60,198 nt of DNA from a phage, in NCBI GenBank assembly GCA_018175315.1, contig GCA_018175315.1_4769.1. One strand, given 5' to 3'. How positions within the stretch are numbered: the stretch's first letter is position 1; every line of letters begins with the position of its first letter. The position numbers were made by a program, and so were the translations under genes. The notes under the pieces are model-generated. The model was given only the letters and a program-made list of their open reading frames with translations, was not told the DNA's origin and searched no databases. This document shows, one piece after another, positions 1 to 60,198 of the stretch.

Positions 1-890
1 AAAAAACACTTCAAGCAATCAATGACGGTGTGCAAAAAGATCAGGGAGGGACTTACCGTAAATATCTTGGCGTAGTCATTCCCACAATTGAAGATGCATA
101 TCGCCCGGAAAGCGGTAACCGCAGCCACTTAGGCGCGTCCCTTATTGGACAATCCTGTGCGCGTAAACTTTTTTATGGATACCGTTGGGCTACAAGAAAA
201 GAGTTTGACGGACGTCAACTTCGCTTATTTAACCGCGGGCATTTGGAAGAAGCGCGTTTTATCGCTATGCTTCTCGCAGCAGGTATGCAGGTTTATCAGC
301 AGGATGAAAACGGACACCAGTTCCGTATCAGTGAAGCAGGTGGACATTTTGGCGGATCCTGTGATGGTGTGGTTATAGGTTGTCCGGACGTTCAACCTGG
401 AATGCCTGTGCTAACCGAAATGAAGACGCATAACGATAAGTCTTTTAGAAAGTTGAAAGATAAGGGTGTCAAAGAAGCTAAGCCTGAGCACTATGTGCAA
501 ATGAACGTATATATGCGAAAGCTTGGACTGGGAGCAGCTCTTTACCTTGCAGTAAACAAGAACGATGATGAAGTGTACGCAGAAATTATTCCTTTTGATC
601 CAGTTACTGCGGACATGTATATTGATCGTGGCGTTGTTATTGCGCTTGCACAGGATATTCCAGACCGCCCATTTAAAGACTCTACATTCTTTGAATGCAA
701 GTGGTGTGATCATTCCTCGTTATGCTGGCGTAAAACTATGCCGGAAGTAAACTGTCGCACCTGTCAATTCCTTGAGCCTAAAGAAGATGGAACATGGTAT
801 TGCAATTTCCATTCCAGTACAGTAGATACTCAAGGTCAGAAAGTTGGTTGCCAAAACTATCAAGTAGCTAATTATTACGGGAAAGATTAA
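1..890 (+). CDS. Cas4/RecB-like PD-(D/E)XK exonuclease with Fe-S cysteine cluster (5' end lies outside window start; continues in frame from 60180 if ends are joined)
   Basis: Frame is open to position 1; N-terminal Cys (GQSCARK) plus C-terminal C-x2-C-x5-C (CKWCDHSSLC) and CRTC; D/E-x-K-like residues (DGVV, LTEMK). Confidence 0.6.
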   Translation, partial: KTLQAINDGVQKDQGGTYRKYLGVVIPTIEDAYRPESGNRSHLGASLIGQSCARKLFYGYRWATRKEFDGRQLRLFNRGHLEEARFIAMLLAAGMQVYQQDENGHQFRISEAGGHFGGSCDGVVIGCPDVQPGMPVLTEMKTHNDKSFRKLKDKGVKEAKPEHYVQMNVYMRKLGLGAALYLAVNKNDDEVYAEIIPFDPVTADMYIDRGVVIALAQDIPDRPFKDSTFFECKWCDHSSLCWRKTMPEVNCRTCQFLEPKEDGTWYCNFHSSTVDTQGQKVGCQNYQVANYYGKD

Positions 891-892
891 TT

Positions 893-2869
893 ATGAATCT
901 CCGCGATTATCAACAGGAAGCAGTCTATAGCGTTTTTCGCTATTTTGACGCTGAAAAGGGTAACGCGGGGAACCCTTTAATCCTGTTACCGACAGGGACA
1001 GGAAAATCGCTCGTTATCGCGGGGTTCCTCGATCTGCTTTATAAATGGTATCCAAACCAACGCGTAATGATGCTAACTCATGTCAAAGAGCTGATTGCGC
1101 AAAACTACGATAAATTAATGAAAGTCTGGCCCGAAGCGCCAGCAGGTATTTACAGCGCGGGTTTGAAGCGTAAAGAAGTCTATAATCTTATTACCTTTGC
1201 AGGGATTGCGTCCGTTGCTAAGCATCCGAAAAAGTTCGGCAAAGTTGATCTTATTTTTGTGGACGAAGCGCATCTTATTAGTCCGCGTGATGCAACAATG
1301 TATAAGAAGTTCTTTGCAGCGTTGCGTGAAGTTAACCCTTACTTAAAAATCATCGGCCTTACTGCTACACCTTATCGACTGGGGTATGGTTCAATTGTCA
1401 AGGAAAACGAAGACGATGATGCGTTATTTGATAAGGTAACATTCGATGCAACTACTCCGGAAGCCTTCAACTGGTTCCTGGAGCAGGGTTATCTTCTTCC
1501 GGTTGTGCCAAAGCGTACTAAGATGGAACTGGACCTCAACGGGGTAGGTAAACGCGGCGGTGAGTTTATCCAGAGTGAGTTGCAAAGTGCGGTAAATCGC
1601 GATGACGCAACACTCCGCGCACTTGAGGAAGCGATTGAATGTGGTGAAGACCGTCAAAGCTGGCTTATATTTTGTTCTGGCATTGAACACGCTAAAGACG
1701 CGTGCGATATGCTGAACGATATGGGTATTAGCTGTGGATGTATTCACTCTAAGCTTGATGCAAAAGAACGTGACGAGATTATTGAAAAATTCAAGCGCGG
1801 TGAATTTCGAGCATTAACTAACAATAACGTCTTAACCACAGGTTTTGATCACCCAATGCTGGACTTAATTATCATGCTCCGCCCAACTGCGTCGGCGGTG
1901 CTATGGGTCCAGATGCTGGGTCGCGGTACGCGTCCGGTGTACGCGGAGGGCTTTGATCTTTCCACGCAGGAGGGGCGCTTACAAGCTATTGCGGCAAGCC
2001 CTAAGCAGAACTGCCTTGTACTGGATTTCAGCGGTAATACGCGGCGTTTAGGCCCTATTAACGACCCTGTTAAGCCCAAGCGCCCTGGCGAAAAAGGTGC
2101 TGGTACTGCTCCGGTTAAAGAATGCGATGTATGCGGGTCGTATAATCATGCATCCGCTCGTTATTGCGGTGGCTTCGCACCAATCCCAATGGACAGCGTT
2201 ACACAGGAACAAGTTCAACAATTATATCTGAAAGGATTTAGACTACGCGGGACGGATTACGTCAAAGAAGGCTTTTGCGGTCATGAGTTTAAGTTCCAGA
2301 CCAAACTCAAGAAAGCTGCAAGTACGGAAGCCCTGATCAAGCAGGATATTCCAATAGTTGAAGACTTTAAAGTTACGCATGTTACTTATGCGAAGCACAC
2401 TAAACGCAATGACAGCTCTAAACCTCCAACAATGAAGGTGACTTATTATTGCGGTAGTAAAATATTCAGCGAATGGGTAGCTCTACTTCACGGTGACTGG
2501 GCAGGTCGTAAAGCGGTTGCATGGTGGAAGAAAAGGACTCATCTTCCTTTACCACAAACTATTGAAGAAGCTCTTGATGTTGCTGCAATGCTCAAAACAC
2601 CGAAATACATCAAAGTTCATACCAATAAGAAATGGCCTGAGATATTGAACTATGATTATGATGGTACGTGTTTCGGTAAGTTTGAAGCACCACAGGACGA
2701 CGAAGCTATTCAGGTTAAAGTATACGGGCAGGATGGAACAACAGAAGGTCCAAGCTATAACGATGATGTGAGCTGGGATGATATTGTTTCACAGAATACG
2801 CAAGGTATAACAGTGAACAATGTGGTTAATCCTGTGCAAGTAGATGATCCGGATTACGTTCCGTTCTAA
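893..2869 (+). CDS. SF2 DEAH-box helicase
   Basis: Walker A LLPTGTGKS, DEAH box (FVDEAHLIS), helicase C-terminal motifs (MLGRGTRP); Cys cluster CDVCGSYNHASARYCGG; ATG 3 nt after upstream stop. Confidence 0.75.
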   Translation: MNLRDYQQEAVYSVFRYFDAEKGNAGNPLILLPTGTGKSLVIAGFLDLLYKWYPNQRVMMLTHVKELIAQNYDKLMKVWPEAPAGIYSAGLKRKEVYNLITFAGIASVAKHPKKFGKVDLIFVDEAHLISPRDATMYKKFFAALREVNPYLKIIGLTATPYRLGYGSIVKENEDDDALFDKVTFDATTPEAFNWFLEQGYLLPVVPKRTKMELDLNGVGKRGGEFIQSELQSAVNRDDATLRALEEAIECGEDRQSWLIFCSGIEHAKDACDMLNDMGISCGCIHSKLDAKERDEIIEKFKRGEFRALTNNNVLTTGFDHPMLDLIIMLRPTASAVLWVQMLGRGTRPVYAEGFDLSTQEGRLQAIAASPKQNCLVLDFSGNTRRLGPINDPVKPKRPGEKGAGTAPVKECDVCGSYNHASARYCGGFAPIPMDSVTQEQVQQLYLKGFRLRGTDYVKEGFCGHEFKFQTKLKKAASTEALIKQDIPIVEDFKVTHVTYAKHTKRNDSSKPPTMKVTYYCGSKIFSEWVALLHGDWAGRKAVAWWKKRTHLPLPQTIEEALDVAAMLKTPKYIKVHTNKKWPEILNYDYDGTCFGKFEAPQDDEAIQVKVYGQDGTTEGPSYNDDVSWDDIVSQNTQGITVNNVVNPVQVDDPDYVPF

Positions 2870-2898
2870 TTGACTTCAACATCTAATGCCCCTACTAT
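2870..2898 (+). promoter_or_regulatory. sigma70-like promoter candidate TTGACT-N17-TACTAT overlapping a hairpin (AATGCCCC/GGGGCATT)
   Basis: Hexamers read directly at 2870-2875 and 2893-2898; lies between helicase stop and next ORF. Confidence 0.3.
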
Positions 2899-2928
2899 TG
2901 GGGCATTACTTATTTATAGGGGATTGCA

Positions 2929-3423
2929 ATGTACGTCCTAATTGATACAGATAAATTTGAACTCTTGGCAAAGCATCCCAATTGGTTGACATTACACCAA
3001 CTTGGAATTATCTGTTGTCCAGAGTCAACACTGGTAACACCAGTAAACGATTTAAAAGATCTTGAAGATGTTGATCTTCAACTGCTTTATATTAACCTGA
3101 CAGAAAACTTAGGAGCTGCACCATATGAACGGGAAATCGTTGAGCGCATTTTGTCTGATTACTTTACGCAACTTCCAGAAACGATCCTGGATCACGCCCA
3201 AATCAGCGCACAAGCCGAATTCTGTGTGGAATACGATATCCAAGGCTTTTGCTCACCTCAAATTGGGCAATACGTTCCGTCAATGGATGAAGGACTTTGG
3301 AAACCTGCCCGTGTCAAATACGATGCTGAACGGGAGGGTGGTATTATTTCCGGTGCCAGGGTCATTTGTGAGCAACCCGCATTGCAAGAAGCATGGACAC
3401 CGGGCAGAGGTGCGAAGAGCTAA
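2929..3423 (+). CDS. hypothetical protein
   Basis: 164-aa ORF with AGGGGA-type RBS; no recognisable motifs. Confidence 0.5.
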   Translation: MYVLIDTDKFELLAKHPNWLTLHQLGIICCPESTLVTPVNDLKDLEDVDLQLLYINLTENLGAAPYEREIVERILSDYFTQLPETILDHAQISAQAEFCVEYDIQGFCSPQIGQYVPSMDEGLWKPARVKYDAEREGGIISGARVICEQPALQEAWTPGRGAKS

Positions 3424-3550
3424 TAAGTTCTAACCCTGATCAAAAATATTTTTAAAAATGTTTATGTAAGGGGTTGCGTGTCACAAAATCCTTTGGTACA
3501 TTTAACCCCGTTGGTAACAAACGAACCCATAATAATTCGGAGTGAAGAAA

Positions 3551-4354
3551 ATGAGTAATATTGAAGATAAGAAAGCCGCTGCTGCCGCAGCCGCTGCTGC
3601 CGCTGCAAAATCTGCTAAGCCTGCAAAGAAAGAAGCTACTGCTAACGACGCAGAAGCTAAAAAAGCCGCTGCCGCTGAAGCTGCACGCGTAGCGAAAGAG
3701 AAAAAAGAAGCAGAGAAAAAAGCTGCCGCTGAAAAGAAACAAGCTGAAATTCGTACTGAAGCGGAAAATAAATTTACCGCTCTTTCCCAGGCAGTTGAAA
3801 CCGTGAAGTTTGCTTTATCCGGTATTACCGATGAAAGCACTGTTGAACAGATTACGGAAGCAGAATCTAAGGGTTCTGAACAGCTGAAGCATTTAAAGAA
3901 TGCTCTGAAAGATCTGAAAGCAGTTGTTAAAAAATCCAAAGGTGAAGATCTGTCCGGTGCAGTAACTGCTGCTCAGAGCATGGTCGACGAACTGGATTCG
4001 TCTATCAAAGGCTTCAAAGACAAGATCCGCGCTGCTAAACAGGCTGAAAAGGCTGCTGAAAAAGCCCGCGAAAAAGCTGAACGTGAAAAAGCGAAAGAAG
4101 CGAACCGTATGCCTGAACAGAATGGTGTTCGTCGTCCGCAACCGGAAACTTCCTGCGGTCGTGCCTGGGCTCTGATGGACCAGATTAGCGCTACGCTGGG
4201 TCAGCCTGCTCCGATCTCTTATGTTCTGAATCTGGCAGGTCGTCACGGTCTGAACGAAGATACTGTTAAAACTCAGTATGCACGTTGGAAGAAGTTTAAT
4301 GGTGTGACTGGTCGCGTACCTATGCCAGTACCGGAAGCCCTGAACGGCTTGTAA
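3551..4354 (+). CDS. Ala/Lys-rich low-complexity protein (histone H1-like composition) with globular C-terminal domain
   Basis: GGAG RBS 8 nt before ATG 3551 (ORF track begins at GTG 3542); poly-Ala run and KKEAEKKAAAEKK-type repeats. Confidence 0.55.
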   Translation: MSNIEDKKAAAAAAAAAAAKSAKPAKKEATANDAEAKKAAAAEAARVAKEKKEAEKKAAAEKKQAEIRTEAENKFTALSQAVETVKFALSGITDESTVEQITEAESKGSEQLKHLKNALKDLKAVVKKSKGEDLSGAVTAAQSMVDELDSSIKGFKDKIRAAKQAEKAAEKAREKAEREKAKEANRMPEQNGVRRPQPETSCGRAWALMDQISATLGQPAPISYVLNLAGRHGLNEDTVKTQYARWKKFNGVTGRVPMPVPEALNGL

Positions 4355-4378
4355 TATCAAAACATATCACGTTATAAT
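4349..4378 (+). promoter_or_regulatory. promoter candidate TTGTAA-N18-TATAAT immediately upstream of terminator hairpin
   Basis: Perfect -10 TATAAT at 4373-4378; -35-like TTGTAA overlaps the stop codon of the upstream gene. Confidence 0.3.
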
Positions 4379-4379
4379 G

Positions 4380-4408
4380 AAAGCGCCCAATGAGGCGCTT
4401 TCTTTTTC
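4380..4408 (+). terminator. rho-independent terminator
   Basis: Stem AAGCGCC / GGCGCTT with loop CAATGA followed by TCTTTTT. Confidence 0.6.
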
Positions 4409-4423
4409 ACTAGAGGATTTAAG

Positions 4424-5131
4424 ATGAATATTAATCAACAAGCTCCCGAGTCCCGTTCTAAAGAAAACGATATGTATTTAGACGTGCATTCGGTATTCTC
4501 TACCATTCAGGGTGAAGGTCCATTCTGCGGCCAACCTGCTGTATTTGTGCGTCTTGCTGGGTGCAACCTGCAATGTCCTGGCTGTGATACGGATTATACT
4601 GTTGGTCGTAGTCTTTATCATATTGTCGATATTATGCGTTTAATCGAAAGCCGTAAGCTGGAATCGGGCAATAGCACCTCACTTGTGGTTATCACTGGGG
4701 GTGAACCGTTCCGTCAGCAAATTAACCCGTTTATTGAACAACTGTTATCGCGCGGCTATTTGGTGCAAATTGAAACTAATGGGTCTATGCCTTTACCTAA
4801 GAACTTTTCCCAGTTACCTGTAATTGTATGTAGTCCCAAGACCTCAAAGATTCATCCTTCTGTGCTGCGCCGCGCTAATGCATTTAAATATGTACTTAAA
4901 GCGTGCTGTGTAAACGTGGAAGATGGTTTACCTCTTCAAGCATTAGATCATCAAGCTACGCCATTTATCGCTAGACCTCCGAAGGGTTTCAAGGGTAAGA
5001 TATATTTACAGCCAATGGACGAGCAGGATGAAGACCTTAACCACAGTAATATCCAAGCCGTTGTCCAAAGCTGTATGAAACACGGTTACACGTTGCAGCT
5101 TCAGGTTCACAAATATATCGGAGTGGAATAA
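4424..5131 (+). CDS. queE: 7-carboxy-7-deazaguanine synthase QueE (radical SAM)
   Basis: Radical-SAM CxxxCxxC motif (CNLQCPGC) near N-terminus; GAGG RBS; sits in operon with queC/queD/folE. Confidence 0.85.
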   Translation: MNINQQAPESRSKENDMYLDVHSVFSTIQGEGPFCGQPAVFVRLAGCNLQCPGCDTDYTVGRSLYHIVDIMRLIESRKLESGNSTSLVVITGGEPFRQQINPFIEQLLSRGYLVQIETNGSMPLPKNFSQLPVIVCSPKTSKIHPSVLRRANAFKYVLKACCVNVEDGLPLQALDHQATPFIARPPKGFKGKIYLQPMDEQDEDLNHSNIQAVVQSCMKHGYTLQLQVHKYIGVE

Positions 5132-5385
5132 TGCGTGTGTTAAGCCAGGTTGTGCATACTAAAGATGTTAATTTTTGTGGTGTCACTTTAACCGTTCCAA
5201 GTCGAGTGGATTATCTGGCAGCCGACAAGGATGGGAATGTTTGGGGATATGAAGCAATTCCTCCAGAACTTAGCCATCGCTTTGATAGATGGTTGCCAGC
5301 AGATCCGGAAGCTTGCGAGTACGATGAAATAGCTGATGTAGATCTTGAAGGCTTAGACTGGACTCAAACATTAACGGAGGTTTAA
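5131..5385 (+). CDS. hypothetical protein (inside deazaguanine operon)
   Basis: 84-aa ORF, GGAG RBS, ATG overlaps queE stop (translational coupling). Confidence 0.5.
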   Translation: MRVLSQVVHTKDVNFCGVTLTVPSRVDYLAADKDGNVWGYEAIPPELSHRFDRWLPADPEACEYDEIADVDLEGLDWTQTLTEV

Positions 5386-5598
5386 ATGATCACTTTGGAA
5401 GAAGCGAAACAGCATCAGGAAATGATCACTGAACTGGTAGAAAAACTTAATTCTTCAATTGCCCACGCTACTATGCAGGGCGTGCATGTAGAATTAGATA
5501 TTAATTACGTTAGCACAATTGGAGCGCGCAATCACCCAATTGTGATGTCAAACGTAACAATTAACCCTTGTGATATTAAAGGTGAAGTAAATGAATAA
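5386..5598 (+). CDS. hypothetical protein (inside deazaguanine operon)
   Basis: 70-aa ORF with GGAGG RBS immediately after upstream stop. Confidence 0.45.
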   Translation: MITLEEAKQHQEMITELVEKLNSSIAHATMQGVHVELDINYVSTIGARNHPIVMSNVTINPCDIKGEVNE

Positions 5599-6313
5599 AT
5601 TAGATAAAATGGTATTCCCTGTAAAAAATCATAACTCCGCCGTTGTCGTCCTGTCTGGCGGCCAGGACAGTGTGACCTGTTTGGGTCTTGCACTTAATAA
5701 CTATGACAAAGTCTACGCTATTGGTTTTGCATACGGTCAACGTCATAACATTGAGCTGGCTTGTGCTAATCAAATCTGTAAAGAGCACGATGTCCCGTTT
5801 GTTGTCTTTGAATTACCTGCTTTGAAACAGATTGGTAATAGTGCTTTAATCGGGAACGAAGGGGATGTTAACGAACATCACGAACAGCACAACAACCTTC
5901 CGGCAAGCTTTGTACCAAACCGTAATGCTCTTTTCCTGACTACCGCGCACGCCTACGCGCAGAAGGTTGGAGCCCGATATGTGGTTACAGGCGTTTGTGA
6001 AACAGACTATAGCGGTTATCCGGATTGCCGCCGGCAGTTTGTAGACATGCTTGAAGCTACATTAAACGTTGCATATGAAACAGATATTTATTTCGTTACC
6101 CCGCTTATGCGTTTAAATAAAGCAGAAACGTTTGAGCTGGCGGATAAGGTTGGTTTCTTAACCACAGTGATTGAACAGTCCCATACTTGCTATAATGGCG
6201 TCCGTCGCACTCTGCATGACTGGGGATATGGTTGCGGTGAATGTCCTGCGTGCAAACTGCGTGCTAAAGGGTACAGCGAATTTATGGATAACGCTTACAG
6301 CAAACACGTTTGA
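5591..6313 (+). CDS. queC: 7-cyano-7-deazaguanine (preQ0) synthase QueC
   Basis: PP-loop SGGQDS; C-terminal Zn-binding cysteines (CYNG...CGECPAC). Confidence 0.85.
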   Translation: MNKLDKMVFPVKNHNSAVVVLSGGQDSVTCLGLALNNYDKVYAIGFAYGQRHNIELACANQICKEHDVPFVVFELPALKQIGNSALIGNEGDVNEHHEQHNNLPASFVPNRNALFLTTAHAYAQKVGARYVVTGVCETDYSGYPDCRRQFVDMLEATLNVAYETDIYFVTPLMRLNKAETFELADKVGFLTTVIEQSHTCYNGVRRTLHDWGYGCGECPACKLRAKGYSEFMDNAYSKHV

Positions 6314-6433
6314 TCTTACCGCGAAAACCGCACCGCTAGCGCATTGTTTAGGGTGCGGGAACCCAACTATACTACTAAAGCTTTTAAACCCAACAACCAG
6401 CGAATAACGCTGTTAAAACTGGAGAACAAAAGT

Positions 6434-6913
6434 ATGAAATTTATCGTTGCTTATCTGGCTGCAATCACATTCGTAAATCTGGGCTTTTCCTACCTTCCAA
6501 TGCTTAACACGCCTCTTGGCGTAGTCCCCATGATGGCTTTCTTTGTAGGTATTATCTTTGTTCTGCGTGATTACGCACAGCGTAACGCTGGCAAAGGCGT
6601 TATCCCTGCAATGATTGTGGGTTGCATCCTTAGCTGGGTATTTGGGGATCCTGCTGTTGTAGTTGCATCCGTTGCATCCTTTGCTCTTAGCGAGTTTGCG
6701 GACTATGCGGTATACACGATTACTAAGAAGCCTTTCCATCAACGAGTATTTATCAGCTCTTTGGTAGCTGTACCGATTGACTCCATTGTGTTCTTAAGTA
6801 TTATAGGTATTGTTAATCCGGGATCAATGGTAGCAATGAGCTTAAGTAAGTTCACAGCATCCGCTATCCTTTGGGTTGTTTACGAAGTTCATTCACGTAC
6901 AGCAAGAGCGTAA
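6434..6913 (+). CDS. small polytopic membrane protein, possible queuosine-precursor transporter (YhhQ/QueT-like) by context
   Basis: GGAG RBS before ATG 6434; about 5 hydrophobic segments; embedded between queC and queD. Function is inferred from context only. Confidence 0.4.
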   Translation: MKFIVAYLAAITFVNLGFSYLPMLNTPLGVVPMMAFFVGIIFVLRDYAQRNAGKGVIPAMIVGCILSWVFGDPAVVVASVASFALSEFADYAVYTITKKPFHQRVFISSLVAVPIDSIVFLSIIGIVNPGSMVAMSLSKFTASAILWVVYEVHSRTARA

Positions 6914-6915
6914 AA

Positions 6916-7473
6916 ATGAAAGATAATTTGAATAAAATTTGGCACCAACACGACGGTAAAGGAATGCCTATTTTTCTTCGTAATGAGAAGTTTGAAGTTC
7001 TTTTGCGCAACGGCACACACGTTAAGAATCTATTACATGGATGGGATTGGGCTATAGAAGGGCGTTCGGCTATGGATGAGAATAGCCCTTATAAAGTTCA
7101 AGATATTATAGCCTGGAGATATATTGTTGCGGATGATTACGTCAAACAATCTATTGAAGCAAATTTGCCCGACTGGAGAATTGATAAAACCGCAATTTTT
7201 ACGAAATATGAACCATCTAAAATTCCCATGAATAAATATCAGAAAGTTATTTATGGTAAAGATGAAAACGGCAATGTTGTAAAATGCATCGTGGACGTGT
7301 ATGATGTCTTGGAAGCTTGGAAAACAACTAACCCAGCTTTGCAGCATTTGATTAAAAAAGCGTTGCAGCCTGGCGAACGGGGTCATAAACATCTGGTAGA
7401 AGATTTGAAAGACATTATTGCGTCGGCGCAGCGTGCGTTAGAAATTGAACAGTCTAAAGAGGTATTAAAATGA
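6916..7473 (+). CDS. hypothetical protein (inside deazaguanine operon)
   Basis: 185-aa ORF from ATG 6916, tightly packed between the membrane protein and queD (ATGA overlap with queD); no recognisable catalytic motif. Confidence 0.5.
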   Translation: MKDNLNKIWHQHDGKGMPIFLRNEKFEVLLRNGTHVKNLLHGWDWAIEGRSAMDENSPYKVQDIIAWRYIVADDYVKQSIEANLPDWRIDKTAIFTKYEPSKIPMNKYQKVIYGKDENGNVVKCIVDVYDVLEAWKTTNPALQHLIKKALQPGERGHKHLVEDLKDIIASAQRALEIEQSKEVLK

Positions 7474-7991
7474 GTTATACAGTAATTCGTTCACATGAAA
7501 TTTGCGCTGGACATCGTGTTGTAGGGCATGAAAGCAAGTGTCGCCACCTTCATGGTCACAACTATAAGTTTCACTTTAAGGTTGCGCCGAAAGGTTGTAC
7601 GGACGTTAAAGTTATTCGCTGTGGCACACTTCGCGAAAAAGGTGGGCTGGACGACGTGGGACGCGTGATCGATTTTAGTGTGGTTAAAACTACGCTGTGT
7701 CAGTGGCTGGAAGATAACTGGGACCATAAGTTCCTGCACTGGGAGCATGATCCGCTCATTGAGAGCTTAAATAAATTTGTAGATACGACAACTATGGACA
7801 ATATGTCGCATCGGGATCAAATGGATTATTTAGGTTCGCTGGTGTCACTTCCATTCAACCCGACCGCTGAAAACTTAGCTGCGTACATGGTTGAAGTAAT
7901 TGGACCACAGCTGCTTGACGAACATGGTGTTCAACTTGTAGAATGCACCATCGAAGAAACTTCGAAATGTCACGTAAACTATAGCCTGTAA
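7470..7991 (+). CDS. queD: 6-carboxy-5,6,7,8-tetrahydropterin synthase QueD
   Basis: Cys/His Zn-binding signature CAGHRVVGHESKCRHLHGHNYKF typical of the QueD/PTPS family. Confidence 0.8.
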   Translation: MSYTVIRSHEICAGHRVVGHESKCRHLHGHNYKFHFKVAPKGCTDVKVIRCGTLREKGGLDDVGRVIDFSVVKTTLCQWLEDNWDHKFLHWEHDPLIESLNKFVDTTTMDNMSHRDQMDYLGSLVSLPFNPTAENLAAYMVEVIGPQLLDEHGVQLVECTIEETSKCHVNYSL

Positions 7992-7992
7992 T

Positions 7993-8652
7993 ATGACCAC
8001 ATTAACAACAAGGAAACTGCAAACCATGCCAAAATTTACTATTGATAATGAAGGTACTCAATTCCGTATTGCTCGCGCGGTGCGTACTTTACTAACTCAG
8101 ATTGAAGATTGCACTGAATTACGTCCAGGATTAGCAGAGACACCAGACCGTGTCGCTAAAGCTTATGCTACATGGTTTAGCGGTTACGATGTAGATATTG
8201 CTGGTCTGTTTAAAACCTTTGAGGATGGGGCGGAAAACACCAATGAAATGGTCATTGTCCGTGATATTCCTGTTTACAGTCATTGTGAACACCATATGGC
8301 CCCTATTATCGGTCGCGCTGTCGTGGGGTATGTTCCTAACGGTCGCATCGTGGGGCTCAGTAAGCTGTCTCGCGTTGTGGATGCTTTTAGTCGTCGACTG
8401 CAAGTTCAGGAACGTCTTACTAACCAGATTGCAGACGCTATTCAGGAGCATTTAAACCCGAAAGCTGTATGTGTTTATATTGACGCCAAGCATATGTGCA
8501 TGGAGGCAAGAGGAATCAAGCAGGTTTGTGGCTCGAGCACTATTACGAAAGCTTTCCGTGGAGCTACAGAGCTGGAACATGGTAGTGATATTGGTAAACA
8601 ATGGCGCCAAGAATTTTTAGAATCTGCTACTAATTATCAACGGATTCGTTAA
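7993..8652 (+). CDS. folE: GTP cyclohydrolase I FolE (alternative start at ATG 8026)
   Basis: Conserved CEHH and GLSK motifs (YSHCEHHMAPIIG...GRIVGLSKLSRVV...RLQVQERLT). Confidence 0.85.
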   Translation: MTTLTTRKLQTMPKFTIDNEGTQFRIARAVRTLLTQIEDCTELRPGLAETPDRVAKAYATWFSGYDVDIAGLFKTFEDGAENTNEMVIVRDIPVYSHCEHHMAPIIGRAVVGYVPNGRIVGLSKLSRVVDAFSRRLQVQERLTNQIADAIQEHLNPKAVCVYIDAKHMCMEARGIKQVCGSSTITKAFRGATELEHGSDIGKQWRQEFLESATNYQRIR

Positions 8653-8653
8653 T

Positions 8654-9112
8654 ATGCCAAGGGTCTATACTAAAAAGCCGATGTCCGAAAGACTAAGCAA
8701 ATACGTTATAGACCCTTCTACTGGTTGCTGGAACTGGACTGGTAGTAAGGATAAAGACGGTTACGGTAGAATGATTAGTGGTTCCAAAGGTGAACGAATT
8801 TTTAGTTTTGCGCATCGCGAGAGCTATAAACTGTACAAAGGAGAAATTGGTTTACCTGATTCCGCTACAGGGTGCGTTCTGCATACATGTGATAATCCGT
8901 CTTGCATTAACCCAGATCATTTATATTTAGGAGATCAAAAACAAAACGGGTTGGATAAGAAAGTTAGAGGGAGGGCAAGGACACGTCCACGGTTTGGGAA
9001 AGATAACCCAATGTATCAAAAATATGGTGAACTGAATCCAATGTACGGGAAACATCATACAGAGGAAACCAAACGTAAAATTAGCGAAACTAAGAAAGCT
9101 AATTTTAAATAA
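8654..9112 (+). CDS. HNH homing endonuclease
   Basis: HNH_3-type pattern (GCWNWTGSKDKDGYGRM ... HRESYKLYKG ... CDNPSCINPDHLYLGDQKQN); inserted between folE and dpdA. Confidence 0.7.
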   Translation: MPRVYTKKPMSERLSKYVIDPSTGCWNWTGSKDKDGYGRMISGSKGERIFSFAHRESYKLYKGEIGLPDSATGCVLHTCDNPSCINPDHLYLGDQKQNGLDKKVRGRARTRPRFGKDNPMYQKYGELNPMYGKHHTEETKRKISETKKANFK

Positions 9113-9130
9113 TAGATAGCTTTACAGATC

Positions 9131-9166
9131 AAGCCCATATCGGTCATAATACTGGTATGGGCTTTT
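9131..9166 (+). terminator. terminator-like hairpin with T-run (weak)
   Basis: AAGCCCATA ... TATGGGCTT with 16-nt loop followed by TTTTT, between HNH and dpdA. Confidence 0.3.
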
Positions 9167-9191
9167 TAGTCATTGGAGGTTTATTTAAGAT

Positions 9192-10112
9192 ATGAATGTA
9201 TTCATGGCGGCTGTGTATACTAACGGCTATATGCCTGGCCAGCAGCGTTATGAAAAGCTGTCTGAGCATGAGAAAAATATCACGCGCAATCTGCCCCATA
9301 TTTTGGAATCATACCACTACGTTGGGCGTCAGAAGTATGTTGATCAGATGCGTGCGGACGGGGCTAAAGTGTTTCTCGACTCCGGTGCATTCTCCGCGCA
9401 CTCGTTAGGTGCTCACATTGATATTGTTGAATACTGCGAATACATTAAGCGTAACAAAGACATCCTTCGCGTAGAAGATGGTGCGGTGATGGCATCGGTG
9501 CTCGATGGTATCGGTGATCCGCTACAAACCTACCGTAACCAGCTTGAAATGGAAGCACGCGGTGCTAAACCGTTACCTTGCTTTCACTTTGGGGAGGACT
9601 TCCGCTATCTTGAATACTACATGAAGAACTACGAATATATCACCATTGGGGGTATGGTAGGGCGTTCCACGGACACGCTTAAGACTTGGCTTGACCGCAT
9701 GTGGGACAAATATATTTGCGACGGTAGCGGACGTGCTAAGATTAAACTTCATGCGTTTGGTATTACGTCCACAACCATTATGGAGCGTTATCCGTGGTAT
9801 AGCTGCGACTCATCCTCCTGGATACAAGCGGCAGCGTTTGGAAGTGTGGTTACTCCTCCGTGGGGCCCAATGCGCGTATCCGATAAGTCACCGGACCGCC
9901 ATCATTTTGGTAAGCATGTTTCAACGTTAACTGAAATTGAACAAGACGCTGTCCTTAAATACCTTGAGCAAAACGGTTTCACTTACGAACGTTTATCAAC
10001 AATTTATGAATCACGTGCTGCCTTCAATTTATGGGCTTATGGTGTAATTGCTGCAAACATTAACGCTACCCATGACGGCACATTCCGTGATCGTGTAATG
10101 GAGTTGTTCTGA
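9192..10112 (+). CDS. dpdA: DpdA-like 7-deazaguanine DNA transglycosylase (TGT superfamily)
   Basis: TGT-like motifs (FLDSGAFS, LHAFG, YSCDSSSW); adjacent to the preQ0 biosynthesis genes. Confidence 0.8.
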   Translation: MNVFMAAVYTNGYMPGQQRYEKLSEHEKNITRNLPHILESYHYVGRQKYVDQMRADGAKVFLDSGAFSAHSLGAHIDIVEYCEYIKRNKDILRVEDGAVMASVLDGIGDPLQTYRNQLEMEARGAKPLPCFHFGEDFRYLEYYMKNYEYITIGGMVGRSTDTLKTWLDRMWDKYICDGSGRAKIKLHAFGITSTTIMERYPWYSCDSSSWIQAAAFGSVVTPPWGPMRVSDKSPDRHHFGKHVSTLTEIEQDAVLKYLEQNGFTYERLSTIYESRAAFNLWAYGVIAANINATHDGTFRDRVMELF

Positions 10113-10339
10113 TGGCTAACTTAAGAAGACCAAAAGGTAAACGTAAATATACTCACACAGGCGTAAGAATTAATTATTACGGTGAAAACAGAGTAGTATT
10201 TCTCCACAAGACACCTAAGCAGTGGCAGGATCCGTCAGGTACATGGTTTAATGCACAAGGAAAACAAATGGGACTTTATGGATACCCTCCAACCTGTGAA
10301 TTAGATTTAACCACAATTAGAGCAATCGAGGATCGCTAA
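10112..10339 (+). CDS. hypothetical basic protein
   Basis: 75-aa ORF, ATG overlaps dpdA stop. Confidence 0.45.
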   Translation: MANLRRPKGKRKYTHTGVRINYYGENRVVFLHKTPKQWQDPSGTWFNAQGKQMGLYGYPPTCELDLTTIRAIEDR

Positions 10340-11292
10340 TGTTAGACGCTCTTAAATTTGTTCAAGGCTCCGTCGCTAAAAAGGAACTGGTAGAAGGGCT
10401 TACCAGCTTTCTTATCCGTGATGGACAGGTACAGGGCTTTAACGGTGTTATTGCACTGGGTAGTCCTATTGAGCTGGATATTGATTGCAAGCCCGAAGCT
10501 GGGCCTATGATTAAAGCTATTTCAAACTGTGACGAAACCGTACAGTTAACAATGATGGCTAACGGTAAACTTAATATCAAGTCCGGGCCGTTTCGTGTTG
10601 CTATACGCTGCATTGATAAAGAAACGCCGCACGTATTCCCTGAAGGTGATTTATACGAAATAGACGGTGCTCGCTTCGTACACGGTGTGAAGTCCGTTGC
10701 TCCGTTTGTAGGCTCAGATGCATCCCGCCCGTGGGCTTGCGGTATTCTGATTAATAACGGTAGCCTGTTTGCTACAAATAACGTCACCATTGCGGAATAT
10801 TGGTTTGGTAATCAATTCCCTATTGACTGCATAATACCGTCTGTTGCTATTAAAGAAATACTGCGCATTAAAGCTAACCCGACGCATATTCAGGTTAGCA
10901 AGAATAACGTAACGTTTCATTATCCGGAAGGTCGCTGGTTGCGGACACAGCTTATTGATGCGGAATGGCCCGATATACGTCGTATTTTAAATGTTCAATG
11001 CAATGCACATCCTGTTGATCCAGGTCTTTTTGAAGGCTTGCATAAAATTAAACCGTTCGCAGAAGACCGACCGCGTGTATATATTGAAAACGGTCTAGCC
11101 CGTACTCACTATGATGATGCAGAAGGTGCAAGCTTCGTATTACAGGACCGCACAATAACGGGAGTGTACAATATTGACATCCTGCTATTGCTTGAAAATG
11201 TGGTTAAGACGGCGGACTTTAGTTTATATCCGCAACCTTGCGCATTCTTTGGGGAAAATCTTCGCGGTGTATTAATTGGAGAACGTGTCTAA
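10339..11292 (+). CDS. DNA polymerase sliding clamp (DnaN/beta-clamp-like)
   Basis: QLIDAEWPDIRRIL resembles the beta-clamp KLVDGRFPDYRRVLP motif; N-terminus beta-clamp-like; directly upstream of the polymerase. Confidence 0.55.
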   Translation: MLDALKFVQGSVAKKELVEGLTSFLIRDGQVQGFNGVIALGSPIELDIDCKPEAGPMIKAISNCDETVQLTMMANGKLNIKSGPFRVAIRCIDKETPHVFPEGDLYEIDGARFVHGVKSVAPFVGSDASRPWACGILINNGSLFATNNVTIAEYWFGNQFPIDCIIPSVAIKEILRIKANPTHIQVSKNNVTFHYPEGRWLRTQLIDAEWPDIRRILNVQCNAHPVDPGLFEGLHKIKPFAEDRPRVYIENGLARTHYDDAEGASFVLQDRTITGVYNIDILLLLENVVKTADFSLYPQPCAFFGENLRGVLIGERV

Positions 11293-13277
11293 TGCGGACA
11301 GATGCTATTGGTTTCTTTTGGCAGGACTTACCGCCTGAGCCAAAAGCAAAGAAAGAAAAAGTTAAACGTTTACCGCCGGAGCGCACTTGGGAGCGCCCGG
11401 ATTATCTACCTAACCTTGAGGAAGCGCGGAACTTCCAATACAACCTGTATACGCAGGATGAACTTATTCAAGCATGGATTAACCGCGAACCGCTTGTATA
11501 CGATATCGAATGTTATCCAAACTATTTCTTAATTGCATTTCGCGGAGTACGAACTAAGAAAGTTGTCTACTTCGAGATGTATCACGGTTGTAGTTTGAAT
11601 TGCTTGTTACTTAACTGGGTAATGACAAACTTCCTTATCGTAAGCTTTAACGGTAACGGGTACGATATGCCCATTGCTACGCTTGCGCTTAACGGCTGCT
11701 CTAATGCTCAGCTTAAAGATGCAACCGATAAGATAATCGTGGAAGACTGGCGTCCTTCCGATGTGTTAAAGAGTTACCGTCTTAAGCGTATGCAGAACGT
11801 TAACCACATTGATATTATGGAAGTGTTGCCTGGGTCCGGTGGTTTGAAACAATACGGCGGACGTATGCATACTCGCCGTATGCAGGATTTACCGTTCAAG
11901 CCTAATACAATGTTGACGCAAGACCAGATGCTTATTGTGCGATGGTACTGTATTAACGACCTTGTACAGACGGAAGAATGTTTTATTGCATTACAAGAAC
12001 CTTTGCACCTTCGTGAAATTATGTCGCAAGAATACGGTGTGGACCTGCGTTCGCGCTCCGATGCACAAATTGTAGAAGACGTAATTAAGCACGAAATCCA
12101 AGCGTTAACGGGCGTGCGCCCACAGCGTCCGCAAGTTTATCCTGGAACAAAGTATGCATACAACATACCGGACTTTATTCGTTTTCAAACGCCTTTAATG
12201 AATAGTGTTTTGGATATTGTTCGGGACTGTCGCTTTATTGTTAGCGATAACGGTGGTGTTAGCTTACCACCTGCATTAACAGGTCTTGAGATCAAGATTG
12301 CGGACGGTGTCTACCGTATGGGTATTGGTGGTTTGCATAGCTCCGAAGAGTGTGCTGGCCACGGTAAAGAGCCTGGTATCAAAAAGCGGGACATTGACGT
12401 AACGTCTTATTATCCTTCAATCATTCTTAATCAGGGCTTATATCCAGAACAGTTGGGACCAGCGTTCCTTCGTGTTTATAAGAGTATTGTAGATCGTCGT
12501 ATTGCAGCTAAGCACGCAGGGGACAAGAACACAGCCAACACGCTGAAGATCGTCATTAACGGATCGTTCGGTAAGTTGGGGTCCATGTGGTCTGTACTGT
12601 ACGCTCCGCAATTATTGATACAAGTTACATTAACCGGACAGCTTTCACTGTTGATGCTTATTGAAGCATTTGAGTTAAATGGTGTTAAAGTAATTTCGGC
12701 TAACACGGATGGCATTGTGGTTAAGTATCCAGACCACATGCAGGACTTCGTTGATAATATGATCAAGTGGTGGGAGTCTGTGACAGGTTTTGAAATGGAA
12801 TCCACTTATTATGACAAGCTATACAGTGCAAACGTTAACAACTATGTAGCTGTCAAGGAACCTGATGCAGAAGGTAACATTGAAGTCAAGCGTAAAGGTT
12901 GGTTTGCCAAGACAGGTCTTCAAAAGAACTGTACTGGCGAAATCATTATGGAAGCTGTATGTGAATGTTTGGCCCACGGTACGCCTGTTTCTCGTACTAT
13001 ACGCAATTGCAACGATATTAGAAAATTCATTATCCTACGTGCAGTAAAAGGCGGCGCGGTATGGAATGGCGAATTTTTGGGTAAGGTTGTACGCTGGTAT
13101 TTAAGCACCAATGAAGAAACCCCTGAAATAATCTATGCTAACTCAGGCAACCGTGTAGCTGGTAGCTCGGGTGGTGTCCCGATCATGACGCTACCGGATA
13201 AAGTACCGGACGACATAGATTACGACGCTTATATAGCTAAGGCTGAAAAATATCTCGAAGACATGGGATACGCCTAA
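11292..13277 (+). CDS. DNA polymerase with 3'-5' exonuclease domain (family-B-type motifs)
   Basis: Exo motifs YDIECYP and SFNGNGYDMP; polymerase motifs DVTSYYPSII (A), KIVINGSFGKLG (B), ANTDGI (C). ATG 11292 overlaps upstream stop (TAATG); ORF track begins earlier. Confidence 0.75.
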   Translation: MRTDAIGFFWQDLPPEPKAKKEKVKRLPPERTWERPDYLPNLEEARNFQYNLYTQDELIQAWINREPLVYDIECYPNYFLIAFRGVRTKKVVYFEMYHGCSLNCLLLNWVMTNFLIVSFNGNGYDMPIATLALNGCSNAQLKDATDKIIVEDWRPSDVLKSYRLKRMQNVNHIDIMEVLPGSGGLKQYGGRMHTRRMQDLPFKPNTMLTQDQMLIVRWYCINDLVQTEECFIALQEPLHLREIMSQEYGVDLRSRSDAQIVEDVIKHEIQALTGVRPQRPQVYPGTKYAYNIPDFIRFQTPLMNSVLDIVRDCRFIVSDNGGVSLPPALTGLEIKIADGVYRMGIGGLHSSEECAGHGKEPGIKKRDIDVTSYYPSIILNQGLYPEQLGPAFLRVYKSIVDRRIAAKHAGDKNTANTLKIVINGSFGKLGSMWSVLYAPQLLIQVTLTGQLSLLMLIEAFELNGVKVISANTDGIVVKYPDHMQDFVDNMIKWWESVTGFEMESTYYDKLYSANVNNYVAVKEPDAEGNIEVKRKGWFAKTGLQKNCTGEIIMEAVCECLAHGTPVSRTIRNCNDIRKFIILRAVKGGAVWNGEFLGKVVRWYLSTNEETPEIIYANSGNRVAGSSGGVPIMTLPDKVPDDIDYDAYIAKAEKYLEDMGYA

Positions 13278-13287
13278 ATTCTACTTG

Positions 13288-13312
13288 CAGACCCTTCGCG
13301 GGTCTGTTTTAA
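13288..13312 (+). terminator. rho-independent terminator after polymerase gene
   Basis: Stem CAGACCC / GGGTCTG, loop TTCGC, then TTTTAAT. Confidence 0.6.
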
Positions 13313-13341
13313 TATGTACATACAGTAAGAGGAGATACAAA

Positions 13342-13626
13342 ATGAGTTTAGTAGACGATTACAATAAAGGTAAAATCGACGTGGTGGAGCTTAACCGTCA
13401 GCTTAATAAACAAAATGAAGAACGCAAACAAGGTAAATACCTTACAATGATTGTTGCGCTTATCTTCACTGTTATTGGGGGATGTGTTTACGGCTACATT
13501 AACCACACTGTTGAAGTTGGCAACGAATGTCGCGCTAAATATCCAATTCACGTTGGGGTAACTCCACAGGAAGACATTGATGCGCTTCTGGAACTTCAAG
13601 CCTTATGTCGTAAAGGGAAAGCATAA
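13342..13626 (+). CDS. hypothetical membrane protein
   Basis: GAGGAG RBS before ATG 13342; one hydrophobic segment (LTMIVALIFTVIGGCVYGYI). Confidence 0.45.
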   Translation: MSLVDDYNKGKIDVVELNRQLNKQNEERKQGKYLTMIVALIFTVIGGCVYGYINHTVEVGNECRAKYPIHVGVTPQEDIDALLELQALCRKGKA

Positions 13627-13919
13627 TGAAACGTTTATTACTCGTAACGTTGCTGATAGCGCCTGGTGTCCAAGCTGTGGATTTAAAGGATGCAGCAAAG
13701 AAACTATGCCAAGACCATCCTATTAAGTTACAATGTGAAGAGCTTGTATCCAGCATGTTAACCCATTCTTACGTGATGGGACAAACGCAGCTTGGATGTG
13801 AGTTAGGTATTATTGATGCGTGCAAAGCAGCGCGTACCAATAAACATTTTGAAAAGAACGCACGTTGGCTGGAGCAGCGCATTAGAACCCTTGATCATAG
13901 GGGTACTTTTGGGGGCTAG
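13626..13919 (+). CDS. secreted/periplasmic protein with signal peptide
   Basis: N-terminus MKRLLLVTLLIAPGVQA is signal-peptide-like; Cys-containing mature part. Confidence 0.5.
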   Translation: MKRLLLVTLLIAPGVQAVDLKDAAKKLCQDHPIKLQCEELVSSMLTHSYVMGQTQLGCELGIIDACKAARTNKHFEKNARWLEQRIRTLDHRGTFGG

Positions 13920-13951
13920 CCGCGTGTAAAACCTTAAAGGGGTACATTAGC

Positions 13952-14158
13952 ATGGCTGGTAAAGAAAAGAGCGTAGCAAGCGATTTAGCTGCGGATGTAG
14001 TAAGTCGCGAACCGTGGCAACATGGTGACAAACCAGTAGTTTACATTCACGTCTATTACTGGAATAATATGACAGCGGAGCAACAAGAAGCGTTAAAAGT
14101 TTTAGCTGACGTTATTGTTGTTCCTGATGAACCATCACCAGAAACACCGGAAGCGTAA
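13952..14158 (+). CDS. hypothetical protein
   Basis: 68-aa acidic ORF. Confidence 0.4.
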   Translation: MAGKEKSVASDLAADVVSREPWQHGDKPVVYIHVYYWNNMTAEQQEALKVLADVIVVPDEPSPETPEA

Positions 14159-14164
14159 TAAAGA

Positions 14165-14190
14165 AATACCCGCGTTCGCGCGGGTATTTA
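14165..14190 (+). terminator. stable hairpin with UUCG-type loop, weak U-tract
   Basis: AATACCCGCG-TTCG-CGCGGGTATT followed by TAAGG. Confidence 0.35.
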
Positions 14191-14194
14191 AGGA

Positions 14195-14389
14195 GTGAGC
14201 ATGGCTAAAGCTGCAAAAGGTTATCGACGGACTTTTAAATTGATAGGCGGACCGTGGGACGGACAAAAGGTGCAACTATATAGCGCTGGAACGCTGGAGT
14301 TTTCAGTGAAAAGCTTCGATCCACGTCCAGGGCGCTATGTACCAGCGGGAAATAATTATAATCTGATTTGGGAGTTTACCGATGCATGA
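14195..14389 (+). CDS. hypothetical protein
   Basis: 64-aa ORF with AAGGAG RBS. Confidence 0.45.
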   Translation: MSMAKAAKGYRRTFKLIGGPWDGQKVQLYSAGTLEFSVKSFDPRPGRYVPAGNNYNLIWEFTDA

Positions 14390-14588
14390 ATATGTGGTTA
14401 TGTATTTTGTAATTGGCGCAATTATTGCGGCAATGACTTATTTCTTTTGTTGGAATAACTATGATTATGCGCTAGCCCATAAGAAACGTTGGGAGAAGAT
14501 TGTAAGTCTTCTATGTATACTCGCTTGCTGGCCAGTCACTATTATTGCGACCGCATATGATCAATACATGTACAGGAGACGCAAATGA
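14382..14588 (+). CDS. small membrane protein
   Basis: 68 aa, two hydrophobic segments; overlaps neighbours. Confidence 0.4.
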   Translation: MHEYVVMYFVIGAIIAAMTYFFCWNNYDYALAHKKRWEKIVSLLCILACWPVTIIATAYDQYMYRRRK

Positions 14589-14866
14589 TGGAATATCTAT
14601 TAGTTGTCGTTTCGCTATTTCTGATCATTGTTGTTATAATGACCGGAGATAGTAATGAGAAGGGCTTTACAGCAATGAGCAGGGCGTTATTACGCGCCCT
14701 TGCTGTAGCACTGCTTGGGACCAGCTTTGCTATGGCGTTTGGGATTGTAGACATCCCTAGCACCTATTATGGCTTTGTTAAAGTTCAACACCAACTCACT
14801 TATGCTACCGTCGTCGGATTGGGTGCTGTAACACTTGCAATCATGTCAGCTTTTCATAAGCGTTAA
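14585..14866 (+). CDS. small membrane protein
   Basis: 93 aa, hydrophobic segments; ATGA overlap with upstream gene. Confidence 0.45.
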   Translation: MMEYLLVVVSLFLIIVVIMTGDSNEKGFTAMSRALLRALAVALLGTSFAMAFGIVDIPSTYYGFVKVQHQLTYATVVGLGAVTLAIMSAFHKR

Positions 14867-14897
14867 AGAAAGGGGGCGTTTGCCCCCTTTTCTCTTC
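14867..14897. terminator. bidirectional rho-independent terminator between convergent blocks
   Basis: AAAGGGGGC-GTTT-GCCCCCTTT flanked by T-rich sequence on both strands. Confidence 0.6.
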
Positions 14898-15101
14898 TTA
14901 GAATATACGAAAGAAAGCACCGTATGGGTATACGCCAAAAGTATTGAAAACAGGCGGTGCAAAAGCATTCACAAACACAGGAGTTGGCGCTACTGGTTGA
15001 AAAGTTTTGCAATTACACGCTGCTTGAGCCAATTGCCCCTGAAGTATACCTGCTTGTGTTGCAGGACTGCCTAGACAGCAACGGTTAGTATTACCACACA
15101 T
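14898..15101 (-). CDS. small Cys-rich protein of unknown function
   Basis: AGGAGG RBS 6 nt before ATG; 67 aa, MCGNTNRCC N-terminus, aromatic/Pro-rich C-terminus. Confidence 0.5.
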   Translation of the reverse strand: MCGNTNRCCLGSPATQAGILQGQLAQAACNCKTFQPVAPTPVFVNAFAPPVFNTFGVYPYGAFFRIF

Positions 15102-15112
15102 AGTAGACCTCC

Positions 15113-15397
15113 TTAAAGGTCGCTTTCGTTATCCTGCTTGGAACTGGGTTTTTCAGCTTCAATCATCCCAAGTACCGCAATAACTTTAACAGCAATACGC
15201 TGAGCTAGACTGATTTGCTGCTGGGTTAATTTTCCGGTCGAAACCACAGTCATTAACCCGCTTAAGTTTCCAAGAGACTTAAAATCGCTGAATGCAGATT
15301 TCATAATTGTAAGTTGATCATGACCTTCGTCTGCTATAACATGAGCACGAATAGAAAGTCCTTCAACGACTTTATCAATACCTTCATTCTTCGTCAT
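15113..15397 (-). CDS. hypothetical protein
   Basis: 94-aa ORF in the accessory module. Confidence 0.5.
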   Translation of the reverse strand: MTKNEGIDKVVEGLSIRAHVIADEGHDQLTIMKSAFSDFKSLGNLSGLMTVVSTGKLTQQQISLAQRIAVKVIAVLGMIEAEKPSSKQDNESDL

Positions 15398-15914
15398 TTG
15401 GTTTCACCTTCTGCTCCGGTTTCTGAGGGACCGTTTGAGCGGTCTTTGGTTGCAGCACTTCCTGATCAATCATGGGTGGCCACGGGCTAATATGCTCGCG
15501 TGCTTCTACAGGCTGCTCCGGTTGCATACCAAGAAACTTACTAATAAAATCCCCTGCGAAGTCTGTACCATCGCTGACGTAAACATGCATACGATCAAGA
15601 TCTGATTGACTAATGGAGTTTGGAGCAATTGTAATCTTGAACTGGTGGAAGCCGACATACATCACATTCACGGGTCGTTCGATAGTGCCCGGCGTAGGAG
15701 GTATCACTCCCATAATCCAACAGTAATGAACCCTTCCATCACCCATAGGTTCACATCCAGCATTAAGCCAGCTCACCTTCTGGTGTGGGAACATGGTAGT
15801 TGAATCGGTAGCGTCCCGACGTAACGTCCAATCAACACCGCCCATGTTGATGGAGTTTTTCGGTTTCATCCCGTTGAACTGGGTTACGCCCATTCCTGCG
15901 TTTACGTTTTGCAT
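15384..15914 (-). CDS. hypothetical protein
   Basis: 176-aa ORF, no recognisable motif. Confidence 0.5.
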   Translation of the reverse strand: MQNVNAGMGVTQFNGMKPKNSINMGGVDWTLRRDATDSTTMFPHQKVSWLNAGCEPMGDGRVHYCWIMGVIPPTPGTIERPVNVMYVGFHQFKITIAPNSISQSDLDRMHVYVSDGTDFAGDFISKFLGMQPEQPVEAREHISPWPPMIDQEVLQPKTAQTVPQKPEQKVKPNDEE

Positions 15915-15929
15915 GTCGGCTTCCTATTC

Positions 15930-16298
15930 TTACATATCTTTCATTTTTTGAAGAGCGCAAGTACAAGCTGCGGCAAGATCAGTCAACTCTTTCATGATCC
16001 CTGCGCGGTCGCCTTCTTTCTTACACTCCATTAATTCGCGGTATTCCATTTCAACGATGGACATCATACCGCCGGGCTTGTCGTGGTACGCCGCCCACGT
16101 ATGCGGAGGTTCTTCCATCCGGTCAAGAACATTTGACATAGCTGCCATATGTTCATGATCTCGAGCATAAGAGTGAGCATGTTTATATTCCTCTTTCTCA
16201 TGTTCATGGTGGTGCTCACCTACGCTAATGCGAGGTAAAGCAACCTTAGGCAATTTGACCCGTGGCATTCCCATCGTTGCAATTTTAATGTGACTCAT
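15930..16298 (-). CDS. His-rich protein of unknown function
   Basis: AGAGGT RBS; His/Glu cluster VGEHHHEHEKEEYKHAHSYARDHEH. Confidence 0.5.
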   Translation of the reverse strand: MSHIKIATMGMPRVKLPKVALPRISVGEHHHEHEKEEYKHAHSYARDHEHMAAMSNVLDRMEEPPHTWAAYHDKPGGMMSIVEMEYRELMECKKEGDRAGIMKELTDLAAACTCALQKMKDM

Positions 16299-16369
16299 GA
16301 TAGTACCTCTGTTAAAAGCGCCCCAAGCGGAGGAGCGAAAGGCGCTTTAGTTTAACCACACTTCAACGA

Positions 16370-17077
16370 TTAGCAGCAGCCCGTCGGAGGAGTCGGAGGA
16401 GTTGGCAGTTTAAAGTTAACTAACTGCTCAACCTGATTGATCTTACAGGTAAGACCAGCCGTCTGCGCCAACTGAGAGTTTGCAAAGCGAGCTTCCTGCA
16501 ACTGGGACTTCAGGTCACAGATCAGAACTGCTTGCGCCTGTGCGTGCTGGTCACGGATCAGCGCACGGGTAGCTTCAGCTTGACGCTCGATGTTCAGGTT
16601 GGTTTCGCAGCAACACTTCTGAGCTTCTAACTGAGCCTGGAAGGAGCGGGTAATGTTAGCTGCTTCGTTGTTACACAGAGCCGCGAGCACTTGGCTTGTG
16701 CCGCTCTGGATCTGCGTGTTCAGACCAGCAAAACCCTGAACGGAAGCCAGCATGTTTTGAGTGTTCTGCTGAGTAATACCGTTATAAGTAGAAGCAGCGG
16801 AGCGCTCAACAGTCAGGTTAGTACCGTTCTGCCCCTGAATGGTCTGAAGAGTACCGTTGTTGATAGCTTGCAGAATTGCGTTGGTGTCAACAGAAGCCTG
16901 CACTTCCACCGGACCAGCGAAGTTACCGCGACCACCCCAACCACCATTGCCGCCCCAACCATTACCGATCCAGGAACCAATTAAGCCACCGATCGCGCCG
17001 CCGATACCAGCCGCACCAGCTTCACCACCGAAACCGTCGCCACCAAGATTAGTAGGTAAAAGAGTCATGTCAGACAT
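16370..17077 (-). CDS. Gly-rich protein (Gly-rich N-terminus, Q/N/T-rich middle, Cys-rich C-terminus)
   Basis: GGAG RBS before ATG at 17077 (ORF track begins at an upstream alternative start 17206); GGDGFGGEAGAAGIGGAIGG...GNGWGGNGGWGG; ends PTPPTPPTGCC. Confidence 0.55.
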   Translation of the reverse strand: MSDMTLLPTNLGGDGFGGEAGAAGIGGAIGGLIGSWIGNGWGGNGGWGGRGNFAGPVEVQASVDTNAILQAINNGTLQTIQGQNGTNLTVERSAASTYNGITQQNTQNMLASVQGFAGLNTQIQSGTSQVLAALCNNEAANITRSFQAQLEAQKCCCETNLNIERQAEATRALIRDQHAQAQAVLICDLKSQLQEARFANSQLAQTAGLTCKINQVEQLVNFKLPTPPTPPTGCC

Positions 17078-17206
17078 AGGAAAATCTCCATATATGGATT
17101 TGTTAAGCGGATGTAACCAACTGGTTACGAAGTAAAGCATACCCCTTAACATGCTTTTTACAATGATCCAAATGTAAAGATTTTGTAAATTGGGATTGAC
17201 AGTCAA

Positions 17207-17235
17207 TAAAAAGCGCGCCCGAAGACGCGCTTGAA
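17207..17235 (-). terminator. rho-independent terminator downstream of tail-fibre gene
   Basis: Minus strand stem AAGCGCG / CGCGCTT followed by TTTTT; adjacent perfect palindrome ATTGACAGTCAAT at 17195-17207. Confidence 0.5.
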
Positions 17236-17246
17236 GTTAGATGTGG

Positions 17247-19013
17247 TTATGGAAGATCTGCAGTCTGTGAATTGTTTAGATTAGAAATGAGTTCTTTTAG
17301 TTTCTTATTATCTTCTTCCAAAGATTCAATCCGTTTTATAAGTTCTTGCACCACATGCATCGTATCCAAAAGCATAGGTGTTGTGTCAAGTTCCTTTTGT
17401 TCAACAATCTCTCCTGGATTACTGCCAACATATTTACGCGTCTTAACATATAAAGGCTCAACAACCTCTGCTTGCTGTGCAATCACGCCATGCCGAACTC
17501 GATTTTGTTCGTCATTGTCATAAATGAACTCTACAAATTCCAGACCTTGGATATTAGAGTATGACTTTTCAACTCCAACAGGGGCGATGCCGTGTTTTAC
17601 ACGTGAGTCAGAAGTACCATTTTTTGTATAACTAAAGTTCCCGTAATCAGTTGAACAATTTATTTGCCCATCAATGTCAAAAAAGTAACGGCAGAATTTT
17701 CCAGCGTCTCCACCGATAACTACACAGGCTTTGCCAAATGCGTTATTACCTGGAATATACATGTGATATCCAACCTTTGTTGGATATCCATTAGGTCTGA
17801 TGCCGCCGATAGAATAGCCGCGCACCAGCGTATCTGATCCACTCTCGATTGCCACCCTGTCCATTCCGTTAGTGGTCAAGTTAGGCCCGTCGGCATCCGT
17901 TATCCCGTTCCACGTACCAATAGGCGTATACATGCGGAATGGGTTGACCTTCCCTGACTGTCGAAAGTCTACCGTACCATCATCATAAAACTTGTAGGAG
18001 TGTTTAGCGGAGCCTTCAGATTCTATAACAGCCGCAGTATAAGAACCCCAGGTAGTATCAGAGTATAGACGAGCAAACCGCTTACCTGCTGGGTTGGAGT
18101 ATTCCGATACTACTTTACCACCACGAACGGAGGTATTCTGCGGAGGTGTGCTACTATCTGCATTCTTAACACTCCACGAGGTATTCGCAGCTACGAACCC
18201 ACCAGAAGCACGAATTACCCACACACCGACAAAGTTTCGTGTAAGAATCTCATCTGTTGATGCTCCGTAAATTTGACTTGAACGTGAGGCGTCAAAATTT
18301 AGCGTGTTACAACGGCCAGTAAGCGGTGTCTTACCTGCGGGGATGACATCCCCATCCCCGTTAGGAAAAAGCATATTATCAGAAAAGAATGCACCTCTAG
18401 CAGCAGAACCGAATACCTGAGCATACGTACCTCCTGAGTAACTAGGAACAGCACCAGTAATATTAGGTGCAGCAGATTCAAATAGCTGACCATTTGCATT
18501 ACTATTCCCGCCATCACCACGACCATAAAGAGCGCGTATTGATCCCTCCTGCACCCCATTCTTGTCTGGAACACGAAAAGTTGTTGTTCCATTTCCTGAT
18601 GAGTATTTACCACGCTGGAATTTATCAGCTAACCAAACTGAATCATCTATAGCCCCAACCATTTGTGCATACGCCCAGAGTTCAGGCCAATCCGCTCGAT
18701 TCAATAACTGTCCATCAGAAACGACTTCATACGGTTGAATATATGCACGACTGTCGCGTAAGTGGAAGTCACCAACACCATAATTCATGACGCCATTCAT
18801 AGTGGGTCCAACTATACCAGTATTAATCTTATTTTCTACCCAACGTTTGGTTGCAGCATCATAGTCCATAACAGGATCCCCAGCAAGCGGAGTAGATCCA
18901 ATAGGTCGCACGTTTAACCACGCTGCTGCGCGGTCCGCTAAGTCGCTCAGGTTTGCACTCTTTTTAAGAGAGTTCTTGATGTCAGCCGGAATATTTGTTA
19001 CTTGCTTAGTCAT
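17247..19013 (-). CDS. tail fibre protein with C-terminal intramolecular-chaperone-like domain
   Basis: GGGAG RBS before ATG 19013; Gly/Ser/Asn-rich beta-type composition; C-terminal SDSRVKHG resembles the S-D-x-R-x-K self-cleavage site of fibre chaperone domains, followed by coiled-coil tail. Confidence 0.65.
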   Translation of the reverse strand: MTKQVTNIPADIKNSLKKSANLSDLADRAAAWLNVRPIGSTPLAGDPVMDYDAATKRWVENKINTGIVGPTMNGVMNYGVGDFHLRDSRAYIQPYEVVSDGQLLNRADWPELWAYAQMVGAIDDSVWLADKFQRGKYSSGNGTTTFRVPDKNGVQEGSIRALYGRGDGGNSNANGQLFESAAPNITGAVPSYSGGTYAQVFGSAARGAFFSDNMLFPNGDGDVIPAGKTPLTGRCNTLNFDASRSSQIYGASTDEILTRNFVGVWVIRASGGFVAANTSWSVKNADSSTPPQNTSVRGGKVVSEYSNPAGKRFARLYSDTTWGSYTAAVIESEGSAKHSYKFYDDGTVDFRQSGKVNPFRMYTPIGTWNGITDADGPNLTTNGMDRVAIESGSDTLVRGYSIGGIRPNGYPTKVGYHMYIPGNNAFGKACVVIGGDAGKFCRYFFDIDGQINCSTDYGNFSYTKNGTSDSRVKHGIAPVGVEKSYSNIQGLEFVEFIYDNDEQNRVRHGVIAQQAEVVEPLYVKTRKYVGSNPGEIVEQKELDTTPMLLDTMHVVQELIKRIESLEEDNKKLKELISNLNNSQTADLP

Positions 19014-19015
19014 AA

Positions 19016-19291
19016 TTACGCCCACTCCCTTAAAGGTTGCTCAAGAATAACACTGTGGTTACTGTACTGGGTAAAATCAAACGAGTCATCAATAACCCTT
19101 ACGTTCACATAATACCCTTCATTTTGAATATATGTTGGTTCGTCTGATAAACTTTCAACTTCTGTAAAGGTGTATCCTATTACATCAAGCATTATTTGGT
19201 TTTGCAAAGTTTCATTGCCTTCCCAATCAATGACCACAAGAAAATCTTCAAACGCCTTCTTGTCCTTAAATTTCATAGTTAAGTCTTTCAT
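19016..19291 (-). CDS. hypothetical protein between tail-fibre genes (possible fibre assembly factor)
   Basis: 91 aa with GGAG RBS; start overlaps upstream stop. Confidence 0.45.
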   Translation of the reverse strand: MKDLTMKFKDKKAFEDFLVVIDWEGNETLQNQIMLDVIGYTFTEVESLSDEPTYIQNEGYYVNVRVIDDSFDFTQYSNHSVILEQPLREWA

Positions 19292-21417
19292 ACAGACTCC
19301 TTCAATTCACGGTCAGTCAATGCTTTATGCCATACTCGAAGATTTCTGACATGCCCGAATAAATGGCGCTGCCCCGTTGTTGTCTGACCGCCAATACGAA
19401 TGGTTGCAGAGCTTTGAATATAGGACCATGTGGCTTTCTTTTCGCTGGATATACGCCCGTTACTTACTGCACATGTCATCTGATCTTCCTTCACACGCAT
19501 CCCCATAACCATTTTTTCAAGCGATGCGTTTTCGTTTACCCGTCTGTTAGCTCCTCCAATATCGCAATAAGGAAATCCGTCGTAATCTGCTGAAGAACCG
19601 AAGCCAAGAATAATAGCCGCTCCGGTTTGATGACCGCCGGTATCAAAAACACGCGGCGCTGCATTTGGCGTTTTATACCAGTTCTTATGTACCTCACAAA
19701 GAACCGTAAAAGGAAGATTATAAAGATTATTCTTAATTGGAACTGTAACTATATCGCTTGCGCGGGTCGCCGCCGTCGCTCCTGATATAATAAAAGATGA
19801 TACACAAGGCCCATCTTCTACTTGTGGGGTGGCCAGATAAATATAGTCACCAGATACGGTTGCCCCGCTCTGCTTAGGAGAATACTGTATCTGAGAGCCT
19901 ATTTTTAACTCCCCATCAATTGCCTGAATTGTTGCCTCTGCAAAAATCCATCCGGTAGCTTCGTCCTTTCTGACTCTCGCTGTAATCCTTGAGGCAGCAC
20001 CGCCTGTCATATTAATTTCAAGCGTTTGTGTATCAATATACGCATCACCAAGAAAAGTTGTTGCGCTACCGTCATATTTATCAAACCGGATACGCAACCT
20101 TACCTGCAGTTCTGTTTTAAAACGACATGAGGTTGTCACGTATTTATTATAGCCTGAGACATCAACTGACTTTGTTGCAGCAATTGATGCCATATTAATG
20201 GCTGAGGTTTGCCCAATCAGAGAATCGTTACAGACGAACTTTCCATAGGTAAAACCAAAACTATCCTTCCCGGTTTCGGGAACATCCATATTTGACGATC
20301 GCCCCCAACTGGCAGGGTTTTCCGAATTGAGCATGTAGTTTGTTCTTTGCCCCTCAATAAGCAGGCCATCACGTTCAAATCGTGGCTCGTCAACTTCAGC
20401 AACGGTTAATACTCCTGATTTATTAATGTATGTTGCACCTGACGCCCGTTTGAAATCCACAACCTTATCGGACGGCATTTTAATAACATCATCACCTACA
20501 GTTATTTGCTTATAGCCTGGTGCAAACCCCGCTAACATATCCAGTGAGTCGTTGAAAGGAATCCATACATCAGGGAAAGGTTGAATTTCTGGAGCATTGT
20601 TAGCAGCAGATTCCGCACGGTCTGCTTCCGTCTTTGCGCGGTCTGCGTCGTTTTTAGCTGCGGTTGCGCTTGTACCTGCGTTACCTGCTTGTTGTCCCGC
20701 TTCGGTAGCGCTATTACTTGCTTGTGCAGCAGACGCGGCAGCGGCGTCTTTTAGCGCGGTAGTTTCGGACACAGCAGCGTCCTTAATTGCTTGCGTCTCG
20801 CTTATTGCGCTATTCTTAATAGTCTGTGTATCCGACTTTAATTTTTCAACATCCTTTTTGAGATTTGTTATTGTGGTTACAGCTTGGGTTGCAGTGTTAG
20901 CAGAGCCCGCAGCACTGGACTGGGCTTGTTTAGCTGCATCCGCGTTAGTTTTAGAATCATTCTTATATGTAAGCGCTTCACTTGCAGAAGAAGCAGCCGC
21001 CGCTTTACTATTACGTGCGTCGGTAGCATCTGAGTTTGCTGCGGCAGCAGAGCGTCCAGCTTGCAGAGCATATTCTTCAGAGTTAGCCACAAGTTGCTGG
21101 ACTTGTTTGATAACATCTGGAGTTAATTCTTCTGGAGCCCAGTTAATTAAATATCCGTTCAGCGAACCTTCAGGACTGTCACCATAAATAACAATCTCCC
21201 CAGCTTTATAAGGCTCAACACCTTGAGGTCCGATGATTACTTTATAACGACCAGTCTGGACAGTTACATTATACGCACCGGATCCGTCAGTGCGGAATAT
21301 AGCCTCACTACCATTAAGAACGGTAATTGTGTTCCCTTTAGCAATAAGAGCAACTGTAGCGTTGATGATTGGTTTATTTAAACCATCCATCAGAATACCA
21401 TGTAGACGAGTTGCCAT
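19288..21417 (-). CDS. tail fibre / receptor-binding protein with C-terminal lectin (LamG)-like domain
   Basis: AGAGGT RBS before ATG 21417; beta-rich N-terminal domain, Ala/Ser-rich coiled middle, C-terminal region lectin-like by composition. Confidence 0.6.
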   Translation of the reverse strand: MATRLHGILMDGLNKPIINATVALIAKGNTITVLNGSEAIFRTDGSGAYNVTVQTGRYKVIIGPQGVEPYKAGEIVIYGDSPEGSLNGYLINWAPEELTPDVIKQVQQLVANSEEYALQAGRSAAAANSDATDARNSKAAAASSASEALTYKNDSKTNADAAKQAQSSAAGSANTATQAVTTITNLKKDVEKLKSDTQTIKNSAISETQAIKDAAVSETTALKDAAAASAAQASNSATEAGQQAGNAGTSATAAKNDADRAKTEADRAESAANNAPEIQPFPDVWIPFNDSLDMLAGFAPGYKQITVGDDVIKMPSDKVVDFKRASGATYINKSGVLTVAEVDEPRFERDGLLIEGQRTNYMLNSENPASWGRSSNMDVPETGKDSFGFTYGKFVCNDSLIGQTSAINMASIAATKSVDVSGYNKYVTTSCRFKTELQVRLRIRFDKYDGSATTFLGDAYIDTQTLEINMTGGAASRITARVRKDEATGWIFAEATIQAIDGELKIGSQIQYSPKQSGATVSGDYIYLATPQVEDGPCVSSFIISGATAATRASDIVTVPIKNNLYNLPFTVLCEVHKNWYKTPNAAPRVFDTGGHQTGAAIILGFGSSADYDGFPYCDIGGANRRVNENASLEKMVMGMRVKEDQMTCAVSNGRISSEKKATWSYIQSSATIRIGGQTTTGQRHLFGHVRNLRVWHKALTDRELKESV

Positions 21418-21541
21418 TTTTACCTCTTGTTTCGCAGAGTTGATCAATTAATGGATGCACTATGGCATATAAATATGGTAAATTAAATTAGAATATAAAA
21501 CAATATTGTCTATCATCTTTAACCACATTGTTGGAGTAATT

Positions 21542-22507
21542 ATGCCAGAGGGTATTTATATAAACTACAATGACGGTAGACCTGCAATGCAAATAACATC
21601 AGGTTTACGGGCCTTGTCCTTTTGCGCTAAATTTGATCAGCGCTGTCAATCCGATCAAACGTTAGTGATTAATACCCCTCTCACTAACGGGTCTGAGATT
21701 TTTGTAATTCCAACAAGGCCAGTTGAAATTATTGAAGTTTACGATCAAGGTTTAGTTGTCGCATCACCTTTCTATATATCCTCTATTTCCAGGAACGGTA
21801 ATTCTGGAGTTGTCTTAAGGGGTGGTAATCCTTTTGGGTATACCGGAAAACTACCGCAATGGGCGGGTTCAATTATGGAGGTATTACCTGCCGCCAATTA
21901 TAATACAGGTCTATATGTATCTAACTCTACGGATTTTACAGCAATCTCTAATAATGCAAAGCTAATGACTTGTCAATACGCTGGTACGGTTACAGTCAAT
22001 GGCAGTCTGCAACTACCTGTATCCGGTATCCCGTTTGCAAGATGGAGCGATCCAAACGTTTCTGTTGGCTTTGATGGTTCTAACATTATAGTCCGCAACA
22101 TTGCGTATACGGGTCGAGACGACGTTGCTGGTAGCGTTACAATGGAGCTGGTAATCTTTAATAATACTCCACCGTCACCTGGCGACGGTATTACAATGAC
22201 AAACAATATTGGGCAAGTCACATTTTCTACAGTGAGAAAACCATTCTTATTCGACAGGACTTTAATTTTATCGGGAAGTAACCAAGACATAGGTAACAGG
22301 TTAATTCAGCTTGCTTTTTACGGTATGCGCAACGTCTATAATGGCGGGTATGACCATGTTCGTTATAATGGCGTTTATATGTATAATAATCAGGTAAGAG
22401 CTGAAAGAAATAAAGTGATTGGTAACTTCTATTCCCCTTCTTTAAGACCACCAGAAAGAAATATTATCATCCCTACTCCAGCTATCGCTATACCAAATAT
22501 GTATTAA
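21542..22507 (+). CDS. hypothetical protein encoded antisense to the tail module
   Basis: GGAG RBS 5 nt before ATG 21542; 321 aa rich in N/G/S/T/Y; AT-rich upstream region and hairpin terminator downstream; no large competing ORF on the minus strand. Confidence 0.55.
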   Translation: MPEGIYINYNDGRPAMQITSGLRALSFCAKFDQRCQSDQTLVINTPLTNGSEIFVIPTRPVEIIEVYDQGLVVASPFYISSISRNGNSGVVLRGGNPFGYTGKLPQWAGSIMEVLPAANYNTGLYVSNSTDFTAISNNAKLMTCQYAGTVTVNGSLQLPVSGIPFARWSDPNVSVGFDGSNIIVRNIAYTGRDDVAGSVTMELVIFNNTPPSPGDGITMTNNIGQVTFSTVRKPFLFDRTLILSGSNQDIGNRLIQLAFYGMRNVYNGGYDHVRYNGVYMYNNQVRAERNKVIGNFYSPSLRPPERNIIIPTPAIAIPNMY

Positions 22508-22508
22508 T

Positions 22509-22530
22509 AAACGGGGCATGTGCCCCGTTT
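22509..22530. terminator. bidirectional hairpin terminator
   Basis: Palindrome AAACGGGGCA-TG-TGCCCCGTTT between convergent genes. Confidence 0.5.
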
Positions 22531-22540
22531 AAATATTTCA

Positions 22541-25180
22541 TTACCATCGTCCCACTATGACAACACCACCACCTGATAGCGGAACACGAATACCGTTACT
22601 ATCAATTGTAATACCTCCATTTCCATTGAAACCAAATTGACCAGCGTTAGCAACAACGGTCCCTCTGACGGTCACGTTATTAAATACGCAATAACCGTCT
22701 TTTGTGATTGCCCAACCTTGATCGTTACCATTCCAGTTATTGGACTGGATAACATTACCAATCTTAGCGTTAGTAATCGATCCGTTTTCAATAAACGCTT
22801 CTCGCAAGAAACTTTGACCGTTTTTAATAGCGAATGCAAGCTGTGCTGCTCCTGCTACAGGATTATAAATAGCAAAGTTATCCGCGCTCACCATAAAGTA
22901 AGACTGGAATTGTCCTCCGCTACCTTCAATACCTAACTGCATACCTGCAACATATTTGTTACCATTATTGTCTATTTGAACCTTTTGTCCCCATTGAGCA
23001 GAAAGTTTACCATTAAGATCTGCTAGTGCTTGCGATTGCTCTTGCACGGTAACAACAACATCACCCACACTACTCTGAACCGATTCAATTTTTGTAGCTT
23101 GTCCTTCAACTACTTTGGACAATTCCGTTACACCGTCATCAACCTTTTGCACAGTCTCCATGAGGTTTTTGAAAGTTTCAGTTTCTTGAAACTCTTTATC
23201 CATAATTTCTATGATCTGTGCAGTTTCTGCCCATACACGAGCTTCAACTTCCACAAACGCGGACGACCCAAAGGCATTGATAGTTCTTACATACCAGTAA
23301 TAAGTGTGGTCATTGAGTAAGTTATTTTTCTGCCATATAGTTCCCATACCTTCACGGGTCGCATCGCGCTCAACAACATCTGTATTAACAGACGGCAGTT
23401 TTGTTTCACCAGACGTCCAGAAATCAAATTGTGTGCTAACACTAGTGAGCTCTGCAATCTTTGGTATAAGAGTTAAAGAAAAATAACCGTTCTGTATTTC
23501 GACAGATGAAGGCGGCGGTGGGGCTTGAATATTAAACTCCAGATAAGCTTCCGGTGATATTGCGCCACTGTGCGATACAGCTTGAACGTGCGCAGTATAT
23601 GCCCCACGCAGCAACCCAGTAACACGAACGCTTTGGCCAGGGACTTGTGCGGTCCAAATAGTAACGCCTCCCTGTCGCACAGCTACGCGGTTGTATGCAA
23701 CTTGCCCCATGTTGGTCCAGGATAATACCCCCTGTACCACATCGCTAATCTGCAATATCTGGTATTGGAGATTTTGAGGTTGAGCAACACCACCACTTGG
23801 CAAGTCTACAAGATCCGGTCGGTCCATAGGCTTACCGATCGCATCGTCCCACATTTCCAGGAAATCTTGACGTAGTGTAAGGTTAACACCACCTTTAGGG
23901 TTAAAAGACCATTTAGTAACGCGCATTTCAACATTCTTCATGCCAATCTGCGTAATGGTGACTTTTACATACATTCCTGGACGAAATTTATAACCCTTCA
24001 TGTTACAAGGAATTTCAATTGTGCGGCCAACACGTTTACGACGTAGAATAATATTAGACAAACGTTGGGCTTGATATTCGCTTGTTACAAATCGGAAATC
24101 CATGTCTTGCGTTATTTCACCGCCGTCCTTTTCCACCCATTCCTTAACCACAACTGGAGGAAAGTCCGCTTCAACATAGTTTTGCTTTGGATCAATAAAT
24201 GTCCCTGTGATGGTGTTGGTGCGCTCCTTATAAGAAGTTTCTGGAACAATTTTAATATCCCCAGCAATACAACTTTCGTCCAGCGTCATTGTTGCTGGAC
24301 CGTAATATGCGCCAACCAGAAGACCGTGTTTACCCGCTACATACGTTAGCTCGCCGCCACAAGCTTGCAACATAGCATCCAGAATTTTGGATGGGGCTTC
24401 ATCTACTTCAAATTCACCGTTGATTTTATAACGGCGCTCTGTAGAACCATCAGCGTTATTGACGTATTCATCACAGATGTTAGCCGCTTCTTTGAATTGG
24501 TCCCAGTTAATATCTTCATCTTTGCGCTTTAAATACGTGCGGAAGTAATCAAGTATCACCAACGCTGCATTATCGCTGAATATGGTATAACCAGAACGAG
24601 GATCATATACACGGCGACCTCTTTTAAGAAGCTTAATGTTTGGCAAACCAGACGGGAATTTTTCCGCATTAAATTTAAAGCTAATACGAAGCCATGCAAT
24701 CCCTTTCCCGATCATATCCTCTTTCCAGGAAGGGCAATTGCTTAACATGAATGGATCTACAGTCTGACGGTCGTTATGGAATTCCCAAGTGACATACTGT
24801 TCGAAAGTCTGTACAAGGTCATCCCCAAGCCAAATATCACCAATTCCCTCCAATGGATGTGAAGCTACAACAAGAGCCATATGCAGGAGTTCGTCTTCGT
24901 CCTGATCTCCAGGCTGCTCCTCGGCAAACGTCATAACACCGGAAGCAACCGTTGTACCATACACTACTGTTCGAGATGCTGCGGCTGCTCGTAAAACCTG
25001 TTTACGCTCTTGTTGACCTTTATAAGCATTAAAGTTCATATTAGGTGTCTTAGTTAAAAGAGCACCCGCCGCAGTTGCAGCCATACCAATAGCCAAAGCT
25101 ACGCCAGTAGCAATCCACCCCGCCGCAGCGGCAGCGGAAGCACCTAAAGCTATTGCTGCTCCAATTATTGCTGGTGGCAT
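22541..25180 (-). CDS. lambda J-like tail tip / central fibre protein (host specificity)
   Basis: GGAGGG RBS before ATG 25180; FN3-like segment YYWYVRTINAFGSSAFVEV resembles lambda J YYFYIRSVNTVGKSAFVEA; first about 47 aa are an Ala/Gly-rich hydrophobic segment. Confidence 0.7.
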   Translation of the reverse strand: MPPAIIGAAIALGASAAAAAGWIATGVALAIGMAATAAGALLTKTPNMNFNAYKGQQERKQVLRAAAASRTVVYGTTVASGVMTFAEEQPGDQDEDELLHMALVVASHPLEGIGDIWLGDDLVQTFEQYVTWEFHNDRQTVDPFMLSNCPSWKEDMIGKGIAWLRISFKFNAEKFPSGLPNIKLLKRGRRVYDPRSGYTIFSDNAALVILDYFRTYLKRKDEDINWDQFKEAANICDEYVNNADGSTERRYKINGEFEVDEAPSKILDAMLQACGGELTYVAGKHGLLVGAYYGPATMTLDESCIAGDIKIVPETSYKERTNTITGTFIDPKQNYVEADFPPVVVKEWVEKDGGEITQDMDFRFVTSEYQAQRLSNIILRRKRVGRTIEIPCNMKGYKFRPGMYVKVTITQIGMKNVEMRVTKWSFNPKGGVNLTLRQDFLEMWDDAIGKPMDRPDLVDLPSGGVAQPQNLQYQILQISDVVQGVLSWTNMGQVAYNRVAVRQGGVTIWTAQVPGQSVRVTGLLRGAYTAHVQAVSHSGAISPEAYLEFNIQAPPPPSSVEIQNGYFSLTLIPKIAELTSVSTQFDFWTSGETKLPSVNTDVVERDATREGMGTIWQKNNLLNDHTYYWYVRTINAFGSSAFVEVEARVWAETAQIIEIMDKEFQETETFKNLMETVQKVDDGVTELSKVVEGQATKIESVQSSVGDVVVTVQEQSQALADLNGKLSAQWGQKVQIDNNGNKYVAGMQLGIEGSGGQFQSYFMVSADNFAIYNPVAGAAQLAFAIKNGQSFLREAFIENGSITNAKIGNVIQSNNWNGNDQGWAITKDGYCVFNNVTVRGTVVANAGQFGFNGNGGITIDSNGIRVPLSGGGVVIVGRW

Positions 25181-25596
25181 TAGACCCTCCAAATATCCGT
25201 GATTTTGATCTTATTAAGCGGGAATGTTTCCACACCGTTCGGGCCCATAGCCCATACATATCCCGTCCATAATATGCCAGCGGTTAAGCCCAATGCTCCC
25301 TCAAATGTAACCACATCTCCTCTTTGCGCAAAGTTCTTATCAACGCGCTCACTTAGGTAAGCATCCAGCAAGGTTGGAAGGTAAGCTGTTCCAACCTTTT
25401 CAATTGAGAACCGTTTGCTTCCAAGCTCTGTGCTGTATTTACCCGCTATCTGATTATAAATATTTGTGTTGTATTGTGCATCAACACATTTAGCAGCAAA
25501 CGTACAGCAATCGTTTTCACCCCAAGAAAAAGGAGTCGATGACAACTCCTTTACTGTGGTTAATAAACGTGTCTGCCATCCTGGCATTTTACTCAT
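25180..25596 (-). CDS. minor tail / tail assembly protein (lambda K/I position)
   Basis: Start chosen at ATG 25596 overlapping upstream stop (ORF track's longer ORF overlaps previous gene by 176 nt); contains ENDCCTF Cys motif. Confidence 0.4.
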   Translation of the reverse strand: MSKMPGWQTRLLTTVKELSSTPFSWGENDCCTFAAKCVDAQYNTNIYNQIAGKYSTELGSKRFSIEKVGTAYLPTLLDAYLSERVDKNFAQRGDVVTFEGALGLTAGILWTGYVWAMGPNGVETFPLNKIKITDIWRV

Positions 25597-26173
25597 ACGT
25601 GAATCCTGGCGCATCTTTTTTACTCCCCCAAAAGATCGAACGTTCAGCCATTTGTGCGACATATCTAAAGAACCGATCGCCTGGATGTAAACGTTGTTGA
25701 CTTTCATCCGTATAGCGATCCGGTAAACCTTGTGACCAACGCTCAAAGACATTGGCAATGACATAGCTCAAAGCATTTTGTTGTCCTGCTTGTAAAGCTG
25801 TATCTGTAATAAACCCTTCAAATAATACGTTTGCACCAGTGACAACGCCTTGATCGTTCATAACCGCAAGATAGCAAATAACATTGCGGCCAATAACTTC
25901 TTCGTTTAACGTCTCCCCTACAAGACTCATATCCAGACCGCTAAGTGCCATGGACATAGTGCTTGAGCTTGTGCTGTTTTCTTCTGTGACCGATCCAACA
26001 TCCCCTAGAGTACCTACACCAAGAAAAGTCTGACCATTGATAATAACAGTTCCTGTTCCGGTATGCACGCGGGTGATACCGGAAGGGAAGTCTATTTCCG
26101 CTGCCAACACTAGCGCGACGTTTGGTTGCTCCATTGCGCTAAGAAGGCTATCGCTAAACGGACTGAATAACAT
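25589..26173 (-). CDS. minor tail protein (lambda L position)
   Basis: 194-aa ORF, ATGA overlap with upstream gene, between tape measure and J-like gene. Confidence 0.5.
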   Translation of the reverse strand: MLFSPFSDSLLSAMEQPNVALVLAAEIDFPSGITRVHTGTGTVIINGQTFLGVGTLGDVGSVTEENSTSSSTMSMALSGLDMSLVGETLNEEVIGRNVICYLAVMNDQGVVTGANVLFEGFITDTALQAGQQNALSYVIANVFERWSQGLPDRYTDESQQRLHPGDRFFRYVAQMAERSIFWGSKKDAPGFTYE

Positions 26174-26757
26174 TAGAACGCCTCCGAGAATTTTAAAGTA
26201 AAGGAGTTATTAAATGCAGGTTGACGTTTAACTCCATTTGTGTTTTCGGCTAAACGGAAAGATCCTTGGGGTTTCTGAGTTTCAATCTTCGCACCGTTTG
26301 GAGGGATGCTTCTTAACATTGGGGCAATGTTTAAAATCACGTTACCAGAAGAATCACTCCAAGCATCTTCTGTTATCAATTTTAATTCATTGTTTACTGC
26401 GATATAGTCCCCTTCCCATAATACCTTACGGTCAGGAGTCCAACCCTTAGTTGATAAAGTTGTCCCAGTGTTATTTGCGCCATTAACCACAGGTGATCCC
26501 ATTGGAGGTCGACCCCAGCGACCAAAATCCTGAAGCATAATCCGACCAGCTTTACCATCAAGTTTGGCTAACGTTGATTCAAGCTTTCTAGACTGCCAAT
26601 CATTTAAATTGCTGAATGTTAGCGTAGCTTCCCATCGCGATCCAGGATAAGACACAGTTTGGGAAGCCCCATTGAAGGGGCTTGTAAATTCTACAGCGTT
26701 TGAGACTAGATACCATTCCATTTCCGATGGTCTAAGCTCTTCGGGCCAAGTGAGCAT
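26173..26757 (-). CDS. minor tail protein (lambda M / distal tail position)
   Basis: 194-aa ORF immediately downstream of tape measure gene. Confidence 0.5.
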   Translation of the reverse strand: MLTWPEELRPSEMEWYLVSNAVEFTSPFNGASQTVSYPGSRWEATLTFSNLNDWQSRKLESTLAKLDGKAGRIMLQDFGRWGRPPMGSPVVNGANNTGTTLSTKGWTPDRKVLWEGDYIAVNNELKLITEDAWSDSSGNVILNIAPMLRSIPPNGAKIETQKPQGSFRLAENTNGVKRQPAFNNSFTLKFSEAF

Positions 26758-26760
26758 ATA

Positions 26761-29700
26761 TTACCCCATTGCAGTTCTACGAATTGTTCCTCGGGATGCA
26801 AAGTCTGTAAGAACTTTATTATATCCCTGCTCCGCACCATCACGAGCCGCTTGCTGCATGGCTTGCGTGAGTGCAGCATCGCCATTTCCTTGCACCGTGA
26901 TATACTGGACAATGCTAACACCACCGGACATATTCACGCCACCTTGTTGTGAAGCTTGACTATCCAGGAAGCGATTTAACTTGTCATTAGACGGAGCATT
27001 GAGTACACGTTCACCCTTATCCAGCAACCATGTACCTTCACGAGGAACGTTATCGATACCGTCGTGAGCCATACCAGCAATTGCTAAGCCCCCCACAGTA
27101 GCGGCGGACGCATAACCCATAGCTTTCACTATACCAGCCATAGCTGCACCCATTGTAGCACCGCCTTGCTGTGTACCCCATGCAAGCGCTGCGGATGCTG
27201 CCGTTTCCGTGTTGGCAAGGATTGACGGGATTTGCATTGCTTTCTGTGCGGCAAACATTGCCTTATAAATAAAGTTCTGTTTACTAACACCTTCTTCCAG
27301 CCCTGACAAAATAATACCCAATGATTCCTGAGAAAAGGATATCATTCGGTTCATAAGAACTTTATCCAGGTTTTCCCTTTCCATGCTTGCTTTTTTCAGC
27401 ACTTGGGTTTTAGCATCTTCGTAAAGCTGATAGTAAGCTAAATCATCCGCTCGCTGTTTAGCAGTAAGCTCAGCAATCTTCGTATTTTGCTCGTACGCGA
27501 TTTTTTCATAGTCCGTCATACCTTCATCTAACAGACCCTGAGCAAACTTACGATTCTTCTTACGCTCGTCCAGTTTCTTTTGAGCTTCTTCTGCATCGTA
27601 AATTGCAGCGGCAAGACTAACGACTTCTGCTTTTTCCGCAGCCGTTGCGGACGCATTTAACTTATTGAGTGCCACAGCTTGCGCTTTAGCTTTAGCGTTT
27701 TCCTTAACCCCTGTGGTTACTTCGTTAAGCTTGTTGCGTAAATCGTCAATAACTTTGGCGTTCTGTTGTTCTGCTTTAATACCGTCTTTTGTCGCTTTAG
27801 TTCGGTTCCTCTCCGCTTCCTCGAGATCGTAGTTTTTGCCAAGAGCTTGCGCTAAATCTTGAGCATATTTAACAAGCTCTTTAGCGGATTCGCTTGTTGC
27901 CTCTGAGCTAACGTCCTGACCCATAGCTACTTTGCGAATAAGACTTCCGTATGTATCCGCATCCTTGCCCAGCGTCTGATACAGTCCACTAAGGATTGCA
28001 GCTTGGCGAGCATTGCCAGCACCCTTAACCGTGTTAACATCAATCTCACGGTTGACATCACCTAGCTGACCTTTAAAACGGTCAAGGACTTTCTCGTCAA
28101 TAAGTGGACCGGATTTGATGTTAAGAACGGCCTTCATATCAGCAGCAAGCTGACGAGCTAACGGAATTATCTTCTCGATAGCAGGGCTTGTCATTTCTAA
28201 GACATTGTTGTAACGGCGTTGAGCTTCTTCAGCACGTTCAGCAGCTAGCTTGACGTTATCCGTAGCAATCTGTAAGTTCTTTTCCGCACTAGCAGTATCT
28301 CGACCGGATGCAGCTCGACGTTTTAATTGTGCTTCGTAGAACTTTTGCGTTTCTGTTGCAGATTTTAGAGCGGTCTGTTCCCGCTTCATTTGCTCTTCAA
28401 GTTCAGGAAGTATTGCGCGAGCTTTGACAGCGTTAGCTGCCAGCTGAGCTTCCGTCATCTGCATTAGTTTTTCGCGTACACTATCAACACTATCTGCAAA
28501 CTGATTGTTTTCCGCACGACCAGCTTCCAGCGACGCTTTATAGGAGTAAATTGCACCCGCTGCCAGCATTGCTACACCAACAGGACCACCAATTAACCCC
28601 ATAGCACCGCGCAGCACGCTCATTGCTGTAGCGGCTCGGCTTGCGGCTGGTACGGTTGCATTGAGCGCAGCATTGAGCGCTTGCCGCGCTTGTACGTCCG
28701 CCATAATTGCCGCAGAATGCGCACGGGTAGCGTTAATAAGAGCAAGACGTGCGCCTGCTTCCGCTGCCGTACCTTTAGCAACTGCTAATGCACCGCGTGC
28801 CACCTGCAACGATGCAAGCGAAGCAGCACGATCCGCAGCCGCTTTCTGTGCGGTAACGCCAATAGAGCTTTGCATCACCGCCGTAGTTGCCGCCGTTTGT
28901 GCAGCTTCCATCCGTGATGCTTTTGCAGCAGCTATAGACGCTTTAGTCTTAGCAAGCATTGCCGTAATGATACGGGCGGTAATCACTGTGGCTAAAGCTG
29001 AACCAACCGTTACAACCGTTCCTAAGTTTTCGGATAATGCAACAAACGTCTGTCCCAATGCAGCAACCGCACCTTGAGTCTTTTGGGATTCACCCATAAA
29101 CTTAGTCAGGTTGTTTGTTGCAACTGTCCATTGCCGGTTGAACGTTGGCATAGTGCGGCTAAATTCTTTATCAATTGTATCCGCAGCACCAGACAACGAT
29201 TTGATAACCACATCTGATGTTAACTTTCCGCTGTACGCCAGCTCACGCAATTGTCCAATGGTAACGCCTAACGAATCGGACATGATTTGAGTTAAGCGCG
29301 GTGCCTGTTCTGCAACAGATCGGAATTCATCCCCGCGCAAAACACCGGATGCCATCGCTTGCGAAAACTGAATAAGAGCAGCACTTGCTTCATGGGATGT
29401 TGCACCGGAAACAATCATTGCTTTGTTAATTGTTTCCGTGATACGTCCAAGCTCCATACCAGTCATACCAGTATTCTTCATCGCACGCTGGAGACGGGAG
29501 TACAGAGTTGCAGTCGCTTCCAAGCTTGTACGTGACCGCTGGGCAATATCAAACACGCGTTGCTGCGCATCCGCAACGGTTTCATTACCCGTACGAGCCA
29601 GTTCAAGTTTGTTGGTGAGGATAGTCCAGGAGTCCGATAGCGAAATAACACGGCTAATAGTGTCAACGCTAATCATTCCTACAATTGCAGCATCCAAACG

Positions 29701-29877
29701 ACTTGTGACAGTTGCAAGTTCGTTAGATGTGTTAGACAATGTTTTATAGCTGGAGGTAACACGTTGAGCAGACCGCTCCGCTGTGTCACCTGTACGCGCT
29801 AAGTTCCGCAACATGGAGTCCGCGGTACTAATCCCTCTCGCGTCAACTCTGATTACTAGCGAAGCGGTTTCGGCCAT
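26761..29877 (-). CDS. tail tape measure protein
   Basis: 1038 aa, long Ala-rich alpha-helical/coiled-coil protein; AGGAGAAG RBS; ATG overlaps stop of chaperone extension frame (TAATG). Confidence 0.85.
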   Translation of the reverse strand: MAETASLVIRVDARGISTADSMLRNLARTGDTAERSAQRVTSSYKTLSNTSNELATVTSRLDAAIVGMISVDTISRVISLSDSWTILTNKLELARTGNETVADAQQRVFDIAQRSRTSLEATATLYSRLQRAMKNTGMTGMELGRITETINKAMIVSGATSHEASAALIQFSQAMASGVLRGDEFRSVAEQAPRLTQIMSDSLGVTIGQLRELAYSGKLTSDVVIKSLSGAADTIDKEFSRTMPTFNRQWTVATNNLTKFMGESQKTQGAVAALGQTFVALSENLGTVVTVGSALATVITARIITAMLAKTKASIAAAKASRMEAAQTAATTAVMQSSIGVTAQKAAADRAASLASLQVARGALAVAKGTAAEAGARLALINATRAHSAAIMADVQARQALNAALNATVPAASRAATAMSVLRGAMGLIGGPVGVAMLAAGAIYSYKASLEAGRAENNQFADSVDSVREKLMQMTEAQLAANAVKARAILPELEEQMKREQTALKSATETQKFYEAQLKRRAASGRDTASAEKNLQIATDNVKLAAERAEEAQRRYNNVLEMTSPAIEKIIPLARQLAADMKAVLNIKSGPLIDEKVLDRFKGQLGDVNREIDVNTVKGAGNARQAAILSGLYQTLGKDADTYGSLIRKVAMGQDVSSEATSESAKELVKYAQDLAQALGKNYDLEEAERNRTKATKDGIKAEQQNAKVIDDLRNKLNEVTTGVKENAKAKAQAVALNKLNASATAAEKAEVVSLAAAIYDAEEAQKKLDERKKNRKFAQGLLDEGMTDYEKIAYEQNTKIAELTAKQRADDLAYYQLYEDAKTQVLKKASMERENLDKVLMNRMISFSQESLGIILSGLEEGVSKQNFIYKAMFAAQKAMQIPSILANTETAASAALAWGTQQGGATMGAAMAGIVKAMGYASAATVGGLAIAGMAHDGIDNVPREGTWLLDKGERVLNAPSNDKLNRFLDSQASQQGGVNMSGGVSIVQYITVQGNGDAALTQAMQQAARDGAEQGYNKVLTDFASRGTIRRTAMG

Positions 29878-30682
29878 TATCTTCTCCTTTTTCTTCTACC
29901 TTTATTTTGATTTTGCATTTGACTTTCCATGAGTTTAGCATTTTGTTCAGCTTCTGACACGCGCTTTTCAAGCCATAGCTGCCGCAGTATTTCGCATTCG
30001 TACGGTTGAAGACGTAAGCCCATTGTCACTTGATAGCTGTGCAATTCTGTATAACTAAAATCTCCTCCAGTGTAGATATCATCAAATAAAGTAGATAGAT
30101 ATTCGAAGCAAAGCGGTATTTCCTTTTCCCGATATTCTTTAAGCTTAGGTGGCGTCTTACCAGACTGTTCCTCAACCTTTTGCAGTTGCGATAATAAAGA
30201 AGATCCCCCGCCGGGGACTTTGCTATTTAGTTCCCATTGGAGGATCTTCTTATCAATTAACTGTCTGCGCGCTTTTAGAAAAAATTACTATCTTTAGCGG
30301 CAAATACGTTAAGGTCTTCTCGGACAGTTGGGTTCTCCGTTAAGAACTCAAACACGTTATCAACAGTCGGTGGCTCGTCAAAAGTCCAACCTGCTACAAG
30401 GTTACACAGTGAACGGGTAAGGATATCTTCCTTCATAGCATCCGTTACTTCACCGTCTTTACCCTGCATAAGCGCCAACAGTTGACGCTGTGCTTTCAAT
30501 TCTGCGTCACGATACTCTGTGCAGTAGCGGCTACGAATGTAGAGTTTTTCGCCCGTGTCGCCTACACCAGGAATAACCACATTCATTGGCTTAGTGTTTG
30601 CCGGGTCATTTGCCCGGCTCACAGTTTTAAAATCACGGAAGCTTTTAGCTACTGCAACTTTGGCTTTTTTGGTGTCGGTCAT
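29877..30682 (-). CDS. tail assembly chaperone, -1 frameshift-extended form (lambda GT-like)
   Basis: Hand translation of the -1 frame from the slippery site (30278-30284) stays open for about 130 codons and stops at TAA 29877-29879, overlapping the tape measure ATG. Confidence 0.55.
30275..30682 (-). CDS. tail assembly chaperone (lambda G-like, short form)
   Basis: 135-aa ORF between major tail and tape measure genes; ends ...AATTTTTTCTAA, which contains slippery heptamer T_TTT_TTC. Confidence 0.65.
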   Translation of the reverse strand: MTDTKKAKVAVAKSFRDFKTVSRANDPANTKPMNVVIPGVGDTGEKLYIRSRYCTEYRDAELKAQRQLLALMQGKDGEVTDAMKEDILTRSLCNLVAGWTFDEPPTVDNVFEFLTENPTVREDLNVFAAKDSNFF

Positions 30683-30691
30683 TTCTTATCC

Positions 30692-31615
30692 TTATGCTGC
30701 CGCTAAAACGCGGGTAATTTTGATGGAACTTGCGGTTGTTGGGTCCAGCAATCCGCGGTAGCCCATATTAAGCATGATATCGCCTTCACCGTCAATAGGA
30801 CGCGGAGCCTCTGTGAATTTCACGCGAGGGATTTCCACGGTGTATTTTTGTTGCGGATTGCTTGGGTCAATCAGATCAAACTTGATTGAAGTTTCCACTT
30901 CATCCAGATACTTCTTACGCAGCTTGTTATCCAGGAAGTACACGTTAGCTGTACCAGTTACCGCACGGCGACCAGCGGACGGTTCAATGGAGAACTTAGA
31001 ACCAACAACAAAGCGTGGTGCAATATCGTTTTCAACGGTAAGACCGATTTCCGTAATAACGCTGATTTCTTCGTTGTTTTCCAGCAAGCGACCGGAGAAA
31101 CCATCCATCGGTGAAGTAGTTGTACGGTCTTTGATAGTTGCACCAGATGGGAGCGATTCCGCAATTTCCATCGAGCGACCGACAATGCCAAATTCCACTG
31201 TGGTCATGTTTTCCGCAGACAATGAGAAAGTCATGCTATTAACTTCGCAACCGCGATAAATTGTATATTTACCTGACGGCAGATCTGCGTTATAGTCTAC
31301 GAAAGTAAATGACTGGCGAACAATACCACCTTTAAGGACGTTCTCCTGCCATTCACCGCGCAGCGCTGCCGCAATGAGGTCGTCAAACGTACCGAAGGAC
31401 ATTTCGCCCGTTACCGTACCTTCAACGCTTCGAGCGCCAAGACGGAAGTCTGCGGTTTCTGCGTCATCACGCAGTTCTTCAGACTCCAGCGTCGCGATGT
31501 TAATATCCAGACCGGAACTCGTCACACGAAACGGGGTAAACTTTGCGTTCGCTGGAGTTGTGTTGCTCACATCTTCTTTGACGTAATAACACGAATAACG
31601 TGAACCTGTAGCCAT
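30692..31615 (-). CDS. major tail protein
   Basis: 307 aa, GAGG RBS; position directly upstream of chaperone pair. Confidence 0.65.
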   Translation of the reverse strand: MATGSRYSCYYVKEDVSNTTPANAKFTPFRVTSSGLDINIATLESEELRDDAETADFRLGARSVEGTVTGEMSFGTFDDLIAAALRGEWQENVLKGGIVRQSFTFVDYNADLPSGKYTIYRGCEVNSMTFSLSAENMTTVEFGIVGRSMEIAESLPSGATIKDRTTTSPMDGFSGRLLENNEEISVITEIGLTVENDIAPRFVVGSKFSIEPSAGRRAVTGTANVYFLDNKLRKKYLDEVETSIKFDLIDPSNPQQKYTVEIPRVKFTEAPRPIDGEGDIMLNMGYRGLLDPTTASSIKITRVLAAA

Positions 31616-31629
31616 ATTTAGATCCTCAC

Positions 31630-32079
31630 TTACCTCGGCTCACGAGCCGACCAATAGATTGTAATAAAGTTAACGTCCCAGTTGTCTTCAACCCCGCCTT
31701 TGGTAAAATCATTCAGCGAAGTTTGTCCACCCTGCGAAAAGTCTAAGCTGACAATTCGTATCGTGTGGTCATCCGGGCACGGGATACGCAAGCCCAGTTT
31801 AAACTTTTTCCGAATGGAATCCAAGATTTGATTCTGTTTAGACGTTCCAGTGTTTAACGGACTGTACACTGTGACTTGATAGAACCCTGGAATTTCATTC
31901 AGACCGTTGTCACCTAGCGTTGCCGCGTATGTGGATGCAGGTGCATTGATTGCCTTTAACCACATCTGATTTGCTTTGGGTGTAAACTTCTTGTTCTTCC
32001 AAGCTATACCGATATCCGGTCCAACGGCTTCGCGTAGCATCTTATTGAATGCGTCATTGATAAAATCGTATCCCAGCAT
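31630..32079 (-). CDS. tail terminator / tail completion protein (by position)
   Basis: 149 aa between neck genes and major tail gene. Confidence 0.4.
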   Translation of the reverse strand: MLGYDFINDAFNKMLREAVGPDIGIAWKNKKFTPKANQMWLKAINAPASTYAATLGDNGLNEIPGFYQVTVYSPLNTGTSKQNQILDSIRKKFKLGLRIPCPDDHTIRIVSLDFSQGGQTSLNDFTKGGVEDNWDVNFITIYWSAREPR

Positions 32080-32486
32080 TATAGTTTTCCTTCTACAATA
32101 GCTTGGCGTATCAACATTGGAAGCTTCGCTACGTTAATACGCACCATGCCATTTGGCGCTTGCTGCGACCAACCAAGATATTCAAGTTTCGGAGCATACG
32201 GGGTTAAGTTGCTAAAGTAGAAAGTCCAGTCTTTATCATCTGGCAACTGTCTTACGATAACCCTAGCTTCCGCTTTAGCTAACTCCCCAGTAGGATCGAG
32301 GCGGATTGTTTCCGTCGCATATGGTGCACCAATGGATGAACGCCAACCGCCTTTTGTACGTCCGGTCTTAACAGGAGTATCCTGAATCACATTCTCCGTG
32401 AACTTGACAACAACCTTTTTGGCTTGCTCCCCAGTCTGGACAAGCACCTTTTGACTTGCACGTCGTATATCCGCCCCGAATCCCAT
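32079..32486 (-). CDS. neck protein (HK97 gp10-like, by position)
   Basis: 135 aa; ATGA overlaps with neighbours. Confidence 0.4.
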   Translation of the reverse strand: MGFGADIRRASQKVLVQTGEQAKKVVVKFTENVIQDTPVKTGRTKGGWRSSIGAPYATETIRLDPTGELAKAEARVIVRQLPDDKDWTFYFSNLTPYAPKLEYLGWSQQAPNGMVRINVAKLPMLIRQAIVEGKL

Positions 32487-32866
32487 TATCGCGTCACCTT
32501 GAAAGTATAAAGAACAGAAACATTAGCAGGTCTTGTATCAACGAACTCGTTAATTGTCCATACTTCCAACTCACCATCAGGAGACATACGCTCAATGCGT
32601 GCAGTCATTGCTTTATCTCGTGTCAATGGTGGAGTCATTGGATAGGTTAGGACTTTCAATTCGCCAGCAGCAACAAGACTCCCACCGATCATTTTTTCCT
32701 TCGGAGAAAGGAAAGCTCCGATAAATGGGTATCGTTTTTCAACGCTCGGATCGTCCCATTCATCTTGACCTTCCCCTTGTTCCATAACCACAAGGGTACA
32801 GTTAACACCAGCATCGTTGATCATTTGCTTTGCAGCTTCAACTAGCTGCTCGTAAGGAAAGCTCAT
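32486..32866 (-). CDS. head closure / head-tail joining protein (by position)
   Basis: 126 aa, tightly packed in head-tail connector block. Confidence 0.4.
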   Translation of the reverse strand: MSFPYEQLVEAAKQMINDAGVNCTLVVMEQGEGQDEWDDPSVEKRYPFIGAFLSPKEKMIGGSLVAAGELKVLTYPMTPPLTRDKAMTARIERMSPDGELEVWTINEFVDTRPANVSVLYTFKVTR

Positions 32867-32869
32867 AAA

Positions 32870-33376
32870 TCACCGTATTAATCTGTTACCCATTTGATAA
32901 CCCAGCAAAGGTGATAAAAACGTCATAGCTTTATCATATGTTTTTGCTGGACCTGACTGCGCTGTGCTACCAGTTGCATATTCAATCTCAAGACCTTCTA
33001 CTTTAGTTCTTTTGACTGCATATGCAGTAGTTTTCCCATTAAGGGGACCGCCAGTAGCTGAGTCCGCTGTAAGCTGGCAAACCGCGTTTATAAGCGCCTT
33101 TGGTAAAGGGCTTTGGGGTAGCTCGAACCCATCCACAAACACCCCGTAGCGTGGCCAATTTAGCGGTTGCTGTGGGTCCATTTTGTAACCCTTAAACCGT
33201 TGACCGTATCCTTCCACAAAATCCATAGCGTCGAAGATCTTTGTCTTTAGATCTTCATCTTCACTTGGAAGTACAATACCTCGCATTGCGGCATACATGC
33301 GGACTTGTTCAATGGTCACATAACTGTTGGCATCCGGTACACCAGTACCATCTTCAACTATCAGTGGAATCTTCAT
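32870..33376 (-). CDS. head-tail adaptor protein (by position)
   Basis: 168 aa; first gene of neck block. Confidence 0.4.
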   Translation of the reverse strand: MKIPLIVEDGTGVPDANSYVTIEQVRMYAAMRGIVLPSEDEDLKTKIFDAMDFVEGYGQRFKGYKMDPQQPLNWPRYGVFVDGFELPQSPLPKALINAVCQLTADSATGGPLNGKTTAYAVKRTKVEGLEIEYATGSTAQSGPAKTYDKAMTFLSPLLGYQMGNRLIR

Positions 33377-33514
33377 CTTTCTTCCTCATTGCGATGGTTG
33401 TAGGGATAAGTGGCGGGAGCTCTTCTTCAGGAACAGAAACGACGTCTTCTTGACGCCGTTTTCTATTACGTCGGAGGAGCCACAACACATATTGTCTATG
33501 GCTCATTTCCATGG

Positions 33515-34168
33515 TTAACCTCGACGCATCATATTACGTGCAACCATACGGGCAACCGGATCGTCAATAGGGTTCTGGAAGCGATGGTCAGAAAGCATGT
33601 CTTCAGGTTTACGTTTTTTCTGCGCTTCAAGATACATCTGAGTTGCAGTAAGACCGGACTTAGGACGACGACGCTCCTGCTCAACGATAATCTTATCCAG
33701 ATCCGATTGAACGTCTGCAATAGCAAGCTCCAGCGCGTGCTTGGTGTCAGCAATCTCTTTAACCACATTGCTGAGCTTTTCGCTCTTCACTTTTAGCTCT
33801 TCATCGCTTAGGCTGGAAGTGTCACCGATTTTTTCCGGCTCCAGAAGAGCACGCAGTGCTTCGCTAATCTTAACTTCGATTTGCATCGTTGCAACCGCGA
33901 CTTTCTTTTCTTCTTCATGAGCTTTCTCCTGTTTGACAGCTTCATGTAAAACTGGATCAGCGGATTTAACAGGTTCCACTGGCTCTGGCTCTTCCAGCAC
34001 GCGGTTATCGCGGGTGAACAGCGGAGCAGCAGTTGTAATATCGTCGCGGGTTAAAGACGGGTTAGCGGTAGCGAAACGCAGAGCGTCAACTTTAGGTAAG
34101 CCATCGCTGGTCCAATGATTCGGGTTTTCCGGATCAAGTTCTAATAGTGCTTCAATTAATGTCTTCAT
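33515..34168 (-). CDS. hypothetical acidic coiled-coil protein
   Basis: 217 aa, Glu/Lys-rich central helix. Confidence 0.4.
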   Translation of the reverse strand: MKTLIEALLELDPENPNHWTSDGLPKVDALRFATANPSLTRDDITTAAPLFTRDNRVLEEPEPVEPVKSADPVLHEAVKQEKAHEEEKKVAVATMQIEVKISEALRALLEPEKIGDTSSLSDEELKVKSEKLSNVVKEIADTKHALELAIADVQSDLDKIIVEQERRRPKSGLTATQMYLEAQKKRKPEDMLSDHRFQNPIDDPVARMVARNMMRRG

Positions 34169-34185
34169 TGTTTAATCCTTATTTT

Positions 34186-34509
34186 TTAGGTCACATTAAT
34201 AACGCATGTACCAGTAACACTATCCTTTGCCTTGGACTTCACTGTCAAGTTTGAAGTACCACTGCTTGCAGTTGTGGTCACGGTAATTGTACCGTCCCCG
34301 TTGTCTTTAATTGTAGCAGAGGAACCGTCAACTGACGCGCTATACGCTTTGTTTGTAGTTCCGCCTGGGACAAAGTTTATTTTAACAGTAACCGTTTTTA
34401 CTTCTGAAGTTGTGGTGTCAATCGTAGCAGGATCGAGAGTAATCGAAATTGGCTCCACCTGCAACGATTTTTCCATCAAGTCATGTCGTTCATAACGTTG
34501 ATAACGCAT
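34186..34509 (-). CDS. Ig-like domain protein (probable head decoration)
   Basis: AGGAGAA RBS; Thr/Ser/Val-rich beta pattern (TVTVKINFVPGG...TITVTTTASSGTSNLTVKSKA); directly downstream of major capsid gene. Confidence 0.5.
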   Translation of the reverse strand: MRYQRYERHDLMEKSLQVEPISITLDPATIDTTTSEVKTVTVKINFVPGGTTNKAYSASVDGSSATIKDNGDGTITVTTTASSGTSNLTVKSKAKDSVTGTCVINVT

Positions 34510-34520
34510 GGTTGTTCTCC

Positions 34521-34555
34521 TAAAAAAGAGGGGACATAAATGTCCCCAAAATACT
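34521..34555 (-). terminator. rho-independent terminator after major capsid gene
   Basis: Perfect palindrome GGGGACAT-AA-ATGTCCCC; minus strand reads hairpin then CTCTTTTTT. Confidence 0.6.
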
Positions 34556-34578
34556 ACAGCGCGGCGTTGAGTGAAGCC

Positions 34579-35640
34579 TTAGGAACCCTGATACTCACGA
34601 GTAATCAGGCGAGCAACTTTAAGCTGCTTGCGCTCAGGGAACGCACGACGCCAGGAATCTGCATGGGCCAGGTTGTTAGTAGTTGCAGCGTTAGACGGAC
34701 CACCTTTAGCAGTTTGAGCAGCAGCCCAAGCATGACCGACTGGATGCAGAATCCATTCAACACGGTTGTGAAGAACTTCTTCACCAGCGCCATTGTTAGC
34801 AGCTTCGTCACGAACAACCGCAGTCGGTACTTTCGGTGAACCAGCACCCATTGCAGTTGCGCCCGGACCGAACAGCCAGCTTTCAAACACACCAGTAGTC
34901 GGATCGTGCGGCATGGAGTCGTCTTCAATAATACGCAGACCCTGATAATACTCAAACTGAGTTTCACCGCGAGCATCTGGAATGAAGTCGATCAGGTTCA
35001 ACTGACGCATACGGTTACGAACGGTAGAGTGTACCATAATCATAGTCAGATTGCGGGCAGCATCACCCATCGTTGCAGTTGCGTTGATGAAGTTAGACGC
35101 GGTAAAGTTGGTCTGGTTATTTACAAAAGAAGAACCAGAGATGTCGAAAGTTAAATCGTCGTTATGAGATTTCTTCGCATTAGCAAATACACCTTTCCAG
35201 GTTGCGATGTATGCAGCTTGCAGACGGCGAACCCACCACGCAGACACGCGGTTGCCGATAGCGGTCATTGGGTCGTTACCGATCAAAGCTGATACCAGAT
35301 CCGCAGAACCCCAGGATTTCGAACGGCTCATACGAACCTGAACTTCAGATCCGGTAGTGATGTTTGACGGTTTGGACGGATTACCTTTATCGACCGCGAT
35401 ATCTTCGTCTTCATCTTTCAGGTCGTTATAGAACGGCTCGTTAAAAGTCAGACCTGCACCAGCAAGGTTAGCAGATAAACGCTCGTCCATTACAACCGCA
35501 CCGGATTGGATCAGAGCAGAAAGTTCAGCGGTCTGCGTCTGCACATAACCAGTGAAGATCTCAGGGACAATGACATCCTTCAAACGAGTCAGGTCAGTTT
35601 CACCACGACCAAATGGTAGAATAATTTTAGATTTAGACAT
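34579..35640 (-). CDS. major capsid protein
   Basis: 353 aa, strong RBS, followed by strong terminator; position after scaffold gene. Confidence 0.75.
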   Translation of the reverse strand: MSKSKIILPFGRGETDLTRLKDVIVPEIFTGYVQTQTAELSALIQSGAVVMDERLSANLAGAGLTFNEPFYNDLKDEDEDIAVDKGNPSKPSNITTGSEVQVRMSRSKSWGSADLVSALIGNDPMTAIGNRVSAWWVRRLQAAYIATWKGVFANAKKSHNDDLTFDISGSSFVNNQTNFTASNFINATATMGDAARNLTMIMVHSTVRNRMRQLNLIDFIPDARGETQFEYYQGLRIIEDDSMPHDPTTGVFESWLFGPGATAMGAGSPKVPTAVVRDEAANNGAGEEVLHNRVEWILHPVGHAWAAAQTAKGGPSNAATTNNLAHADSWRRAFPERKQLKVARLITREYQGS

Positions 35641-35762
35641 ACTTGTCTCCAGGAAAAGGATTGATTTGTTTACTGTTGGTAGCCTTTCCCCGTGGAAGGC
35701 TGTTTAGGAACCCGTGTCCCTGATGTGTTGAAACTTAACATCAGGGACGTCGGGATGTCAAC

Positions 35763-36635
35763 TTATTTCTTAGCAGGACGTACAGGCTTCAGCGGATCTA
35801 CGCCATTCTTTTCAGCTAAGCGTTTAGCTAAAGATTGATTAGTTTTCCAGAGATTCATTTGCTTAGAAATGTTCCAGCCGTCGTGACTGTATGGGTCTTC
35901 ACCGTGATGGCCACCAGCGCCCGGACCAGATGCACCGCCACCAGCAGATCCTTCAACCCAGTGCGGACGCTTCGGAAGGATTTCGTTCAGCCAGTCCGCC
36001 GGAGTCAGGTAAGGAGTTACACCAGCCCCATCTTTCGTAACCACATTACCGTTCTCATCGACGGTCATTTGCAACTGTGCATAAGTTACAGCGTCTTCAA
36101 TAGCAGACGGACGCAATTTAGCACCAGAAGCAGCGGCAATAACTGCATCTTTAATCTTCGCTTTAGTTTCGCGAGCGCGGTAGCCTTCAATTTCCTGCTT
36201 AACCGTGTCACGCTCGGTGATAACAGTTTGCAATTGGCGCTCAAGCGGAGCAAGACGGGCTTTGACCATCTTCTCAATGTCTTCCGGATTGCCTTTACCG
36301 CTAGCAGCAGCTTCCAGCTCAGGAATACGATCCAAATCCGCCAGGACTTCTTCAACCGGACGCCCCAGTGCGCTAATTTGTTGTTTCACCTGACGATGAT
36401 CGTTACGCTCTTTTGCTAACGCACTTTCCAGACGACGAACGCTATCAGCAGGTGCTACACCTTTGACTTTTGCAAGAACGTATTTACCACCCTGCTCTGC
36501 GTAAAGAGTTGCAAATTCCGCCGGGATTTCTTCCGCAGATGCATACTCGTATTGCAATTCCACATCACCTTCACCGCGAGCGCGTGGATTAATTAGAGCA
36601 AGACCAACACTAATAGCTACAGAACTCTTTTGCAT
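35763..36635 (-). CDS. scaffolding protein
   Basis: 290 aa, long charged coiled-coil region; located between portal and major capsid genes. Confidence 0.5.
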   Translation of the reverse strand: MQKSSVAISVGLALINPRARGEGDVELQYEYASAEEIPAEFATLYAEQGGKYVLAKVKGVAPADSVRRLESALAKERNDHRQVKQQISALGRPVEEVLADLDRIPELEAAASGKGNPEDIEKMVKARLAPLERQLQTVITERDTVKQEIEGYRARETKAKIKDAVIAAASGAKLRPSAIEDAVTYAQLQMTVDENGNVVTKDGAGVTPYLTPADWLNEILPKRPHWVEGSAGGGASGPGAGGHHGEDPYSHDGWNISKQMNLWKTNQSLAKRLAEKNGVDPLKPVRPAKK

Positions 36636-36730
36636 TTCTTATCTCCGTTGTCACCCGTGTGACGTTTTTGGGGCTGAGCCGTCCCAGCCCCGTGTTCGTT
36701 AATATAAACCAATCAATTTGGAAGTTGCAA

Positions 36731-38227
36731 CTATTCTTTATCGGAAGCGTCGTCTTCCTTAGGATCTTTGTTTACTTGCTGCTCTGCGTTTAAATCAGCC
36801 TTAGCATCATCGGGCAGAGGCCACTTCTTAAGCTCTTCCTCAAGAATTGCCATTTCTTCTTCAAAGCTCAATGTGGTTAAACCCTGATCCACAAGCCAGC
36901 CATGAATAGACTGCAAGCTGATCGGAGCCTTAAGGTTGCGTGCAGTAATAATTTGAACAAAGTCCTGACCGTTAAACATGCTCTTGGTAAATTCAAGATT
37001 AGGCTTAACCACAACTTTCTCTGGATCAGCACCCATCCATTTAGCGCAAACCTTCAGCAAGTTTTCCAAACCTGCCGCACCAGTATACGCAATTCGAATC
37101 AGGCTAGCTGTACGCGCAGCAATACGCGTTTTCATAGCTTCGCCTGATTCCTGCGTGCTCTTGGTGTTGTTTACCATTTGCCCGGCTTTAATCTGGGCTT
37201 CTTGCTTATCCGCTGCTAGTGCAAGACGTTGCTCGGACAAACCGTCACCGCTAACGCCTACATATTTAGCGTCACCCCCAATAGCAACGTTAATGACCGC
37301 TCCAGGACCGATGCGCTGAGGGGCTTTATCTCCATTCTCCCCCGTGCCACCAACAACAACTAATGTGTCCTGACCCTGCATATGCAGGCTCTGACGGTAA
37401 TCAGCGTCACTTCGGTACATGCTTAGGCAGATGTTAGCTAGCCCCAACAATGGAGGCGCTTCCGGTGCTGGGGTGATATCTGTTGTATTAACAAACTGGA
37501 AAGGTATTTCGTCCAGTTTGTTACCTTTATAATAAGGAGCAATCATTTGCCCTTCATCATAATTGGTATTGTTGATAAATAAATGCTGGGAGTAGACCGC
37601 CCCACCTGCAACTTCATCTGTGTCCATCGGACCTAATTGCAAGACACGATAACGCTTCTCTTCTTTCCAGTCAAACTGATTGACACGTACAGGCCCGCTT
37701 TCATCCAGAACAACCATGTTCAAGTTGATATTGCCTAATTCATCTTTACCATCATCCCAGTTGATAATGGATAAAGCATCATAAACGCTAATATACGGTC
37801 TGTTATTTACATCCTCACCTTTTGGCAAGTCCAGCAGCAGACCCAAACGTCCATTTTTTAACTGCATTTCGTTGATGCGACGTAGCAGAGCAATAATGTC
37901 TTCACCATCCGCAGTACACAGCTCCCGCATGTACTCCATTTCAGGAGGAAGCTGGATTGTAGGCGGCTTCTGGTGCAACAGACCTAAATTATTTGTGACA
38001 GCACTTGAATAATCGTCAGGGAAGTTAGCACGCAGACGATAAGCGAGCCAACGTTGAAAGCCTAAATCATTAGGATTATTCATCCCATCAATAATCATGG
38101 AAGCTAAAGGTGGTAGATATTTAACACCTTCTTCCTTAATTTTATCTTCACCCTCATAGCAGTCGTTGCACTTAACCCATGCATCCTTCCACTTGTCATA
38201 TAGCGGGTGAGTTGCATCAATACCCAT
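36731..38227 (-). CDS. portal protein
   Basis: 498 aa immediately downstream of terminase large subunit. Confidence 0.7.
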   Translation of the reverse strand: MGIDATHPLYDKWKDAWVKCNDCYEGEDKIKEEGVKYLPPLASMIIDGMNNPNDLGFQRWLAYRLRANFPDDYSSAVTNNLGLLHQKPPTIQLPPEMEYMRELCTADGEDIIALLRRINEMQLKNGRLGLLLDLPKGEDVNNRPYISVYDALSIINWDDGKDELGNINLNMVVLDESGPVRVNQFDWKEEKRYRVLQLGPMDTDEVAGGAVYSQHLFINNTNYDEGQMIAPYYKGNKLDEIPFQFVNTTDITPAPEAPPLLGLANICLSMYRSDADYRQSLHMQGQDTLVVVGGTGENGDKAPQRIGPGAVINVAIGGDAKYVGVSGDGLSEQRLALAADKQEAQIKAGQMVNNTKSTQESGEAMKTRIAARTASLIRIAYTGAAGLENLLKVCAKWMGADPEKVVVKPNLEFTKSMFNGQDFVQIITARNLKAPISLQSIHGWLVDQGLTTLSFEEEMAILEEELKKWPLPDDAKADLNAEQQVNKDPKEDDASDKE

Positions 38228-38238
38228 ATACCCTCCAG

Positions 38239-39798
38239 TTAAATACCGATAGTTTTACCGACACCTGTATAAACAGCTTGATCCAGAACCATATAACGTA
38301 CTTCATCGCCCATATGGTCTTCACATTCCGTATCAACGTCGTCCTGATCTACTTCATCGCGCGGAAGACTTGGAACAAGTTCAAAGAAATAATTGCAGTT
38401 ATCAAAAACATACATTGCTGGATTTTCACGTGGTCCCGGCAAAGGTTTACCGTTTGCATCTTCCCGCAATGCAGCTTTAAGAAACTCACGCATTTTCTGC
38501 CATCCGCGTTTACGCGACCCAGCAGATTTATCACTTCTCTTCCAATGGATACCGTTATACAGCTTGCCGTTAAGACGAATTTTCTTCGCCATTGTTGCAG
38601 CGGTGGAGTTATTGTTCTCCAGATCCCAAATGGAGTTATCCGCAGGACCAGGAACTACACGATCGTGTATACCCCAGGCTAATTCCCGCTCCAGTATACC
38701 GCTTGCAATTTCTGAGTCCAGCAAATGTAGACCTTCGTTTGTTTTACCGTTGGTCCCATACCATTCGTTAATCCTAAACAGGTCACCTCGGACCGTGGAG
38801 AATGTAGTGCCATCTTCACGCACAACATCCGAACCATCACTAATAGCCCACCAACCGACAGAGAACGGTTTTGAAGAACCCCAGTCGAAAGAACGTGTAA
38901 TCTTCCAACTCGCTGGAATCGGGAATGGTCGTACTTTGTGAACAGTGCTACGCCACAGGTCATCGAACATACCACCGGATGTAATATCCCAGCTCCCGCC
39001 CAACCATGCAGCACGCTTGTTCGGGTCTGTGATAGACATAAGTTCTGCAATATATTTTGGACTTAGGTTTTTGTTTTCACGGTACGAACCAAAGATATGG
39101 CATTGCGTCGTAACCACATCTTCGTCTTTCTGCGTCCTCGGGTTAAACACTCGCGTAGTCTTCCTGAGTATTTTACCCATCGGTGCAGCGTCAATGAAGC
39201 GTTTCTTAACCCAGTTATGCCCCGCACCAAACGGGTTACTGGTAGCAAACACTTCAAGAGGGATATCCGGTAAATATGTGACCGTACCATCTGGATTAAT
39301 AATTGGGTTATCTTCTGGTAAGAAAGATGAACGGTTACAGGACATCATAGCTTCAAACAAACGCCCGTCCGGATATTTTGTTAATTCGTTCCATCCGATA
39401 AATGGGTATTCGTGACCGTGATAAGACCAGTAATCCTTTTCTTTACAAGCAACGCGGAACAGTAGCTCTTCACCAGTAGGCCAAACCCATTTATAATCAG
39501 ACTTAGAGCTAAGGAATTTAGCCCCGTCTTTAAATTCAGGAAACCAACGCTGGGATTTAGTTACAAGGTCATCAAGGTTTTTATATTCACGGTCGAATAT
39601 AATACCCTTCCAAAATTTACCGTACCCTACACCAACATTCTTACGGAAACGCATAAGCTGGCAGTCCGTTTTTCCAGGACCGCGAGTTCCATGGTATAAG
39701 ATAATATCAGCGGGGCAGGATAGAGCGAGTGTCTGTGAACCTGGATGTGGTTTCCAGACGACTCGCGGCATGTTATCAGGTTGTCGGTTTAGCTCCAT
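38239..39798 (-). CDS. terL: terminase large subunit
   Basis: Walker A HGTRGPGKT near N-terminus; 519 aa; C-terminal nuclease-type acidic residues. Confidence 0.85.
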   Translation of the reverse strand: MELNRQPDNMPRVVWKPHPGSQTLALSCPADIILYHGTRGPGKTDCQLMRFRKNVGVGYGKFWKGIIFDREYKNLDDLVTKSQRWFPEFKDGAKFLSSKSDYKWVWPTGEELLFRVACKEKDYWSYHGHEYPFIGWNELTKYPDGRLFEAMMSCNRSSFLPEDNPIINPDGTVTYLPDIPLEVFATSNPFGAGHNWVKKRFIDAAPMGKILRKTTRVFNPRTQKDEDVVTTQCHIFGSYRENKNLSPKYIAELMSITDPNKRAAWLGGSWDITSGGMFDDLWRSTVHKVRPFPIPASWKITRSFDWGSSKPFSVGWWAISDGSDVVREDGTTFSTVRGDLFRINEWYGTNGKTNEGLHLLDSEIASGILERELAWGIHDRVVPGPADNSIWDLENNNSTAATMAKKIRLNGKLYNGIHWKRSDKSAGSRKRGWQKMREFLKAALREDANGKPLPGPRENPAMYVFDNCNYFFELVPSLPRDEVDQDDVDTECEDHMGDEVRYMVLDQAVYTGVGKTIGI

Positions 39799-40333
39799 CT
39801 TCAGTCTCTTTAACTAGTCGTTGTTGAGACTCGGATGCAGTTTTTTCCCATTCGTCAATATTTGCTACAGCAGGGACTATCATTACGCCGCCTCTGTTAG
39901 TAACATCAATCTTAGCCTTCTTGGGAGCATCCAAATCATAAATTTGTGCAAGCTTGCCCAATGCGGCGACTCTAGCAGCTTGAGAAGATCCCGGTCCTGT
40001 ATAATGAGCTTCACGTTTTAATGCTTCAATGATATGCTGACGCTCAAGGTCTGCTTCAATGTTAGCTTGCTCAGAAGTACGTTGAACACGGGATCTTTCA
40101 ATCTCCTTGAGCTTCCATCGAACATAACAGTCCGTGGCAAAGCGTTGGCCCAGCTCCTGTGCAAACATAGCATTGAACCCGCATCTCATGCAAGCGTTAG
40201 TCCAATTGTAGTCGAACATGTACTCAGCAACAACTTTGTCACGTATTGCCATCTCTTCAGCGGACAAGCTATTTGCATACTGGATGTAATTCGTCCAGTC
40301 ACGATCATATTGCTCTTGACTTGCCCCGTTCAT
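39776..40333 (-). CDS. terS: terminase small subunit (putative)
   Basis: 185 aa directly upstream of and overlapping terL. Confidence 0.5.
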   Translation of the reverse strand: MNGASQEQYDRDWTNYIQYANSLSAEEMAIRDKVVAEYMFDYNWTNACMRCGFNAMFAQELGQRFATDCYVRWKLKEIERSRVQRTSEQANIEADLERQHIIEALKREAHYTGPGSSQAARVAALGKLAQIYDLDAPKKAKIDVTNRGGVMIVPAVANIDEWEKTASESQQRLVKETEDGAKPTT

Positions 40334-40353
40334 GGAAGCCCCCTTTCTTATTG

Positions 40354-40659
40354 CTATTTAGGCTGAATATAATTGCTTGATCCTACAAAATCAAGCGAAA
40401 CATTTTCAGCTTCATAGCGTATGATTTCCTTAACCCTCAGTTTACATTCAGTCAGAGCTGTTTCTGTATCCTGCAAACGTTGGATAATGTCCCTTGTATA
40501 AACCAAAGGATATTTATCAACTTCCCGACATTCTACCAACAGATGGGCCGGAAGTTTTATCTTCACTATCTGCGGCGGTGGTGGAGGTTGTATCTCCGTC
40601 GAGCAGCCTGCGCAAATCATCAGGAACACGCTCATTAAGATAAGCTTTGACGTCGGCAT
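40354..40659 (-). CDS. o-spanin (Rz1-like outer-membrane lipoprotein)
   Basis: GGAG RBS; signal/lipobox-like LMICAGCS followed by Pro-rich PPPPPQ; gene starts inside the i-spanin gene in another frame. Confidence 0.7.
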   Translation of the reverse strand: MPTSKLILMSVFLMICAGCSTEIQPPPPPQIVKIKLPAHLLVECREVDKYPLVYTRDIIQRLQDTETALTECKLRVKEIIRYEAENVSLDFVGSSNYIQPK

Positions 40660-40993
40660 TGCTTTTCTCCAGTGCTTTTAATTTGTCCTGAAGCAACCTG
40701 TGGTTATGTTGCTCACTTTCAATCGCTGAAGCCAATTTTCGATAGGATTCAGTATCCTTCTCCCGTTGGGATGCAAGAAATACAACAGCTTCGCCCAGCT
40801 TTGCATTGTCCCGTTCTACAACGGTTAGCCTTTGCTCAGCATGATTTAAATTAGTTTTGCTGAGCTCGTTCTGTGACCACAAGTATGCAGACACCCCACA
40901 TAAAAACACAACCGCGCCGATCATCAAATACTCGATAAACAGACGCGGTTTAGTTTTTATAAAACCGAAGAAGTTATTTAGAATCGTTTTCAT
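40517..40993 (-). CDS. i-spanin (Rz-like inner-membrane protein)
   Basis: N-terminal transmembrane segment then coiled coil; overlapped by the o-spanin gene. Confidence 0.7.
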   Translation of the reverse strand: MKTILNNFFGFIKTKPRLFIEYLMIGAVVFLCGVSAYLWSQNELSKTNLNHAEQRLTVVERDNAKLGEAVVFLASQREKDTESYRKLASAIESEQHNHRLLQDKLKALEKSNADVKAYLNERVPDDLRRLLDGDTTSTTAADSEDKTSGPSVGRMSGS

Positions 40994-41318
40994 GTTTGCA
41001 GTCCCCTGAATCGAGTTTGATCCCTGTCCGTGAAGCTATAAGCGACGTTAGGGCTTTTAGCGTAGCACGTGAACCTGCCCAAGCAAATAGGCCAGCAAGG
41101 CCAAAAGCGAACCAAAGGCTGATGTTAAACTCCCTGTAGATCGCATACATTATAACGCCAAAGAAAGCGGCAGATAAGCCTTCAAGAAATGCAATGCTTG
41201 CCCGTACTTTCTTACCAGCGTCTATTGTACGCATGACATAACCGAGAGCTCCCCCAATGAGAGAGATAAACGCAAACCCCGCTAGAACTGCCCAATGTTC
41301 GTTGGGTGAATTGAACAT
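40974..41318 (-). CDS. holin (putative)
   Basis: 114 aa with 3 hydrophobic segments and charged C-terminus; adjacent to spanins. Confidence 0.55.
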   Translation of the reverse strand: MFNSPNEHWAVLAGFAFISLIGGALGYVMRTIDAGKKVRASIAFLEGLSAAFFGVIMYAIYREFNISLWFAFGLAGLFAWAGSRATLKALTSLIASRTGIKLDSGDCKHENDSK

Positions 41319-41354
41319 GTTCCCTCCAAATAAAAGGGGCTAACGCCCCGTCAG

Positions 41355-41792
41355 TTAAAGTACCATTGCAATAGCGCGGTTAATTACGTCGTCGGTATAG
41401 GGCATCATGCCATTTTCATGACGAATGATTGCTTTCACCAATCCTGACATAATTGCCTTGTCGAAGACATTAATTGGATCGTTAGGTTGAACACCAATTG
41501 CTTTGGCAACAGAGCGAATATACGCTTCCGTATCGTTTTCGTTAGGCGGAGCCCAGCGAGCGATAATTTCACGTACAGTGTCGATGTTTTTCTTACCCAC
41601 ATTGGGCAAGCCTTCACGTTTGGTGTAGTTTGTCAGGATTTTCGCTAGTGCACGAATGCCGTAAATCGGTTGCGTAAATTGAGCAAAAGATTTATCGGTT
41701 CTCTTATCAGCAGGAACTAAGCCCTGCCAATTATCACCCCAGCGAATATTGCCTGGATTGTTATTACGAATACCACGAGGTTGAAGTGCCAT
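41355..41792 (-). CDS. putative endolysin (by lysis-cassette position)
   Basis: GGAGGAGG RBS before ATG 41792 (ORF track's longer ORF lacks an RBS); motif RGIRNNNPGNIRWG; immediately upstream of holin. Confidence 0.4.
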   Translation of the reverse strand: MALQPRGIRNNNPGNIRWGDNWQGLVPADKRTDKSFAQFTQPIYGIRALAKILTNYTKREGLPNVGKKNIDTVREIIARWAPPNENDTEAYIRSVAKAIGVQPNDPINVFDKAIMSGLVKAIIRHENGMMPYTDDVINRAIAMVL

Positions 41793-41877
41793 GCTTAAAG
41801 CCTCCTCCGCTTGACATGAACATATGAAGGGTAGCAGAGAAGGCTGATACGGCGCAAGGAGAATTGATCTAAGGAGA

Positions 41878-42138
41878 TTACCCGTCAAACCAGTCGTTAA
41901 TGTAGAAAGCAACAAGACTTTTTCCACCTTTATCGACCCCGTAGCTGGAGTAAAAAGTGAAGTTATCTGGTTCGTGTTGCAGGATAACCATAAAGTCATG
42001 CTGAGCGCTGTCAATAATTGCAATGGCGATTTCCTCGTTATCTGTGATAAAGATTTCGCCACCAATTACAACATGCGTCCCGTGGTCAACTACCTTACTA
42101 TGATAAGCAGGTGGGATCAGGTGACTGAATGTAGTCAT
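41878..42138 (-). CDS. hypothetical protein
   Basis: 86 aa, GAGGG RBS. Confidence 0.45.
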   Translation of the reverse strand: MTTFSHLIPPAYHSKVVDHGTHVVIGGEIFITDNEEIAIAIIDSAQHDFMVILQHEPDNFTFYSSYGVDKGGKSLVAFYINDWFDG

Positions 42139-42603
42139 TTAAAAACCCTCAAATGATATTGTATCAACTCCCAGGAATGCACATGTGGTGTGTTTAATTG
42201 CTAACTCAATAGCTTCGCTCGCACTTGCACCAGCAGCTAACGCGCCAGCAGCAAACACACAACCGCTACCCTCAGATCCCCATCCATCCAGCATGGGTTC
42301 ACTCAAAGTACCATCATTATAAATAAAATGGCAAGTACCTTCCGGAGTGACAGCAAGACCGCAAGTTTGCCCGTAATCATCATCTTTACTGTAAAGTTTA
42401 ATATCAGGGAACTTAACAGGTTCCGCGCTATTAAAATAACGCAACACCTGATCGGTAAATGCTGTAAGGCCGCACAAGCCCAGTAAAAACCGTCCACGAT
42501 GTCCATTTACGCTATGAACTTTCTTATAAGCAGTCACAGCTTCCCCGCGCATAACTCCACGGTCCGCAGCTAATACTTTTCCATCGAACGCAATTGTGGT
42601 CAT
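42139..42603 (-). CDS. HslV-like / proteasome beta-type Ntn-hydrolase peptidase
   Basis: N-terminus MTTIAFDGKVLAADRG (Thr directly after Met) and GSEGSGCVFAAGALAAGASASEAIELAI parallel E. coli HslV; AAGGAAAG RBS. Confidence 0.55.
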   Translation of the reverse strand: MTTIAFDGKVLAADRGVMRGEAVTAYKKVHSVNGHRGRFLLGLCGLTAFTDQVLRYFNSAEPVKFPDIKLYSKDDDYGQTCGLAVTPEGTCHFIYNDGTLSEPMLDGWGSEGSGCVFAAGALAAGASASEAIELAIKHTTCAFLGVDTISFEGF

Positions 42604-42785
42604 TTAACTTTCCTTTGGTCTTGGATAATAACAATACATAAAACAAATAGAATAAGACAGATGCAAAGCCCTGTACTTGCAAAGATTCGGATAACCGTGG
42701 AAGGTTGTTCGACTACTGTATAGGTATAAAGCCCAGCGAACATTAACGTCGCAAATAAAAACAATCCGGCGTATAGTTTGGTCAT
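42600..42785 (-). CDS. small membrane protein
   Basis: 61 aa, two hydrophobic segments, AGAGGGG RBS. Confidence 0.4.
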   Translation of the reverse strand: MTKLYAGLFLFATLMFAGLYTYTVVEQPSTVIRIFASTGLCICLILFVLCIVIIQDQRKVK

Positions 42786-42847
42786 TGTGTACCCCTCTTA
42801 TTCGATGGGTACACAATACAATGAAGGGTTATGTGATAGCAAGAAAA

Positions 42848-43270
42848 TTAATAAGGCAGGATTTCAACGTCTTTGACCCAAGTGTGAATGATAAAAGCTC
42901 CAGGCTCTTCAGGATCTTGATCCGGACCAACATAGAACTTTTTACCTTCCCATCCTTTAATTGGATCATGCACAATAAACTTGTGATCTGTCATATCAAT
43001 CACAATCTGGTGCAATGCGCCAGGAATATTAAGACTTGGCACCGTGCACAGGAACAGACCTCCCATATGCAAAGTTTCACGCCCACCACCTTCTGAACAA
43101 TGATGCTGGACGCCGTTTTTAGTCAAATATTCGCTGATAGTAATTTCCCAGTTGTTATAATAACGACTATGAAATTCCTCAATCACCTTTTCAACAGGTT
43201 TATTAAGGATCATTGCTAGACACGCAGAAACGCATGTATTCAATGTTGGTTGCTTGACGTGTTTAATCAT
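42848..43270 (-). CDS. papain-like cysteine peptidase (C39-like domain)
   Basis: Q-x5-C-x2-A-x-LAMIL pattern (QPTLNTCVSACLAMIL) with downstream His (IVHDP); GAGG RBS. Confidence 0.5.
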   Translation of the reverse strand: MIKHVKQPTLNTCVSACLAMILNKPVEKVIEEFHSRYYNNWEITISEYLTKNGVQHHCSEGGGRETLHMGGLFLCTVPSLNIPGALHQIVIDMTDHKFIVHDPIKGWEGKKFYVGPDQDPEEPGAFIIHTWVKDVEILPY

Positions 43271-43271
43271 C

Positions 43272-43742
43272 TTATGCCTCGTATATGATTTCCGGCTCGT
43301 TATTATAAGGACGCAGCAGCAAACGCGCTACCAGCGCCGTACGCTCGCTTAACCCTTGCGGATGTACAAACCCAACGAACTGGTAATGACAACCGCGCAG
43401 GTGGTGTAGGCTCTTAGCACAATGGCACGCTTCCAAACGCAGTGTCTCGCCCGACTGCCATTTAACCACAATGGTAGAGCTCGCAGTCATGTTAATTTCT
43501 ACATCACCGATTTCAACCTGAAGACGCAGAACATCTTCTACAACATTACGGACATAGACAAGGATCTGCGATGTAGGCATAACAATGAGCCCATTCCAAT
43601 CCTTCCCGCGACCCAATCCGCAATAACGCGCAAAGTTGGCTATCAACTGCGTCTCTGTAACCTGTTTTACTTCAAACGACTTCTTCAGTTGGCAGTCTTT
43701 GGATTCGTCCATTACATCAACAATAGTTTTAACGTCAACCAT
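43272..43742 (-). CDS. hypothetical protein
   Basis: 156 aa from ATG 43742 with GGTGGAG RBS. Confidence 0.45.
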   Translation of the reverse strand: MVDVKTIVDVMDESKDCQLKKSFEVKQVTETQLIANFARYCGLGRGKDWNGLIVMPTSQILVYVRNVVEDVLRLQVEIGDVEINMTASSTIVVKWQSGETLRLEACHCAKSLHHLRGCHYQFVGFVHPQGLSERTALVARLLLRPYNNEPEIIYEA

Positions 43743-43744
43743 TA

Positions 43745-43966
43745 TTATCTCCACCTGTTACGGTCATCGCATTTATATTCATACTCAGTAATAACCTGAG
43801 GATACATTGACATAAAATTACCTTTCGCATCGTAGACATTGTTCCAAACAATATATTCCCGGCTGTTACCAGTACGTTGACAGTTTTGCCGCTCCATTTC
43901 TTTGGAGTCTACGATTGCAAATACAACAAAGGCAAGTATAACGCCTAGTATGATGACTATTTTCAT
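43745..43966 (-). CDS. small membrane/secreted protein
   Basis: 73 aa, hydrophobic N-terminus MKIVIILGVILAFVVFAIV. Confidence 0.45.
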   Translation of the reverse strand: MKIVIILGVILAFVVFAIVDSKEMERQNCQRTGNSREYIVWNNVYDAKGNFMSMYPQVITEYEYKCDDRNRWR

Positions 43967-44265
43967 GGGTTAATCCGATATTCTTTAATGTCCCTTAGCG
44001 TATCGCGCCAATCACTACCTTCAAGGTCAACTTCACCGCAATAGCGAACATGCAAACCGTATACTCCAAGCATCCATTGCTTACCAGATTCATAGCAAGA
44101 AGGTTTGGCGTCATAACAATGTACTTTACCGTCTGCGTCTACAGCGATAAAGTTAGCCCAGGGCTCAACAGGGACAGCAGACCCGTAATAGTCGGTAAAT
44201 ACTTGCGTCTCCTTGTTAACGGAACGAATCGCGTGTCCAGTTTCGTCCATTCCTAAATACAGCAT
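43963..44265 (-). CDS. hypothetical protein
   Basis: 100-aa ORF in tight array. Confidence 0.45.
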   Translation of the reverse strand: MLYLGMDETGHAIRSVNKETQVFTDYYGSAVPVEPWANFIAVDADGKVHCYDAKPSCYESGKQWMLGVYGLHVRYCGEVDLEGSDWRDTLRDIKEYRINP

Positions 44266-44316
44266 AACAGCCTCCAGATAATTAAGGGCTCCGTAGAGCC
44301 CATTATAGATTGATAA

Positions 44317-44682
44317 TTATACTTGTCCTATATTTTTCTGCCATTCACGAACAGTTTCTAGCATAGATTTATAATCGTCATCCCAATCATAATTCTCAAC
44401 ATCCTTTTGAAGTTTGGCAATCATTTCTTCAAAGCTGTTAGCTGGTAAGTAACTTTCACCAAATTCAGCAAGACGTTTCTGATAATCGGGACTTTCCTCA
44501 TCATCCCAGCCAAATTCAGCTTGAAATGAATCGCAACCAGAGCATGATCCATAAGACCCTTCGCAAACTCCCAATACACCATCTTTTCTTATCAGGGCAA
44601 GCCATTCACCCTGATAACAACCAAACTCAACAAAATCTAATACTTCGCATCCAGCAGCTTCTAATGCTAATTGGTAAGACAT
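44317..44682 (-). CDS. hypothetical Cys-containing acidic protein
   Basis: 121 aa with GSYGSCSGCDSF. Confidence 0.45.
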   Translation of the reverse strand: MSYQLALEAAGCEVLDFVEFGCYQGEWLALIRKDGVLGVCEGSYGSCSGCDSFQAEFGWDDEESPDYQKRLAEFGESYLPANSFEEMIAKLQKDVENYDWDDDYKSMLETVREWQKNIGQV

Positions 44683-44924
44683 TCTTCCTGCTCCTCTACA
44701 TATTTAGTGACACATTTTTGAAAATTAAGAACGATATTTTTCTCTTTTACGGAGTGAAATTTAACACGTTCCGGACAAATAATCCAGCCTTCAAAACGTT
44801 GAGTAGCGTCATTCCATGCTGCCCGACCATAATACCCGCGATAGGGGCCTAATCGCATTGCATTTACCTCTGTAACCACATTGTTGGAGGTGCTGGGTGT
44901 AGCGCTTACACTGGAGTCGCACAT
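44667..44924 (-). CDS. hypothetical protein (first gene of minus-strand block)
   Basis: AGGAGG RBS before ATG 44924. Confidence 0.5.
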   Translation of the reverse strand: MCDSSVSATPSTSNNVVTEVNAMRLGPYRGYYGRAAWNDATQRFEGWIICPERVKFHSVKEKNIVLNFQKCVTKYVEEQEECLTN

Positions 44925-45096
44925 AAATACCTCCTTGATGCTCTAAAAACAGGTGTGAATTGATAGAAATTGGTTGCATCCGCTTAAAGATGATAGCTAT
45001 GGAGCAGCTACAAGACGAATTATACGTTGACGACTCAGAATTTACTACCAAAATCCATATATTCAGAAAGGATGAGCGCAATATATTCAAAAAGAA

Positions 45097-45230
45097 GGTA
45101 GGTGGGGTCATGGATGTAGGTGGATAGGCTATGTGACAGGTGAGATTTAGGCGTGGACTTACTATCAGGATGGATAAGGCGCCCTCGGGTGATTATTAGT
45201 ACCCTGATGATCCTAGGTGGGGTCTATGAG
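45097..45230. repeat. direct repeats TAGGTGGGGTC(A/T)ATG (2 copies) plus variant GTAGGTGGATAGG in non-coding leader
   Basis: Copies read at 45099-45109 and 45214-45224; variant at 45116-45128. Confidence 0.45.
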
Positions 45231-45632
45231 TCGGCTCATTGGACCGGTCTGTGACTGTAAGATCTGTTATTCTTCCAAACGAATCTATTTCATTCGTCAT
45301 TATACTGATGTATATCGTGAGCTGCCTATATACATGGCGTGCATATAGCAGAGCAGGCCGTACGCGTTAACGTACAGCCTGTGAGCATTGAAATTAGCGC
45401 CGCTTTGTGGGGTACAGCGTGCTCGTTGTGTGTTGGTAATGCATTACCATTACCTTTGTGCATTAGCTCGCTGTGGTGCTGCTGTGTGCGTTATCCTTGC
45501 GAGCGCATGTCCGCATATATGCTTTTACCGCGCATCATGGCACTATGCCAGCCATGAACTGCATATTCTGCGCGCATTGCTGCAATTAATAACGCGTGCT
45601 GTGCGCGTGTAAGCGTGTATTTGCGTGACATA

Positions 45633-45818
45633 TTAGTACACCTCTACCAGTTTAACGATGGCGCTAAAATCGGCGATTCCAAGTTGCATCTCTGTACGGA
45701 CGAAATCTTCTGCCACGATACGACTGGGAGCTGTAACGTCTCCGATATATTCGCCATAGTACATAACTTTAAATGTTCTGTTGCTATTATTTACAGACTT
45801 CACAATGTTCGTAGACAT
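45633..45818 (-). CDS. hypothetical protein
   Basis: 61 aa with GAGGTG RBS. Confidence 0.5.
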   Translation of the reverse strand: MSTNIVKSVNNSNRTFKVMYYGEYIGDVTAPSRIVAEDFVRTEMQLGIADFSAIVKLVEVY

Positions 45819-45886
45819 AATACACCTCGTTATAATTAGTTAGCTTATTAATGAGCACTGTATTAATGCTCATTGTATAAGTTAGC

Positions 45887-46090
45887 TTAGTTAAATTCGA
45901 AGACAGCAATAGTTTTCATTGTATCAGAACTATAGATGTAGATATCTCCGCGGTCTTCTACTACTGCACGCCATTCCTCTTCACCTTTAATAATGCAACG
46001 AGTTTTAAGATCCATTTTATACTCTGCGCCTTCTACGAAACCGAAATTATTGTTTGCAACCATTACGCAGATAACGTTACGAATAGACAT
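45887..46090 (-). CDS. hypothetical protein
   Basis: 67 aa with AAAGGGG RBS. Confidence 0.5.
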   Translation of the reverse strand: MSIRNVICVMVANNNFGFVEGAEYKMDLKTRCIIKGEEEWRAVVEDRGDIYIYSSDTMKTIAVFEFN

Positions 46091-46296
46091 GATGTAAACC
46101 CCTTTAAGTTAATTTGTAGTACCCTTGCGGTATGTGTATATAGTAGTGCTAGACTGATCATATGTCTACACCTTTTTGCATCTTTTTATAAAAATATTTT
46201 GGCAGCTTTATATGTATGTGCACGCCCGCGCGAATACTCCAGATAATGTGATGTTAGTTAGGCCATTAGTGCTAAACATGCAGGGCAAGCGTATTT

Positions 46297-46324
46297 TTCA
46301 CTAGATGCAAAACAATTCTAAAAT
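46297..46324 (+). promoter_or_regulatory. promoter candidate TTCACT-N16-TAAAAT in divergent intergenic region
   Basis: Hexamers read by eye; upstream of plus-strand gene block. Confidence 0.25.
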
Positions 46325-46416
46325 AGCACTTTTGGCCTATTCAATATCACGATGCATCGCTATTATGTACCCATAGCAACACGATACTACTTCTTAACCA
46401 CACTTGGAGGCGCGTT

Positions 46417-46584
46417 ATGTCCAGCTCATACTTCACTATCATGTACTTCGGTCGCAGTTATTGCATCGACAACAAATACCGCCACCTTACCCGCGCTCAG
46501 CTGGAGTGGGCAATCAGCTTATATAAGCAGGAAGAATTTTATTTCCTTGAAGTCGCACTGGATTATGTAAGCGAAAATAGTTGA
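46417..46584 (+). CDS. small hypothetical protein (55 aa)
   Basis: GGAGG RBS 6 nt before ATG; below the 60-aa cutoff of the ORF track. Confidence 0.4.
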   Translation: MSSSYFTIMYFGRSYCIDNKYRHLTRAQLEWAISLYKQEEFYFLEVALDYVSENS

Positions 46585-46652
46585 TTTATATCTTGCCTAG
46601 TTGATCTGGCTGGGCAATAATAAGTCAACTTAAACAAAAAGAGGATTACATT

Positions 46653-46901
46653 ATGGCTACTTCTATCATCACCAAATTTTTGGCACCAACTAACACCAAA
46701 GGCGCACGCATTGTAGTTAAAGGTTTTGGCAAGCGCAAAGTCTATAGCTGGGTCTATGCTATCGACGTAACGCTTAACCATAAAGCGGCAGTACAGCAGT
46801 TCCTCAAAGCGTTTAACGCCGAAAACGACACCGACTATAGCATCGTTGCTTTCGCAAGCATGGATATCGCAACCGTCGATTACGTAGCAATCGTCGCATA
46901 A
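46653..46901 (+). CDS. hypothetical protein
   Basis: 82 aa with AAGAGGA RBS. Confidence 0.55.
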   Translation: MATSIITKFLAPTNTKGARIVVKGFGKRKVYSWVYAIDVTLNHKAAVQQFLKAFNAENDTDYSIVAFASMDIATVDYVAIVA

Positions 46902-46974
46902 GTTTTCTTATACACTGCTCATCATTACGGTGGGCAGTAATAAGCAAACTAACATTAACGAAAGGAGCTATACC

Positions 46975-47586
46975 ATGTCTAAAGTAACTCACCGCGAACA
47001 GGACAAAATGCGTTACACCATGAAAACGAATGCACGCCGCGCCCTTAAGACCCGTTGGGGCCAGGTTGCACGCGATGCACACGAGCAGTTAATCCATCAG
47101 GACGAGATCGGTTTTTACATCGTCGAGAAGGAAGTCCTTCAGGTACTGCGCGACCATAAAAAAGCGCAACAACCGGAGCAGAAAGTCCCGGCACCAACCG
47201 CCGCGCCAGCTGCCAGCGTCTCGGTACTGCGCCCGATGGTAAATCCGGAAATCGTCAAAAGCTGCCTCGAAGCTTTGGAGCAGGAGGAAGAGAAAGATAT
47301 GAAACACGCAAAAGCTGCCACGCAGGTTTCTGAAATCAAAATTGAAGAGCCAAAAGCTGCCGCGCCAAAACAGGATGCAAAAGCTGCTCGCTGTGATTTC
47401 AAAAATGGCGCTCGCAAGCCTCTGAAAGGAAAAACTGCCGAAGTGTGGGCAATGGGCGACAAACTTTTAGCCGAACTGGGCCGCACGCCGGAGCTGAAAG
47501 AGATGAAAGCTGCAATGCCTTCTTACAACGGGACAACGGTTGCCATTCAGTTCTACGCTTGGAGAACTTATCATGGACTTAAATAA
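46975..47586 (+). CDS. hypothetical protein
   Basis: AAAGGAG RBS before ATG 46975; 203 aa, charged and Ala/Pro-rich. Confidence 0.55.
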   Translation: MSKVTHREQDKMRYTMKTNARRALKTRWGQVARDAHEQLIHQDEIGFYIVEKEVLQVLRDHKKAQQPEQKVPAPTAAPAASVSVLRPMVNPEIVKSCLEALEQEEEKDMKHAKAATQVSEIKIEEPKAAAPKQDAKAARCDFKNGARKPLKGKTAEVWAMGDKLLAELGRTPELKEMKAAMPSYNGTTVAIQFYAWRTYHGLK

Positions 47587-48055
47587 TATCTTCAGCTATC
47601 AAAACGGAGAATTATTTTGGAAAATAAGACCAGCTAAACAGATTTCTATCGGTAGTAAAGCTGGTGCACCAAATAAGCGCGGATACATCCTGATAGGATA
47701 CAAGGGAAAACTATATCGTCGTTCAAGGTTAGTATGGGAGTTGCATAAAGGCCCGATACCGGAAGGACATCAAATAGACCATATTAACCATTGTACATGG
47801 GACGACCGCATAGAGAATTTGCGCTTAGTGTTGCCAAGCGATAATAGTAAAAATCTTAGCAGGGCAATAAATAACTCTACCGGAGTAACAGGAGTTTACT
47901 TTAATAAAAAGGCATGTAAATTTCAGGCTTACATTCAAATAAACGGATTGAAAAAGTATCTAGGTTTATATGATACTATAGAGGACGCAAAACAGGCCCG
48001 TAAACAAGCGGAAGAGCATTACAAATTTCACGCCAACCACGGACTGGACGCATGA
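47573..48055 (+). CDS. HNH homing endonuclease with AP2-type DNA-binding domain
   Basis: HNH core (GYKGKLYRRSRLVWELHKG ... IDHINHCTWDDRIENLRLV) and AP2-like segment (VTGVYFNKKACKFQAYIQINGLKKYLGLYDTIEDAKQA); GGAG RBS. Confidence 0.7.
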   Translation: MDLNNIFSYQNGELFWKIRPAKQISIGSKAGAPNKRGYILIGYKGKLYRRSRLVWELHKGPIPEGHQIDHINHCTWDDRIENLRLVLPSDNSKNLSRAINNSTGVTGVYFNKKACKFQAYIQINGLKKYLGLYDTIEDAKQARKQAEEHYKFHANHGLDA

Positions 48056-48092
48056 TCTATAACCACATCAACCAACGGGCTTCTGCGGGAGC

Positions 48093-48422
48093 CTATTTCA
48101 AATAAAGATTTTCAATCATGTCGTTCTTCGGGTCGTTGATATACTTCCCGAAGACCGCACCTTTACCCTGTGGGCCGTGGAACATTTCATAAACGACTCG
48201 AGCTCTTAAGACTTTACGGTTTTCACCTTGGCAAATAGGTGCTAAGCAAATTTTACAATGAAGATGCGGAGCACAAACATCTTTAACTTCGTCACCTTTG
48301 GATATGCCGTATTTCTTAAAGTCCTTCTTCCAGAATAAATCTCCATCCTTATACTCAAAATATTTATTCCATTTTGGCTCTTTCTTCCACCAGTGTTTTT
48401 TATAATCCCATTCAAGACTCAT
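48093..48422 (-). CDS. HNH endonuclease (putative)
   Basis: GGAGTG RBS before ATG 48422; INDPKNDMIENLYL resembles the HNH_3 H-x-D...N...NL core. Confidence 0.55.
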   Translation of the reverse strand: MSLEWDYKKHWWKKEPKWNKYFEYKDGDLFWKKDFKKYGISKGDEVKDVCAPHLHCKICLAPICQGENRKVLRARVVYEMFHGPQGKGAVFGKYINDPKNDMIENLYLK

Positions 48423-48582
48423 ATTCACTCCAAACAATAGTTTAATTTTGCGCGCTACGTAAGACAGCCTCCTATAGACTTGCTATTGCTGTGGAGGCTG
48501 CCCGTGTTACCGGACCTCTGCAATAACTCCTCTCTGCCTTAATGCAGATTATAGCTTGATATACCTTCCGATCACAATAGTT

Positions 48583-49250
48583 CAATAATTTATTCCATTA
48601 TTCCAATTATTCCGGAATCTGGAATAATACTGTATATCCATACACCATATTCCATTAACAATCCTGTCACGAATTGTATTCTTTCACTTTTTGTGAGTTT
48701 TGTGATTTTTTGTAGCAGACCTTGCGAACGTCAACTAATACCAATAGGTACTATATACATTACTAATAAAACCTTATTTTATATATATTTATGGTATTAA
48801 TTATTAACTTTTAGTTTCTATCCATTTTTAGTCTGTTGACTGAAAGTTTTAGGTTTTTGCGCTCCAGAGTACCGATTCCATTATTCCATCAAGTAGGAAT
48901 AATTTATTCCACTTCCATCATTTGGATTTTTACCCATTCCATTCACTATTCATTTAGTATCTATCCTATTGATTTATATACGTTTTTTACTAACAGTCGG
49001 GATTTGGGTGTTAGGGTAAAAAATGCGTTTTACCCCAAAACGCAAAAACTTACTGCACCAACTTATTGTTTTTATTAAAGTTTTTAGCAACAGTGGCACC
49101 ACAAAACTTCGCAAAACTTCGCAAAACTCACAAAACTTTCCGTCACATTGTGCAAACTGCGGAGCACCAACTATTCCTACCCAAAACTTTCCATCACATG
49201 TGGTTATATATTAACAATCCGCTCACATCATAACTTCAGGTGGAATAATT
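48583..49250. repeat. iteron-like repeat region (GGAATAAT / ATTATTCC family; CAAAACTT tandem repeats; AT-rich core)
   Basis: TTATTCC at 48590, 48598, 48607, 48881, 48904; GGAATAAT at 48621, 48896, 49242; CAAAACT at 49102, 49112, 49122, 49131, 49182; AT-rich 48741-48830; no ORF with RBS. Confidence 0.5.
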
Positions 49251-49297
49251 GTGGCTGGCTTACTATGGATTGTGTATAGTGCTGTTAGGAGGTAGGT

Positions 49298-49513
49298 ATG
49301 GACTGTCAAAAAGAATTTGATCTTAAATACATAACCACATCAGAAATTGAAAACCGCTTCGGTCTTAGCCGTCGCAAATTATGTTCGCTTCGCGGTAAGC
49401 TGCCGGGCGAAGTTAAGATTGCTAACGTGTATGTCTATGTTCGTGCAGTTGCAGAGCCTGTCTTAATGTTGCACGCTGGCCGGGTTGTGCCGGAGGTTGG
49501 TCGTGGGTCGTAA
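49298..49513 (+). CDS. small HTH-type DNA-binding protein (putative)
   Basis: AGGAGG RBS; ITTSEIENRFGLSRRKLCSLR resembles a helix-turn-helix. Confidence 0.45.
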   Translation: MDCQKEFDLKYITTSEIENRFGLSRRKLCSLRGKLPGEVKIANVYVYVRAVAEPVLMLHAGRVVPEVGRGS

Positions 49514-49790
49514 GTGCAGAACTGTCCCGGGCAGCAATTTCAAAGGCCGTGGGCTCGCACGCCGAAAGCCCCGAGTGCCGCGGGAAAATGTGAGCGGGCG
49601 TGAGGGCGTTACTTTCGATTACAAAACTGGTAAATGGCTCGCCCGATTAACATGGGTAGATGCGAGCGGGGAAACAAGGCGAACTTTCCTTGGACTGTAC
49701 GACAGCATGAAAGACGCTTGCGAAGTATATGATGCAAATAATTCAGCATATGAAGAATGGCGGAGGAAACAGATCTATGGCTACAATTGA
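49503..49790 (+). CDS. AP2-type DNA-binding domain protein (start uncertain; GTG 49503 proposed)
   Basis: GVTFDYKTGKWLARLTWVDASGETRRTFLGLYDSMKDACEVY parallels the AP2-like segment of the HNH at 47573; GGAGG precedes GTG 49503. Confidence 0.4.
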   Translation: MGRKCRTVPGSNFKGRGLARRKPRVPRENVSGREGVTFDYKTGKWLARLTWVDASGETRRTFLGLYDSMKDACEVYDANNSAYEEWRRKQIYGYN

Positions 49791-50022
49791 TCCTTTCATG
49801 AAACAGGTTAATTCAAAATCTTCATGTTGCTATTTTGGCAAGTCTTTAGACATCAACGGTTATGTTGTTGAACATGTGGAAGGTGAAGGCTATCGCTTAT
49901 ACGTTAAAGTTTTGGATAGCGTGGAATATGTTAACACATTTGCGTCCAAGCGAGAAGCTCGGGACACAGTTGATAATATTAAGGCGGCAATTATATCCAT
50001 GTTAAAACTAGCTTCTAATTAA
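49777..50022 (+). CDS. hypothetical protein
   Basis: GGAGGAAA RBS before ATG 49777; 81 aa. Confidence 0.5.
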   Translation: MATIDPFMKQVNSKSSCCYFGKSLDINGYVVEHVEGEGYRLYVKVLDSVEYVNTFASKREARDTVDNIKAAIISMLKLASN

Positions 50023-50031
50023 GGACAAGCA

Positions 50032-52368
50032 ATGGAACTGTTTCCCGCTGAAATTAAAGCTTTCCCACAATGGGCGGTCGCCGATGCGGATAAAAAGCCG
50101 CTCGTATGGGATAACGATATTGGACGTTTGATGGCGGCGGACGTTACCGATCCGGATATGCTTATGACGTTTGAAGCTGCCAAAGGTTGCGCTGCTCATT
50201 TCAATAAACCTTATATTGGATTTGTGCTTACTGCCCAAGACCCGTTCACCTGCATCGATCTGGATGTGAAGAATGCAACCAATGAACCAGACCCCAAGAA
50301 GCACACGACGCCGGAACAGTTGCGCCGCTTCGAACAGATCATGACTGCGTTCGATACTTACACCGAAGTGAGTCGCTCAGGCTTGGGTGTTCACCTGTGG
50401 TTAAGAGGTAACATCGGTAAAGGTCGTCGACGTGATGGTGTCGAGGTTTATAGTCAGGAGCGTTTTATTATCTGCACGGGCAATCCCGTCTACAACAAAC
50501 CAGTTGCAGAACGTGATCATTACCTTACTATGCTTGTGAATGAAATTGATCTTCAGCGCAAGACATATGAAATTGAACTGGTAGAAAAAGATCCGGTAGA
50601 AGATGATGCAACTATTCATCAGCGTGCGCTTGAAGCAGATAACGGCGATAAGTATGCACGGTTATTTAACGGTGAATGGGTTGAAATGGGATTCCCCTCC
50701 CAGTCTGAAGCAGACCTTGCCCTTATTTCCATGTATGCATTCTACACGGAAAGTAATGAGCAATGTCGTCGTCTGTTTCGTTATAGTGCACTGGGAAAAC
50801 GTGAGAAGGCTAATAAGAACAATGTTCATATTGACCGTTGCTTGCGTATGTGTCGAGGTCGCATGGAGCGTGAGCGCATTGCCCAGGAAAACGTAGCGGC
50901 GCTGGCGCGGGATTACGCTGCCCGTATGCAAGCTGCACACAGCACAATGCAGCAGGTAGCGGAAATGCCTGTAACCACAGTCAGCCCGTCTGGTGAAATA
51001 GTAGTTGCAGAAAGTACGTCCATTGATGCAACCGCTATTGAGTGGCCTCCGGGGCTTGCTGGGGAGCTTGCGAAGTACATCTACAAAGCATCGCAACGTC
51101 CCGTGAAAGAAATTGCAATCACCGCATCGTTAGCATTTCTGTCTGGTGTGTGCGGTAAAGTATGGAATACTATCACCAACACAGGGCTGAACGGTTATTT
51201 TGTGCTTATTGCTCGATCTGGTGTGGGTAAAGAGATGCTTCACGCCGGACCCAGCTATATTTGCAAGCAAGTAGGGGAGCAATTACCGCAAGTTCATGAA
51301 TTTGTAGACATGACTAACTATGCGTCCGGTCCTGCATTGCGTAAAAGTTTTGCGGATCATAGTTCGTTTGTGAACATTAACGGAGAGTTTGGCAAAACCA
51401 TCAAAGGTATGGCAACAGCTCAGCCCGGTACTGCAAACTATACTCTGAAGCAAACTATCACAGATGTATATCAAAAATCTGGCGCAATGGATGTTGTTGG
51501 CGGTATTGGATATTCTGATAAGGCTAATAATACCAAAACAATGGAAGGGGTGGCGTTCAGCGTGCTGGGAGAAACAACACCGGACACGTTCTTTGAAGCA
51601 TTAACCCGTGAAATGATGGAAGACGGTTTCTTGTCCCGTTTCCACATTGTGCAATATGAAGGAGATCGAGTTCCTGCAAACGAAAACCCTGAGATTATAA
51701 TGCCCCAGCAGTTGAAGGACATGGTGTGCCATCTTGTTAACCACACCTTAGTAACAATGGCGAAGTTTCAAACGGTCACAGTTCAGTTAAGTCCTGAAGC
51801 TGAAAGGATTGAACGGGAGTTTAACCTGTTATGTGACGAACACATTAACGCAACCAAAGACGAAGCTATCCGTCAGCCGTGGAACCGTGCGCACCTTAAA
51901 GCTCTGCGCCTTGCGTCCCTGCTAGCGGTAGGGGAAAACTGGATCAACCCTGTCGTTCAGCCAAATCACATGCAATGGGCGGTAGATTTTGTTACGCATG
52001 GACAGGACATCATGATCAACGCATGGGAAAAAGGTACTATTGGCGGTGATGATGAAACGCGCGTGAAGGCTATTTGCCAGGTCTGCAAAGACTATCTTGG
52101 CGGTAAGATTGCATGTGATCGTAAGGAGCTGCGCGTTGACGGTATCATCCCGAAGGCAACTATCACACGCAGGACATACGGTCTGGCAGCATTCAAGAAC
52201 CACCGGATGGGGGCAGGTACTGCGACAGACCTGACTATCAAACAACTTGTAGACATGGGCGCGCTCGTTCCAGTCACGCGTGAAGATGCGTTGAAGCGTA
52301 ATTTCAGGGGATTGGGTTGGTATATAGACGAGTCCATTGAGAGTGTTTTCAAGGACTTAAGCAAATAA
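50032..52368 (+). CDS. DNA primase (prim-pol/AEP-type N-terminus with C-terminal ATPase/helicase-like region)
   Basis: AEP motifs FTCIDLDVKN (DxD) and SRSGLGVHLWL (SxH); Walker A-like ARSGVGKE; 778 aa. Confidence 0.65.
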   Translation: MELFPAEIKAFPQWAVADADKKPLVWDNDIGRLMAADVTDPDMLMTFEAAKGCAAHFNKPYIGFVLTAQDPFTCIDLDVKNATNEPDPKKHTTPEQLRRFEQIMTAFDTYTEVSRSGLGVHLWLRGNIGKGRRRDGVEVYSQERFIICTGNPVYNKPVAERDHYLTMLVNEIDLQRKTYEIELVEKDPVEDDATIHQRALEADNGDKYARLFNGEWVEMGFPSQSEADLALISMYAFYTESNEQCRRLFRYSALGKREKANKNNVHIDRCLRMCRGRMERERIAQENVAALARDYAARMQAAHSTMQQVAEMPVTTVSPSGEIVVAESTSIDATAIEWPPGLAGELAKYIYKASQRPVKEIAITASLAFLSGVCGKVWNTITNTGLNGYFVLIARSGVGKEMLHAGPSYICKQVGEQLPQVHEFVDMTNYASGPALRKSFADHSSFVNINGEFGKTIKGMATAQPGTANYTLKQTITDVYQKSGAMDVVGGIGYSDKANNTKTMEGVAFSVLGETTPDTFFEALTREMMEDGFLSRFHIVQYEGDRVPANENPEIIMPQQLKDMVCHLVNHTLVTMAKFQTVTVQLSPEAERIEREFNLLCDEHINATKDEAIRQPWNRAHLKALRLASLLAVGENWINPVVQPNHMQWAVDFVTHGQDIMINAWEKGTIGGDDETRVKAICQVCKDYLGGKIACDRKELRVDGIIPKATITRRTYGLAAFKNHRMGAGTATDLTIKQLVDMGALVPVTREDALKRNFRGLGWYIDESIESVFKDLSK

Positions 52369-52370
52369 AT

Positions 52371-52390
52371 AAAGGGCCGAAAGGCCCTTT
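52371..52390. terminator. bidirectional terminator between primase and a convergent minus-strand gene
   Basis: AAAGGGCC-GAAA-GGCCCTTT. Confidence 0.55.
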
Positions 52391-52394
52391 ATTG

Positions 52395-52619
52395 TTAGTT
52401 GAAATAGTAATCATCGACGTCGTACCTTGCCATAATTTCGGATGCTTCTGCCGCACTTTCCGCTTCTTCATAAGCTTGCTCAGCGTCATCATAAGTACCG
52501 TAATACATCCAACCTTCACCCATTGGACGGAGATATGCTTCAAATTTACCAGTACGCGGGTGACGTACAACTTTATAATCTGCGCCCATTGTGCTATATA
52601 CTTTATTCAGCATGACCAT
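52395..52619 (-). CDS. hypothetical acidic protein
   Basis: GGAGGATT RBS before ATG 52619; 74 aa; convergent with primase. Confidence 0.55.
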   Translation of the reverse strand: MVMLNKVYSTMGADYKVVRHPRTGKFEAYLRPMGEGWMYYGTYDDAEQAYEEAESAAEASEIMARYDVDDYYFN

Positions 52620-52777
52620 TTTGTAATCCTCCGTTCTGTTTATGAGTTAATAGTACAGCTAGACGGATCAAAGGTAAAGGCAAATCGTGCTATTTTATAG
52701 ATGCATTTCAAGTCTAAAGTTGTTGCATACATCGCAAGTCCTGCTATACTTACAGCATAAAGTTAACGGAGGGAACA

Positions 52778-52852
52778 ATGTTCGAGCTTTTAAAATTATT
52801 TGCGGGTGCTATTTTCGTAGCTGGTTATTTTTGGTTTATGTACATTCTGTGA
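52778..52852 (+). CDS. candidate 24-aa hydrophobic peptide (MFELLKLFAGAIFVAGYFWFMYIL)
   Basis: GGAGGGAA RBS 3 nt before ATG; single predicted transmembrane helix; stop overlaps RBS of next gene. Confidence 0.35.
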   Translation: MFELLKLFAGAIFVAGYFWFMYIL

Positions 52853-52860
52853 GGTATAAA

Positions 52861-53118
52861 ATGAACATTGAAGATTTTCCTGTGTGGCCTGCCTTCATAC
52901 CGCCTCAGTCTACTACTGGGTCTTATTTTAGAATTGGGTTTGTCATAGAGTATCAATTAAATCTTTTGTCATATTTAAGAAAAGAATTAGACAAACTGAA
53001 TATTAATAATATTGGTCAATTGCGAAAAAGGCTCAAAATTAAACGGCGTATCACGGAATTAGATAAGGTTGTTACACAACTTCTTAGATACCAGAGAGTA
53101 GTTAATTTTAAGTTGTAA
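52861..53118 (+). CDS. hypothetical protein
   Basis: GAGG RBS before ATG 52861 (ORF track's longer ORF begins upstream). Confidence 0.45.
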   Translation: MNIEDFPVWPAFIPPQSTTGSYFRIGFVIEYQLNLLSYLRKELDKLNINNIGQLRKRLKIKRRITELDKVVTQLLRYQRVVNFKL

Positions 53119-53137
53119 CTTTTGTGAGGGTGATAAG

Positions 53138-53464
53138 ATGACCAATAACGTTCTAAGATTATTTGCTTACGGTCTGGCAAGTAAATTTGGCTTTGGTGAT
53201 GGTGATATTCTCGAATATTTTTGTGAAGACAATGATATTGATTTACAAGGACGAGATGAACATGACGTTTTAATTAAGCTGGTAAGAACTTATCTTTTAC
53301 CTCTTATTCCTCATGTTCAAGTGTATGAAATTGGATCGCTTCATAATCCAATCCGCTGTGAGGATGAGTTTATAAAAGAGCTTGAGCAGAGCGAGATTTA
53401 CGTTGATGTAAGTATTGATCAACTTGTACAATGTATTAACGAAACAGAAAAGGCGGACTGGTGA
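53138..53464 (+). CDS. hypothetical protein
   Basis: 108-aa acidic ORF with GAGGG RBS. Confidence 0.5.
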   Translation: MTNNVLRLFAYGLASKFGFGDGDILEYFCEDNDIDLQGRDEHDVLIKLVRTYLLPLIPHVQVYEIGSLHNPIRCEDEFIKELEQSEIYVDVSIDQLVQCINETEKADW

Positions 53465-53778
53465 TGGGAATTGTAAATACTATCTGTGAAGCAATTTATG
53501 CGGAGCTTATCCGTATTGAAACTAATCTGCATAAAGAAGGACGAAAAGAAATCAAAAGAATTCTTGTAGACTTCCCGACAGCAATGGATATTCGAAGAGA
53601 TGGGCATTTATACTATTGGGGTAATGAATACATCGATGAATGTGACGGAGGGCATTGTATCCACATGGCTATTATGAATTACCCTATTGTTCCAACAGAT
53701 CAAGTAACGGGTTTTGAGTTGATGTTAAATGATGGTACTTTAGCACCAAAAGCGGCAAAGGGAACCGCGCAAAATTGA
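53461..53778 (+). CDS. hypothetical protein
   Basis: 105 aa, ATGA overlap with upstream gene. Confidence 0.5.
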   Translation: MMGIVNTICEAIYAELIRIETNLHKEGRKEIKRILVDFPTAMDIRRDGHLYYWGNEYIDECDGGHCIHMAIMNYPIVPTDQVTGFELMLNDGTLAPKAAKGTAQN

Positions 53779-54090
53779 AGCTTGCCATTCAAGACTGCAT
53801 CCTTTAAGATAACCACAGTTAACGAGGTTTAACAATTTAACAACATTAACTTAGTGAACGATGCTTAACTCAAGCCCTTGAAAGCGGTAGCTGTACCTCC
53901 TTACAGCAACTACTTTCGCTGGGCTTCCTGGAGCGGACAGGGTAAACCCGCAACTTACTGAACGATGTGAACGATGTTTAACGCGACGGCGCCAGATGTA
54001 CCAAACCGTCACCAGCCTTTGGCGAGGCTGTACAAGTAGGCCAGGATAGACGAAGACGGCAGTCAAAGTAAGCTATCCGACAATCAAGAG

Positions 54091-54122
54091 AGCCCAGGAA
54101 TCCTTATGCCTGGGCTTTTTTG
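54091..54122 (+). terminator. rho-independent terminator
   Basis: AGCCCAGG ... CCTGGGCT followed by TTTTTT. Confidence 0.65.
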
Positions 54123-54195
54123 TTCCTTGCGATCAACATAACTTCAATATAAAATTCTTTATGAAGTGTTTTACATTAAAGTTATGGAGACAAAC

Positions 54196-54663
54196 ATGGC
54201 AGTAAATATTCGCGCTAAAGGTCAACGCGGTGAGCGGGAAGTATGTGATTTCTTTAATGCAATTTATGCCGAAATTTACGCAGAGCTGGGGATGCAGTTA
54301 CCGGAAAAACCTATTGCTCAGCGTAACCAGAATCAAAGTGCGGTCGGTGGTTGCGACATTAGCAATACATGCCACCATGCGGTTGAAGTAAAAAACCACG
54401 CTACGCCACAAGTAAACACATGGTGGAAGCAGACTGTCCAATCTGCTAAAGAGCTTGGCAGATATCCAGTTCTGATGTATAAAATAGAACGTAAAGGATG
54501 GAAGGTCGTTCTACCGCTTAATCCGGTTGTCTTCAGTAATGGGGAATGGCAGTGGTATGAAGTTAAAGATTCCATCCGCGCGGAAATTAGTCTTAATGAC
54601 TACCGCATTATTTTTAAAGCGCACGCGAAACAATGGTTAATTGATCGCGGCTCAATCCAATAA
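54196..54663 (+). CDS. PD-(D/E)XK-type nuclease (possible Holliday-junction resolvase)
   Basis: GGAG RBS before ATG 54196; GQRGEREV then GGCDIS...HAVEVKN gives a D...E-x-K arrangement. Confidence 0.45.
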   Translation: MAVNIRAKGQRGEREVCDFFNAIYAEIYAELGMQLPEKPIAQRNQNQSAVGGCDISNTCHHAVEVKNHATPQVNTWWKQTVQSAKELGRYPVLMYKIERKGWKVVLPLNPVVFSNGEWQWYEVKDSIRAEISLNDYRIIFKAHAKQWLIDRGSIQ

Positions 54664-54672
54664 GGTGAAATT

Positions 54673-55329
54673 ATGACTGACGTATTAAATAACATGCACA
54701 CTATTTCTATAACTAATTCTAGCGTAACTGCTGCATCCTTTGCACCAACTCTTCTCGGGGTGAAACGCTTAACGGACACCGCAATCCTGCCATCGTTTGC
54801 CAGTGCGGGGGCAGCTTGCTTTGACCTGCACGCGGACCTTAAAAGTGAAGAAGGTTGCGAACAAATCATTTTCTCTTACGAGCACATATTCCGCACAGGG
54901 TTAGCGTTTGATATTCCTGAAGGTTACGCGCTTATGGTGTATTCCCGTAGCGGACACGGATTCAAAAACGACGTGCGTCTGGCAAACTGCGTGGGCGTCA
55001 TTGATAGCGACTACACTGGGGAACTTAAGGTTAAGATTACTATTGATAACGATGGTAGTTTTACTGTCAATCATGGTGATCGCATTGCGCAAGCTATGCT
55101 TATTAAGCTGCCCAGCGTGCAACTGGTAGAAGTGGACGAGCTTAAGAGCACTGAGCGCGGTGCCAATGGCTTTGGGTCCACTGGCACGGGCGAACTTAAA
55201 AAGGGTAACGGCAAAGGGTGGAAACTTGGAGACGAGCAGTCCAACAACTTTGTACCTGCCACCAATGTGGTTACATCTGAGGAAGAAGTGTCTTTGCATC
55301 CAATTATGACTTCCCGCTATTTGAAATAG
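54673..55329 (+). CDS. dut: dUTP diphosphatase (dUTPase)
   Basis: Canonical dUTPase motifs: AGAACFDL, RSGHGFKNDVRLANCVGVIDSDYTGEL, GDRIAQ, RGANGFGSTG. Confidence 0.85.
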   Translation: MTDVLNNMHTISITNSSVTAASFAPTLLGVKRLTDTAILPSFASAGAACFDLHADLKSEEGCEQIIFSYEHIFRTGLAFDIPEGYALMVYSRSGHGFKNDVRLANCVGVIDSDYTGELKVKITIDNDGSFTVNHGDRIAQAMLIKLPSVQLVEVDELKSTERGANGFGSTGTGELKKGNGKGWKLGDEQSNNFVPATNVVTSEEEVSLHPIMTSRYLK

Positions 55330-55336
55330 GCTATTT

Positions 55337-55507
55337 ATGGGTAAACGGAAGAAAAAGTTATCAAAGCAAGTAATATCTGACATGGAACCCTATATACCTT
55401 GTCCGATACCTGAAGCGTATAAGCCTTCACCATTAATGGAGGATGCTGAATGGAGGAAGGTTGCTAGATTACTAATCCGTTTAAAAAGATTAATTGATAC
55501 AAATTGA
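55337..55507 (+). CDS. candidate small basic protein (56 aa)
   Basis: ORF read by hand (MGKRKKKLSKQ...); weak RBS; below ORF-track cutoff. Confidence 0.25.
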   Translation: MGKRKKKLSKQVISDMEPYIPCPIPEAYKPSPLMEDAEWRKVARLLIRLKRLIDTN

Positions 55508-55510
55508 GTC

Positions 55511-55538
55511 TTGCCTAAGCACATGGATGTGCTACTAT
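55511..55538 (+). promoter_or_regulatory. promoter candidate TTGCCT-N16-TACTAT with embedded palindrome GCACATGGATGTGC
   Basis: Hexamers at 55511-55516 and 55533-55538; perfect 6-2-6 inverted repeat 55519-55532 in the spacer. Confidence 0.3.
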
Positions 55539-55570
55539 ACATACATCGAAACACAACAGAGGACAGAAAA

Positions 55571-55981
55571 ATGTTCGACGCAGATAAAGCAGTACAAGCA
55601 ACAGAAGCAGATGTAATCGAGTGGTATAAAACTAAAGCGGAATTGCAGAAACTGCAAGATCGTGAGCGAGCACTCCGTGATAAGATTATTAAGTCCTATT
55701 TCCCTGCTCCATCGGAAGGGACTAATAAAGTTGAAATTACTGGCGGGGTTATGAAAATGACTCACAAGATTGATCGCAAGATTGATCTTCCAAGCCTTAA
55801 CGGAATCCTGGGCGATCTGATTAAAGTTGGTGTTAACGTTGATCAGCTTGTGGAAAATAAACCTGTGTTGAAAGTTGCGGCTTGGCGTAAACTTACAGCG
55901 GAGCAAGCCGCAGTCTTTAACCAGTGCGTTGAATCGAAAGTTGGTTCCGCGTCTCTGGAAATTGTGCCGAATAAAGCCTAA
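55571..55981 (+). CDS. hypothetical protein
   Basis: AGAGGA RBS before ATG 55571; 136 aa. Confidence 0.5.
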   Translation: MFDADKAVQATEADVIEWYKTKAELQKLQDRERALRDKIIKSYFPAPSEGTNKVEITGGVMKMTHKIDRKIDLPSLNGILGDLIKVGVNVDQLVENKPVLKVAAWRKLTAEQAAVFNQCVESKVGSASLEIVPNKA

Positions 55982-56022
55982 CCACATTAACGGGCGGTCG
56001 ATCCGCCCAAGAGGAAACTAAA

Positions 56023-56814
56023 ATGCGTAAAGAATTTCAGAAAGCTTATCATGCTCTGTTAAAAGGCGTTGTAACTGTCAAAGTTAAGTTTGAAGCAGGT
56101 GGTCGCCTTTATACCTACCGTGCTCTGGAAAGTGACGAATTGCAGCCGGGCGATACAGTTGTTATTCAATATAACGGCAAGTTCTTTACTACGGAAGTAG
56201 TAGAAGTAGATCAGTATCCGGACTTCAGCAAGGATGTTGAATATAAATGGATTGTGTGCAAAGTAGACGAAGAGCGCTATGCTCACTTCCTGGAACAGGA
56301 ACACATGTTCGAACAACAGATGTTGGCTTTGTCCGCAAACAAAGAAGCAGAAGCAACCAAGAAAGAACTGATCGAGTTGTACGGTGAAGAAAACGTCGGT
56401 TATTTGGCAGGCATTGCCCAGGGCAAAGTGACGGTTCCAACATTGAATGATGTTATTGAAACTATGCTACACAACTTTGCGGATGGTGCAGATCTTAACG
56501 GTAGTGTTGTTGAGTTTAAAACCGGACCTTATAATGGTGAATCTGTACAACGTCAGAAAGATCTGTATGTACAGGTGCTTGGTCGCGGTTTGCGCAAGAT
56601 GGAAGGTCCGCGTGTGGACTGGGAAAGTCGTTACAATAAACACATTGCAAACATGCATACTTTGAACGGTTTCACGTGGCGTGATTTTATGGCTCCTGGC
56701 GCAAATAAGGAGAATAAAGAAGACGTAACCGCAGCTAAAATCTTGTTTGATCGTTTCAAGCGTAAGCAGTATCCGATTGAGCAATATATCGAAGAGTTCA
56801 AAAACAAACTGTAA
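56023..56814 (+). CDS. hypothetical protein
   Basis: 263-aa ORF between dUTPase and RNase H. Confidence 0.5.
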   Translation: MRKEFQKAYHALLKGVVTVKVKFEAGGRLYTYRALESDELQPGDTVVIQYNGKFFTTEVVEVDQYPDFSKDVEYKWIVCKVDEERYAHFLEQEHMFEQQMLALSANKEAEATKKELIELYGEENVGYLAGIAQGKVTVPTLNDVIETMLHNFADGADLNGSVVEFKTGPYNGESVQRQKDLYVQVLGRGLRKMEGPRVDWESRYNKHIANMHTLNGFTWRDFMAPGANKENKEDVTAAKILFDRFKRKQYPIEQYIEEFKNKL

Positions 56815-56857
56815 TAAACTAAAGGGGTCAGTAGACACCTTTTTAACAGGAGTCATT

Positions 56858-57511
56858 ATGCGAGTAACAATTATATCCGATGCAAGTTTTTGTCCAAATA
56901 CAAAAGCCGCGGGATACGGTGGCTGGGTAGTGTGTAACCGTGGAAATAATGCTAACGGTGGACCGTTACGTGGAGCTCCTGATAATAATGCAGCTGAAAC
57001 AATGGCAATCTGTAATGTTATTTGGGAGGGAATGAAGGCTAAATTAATCCATCCAGGCGATCATTTAATTGTGCAAACAGATTGTTCAACAGCTATTAAA
57101 GTGTATAAAGAAGCAAGCTGGAAAAGTGAACAGGAAGGTGTAGCTTTCAAATGGTTGAACGATCAATTGCGTAAATATAATCTAACTATTGAGTTCCGCC
57201 ACGTTAAAGGTCATACAAGTACGCAAGACCAACGTAGTAAAGCACAAAGATTCTGCGATGAACGTGCGCGTTCTGCTATGCGATTGGAAAGAAGCAAAAT
57301 CCGTTTGAAGGAATGCAAAGAGCTTATTTCCGAAGCAAAGAAAAAGGAAAATAGACCTAAAAAGGGTAGCGGGCATTTACGTCGCAATACTCGTATGAAA
57401 GAGAAAGCTCAAAAAGCTGCAACCGTTTGGCGGCGTTCTATGGGTAAAGGTATGGGCGTAAATTCAATTACAACTCGCTCAGACTGGTCAGACTTTGACT
57501 ATGAAATGTAA
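56858..57511 (+). CDS. ribonuclease H (RNase H1-like)
   Basis: AGGAG RBS before ATG 56858; RNase H-like Asp/Glu/His pattern (ISDASF...AETMAI...VQTDCSTAI...KGHTSTQDQ); basic C-terminal tail. Confidence 0.7.
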   Translation: MRVTIISDASFCPNTKAAGYGGWVVCNRGNNANGGPLRGAPDNNAAETMAICNVIWEGMKAKLIHPGDHLIVQTDCSTAIKVYKEASWKSEQEGVAFKWLNDQLRKYNLTIEFRHVKGHTSTQDQRSKAQRFCDERARSAMRLERSKIRLKECKELISEAKKKENRPKKGSGHLRRNTRMKEKAQKAATVWRRSMGKGMGVNSITTRSDWSDFDYEM

Positions 57512-57520
57512 GGAGGGTAT

Positions 57521-58435
57521 ATGGCATTCAAGCCACATTTAGCGACTGACGCGGTTGAAGAAAAGATTAAGTTTCCGTGCTGTATACTGCCTAAAATCGA
57601 CGGTGTACGCGGTTTAAATCCAGACGGGCAGATAGTAGGGCGAAGCTTAAAGCTGTTTAAAAACCGCCATACAAGCGCAATTTTCAGCGGTCCCCAGTAC
57701 ATGGGCTATGACGGTGAACTTGCAGCAGGGTTGGAAACAGATCCAGACCTGTGTCGTAAAACAACCAGTGCGGTAAATACAATTGAAGGTAAACCGTTCC
57801 TGAAATGGCACATCTTTGATCTGTGCGCTGAGAGTGTTGCAGAGCTGGGCTATGAAGCCCGCTACAACATGATGAAAGATTTTATAACCACACAGCACGC
57901 GAAAGGTGAATTGCTCGACTTGCAAGTTGTGCCAATGTATGTGGTTAAGTCTTTAGAAGAGTTGCTCTACTGGGAAAACATCTGGCTTGATATGGGTTAT
58001 GAAGGTATTATTATCCGTGATCCTGACAAGCCTTATAAACATGGGCGCGGCACAGTTCGTGAAGGTGGATATCTTCGTATTAAACGCTTTATTCAGGAAG
58101 ACGCTATTGTCCTTGATATTATTGAGGGCGAAACTAACCTTAATGAAGCTACTGTTAACGAGCTGGGCAGGACTACACGATCTTCGCATCAGGAAAATAA
58201 AGTTCCTAACGGTATGATCGGGACGTTGGTTTGTAAAGACATTAAGACGGGCAATACAATCAACGTTAGTCCTGGTAAACTAACGCAAGAGGATAAGATT
58301 TATTATTGGAATAACCCTGACAAAATTAAAGGTCGGACTATTTCATATAAACACTTCCCTCATGGCGTGAAAGATAAACCGCGTTTTGCAAACTTTATGC
58401 ATTTCCGCGATGAAAGTGATCAGGCTTTAGATTAA
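57521..58435 (+). CDS. ATP-dependent DNA ligase
   Basis: Adenylation motif I KIDGVRG (KxDG); 304 aa like small phage ligases; AAGGAGGG RBS. Confidence 0.8.
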   Translation: MAFKPHLATDAVEEKIKFPCCILPKIDGVRGLNPDGQIVGRSLKLFKNRHTSAIFSGPQYMGYDGELAAGLETDPDLCRKTTSAVNTIEGKPFLKWHIFDLCAESVAELGYEARYNMMKDFITTQHAKGELLDLQVVPMYVVKSLEELLYWENIWLDMGYEGIIIRDPDKPYKHGRGTVREGGYLRIKRFIQEDAIVLDIIEGETNLNEATVNELGRTTRSSHQENKVPNGMIGTLVCKDIKTGNTINVSPGKLTQEDKIYYWNNPDKIKGRTISYKHFPHGVKDKPRFANFMHFRDESDQALD

Positions 58436-58500
58436 AAAGTAATTGAGGGTTCAAAGTATATTACGTTACAATGAGCGCGAACTTAAAAGAGAGGCGTTAA

Positions 58501-59229
58501 ATGGCCATTGAAATTAAAATGTCTTCGCAAGTTGTGCAGGACACAGGTGTTAAAATTCTGGTTTACGGTGAAGCGGGTATGGGTAAAACCAGCCTTGTAG
58601 CCACATTGCCTAAACCAATTTTAATCAGCGCAGAATCCGGTCTGTTGTCTATTGCAGCGGAAAACCTTAACCGTGTTTATGGTAACATGGGTTTGCCCAT
58701 CGTTTACGATATTCCGGTAATTGAAGTGAAATGTCTGGAAGACGTTGAAGCGGCTTATCAGTGGTGCGTAACTCCAGCTAACCAGCAGTATTTCGATTCT
58801 ATTGCGCTTGACAGCTTGAGCGAAATTGCTGAACAATGTTTAAACAACGCGAAAAAGGGAACGAAAGATCCTCGTCAAGCTTATGGTACTTTGCTTGAAA
58901 AGATGCAAGATCTGATCCGTAAATTTCGCGATATTCCTGGCAAACATGTTTATATGTCTGCTAAAATGGGTAAAGACAAAGATGAAGTCTCCGGTGTTAC
59001 CGCGTATGCTCCATCTATGCCTGGATCCAAATTGGGGCAAATGCTCCCTTACTTCTTCGACGAAGTATTTCGTCTGAATGTAAATAAGGATCAGCAAGGT
59101 AACTCGTATCGTTACTTGCAAACTCAACCGGACTTTAATACAATCGCTAAGGATCGTTCGGGACGTTTAGATGCGGTTGAAGTCCCACACTTAGGTTCTG
59201 TTATCAACAAAATGAAAGGTATCAACTAA
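58501..59229 (+). CDS. Sak4-like RecA-fold ATPase (recombination/annealing)
   Basis: Walker A YGEAGMGKTS about 20 aa from N-terminus; 242 aa; followed by SSB-like gene. Confidence 0.55.
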   Translation: MAIEIKMSSQVVQDTGVKILVYGEAGMGKTSLVATLPKPILISAESGLLSIAAENLNRVYGNMGLPIVYDIPVIEVKCLEDVEAAYQWCVTPANQQYFDSIALDSLSEIAEQCLNNAKKGTKDPRQAYGTLLEKMQDLIRKFRDIPGKHVYMSAKMGKDKDEVSGVTAYAPSMPGSKLGQMLPYFFDEVFRLNVNKDQQGNSYRYLQTQPDFNTIAKDRSGRLDAVEVPHLGSVINKMKGIN

Positions 59230-60116
59230 TGACTATGCCAACTAATTTCCACTTTGACGCGAGCAGCTATCAAGCACCTTCTTACGGCGCATTGCCGAAA
59301 GGTTGGTATAAAGCAGTAATTGAAGCATCTGAATTTAAACCGACCAAAAATGGCGGTATGGCGATCCAGGTAACGTTTAGCATCATTGACGGTTTTGCTA
59401 AAGGTCGTAAAATCTTCGCTCGTTACAACGTTATCAACGACAACGAAGACACTGTGCGTATCGCATACGAGCAACTGGGCGCGCTTTCCCATGCGGTTGG
59501 CGTAATTCGCTGGGATACTCCTGCTCAACTGCATAACATTCCGCTGAACCTGCGTCTGAAAGTTCGTTCTCAGGAAGGTTATGAAGACAGCAACGAGCCT
59601 AACGGTTATGCTAACATCAACGATCCGGTTAAGTATGCAGAAAAAGAAGCAGGTACTCCAGCAATGGGTGCTCAAGCGGCAGTAGCTAACCCGTTCGGTG
59701 CAGGTGCGCCAGCACAGCAGCCAGCTTTCCCGGGCGCAGCACCTCAGCAACCAGCAGCTAACCCGTTTGCACAGCAACAGCAAGCGCCTGTACAGCAGCA
59801 AGCTCCGGCGCAGCAGCCGCAAGTTCAGCAGCCTGTGCAGCAGCAACCAGCACCGCAGCAGGGCGCCGCAGCACAACCGTGGCAGAATGCAGCACCGCAA
59901 CCGTGGGATAACCCTGCTCAAAATGCAGCACCGCAGCAGCCAGTTCAACAGGCTCCGGTAGAGCAACCAGCAGCACCGCAACAAGCTGTTCAGCAGCCGT
60001 GGGCGCAGCAGGTAGCACAGCCTGGTCAGGCAGCAGCGCCAGCGCAGCAAGCGCAACCACAGCAGCAAGCTGAACCGCATCCAGCACAATCCGCAGTTCC
60101 GCCGTGGCAGCAGTAA
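59229..60116 (+). CDS. putative ssDNA-binding protein with Q/P/A-rich low-complexity C-terminal half
   Basis: Globular N-terminal approx 150 aa then approx 140 aa of PQQ/AQQ repeats; TAATG coupling with upstream ATPase; function inferred from context. Confidence 0.4.
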   Translation: MTMPTNFHFDASSYQAPSYGALPKGWYKAVIEASEFKPTKNGGMAIQVTFSIIDGFAKGRKIFARYNVINDNEDTVRIAYEQLGALSHAVGVIRWDTPAQLHNIPLNLRLKVRSQEGYEDSNEPNGYANINDPVKYAEKEAGTPAMGAQAAVANPFGAGAPAQQPAFPGAAPQQPAANPFAQQQQAPVQQQAPAQQPQVQQPVQQQPAPQQGAAAQPWQNAAPQPWDNPAQNAAPQQPVQQAPVEQPAAPQQAVQQPWAQQVAQPGQAAAPAQQAQPQQQAEPHPAQSAVPPWQQ

Positions 60117-60141
60117 GATAACCCTCCTTTGTAGCATTCAT

Positions 60142-60168
60142 AAGCCGTCGAAAGACGGCTTATTTTCT
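60142..60168 (+). terminator. rho-independent terminator
   Basis: AAGCCGTC-GAAA-GACGGCTT followed by ATTTTCT. Confidence 0.6.
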
Positions 60169-60198
60169 AAGGTACTCCAATGGCTATTTACATTGCAG

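Follow-up and report, generated by a model that had tools for sequence, protein, structure and literature searches.

An ORF-free segment between replication and nuclease genes

The 60,198-nt stretch of phage DNA analyzed here (the window) comes from a Seuratvirus (Queuovirinae) and is 99.6% identical to KurtStettler/Bas22 across the 701 nt compared. A first-pass annotation, made from the sequence alone, had described positions 53779-54122 as free of ORFs and as a candidate small RNA or structured element. The gap itself is real: a 105–amino acid (aa) ORF ends at position 53778, and the PDDEXK/RusA-like nuclease gene that follows it starts at 54196. From the stop codon to the end of a terminator, the segment measures 344 nt, and the RNA predicted from it is ~305 nt long. 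It is located in the early replication/DNA-metabolism region, between genes that share one orientation on either side. The product of the primase-helicase gene (50032-52368), 1.4 kb upstream, has an NrS-1–type helix-bundle domain and a DUF3987 domain and is similar in its primase part to 7OLA, the structure of the SaPI5 primase-helicase. Downstream lies a nuclease/dUTPase/RNase H/ligase operon. The locus borders recombination hot spots, where an inserted HNH endonuclease and an additional ORF are seen in some phages.

A 71-aa minus-strand ORF (53851-54066) does exist within the segment, and its dismissal in the annotation was justified: it is not conserved in Salmonella phage STP-SP5, where indels of 1, 2, 1, and 3 nt shift the frame and only the nine residues VTVWYIWRR are common. 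A conserved coding frame, which the annotation had named as one observation that would speak against its proposal, was found on neither strand when the window was compared with STP-SP5. Small plus-strand ORFs were rejected as genes because they are not conserved. At this locus, a 53-aa CDS on the minus strand (bas22_0061 and equivalents) is annotated in several GenBank records. The features discussed below are as follows:

53782-53810, plus strand: candidate sigma70-like promoter from a consensus scan; −35 TTGCCA (53782-53787), 17-nt spacer, −10 TAAGAT (53805-53810)
53818-53869, plus strand: 5′ A/U-rich repeat array; six T[TG]AAC units, two tandem copies of TTTAACAA, and the first TGAACGATG (53855)
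53848-53951, plus strand: module A of a putative tandem duplication; direct repeat, then P1, then P3
53873-53925, plus strand: P1 hairpin; 19 bp with bulges, apical loop ACCUCCUU(A) at 53895-53903
53926-53931 (UCCUGG) with 54041-54046 (CCAGGA), plus strand: P2 helix, closing a multibranch core
53933-53951, plus strand: P3 hairpin; GCGG/CCGC, loop ACAGG(G/A)UAAAC
53952-53982, plus strand: internal repeat block AACUUACUGAACGAUG-UGAACGAUG-UUUAAC, about half unpaired in the folding ensemble
53952-54056, plus strand: putative module B, headed by the internal repeat block
53985-54010, plus strand: P4 hairpin; GACGG/CCGUC, 16-nt loop CGCCAGAUGUACCAAA
54013-54030, plus strand: P5 hairpin; CAGCCUU/GAGGCUG
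54044-54078, plus strand: P6 hairpin; GGAUAG/CUAUCC, 23-nt loop
54085-54122, plus strand: intrinsic terminator; core GCCCAGG/CCTGGGC (54092-54098/54109-54115), then T6 (U6) at 54116-54121
54127-54155, plus strand: promoter-like site of the downstream nuclease/dUTPase operon; TTGCGA-17-TAAAAT, a consensus match only

Transcription signals

The candidate promoter would place a transcription start near 53817. It matches the consensus at 9 of 12 positions, and such matches are not enriched in the region (5 found versus 7.5 expected from shuffles). Among relatives, the −35 and −10 hexamers vary only toward the consensus (−35 TTGACG in ECP2304; −35 TTGACA and −10 TAATAT in STP-SP5), and the 17-nt spacing is kept although the spacer bases differ.

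The GC-rich hairpin followed by a T run that had been noticed at the end of the segment proved to be a strong terminator, with an extended stem of 14 bp, 7 G-C core pairs, a dG of −21.2 kcal/mol, and T6. A simple terminator scanner missed it solely because its 10-nt loop exceeds the scanner limit of 8. VogelGryff-type phages have an unrelated GC hairpin with U6 at the same position. No terminator was found between the upstream ORFs and the element; therefore, upstream transcripts must run into it. The promoter-like site at 54127-54155, with which the AT-rich stretch 54123-54195 coincides, bounds the element on its 3′ side and lies outside the RNA.

Repeats and a two-module layout

Three copies of TGAACGATG had been reported at 53855, 53959, and 53968. 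They are indeed there, exact and on the plus strand, and they are the only exact copies on either strand of the window, where ~0.23 per strand would be expected for a 9-mer. TTAAC, also reported to lie beside them, occurs at 53819, 53829, 53837, 53846, 53865, and 53978. The broader motif T[TG]AAC is found six times in 70 nt, spaced by 8 to 10 nt, and clusters of it elsewhere in the window contain at most three. Tandem Repeats Finder reported 2 copies of TTTAACAA at 53828-53843 and 2.1 copies of a 9-nt unit at 53959-53977. The TGAACGATG copies are contained in a longer, 16- to 22-nt direct repeat, AACTTA(G/C)TGAACGATG...(C/T)TTAAC, present at 53848-53869 and 53952-53982. Copy number differs between phages: the 5′ array of STP-SP5 has exactly one unit fewer, and Dru_SM1 has one extra 9-nt unit. 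Variants of the repeat unit in relatives include TAAACGATG, GAAACGATG, and TTAACGATG.

The repeat families are spaced by 104 to 105 nt. Local alignment of module A with module B gave a score of 46, which none of 500 shuffles reached (18.5 ± 3.6); when the obvious direct repeat was left out, the score was 27 versus 16.3 ± 2.9 (1 of 500). As judged from these alignments, the RNA appears to consist of two diverged ~105-nt tandem modules, presumably the product of an ancient duplication, each headed by AACUUA-S-UGAACGAUG…UUAAC repeats that are mostly single-stranded and lead into hairpins.

Distribution among relatives

The element is present in each of the E. coli and Salmonella Seuratvirus phages analyzed: the 35 Seuratvirus records found in the phage collection, among them five readily manipulated BASEL model phages (Bas21-25), all carry it, as do 3 IMG/VR and 4 metagenome contigs. 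Wherever the phrog_25787 gene is present (35 records), it adjoins the element. It is 65 to 97% identical among relatives, compared with 35 to 60% for the DNA upstream, and the upstream protein in STP-SP5 is just 45% identical.

Searches for distant homologues (three pattern scans of IMG/VR and one of metagenomes) returned near-identical copies only. Many apparent 15- to 17-nt matches lay in unrelated coding sequences from families of related contigs. With a covariance model (R1), neither the 41 loci encoding relatives of the downstream nuclease nor 9g, K4PH164, EC151, and 83AMN gave a significant match; the best, in PSTCR4, had a nonsignificant E value of 0.08. Nonagvirus, Providencia phage PSTCR4, and a Vibrio phage have hairpins with a pyrimidine loop at the syntenic position. 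At this place in other Queuovirinae-like phages, there are ORF-free gaps that contain GTNAAC-type repeats.

Compensatory changes support a plus-strand fold

The annotation had proposed covariance-model and folding analysis across related phages as a check. This analysis revealed helices kept by compensatory changes. The structure comprises 44 pairs from RNAalifold and hand-checked helices, which are 99.1 to 99.5% paired. Seven pairs are changed on both sides among 13 sequences and 10 among 16 sequences, compared with 0 to 2 in slid-partner controls, and none of 500 shuffles reached the observed value. These double changes stem from at least three lineages (STP-SP5, IMG/VR contig L006, and the VogelGryff/Dru_SM1 type), with the qualification that sequence diversity is shallow and one genome, STP-SP5, supplies most of the covariation.

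The helices contribute unequally. P1, which has the best support among the hairpins, shows six pairs with compensatory double changes, in STP-SP5 and independently in L006; its pairing is kept in 98.8 to 99% of alignment cells, and, folded alone, it has a z score of −5.5. One pair of P3 changes in a compensatory way, from C-G to U-A, in STP-SP5. As read from an alignment fitted to the model, P6 becomes AAAUAA(GG)/(CC)UUAUUU in VogelGryff-type phages, where three pairs change on both sides without the loss of any pair and the loop still carries GAAG...AGUCAA(A)GUA; two more changes in P6, in Seurat and ECP2304, produce G·U pairs. P5 has two one-sided changes, each leading to G·U on the plus strand. 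P4 is uninformative for covariation because it is invariant in 16 of 16 sequences. P2 is the weakest helix: it partly competes with P6, and its pairs, which show no variation in the window type, are weaker in phages of the VogelGryff type (CCGG).

The strand that folds is the plus strand, since the helices are kept in three diverged lineages and G·U pairs are almost confined to it: on the plus-strand reading, 10 pairs show G·U and 1 shows C·A. When the plus strand is folded, 99.1% of alignment cells are paired, compared with 91.3% for the minus strand, and the fold z score is −3.36 versus −1.27.

Searches for known RNA families

A cmscan search of positions 53000-55000 with Rfam 15 (4227 models, E ≤ 10) returned two chance-level matches only, scoring 12 to 14 bits against gathering thresholds of 110 to 270. 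The models scanned include the c4 antisense RNA, CsrB/CsrC, 6S, tmRNA, preQ1 riboswitches, HEARO, and ROOL/GOLLD. The Rfam search of relatives gave nothing relevant, ARAGORN detected no tRNA or tmRNA, and blastn against 5,426 E. coli genomes gave no match to the element. The literature searched makes no mention of any RNA, origin, or regulatory element here, and it yielded no Seuratvirus transcriptome data.

Several specific identities were rejected. A preQ1-type pseudoknot around P3, an idea that arose because the phage makes preQ0-DNA, has no Rfam match, and its putative P2 partner (CUG) is replaced in L006. A CsrB/RsmY-type sponge for CsrA is not borne out by GGA counts (4 to 6 per ~300 nt, shuffle p = 0.36 to 0.79). 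CAGGA occurs in three copies in the CAjan-type and STP-SP5 RNAs (shuffle p ~0.003 to 0.004) and is absent from the VogelGryff type. As a BoxA (NusB-S10) antitermination site, the element matches the consensus GCUCUUUAACAA only at UUUAACAA(UUUA); the 5′ GCUC of BoxA is missing, being replaced by GAGG in the window and GAGUC in STP-SP5.

The P1 loop copies the 3′ end of 16S rRNA

The P1 loop always exposes ACCUCCUUA, the last nine bases of the 16S rRNA 3′ end (anti–Shine-Dalgarno). With the first spacer base added, the match to 16S nucleotides 1534-1542 extends to 10 nt (ACCUCCUUAC). The ACCUCCUU loop is invariant while 20 surrounding positions of the P1 hairpin differ in STP-SP5, and its bases have a probability of being unpaired of 1.0 in all three variant types. 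In the 5′ array, UUUAACAAUUUA reproduces 12 contiguous nucleotides of the E. coli rrn leader (the BoxA 3′ half plus the following bases); ~0.007 such 12-mer matches would be expected between the element and rrn leader sequences.

We scanned all candidate translation-initiation regions for duplexes with the loop. The top-ranking region in the window, and the fourth in STP-SP5, was that of orf49298, where the flanking complementarity to the loop co-varies at two of four changed positions. The 71-aa product of orf49298, at the head of the primase operon, looks helix-turn-helix–like by eye. A match at the ligase ribosome-binding site is not conserved. The scan of 9g gave no orthologous match, and no special complementarity was found at the nuclease ribosome-binding site. 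Overall, no specific mRNA target emerged from the phage duplex scans: orf49298 and ligase are simply strong Shine-Dalgarno sites, and their complementarity to the loop showed no clear co-variation in STP-SP5 or 9g.

Discussion

The segment is conserved, folds specifically on the plus strand, and carries the signals of a transcription unit. The initial suggestion of a small RNA or structured element is supported by its presence in 35 of 35 records, compensatory changes in three lineages, plus-strand G·U pairs, conserved hexamers and spacing of the candidate promoter, and a terminator that one lineage has replaced with another. Of the narrower suggestions in the annotation, a riboregulator of the downstream nuclease/dUTPase genes finds no specific support, since that operon has a promoter-like site of its own and no special complementarity to the nuclease ribosome-binding site was found. 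The repeats may form a protein-binding site array, in RNA or in DNA. Judging from comparative sequence evidence, we estimate a probability of roughly 0.55 that the segment is a functional structured RNA gene of ~305 nt on the plus strand. Host RNA polymerase would start at the sigma70-type promoter (53782-53810) and stop at the intrinsic terminator (54085-54122); alternatively, read-through from the upstream operon may yield the RNA as a 3′ untranslated region (3′UTR). We infer that the RNA accumulates, acts in trans early in infection, and binds partners. Its P1 loop could keep 30S subunits from binding phage or host mRNAs by pairing with their Shine-Dalgarno regions, and the repeats could be binding or processing platforms for a protein partner. 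The masking of Shine-Dalgarno sequences is a tentative proposal, about which we have more doubt than belief: an anti–Shine-Dalgarno loop would pair with many mRNAs, and a specific regulatory role is thus harder to picture.

In a bolder version, which we consider very unlikely, the RNA would be a deliberate mimic of ribosomal RNA, presenting the 16S 3′ tail ACCUCCUUA on a hairpin together with rrn-leader–like UUUAACAAUUUA repeats and acting globally. If so, it would soak up Shine-Dalgarno sequences or serve as a decoy for a factor or defence nuclease that recognizes the 16S 3′ end or the rrn leader; translation or ribosome biogenesis would be reprogrammed during infection, and the hairpins in Nonagvirus, PSTCR4, and the Vibrio phage would point to a subfamily-wide strategy.

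An unlikely alternative to an RNA gene is that the DNA itself serves as a replication origin or a site of priming. The T[TG]AAC/TGAACGATG repeats would then be iterons or primase sites for the NrS-1–like primase-polymerase/helicase, the plus-strand hairpins would be single-strand initiation structures, and the origin might be activated when the region is transcribed. No other part of the genome has such repeat clusters, which are direct and variable in copy number, and the gene for a primase-helicase with a SaPI5 7OLA-like primase part is only 1.4 kb away. In SaPI and P4, the origin is made up of short iterons arrayed close to the rep gene or behind it, and the two ~105-nt modules resemble the layout of P4 crr, a pair of ~120-bp direct repeats. 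The NrS-1 enzyme recognizes 5′-TTTGGTTA-3′ and 5′-GTGA-3′ on template DNA (PMC8718748). Comparable sequences are present in the element, with TTGTTAAA twice on the minus strand and GTGAAC twice on the plus strand, and the GTNAAC-type repeats in syntenic ORF-free gaps of other Queuovirinae-like phages also fit an origin. However, the likeness to NrS-1 sites spans just 6 to 7 AT-rich bases, GTG is not enriched (two copies in ~300 nt), and repeats with a 9-nt period fall out of step with the DNA helix. Between the repeat clusters lie GC-rich hairpins rather than an AT-rich unwinding element. The GC skew, which in phages mostly follows transcription, switches at ~15 kb and ~49 kb, away from the element. 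Compensatory changes and G·U pairs on one strand are not needed by duplex iteron origins, and an origin leaves the conserved promoter and terminator functions, including the nonhomologous terminator swap, unexplained.

The RNA may also be real but work by binding protein rather than by base pairing, its periodic UUAAC/UGAACGAUG units, and perhaps CAGGA(U), titrating or recruiting a partner such as Hfq, ProQ, CsrA, S1, a host defence RNase, or a phage protein, e.g., the product of the adjacent 105-aa ORF. Repeats that are about half unpaired and change in number by whole units are typical of multivalent binding platforms; CAGGA is present three times in the CAjan-type and STP-SP5 RNAs, a terminator hairpin with U6, the usual Hfq-binding module, is in place, and the phrog_25787 gene is a constant neighbor (35 of 35 records). 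We nevertheless give this reading low odds: it leaves the invariant anti–Shine-Dalgarno loop unexplained, we know of no RNA-binding protein that recognizes UUAAC or AACGAUG, and the adjacent proteins have no recognizable RNA-binding domain. A CsrB-like role in particular is unsupported, GGA not being enriched and the VogelGryff type having no CAGGA. Action in cis, either as a structured 3′UTR and terminator that stabilizes or insulates the upstream operon or as a BoxA-like antitermination leader for the nuclease/dUTPase/RNase H/ligase operon, seems less probable still. Co-oriented flanking genes, the entry of upstream transcripts through a region with no intervening terminator, and the 12-nt match of UUUAACAAUUUA to the BoxA 3′ half of the rrn leader (~0.007 expected) are in its favor. 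However, the element lacks the GCUC 5′ half of BoxA, the terminators overcome by rrn-type antitermination are Rho-dependent rather than 14-bp intrinsic ones, and the downstream operon has a promoter-like site of its own, while six conserved helices, an invariant loop, and a separate promoter would be superfluous for a 3′UTR stabilizer. That the segment has no function of its own, being a missed or misannotated small protein gene (the 53- to 71-aa minus-strand ORF) or a decaying remnant at a mosaic junction, is highly improbable. The GenBank 53-aa CDS and the adjoining recombination hot spots might suggest as much, but the ORF is frameshifted in STP-SP5 with no other frame conserved, and conservation in all genomes, compensatory changes, and the invariant loop argue against neutral decay.

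If the segment is an RNA gene, it most likely represents a previously undescribed RNA family of a known kind, with comparative support as good as the shallow diversity permits. To our knowledge, strictly lytic coliphages beyond T4, T7, and lambda have almost no characterized noncoding RNAs. Annotation pipelines skip the locus or place a spurious minus-strand ORF there; the minus-strand CDS ought to be deleted from the several GenBank records that list it, and a new RNA family could be built from this locus. A trans-acting RNA with an anti–Shine-Dalgarno seed would be an unusual form of phage interference with translation initiation. Were the element an origin instead, it would define the Queuovirinae ori and the recognition sites of an NrS-1–like primase-polymerase.

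Comparison with known systems

Some small RNAs of phages and prophages act in trans and are transcribed from a promoter of their own to an intrinsic terminator; lambda PreS (bioRxiv 10.1101/2024.10.31.621285) is one example, and lambda OOP, P22 Sar, P1/P7 c4, and DicF are others. Of these, c4 and Sar act by covering ribosome-binding sites. The element is similar to these phage small RNAs in being a short noncoding unit in the early/replication region with a candidate sigma70-type promoter, a Rho-independent terminator, and a conserved exposed potential seed. In contrast to these RNAs, which are 50 to 110 nt long, the element is ~305 nt and contains two duplicated modules and short tandem repeats. 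It has no cis-encoded antisense target and exposes a generic anti–Shine-Dalgarno motif rather than a gene-specific seed, and no sequence or covariance-model similarity to any Rfam family, c4 included, was found.

In Staphylococcus aureus, RNAIII and the Rsa small RNAs mask ribosome-binding sites with C-rich UCCC loops. The element likewise carries, on a stable hairpin, a pyrimidine-rich loop complementary to GGAGG and suited to Shine-Dalgarno pairing. No homology to RNAIII/Rsa-type RNAs was detected. These RNAs are Gram-positive, are not phage-borne, and usually have several loops, whereas the element has one, which copies the 16S tail over 9 to 10 nt. ACCUCCUUAC and UUUAACAAUUUA are the sole stretches that match the E. 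coli 16S 3′ end and rrn leader, with no wider rrn similarity, and the 16S-like sequence is a hairpin loop in the element but a free 3′ end in 16S rRNA. With the SaPI ori, P4 ori/crr, and NrS-1 sites (PMC8718748), the element shares direct repeats of variable copy number near the gene of a self-loading primase-helicase and a two-module layout. Unlike those origins, it has no AT-rich unwinding element between its repeats and is instead distinguished by a strand-specific, compensated structure bracketed by a promoter and a terminator.

Genomic setting and conservation of the element

The window is a Seuratvirus (Queuovirinae) genome. Over 701 nt around the element, it shares 99.6% identity with Escherichia phage KurtStettler (Bas22) and 96.6 to 99% with 33 other Seuratvirus records. 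The element lies within a rightward replication and DNA-metabolism region.

Features around the element (window coordinates)
50032-52368, rightward: NrS-1-like primase-polymerase fused to a DUF3987 helicase
From there to 53778: small ORFs of unassigned function, the last encoding a 105-aa protein (phrog_25787)
53782-53810, + strand: promoter-like site TTGCCA-17-TAAGAT, matching at only 9 of 12 positions
54092-54098/54109-54115, + strand: terminator core stem, with T6 at 54116-54121; dG of the extended stem, -21.2 kcal/mol
From 54196: PDDEXK/"RusA-like" nuclease gene, followed by dUTPase, RNase H, and ligase genes

The GC-rich hairpin and T6 described in the first-pass annotation as closing the segment are present. 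The VogelGryff form has an unrelated GC hairpin with U6 at the same position. Promoter-like matches of the quality seen here are not enriched in the region. Among relatives, every hexamer change is toward consensus (TTGACG in ECP2304; TTGACA/TAATAT in STP-SP5), and the spacer stays at 17 nt even though its bases differ. No terminator was found between the upstream ORFs and the element, and the RNA could therefore also arise as a 3′UTR. A second promoter-like site lies 3′ of the element terminator.

Two other hairpins were observed nearby. A perfect 11-bp hairpin, AATAAAGGGCC TTTC GGCCCTTTATT (52368-52393), separates the primase-helicase gene from a convergent 74-aa gene on the minus strand and probably terminates transcription in both directions. 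A minus-strand terminator-like hairpin (GCGGTTCCCTTTGCCGC plus a T-rich tail, 53752-53768) within the 3′ end of the 105-aa ORF, whose stem is kept in STP-SP5, could stop antisense transcription through the element.

Each of the 35 Seuratvirus records retrieved from the phage collection carries the element, which is also present in three IMG/VR contigs and four metagenome contigs. It exists in three diverged forms: the common form, seen in the window; that of STP-SP5; and that of VogelGryff, Dru_SM1, and SA80RD. In STP-SP5, the 5′ half is only ~65 to 70% identical and the 3′ half 87 to 97%; upstream of the element, identity is just 45% for the protein and 35 to 60% for the DNA. In the VogelGryff form, different sequence takes the place of everything downstream of ~54035; next come an HNH homing-endonuclease gene and a nuclease gene that shares only 61% identity with its window counterpart.

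Such replacement of the 3′ third, terminator, and nuclease gene, with the HNH gene inserted between, was observed in five Seuratviruses (L003 2436-3076 in VogelGryff and L163 1645-2285 in Dru_SM1, corresponding to window ~54035-54195). The recombination junction falls inside the element, at ~54035, and the arrangement looks like co-conversion around a homing event. An additional 100-aa ORF (weak phrog_5486 match, unassigned function) lies between the element terminator and the nuclease gene in Greed, SHIN8, WildeMaa, and STP-SP5 (L002 2096-2398 in Greed; L004 1995-2297 in STP-SP5; insertion point, window ~54195).

Covariation supports a plus-strand RNA fold

Compared to shuffled sequences, the + strand of the element folds more stably (z = -3.36), while the minus strand does not (z = -1.27). 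RNAalifold and separate folding of the three forms gave one architecture.

Predicted architecture of the element RNA (+ strand, 5′ to 3′)
5′ end: A/U-rich repeat tract
53873-53925: P1
53926-53931/54041-54046: P2, long-range
53933-53951: P3
Between P3 and P4: internal repeat block
53985-54010: P4
54013-54030: P5
54044-54078: P6
3′ of P6: terminator

In a MAFFT alignment of 13 sequences, the 44 predicted pairs are 99.5% paired and seven of them have changes on both sides, compared to zero to two when partners were slid; none of 500 shuffles reached the observed value. Six of the seven are in P1, originating in STP-SP5 and, independently, in the IMG/VR contig L006. To align the 3′ domain that is replaced in the VogelGryff form, a covariance model trained on the common and STP-SP5 forms was used. 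P6 GGAUAG/CUAUCC becomes AAAUAA/UUAUUU there with all pairs kept, bringing the covarying pairs to 10; these additions carry lower weight since the alignment was fitted to the model. Ten pair positions show G·U and one shows C·A, and the same pairs are 99.1% formed on the + strand versus only 91.3% on the minus strand. It is therefore the + strand that folds, in agreement with the direction of the promoter-like site and terminator. The first-pass annotation had proposed a structured element or small RNA, to be examined by fold and covariance-model comparison across related phages; the conserved presence of the element, its + strand fold, and an architecture shared by diverged forms, with 7 to 10 pairs changed on both sides, support this proposal.

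Repeats and coding content

TGAACGATG occurs exactly three times in the 60,198 nt (53855, 53959, and 53968), always on the + strand and never on the minus strand; the copies lie next to TTAAC motifs, as had been noticed from the sequence. T[TG]AAC is present in six copies in 53819-53869, spaced by 8 to 10 nt, and in three more in 53959-53982, while every other 70-nt stretch of the window holds three or fewer. The short copies are contained in a longer direct repeat, AACTTA(G/C)TGAACGATG…(C/T)TTAAC, at 53848-53869 and 53952-53982. Modules A (53848-53951) and B (53952-54056), each of ~105 nt, align with a score of 46 (shuffles, 18.5 ± 3.6); by this alignment, the RNA arose by an ancient tandem duplication. 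The 5′ arm and loop of P1 (53884-53897, GCGGTAGCTGTACC) and the P4 loop (53989-54002, GCGCCAGATGTACC) are related copies 105 nt apart, and UGUACC is thus presented twice. Copy number varies by whole units: Dru_SM1 has an additional TGAACGATG, and the 5′ array of STP-SP5 is one unit shorter.

The 71-aa minus-strand ORF, which the first-pass annotation had dismissed, is present in the window but is frameshifted in STP-SP5 and hence not a gene. A 53-aa version of it is annotated as a minus-strand "hypothetical protein" inside the element in several GenBank records, those of the BASEL collection among them (e.g., bas22_0061; window 53851-54012, L001 1752-1913, L003 2252-2413, L167 452-613); this frame is likewise broken in STP-SP5, and the annotation is most likely spurious. 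A coding or junk segment is very improbable, being contradicted by both the reading-frame comparison and the covariation.

The P1 loop and its possible targets

The P1 loop, ACCUCCUU(A), reproduces the nine 3′-terminal bases of 16S rRNA and, with the next base, gives a 10-nt match to rrn. It is invariant even in STP-SP5, where the hairpin around it differs at 20 positions, and it is unpaired with a probability of 1.0 in all three forms. In the 5′ tract, UUUAACAAUUUA exactly matches the rrn leader from the 3′ half of BoxA into the bases that follow it (twelve-mer matches expected in the element-rrn leader comparison, ~0.007); the conserved BoxA GCUC is absent from the tract.

When all candidate translation-initiation regions were compared to the P1 loop, one region headed the ranking in the window and came fourth in STP-SP5:
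49298-49513: orf49298, which opens the primase operon and encodes a 71-aa protein of helix-turn-helix appearance (judged by eye); RBS GCUGUUAGGAGGUA
The longest complementarities in the genome to the loop together with its 3′ stem strand were observed at this RBS and at that of a second gene:
57521-58435: ATP-dependent DNA ligase; RBS UGUAAGGAGG
The orf49298 site is kept in part in STP-SP5; co-variation of flanking bases was not significant. The ligase complementarity is not conserved in STP-SP5, and the target search in phage 9g gave no orthologous match.

Interpretation

The element is best explained as a functional, structured + strand noncoding RNA of ~305 nt, with a probability of about 0.55, higher if an RNA acting as a protein sponge is counted as the same kind of object. 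Since the anti-Shine-Dalgarno motif is the only invariant and fully exposed sequence, pairing of the loop with Shine-Dalgarno regions, which would block initiation, is the most economical mechanism; the repeats may act as protein-binding or processing platforms. Given the target results for orf49298, the ligase, and 9g, we give this loop mechanism only a low probability.

A replication origin would account for direct repeats that are unique, vary in copy number, and lie near a self-loading primase-helicase. NrS-1–type enzymes recognize the short template motifs TTTGGTTA and GTGA (PMC8718748), which TTGTTAAA (minus strand) and GTGAAC (+ strand) faintly resemble. An origin is nevertheless unlikely: it leaves the strand-specific compensatory structure, the promoter, and the terminator unexplained, and an AT-rich core is absent. 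The repeats would fit an RNA that titrates a protein, though a CsrB-like role finds no support; we regard a protein sponge as similarly unlikely. Less probable still is a cis-acting 3′UTR or antitermination element, as BoxA is incomplete and the terminator is intrinsic.

Comparison with other phages

Sequence and covariance-model searches revealed no homologue outside Seuratvirus. The element matched neither an Rfam family nor any E. coli sequence, and the literature searched contained no description of it. On these comparisons, the element would represent a new family among the small structured RNAs encoded by phages, with modular repeats and a 16S-tail loop that is unusual. Comparative support is good, and Seuratvirus phages are experimentally tractable; either outcome, small RNA or origin, would fill a gap for Queuovirinae.

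In Providencia phage PSTCR4, Vibrio phage 83AMN, and Nonagvirus 9g, the syntenic slot immediately 5′ of the nuclease gene likewise lacks ORFs and ends in a terminator.

Syntenic slots
L010 2361-2890: PSTCR4, unannotated, ORF-free, strong terminator; fold z = -7.98
L012 2513-3000: 83AMN, unannotated, ORF-free, strong terminator; fold z = -3.26
L008 2816-3000 (9g) and L176-L185 (L184, ~1540-1680): shorter ORF-free stretch of Nonagvirus phages

The PSTCR4 and 83AMN slots have TTGCGT-17-TATATT/TATTAT promoter-like sites and GTNAAC or GAACGA repeats, and may be analogous noncoding RNAs. In 9g, an unannotated 91-aa ORF (L008 2540-2815), whose ATG overlaps the 9g_00021 stop (ATGA), may be a missed gene. 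Pyrimidine-rich apical loops (CUCC and ACCUCCC in PSTCR4 and 83AMN; ACCCCUUUU shared by 9g and L184, a 9g-like contig) are resemblances noticed by eye, without statistical support. Nonagvirus stretches contain GTAAAC/GTTAAC, a hairpin with GGUAGAUUACCCCUUUUCG, and, ending 23 nt short of the nuclease gene, a terminator; the diverged L184 keeps AGUAGUUAAACCCCUUUUC within a different stem. The hairpin of Nonagvirus and L184 resembles Seuratvirus P1 (GGUAGCUGUACCUCCUUA).

Follow-up and report, generated by a model that had tools for sequence, protein, structure and literature searches.

A complete Seuratvirus genome, very probably linearised by software inside an intact Cas4-like exonuclease gene

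The phage DNA considered here, a stretch of 60,198 nucleotides referred to below as the window, is, as judged from assemblies and homology, the complete genome of a Seuratvirus (Queuovirinae), assembled as a circle. The best joint explanation of its form, which is very probably correct, is that a complete Seuratvirus circle was linearised by software at its minimal k-mer, inside an intact exonuclease gene. A short-read assembler would have closed the genome into a circle and then written the circle out as a line, the rotation and the strand being chosen so that the sequence starts with the minimal k-mer (AAAAAACACTT...). This k-mer would merely happen to fall 19 nt inside the gene of a Cas4-like PD-(D/E)XK exonuclease.

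Positions 60180–60198 (ATGGCTATTTACATTGCAG, read from the sequence), the 19 bases with which the window ends, join with positions 1–890 into an uninterrupted reading frame of 909 nt, a length divisible by three. Its translation gives a product of 302 aa and ends with TAA at 888–890. ATG 60180 is the earliest start codon of the frame, because an in-frame stop upstream (60168–60170) closes it. The features at the junction are the following.

60180–60198, plus strand: exonuclease gene start; the homologous base is the start of CAjan gp49, and the gene is intact in a Logan contig (L004, positions 5090–5998, 302 aa)
1–890, plus strand: remainder of the exonuclease gene, from the last two bases of codon 7 to TAA at 888–890
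60169–60173, plus strand: RBS-like motif AAGGT (Shine-Dalgarno-like), 6 nt before ATG 60180, read from the sequence
60140–60168, plus strand: terminator-like hairpin ATAAGCCGTC-GAAA-GACGGCTTAT followed by TTTCT, between the DUF669 gene and the exonuclease gene

The initial annotation had read ATG 60180 and the 19 terminal bases in frame with positions 1–890 as a 302-aa protein. This reading is borne out: the exact joined protein is present in the public protein collection (P0121), on a 60,228-bp contig, and a Logan contig spans the join. Residues A6 and T9, which flank the join, are invariant in an alignment of 54 homologues. The gene had also been said to begin just past a terminator at 60142–60168, and these coordinates are essentially right. 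The hairpin (60140–60163), followed by TTTCT, lies between the stop of the preceding gene (60114–60116) and the exonuclease start. It forms a perfect 10-bp stem upon folding, with a centroid energy of -15.9 kcal/mol and z = -2.7 against shuffled sequences. The hairpin has no entry in the consensus terminator scan, probably because its T-tract falls slightly below the threshold of the scan; the features listed for the matching part of the SA80RD record (OL960575.1) include a 'terminator'.

Closure of the circle could be followed in relatives. In a whole-genome comparison the window is collinear round the whole circle with the 59,670-bp genome of CAjan (NC_028776.1; Seuratvirus, Queuovirinae): the gene order is the same, and 50,108 of the 60,198 bases (83%) align in blocks of 71–97% identity. 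Window positions 60198 and 1 correspond to CAjan 38931 and 38930, with neither gap nor overlap. For both ends of the window, matches at 88–95% identity occur in about 35 genomes of Seuratvirus (Queuovirinae). The bases matching 60198 and 1 are adjacent in about 30 genomes, that is, in every listed record with both matches (besides CAjan 38931/38930, for instance, SLUR76 12962/12963, Seurat 35615/35614 and phiG7 1820/1821). Because the window is collinear with CAjan and its ends are adjacent in the relatives, no sequence is missing and none is duplicated, and the window is one turn of a genome of about 60 kb.

The same conclusion is reached from an independent assembly. The intact exonuclease gene lies in the interior of the 60,228-bp contig that carries P0121, namely Logan contig ERR3500706_98 (run ERR3500706), which was reached via the neighbouring helicase protein. 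The part of it designated L004 equals window 55091–60198 followed by 1–8869; the agreement is 100% over these 13,977 bp, which run through the junction. The last base of the contig corresponds to window 15403 and the first, by coordinate arithmetic, to 15374; its length is that of the window plus 30 (60,198 + 30). A de Bruijn assembler with k = 31 emits a cycle with a 30-base overlap, and from the lengths we infer that ERR3500706_98 is the full circle plus 30 nt, i.e., k-1 for k = 31. The proposal that the ends of the window are contiguous and the genome complete thus stands on CAjan, on some 30 relatives and on the Logan contig running through the junction.

Membership in the genus is indicated by synteny, by nucleotide similarity and by the preQ0 gene cluster (the criterion being QueC/D/E, FolE and DpdA), which is common to CAjan and the phage of the window; genes for QueC, PTPS, GTP cyclohydrolase I and a radical SAM protein are present in L004. 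Other closest relatives are Seurat, the SLUR phages and the Seuratviruses of the BASEL Bas series; the window itself is absent from the phage collection, where local identity reaches about 95% at best. The CAjan counterpart of the split gene, gp49 ('Cas4-domain exonuclease', 38041–38949), is also 909 nt long and has the homologous ATG start. As in the window, it follows the Sak4 and DUF669 genes and precedes the helicase gene. The CAjan record is opened at terS, whereas the window is opened inside the exonuclease gene.

The position of this cut is defined by the following feature.

1–21, plus strand: AAAAAACACTTCAAGCAATCA, smallest k-mer of the circular sequence and linearisation point (k-mer ranking)

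Under the base order A<C<T<G the first k-mer of the window has rank 0 of 120,396 (the circle, both strands); under A<C<G<T it has rank 1, i.e., it is the second smallest. The ranking is identical for k = 11, 21 and 31 and is independent of k for k >= 11. Since the 24 base orders were tried after the fact, the chance of about 1 in 10^5 becomes p of about 2e-4 after Bonferroni correction. The cut also recurs in an independent E. coli assembly (NCBI GCA_050331895.1), where contig ABYXZA010000026.1 (60,291 bp) begins with AAAAAACACTTCAAGC, its first base being the same as that of the window. This contig shares the first 16 bases of the window and comes from another Seuratvirus, with 95.2% identity over 3.9 kb (L005, 1–3890). 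Because the contig is opened there, the deposited exonuclease is a 'partial' protein of 295 aa with the N-terminus KTLQAIN. In CAjan the homologous k-mer is only the third smallest, so that a minimal-k-mer rule would open CAjan elsewhere; this fits the fact that not all relatives are cut here, their records being opened at many different places or, by convention, at terS.

The cut points to a deterministic software rotation of the circular contig and not to a physical DNA end. The program responsible may be SKESA. It has a function, RotateCircularToMinKmer, with the 2-bit base order A, C, T, G, which makes it a candidate for the rotation of the window, and it is presumably the assembler behind the E. 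coli assemblies of NCBI pathogen surveillance. A literature search yielded nothing usable on an assembler that rotates circular contigs to the minimal k-mer. The earlier view of a circle opened arbitrarily inside a gene therefore needs amendment: the opening is inside a gene, but it is not arbitrary, as the start is the smallest k-mer and the cut recurs in ABYXZA010000026.1. Of the two origins offered there, circular permutation with headful packaging or an assembly breakpoint, the minimal k-mer and the recurrent cut favour the second, as an artefact of assembly and linearisation.

Like the window, the record of slur01 (LN881725.1/NC_028831.1) is apparently opened within the exonuclease gene. 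Window 60198 has its counterpart at position 411 of that record, on the minus strand, so the cut lies about 410 nt further into the gene and appears to be a different, arbitrary linearisation. With 61,235 bp, slur01 is longer than most listed relatives, and one of its ends may be duplicated.

The phage, the gene and the circular-assembly behaviour are already described for Seuratvirus, and the split gene changes nothing in Seuratvirus biology; its value is practical only. A start at the smallest k-mer offers a quick test, independent of reads, for a contig linearised by software. The record of the window is best treated as circular, and the gene is best annotated as one 302-aa product rather than as a 295-aa 'partial' one. 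The ends of the window are uninformative on the real DNA ends of the phage and on its packaging.

For closure during assembly, reads would have to bridge every position of the circle. Such reads could come from terminally redundant, permuted virion DNA (headful packaging) or from replicating circles or concatemers in an infected E. coli culture. A related explanation, in which the circle was real in the sample, the phage persisting in an E. coli isolate as an episome that replicates in circular or concatemeric form (carrier state), is improbable, though it survives better than the others; it is compatible with the cut by software and competes solely over the source of the junction-spanning reads. 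The helicase of the window is deposited as an Escherichia coli protein (the exact sequence is HBC8487984.1, 'TPA: DEAD/DEAH box helicase [Escherichia coli]'), and at least four NCBI entries labelled E. coli hold proteins of this cluster on contigs of Seuratvirus size (57–60 kb), as the episome would have it. However, the collinear CAjan has no annotated integrase or partition genes, the genus is described as lytic (PMC4342423), circular contigs were also obtained by sequencing purified virions of relatives (PMC8594841, PMC9022592), and contamination or an infected culture would explain the entries equally well. That Seuratviruses, regarded as strictly lytic, are maintained in E. coli isolates, either as replicating episomes or in a carrier state, is a shade less probable still; if true, it could explain the recurrence of complete Seuratvirus contigs of 57–60 kb in assemblies of 'Escherichia coli' isolates, among them the assembly from which the window seems to derive.

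Complete Seuratvirus contigs of 57–60 kb in assemblies labelled E. coli are represented by HBC8487984.1, HAG6100120.1, WP_234740029.1 and EOZ7767734.1. They could stem from contamination, from an infected culture or from a carrier state.

Software linearisation also has to be weighed against an ordinary assembly break, caused by a drop in coverage, a repeat or a homopolymer, in which the contig would be linear and incomplete and its ends would only seem to abut. Arbitrary ends are common in draft contigs, and a run of six adenines adjoins the junction. Nevertheless, 32 A6/T6 runs in the window are unbroken, no base is missing or duplicated at the join by comparison with CAjan and about 30 other genomes, and the ends abut exactly by comparison with the Logan contig. 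A random break would neither hit the minimal k-mer exactly nor recur in another assembly, and this explanation is very unlikely.

Where a packaging start may lie was considered by comparison with published relatives. The features concerned are the following.

45112–46351, no strand assigned: gene-poor divergent region between the late (minus) and early (plus) units, syntenic with the gap of phage 9g (ORF map)
39776–40333, minus strand: small terminase gene (PHROG 5334)
38239–39798, minus strand: large terminase gene (Pfam Terminase_6N, PHROG 2)

In phage 9g a single strong hot spot of read starts was found at 28,243, in a gap of about 600 bp between divergent early and late operons (PMC4276943). 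In the 9g record the gap spans 27770–28374, and position 28,243 falls within it. The start of the 9g RefSeq record differs from the published left end; 28,243 was used as a position of the record and is still intergenic. By homology, the flanks of the gap map to window 46414–46850 and to 43267 downwards. The candidate pac site or physical end of the phage of the window is, by analogy with 9g, probably at about 45.1–46.35 kb, some 14 kb from the window ends. Several promoter-like matches occur in 45112–46351, yet no more than in shuffled sequences. The junction is flanked by positive GC skew on both sides; the extremes of cumulative skew lie far off, at 14,750 and 49,237.

For Seurat, TerL was judged to be of the pac-headful type, and terS was made the start of the record 'for annotation purposes' (PMC4342423). 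The assembly of OddieOddie closed into a circle (PMC9022592), and the BASEL phages gave circular contigs, which were linearised at terS (PMC8594841). Opening at the start of the small terminase gene is thus a stated convention for the Seurat and BASEL records (PMC4342423, PMC8594841); the ends of the CAjan record (the first base of terS) correspond to window 40333/40334. Headful packaging of the phage of the window is suggested by analogy with published relatives only (PMC4342423, PMC9022592, bioRxiv 10.64898/2026.05.19.726188).

That the window boundaries are true physical ends, i.e., fixed termini (a terminal repeat, if any, having collapsed) that lie by chance inside the exonuclease gene, is scarcely credible. 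Conserved termini could also explain why the assemblies of two different Seuratviruses, made independently, share their end point. However, the window opens with the smallest k-mer of the circle, a purely lexical feature that would arise by chance about once in 10^5, the Logan contig is continuous through the junction, the hot spot of 9g (a sister genus) in the gap between early and late genes corresponds to about 45–46 kb of the window, the Seurat TerL was judged pac-headful (PMC4342423), and the splitting of a conserved gene 19 nt past its start codon would be odd.

Restored across the junction, the exonuclease gene takes its place in a group of recombination genes.

58501–59229, plus strand: Sak4-like ATPase/single-strand annealing protein, 242 aa (PHROG 124, 1.7e-59; annotation of CAjan gp51)
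59229–60116, plus strand: DUF669/SSB-like protein, 295 aa (Pfam DUF669, 3.8e-14; PHROG 13350 and 6015, 'single strand DNA binding protein')
893–2869, plus strand: SF2 (ResIII/DEAD) helicase (Pfam), directly 3' of the exonuclease gene

PF13479 (AAA_24) is found on the identical Sak4-like gene in L004, and the DUF669/SSB-like protein has a C-terminal tail rich in Q, A and P. The intact exonuclease probably serves as the nuclease partner in a module with the Sak4 annealase, the DUF669/SSB-like protein and the SF2 helicase. Its likely role would be the 5'-3' resection of double-strand ends, feeding Sak4-mediated annealing. An exonuclease paired with a Sak4-like recombinase has been proposed to form a recombination system conserved among phages (PMC3483164), and the nuclease of one relative is annotated 'BcepGomrgp43', an exonuclease named in that paper. 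As in Pseudomonas phage PA73 (ORF032 and an exonuclease), Burkholderia phage KL1 and BcepGomr (gp43/gp45), the genes of the Sak4-like ATPase and the exonuclease are neighbours in the window. In contrast to the PA73, KL1 and BcepGomr pairs, a DUF669/SSB-like gene stands between them here.

An antisense ORF of 303 aa (59226–60137, minus strand) nearly mirrors the DUF669/SSB-like gene (59229–60116, plus strand). Most likely it arises because the codons for the Q/A/P-rich tail of that gene are rich in GCA/CAG. The exact DUF669 protein was reported absent from the protein collection, although it is called on the Logan contig.

The joined protein matches PHROG 1990, 'Cas4-domain exonuclease' (2e-116), and more weakly PHROG 1706 and 434 (one CRISPR-associated, one RecE-like). 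Searches at E <= 10 returned no Pfam and no NCBIfam family for it, Cas_Cas4, PDDEXK_1 and YqaJ included. Sequence searches of the PDB, whether with the protein by itself or with a profile of 41 sequences, gave chance hits only (such as ankyrin designs and eS27). Homologues of the joined protein number 4,898; the best 120 of these are 295–327 aa long with query coverage of at least 91%, and none of these 120 carries a precomputed Pfam domain. The invariant columns of the 54-homologue alignment define the following codons, all on the plus strand.

156–158, plus strand: C59
363–365, plus strand: D128
417–419, plus strand: E146
423–425, plus strand: K148
498–500, plus strand: Q173
510–512, plus strand: Y177
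696–725, plus strand: C239, C242 and C248
753–851, plus strand: second Cys4 set, C258, C261, C274 and C290

D128, E146, K148, Q173 and Y177 (D, ExK, QxxxY) were assigned as catalytic motifs by pattern. The invariant cysteines C59, C239, C242 and C248 have the arrangement C...C-x2-C-x5-C, which we take to be the spacing of the Cas4/AddB iron-sulfur cluster.

The structure used in Foldseek was an AlphaFold2 model of the cluster representative P0001, which is 97% identical to the joined protein (pLDDT 93.6, pTM 0.90). The top match among solved structures was Cas4 SSO0001 (PDB 4ic1; E 6.5e-6, probability 1.00, TM 0.41/0.56), followed by LHK-Exo, lambda exonuclease and human EXO5. Among viral models the matches were PD-(D/E)XK/Cas4 proteins with TM up to 0.83. 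Against solved Cas4, lambda exonuclease and RecB-type nucleases the fold matches, but with TM of only 0.41–0.56. The phage protein is about 100 residues longer than the matched chains (202–206) and, unlike Cas4 SSO0001, has an extra invariant C-terminal Cys4 module. In contrast to CRISPR Cas4, its gene is located in a recombination module and not in a CRISPR locus: a CRISPR-cas locus was not found around it, the neighbours being the genes of Sak4, DUF669, the SF2 helicase, a ligase and RNase H. The modelled fold and the active-site motifs thus make it fair to describe the exonuclease as Cas4-like, and not as a CRISPR Cas4. The label 'Cas4-like nuclease' given by the initial annotation can be kept in this sense, by virtue of the SSO0001 match and the invariant motifs, with the reservation that the protein has no Pfam or NCBIfam match and is not CRISPR-associated.

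The second invariant Cys4 set (C258-x2-C261...C274...C290) follows the Cas4-type cysteines and forms a small three-stranded module in the model. The family of 4,898 homologues in which this second module is found is without Pfam or NCBIfam coverage.

Two further regions set the window apart from CAjan. Unshared with it are the tail-fibre region (17.3–22.8 kb) and several small blocks of the early region. The tail-fibre region (17253–22759, minus strand) is 86% covered, by phage VogelGryff only, and pieces of it are 78–84% identical to the much larger, unrelated coliphages BUCT632, IME178 and vB_EcoM_WFC; from these similarities the region looks as if a host-recognition module had been exchanged. 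A gene of 152 aa (8654–9112, plus strand), situated downstream of the gene for GTP cyclohydrolase I, has a NUMOD3 match (homing-endonuclease-like), and the block that holds it is missing from CAjan (window 8609–9102 unaligned).
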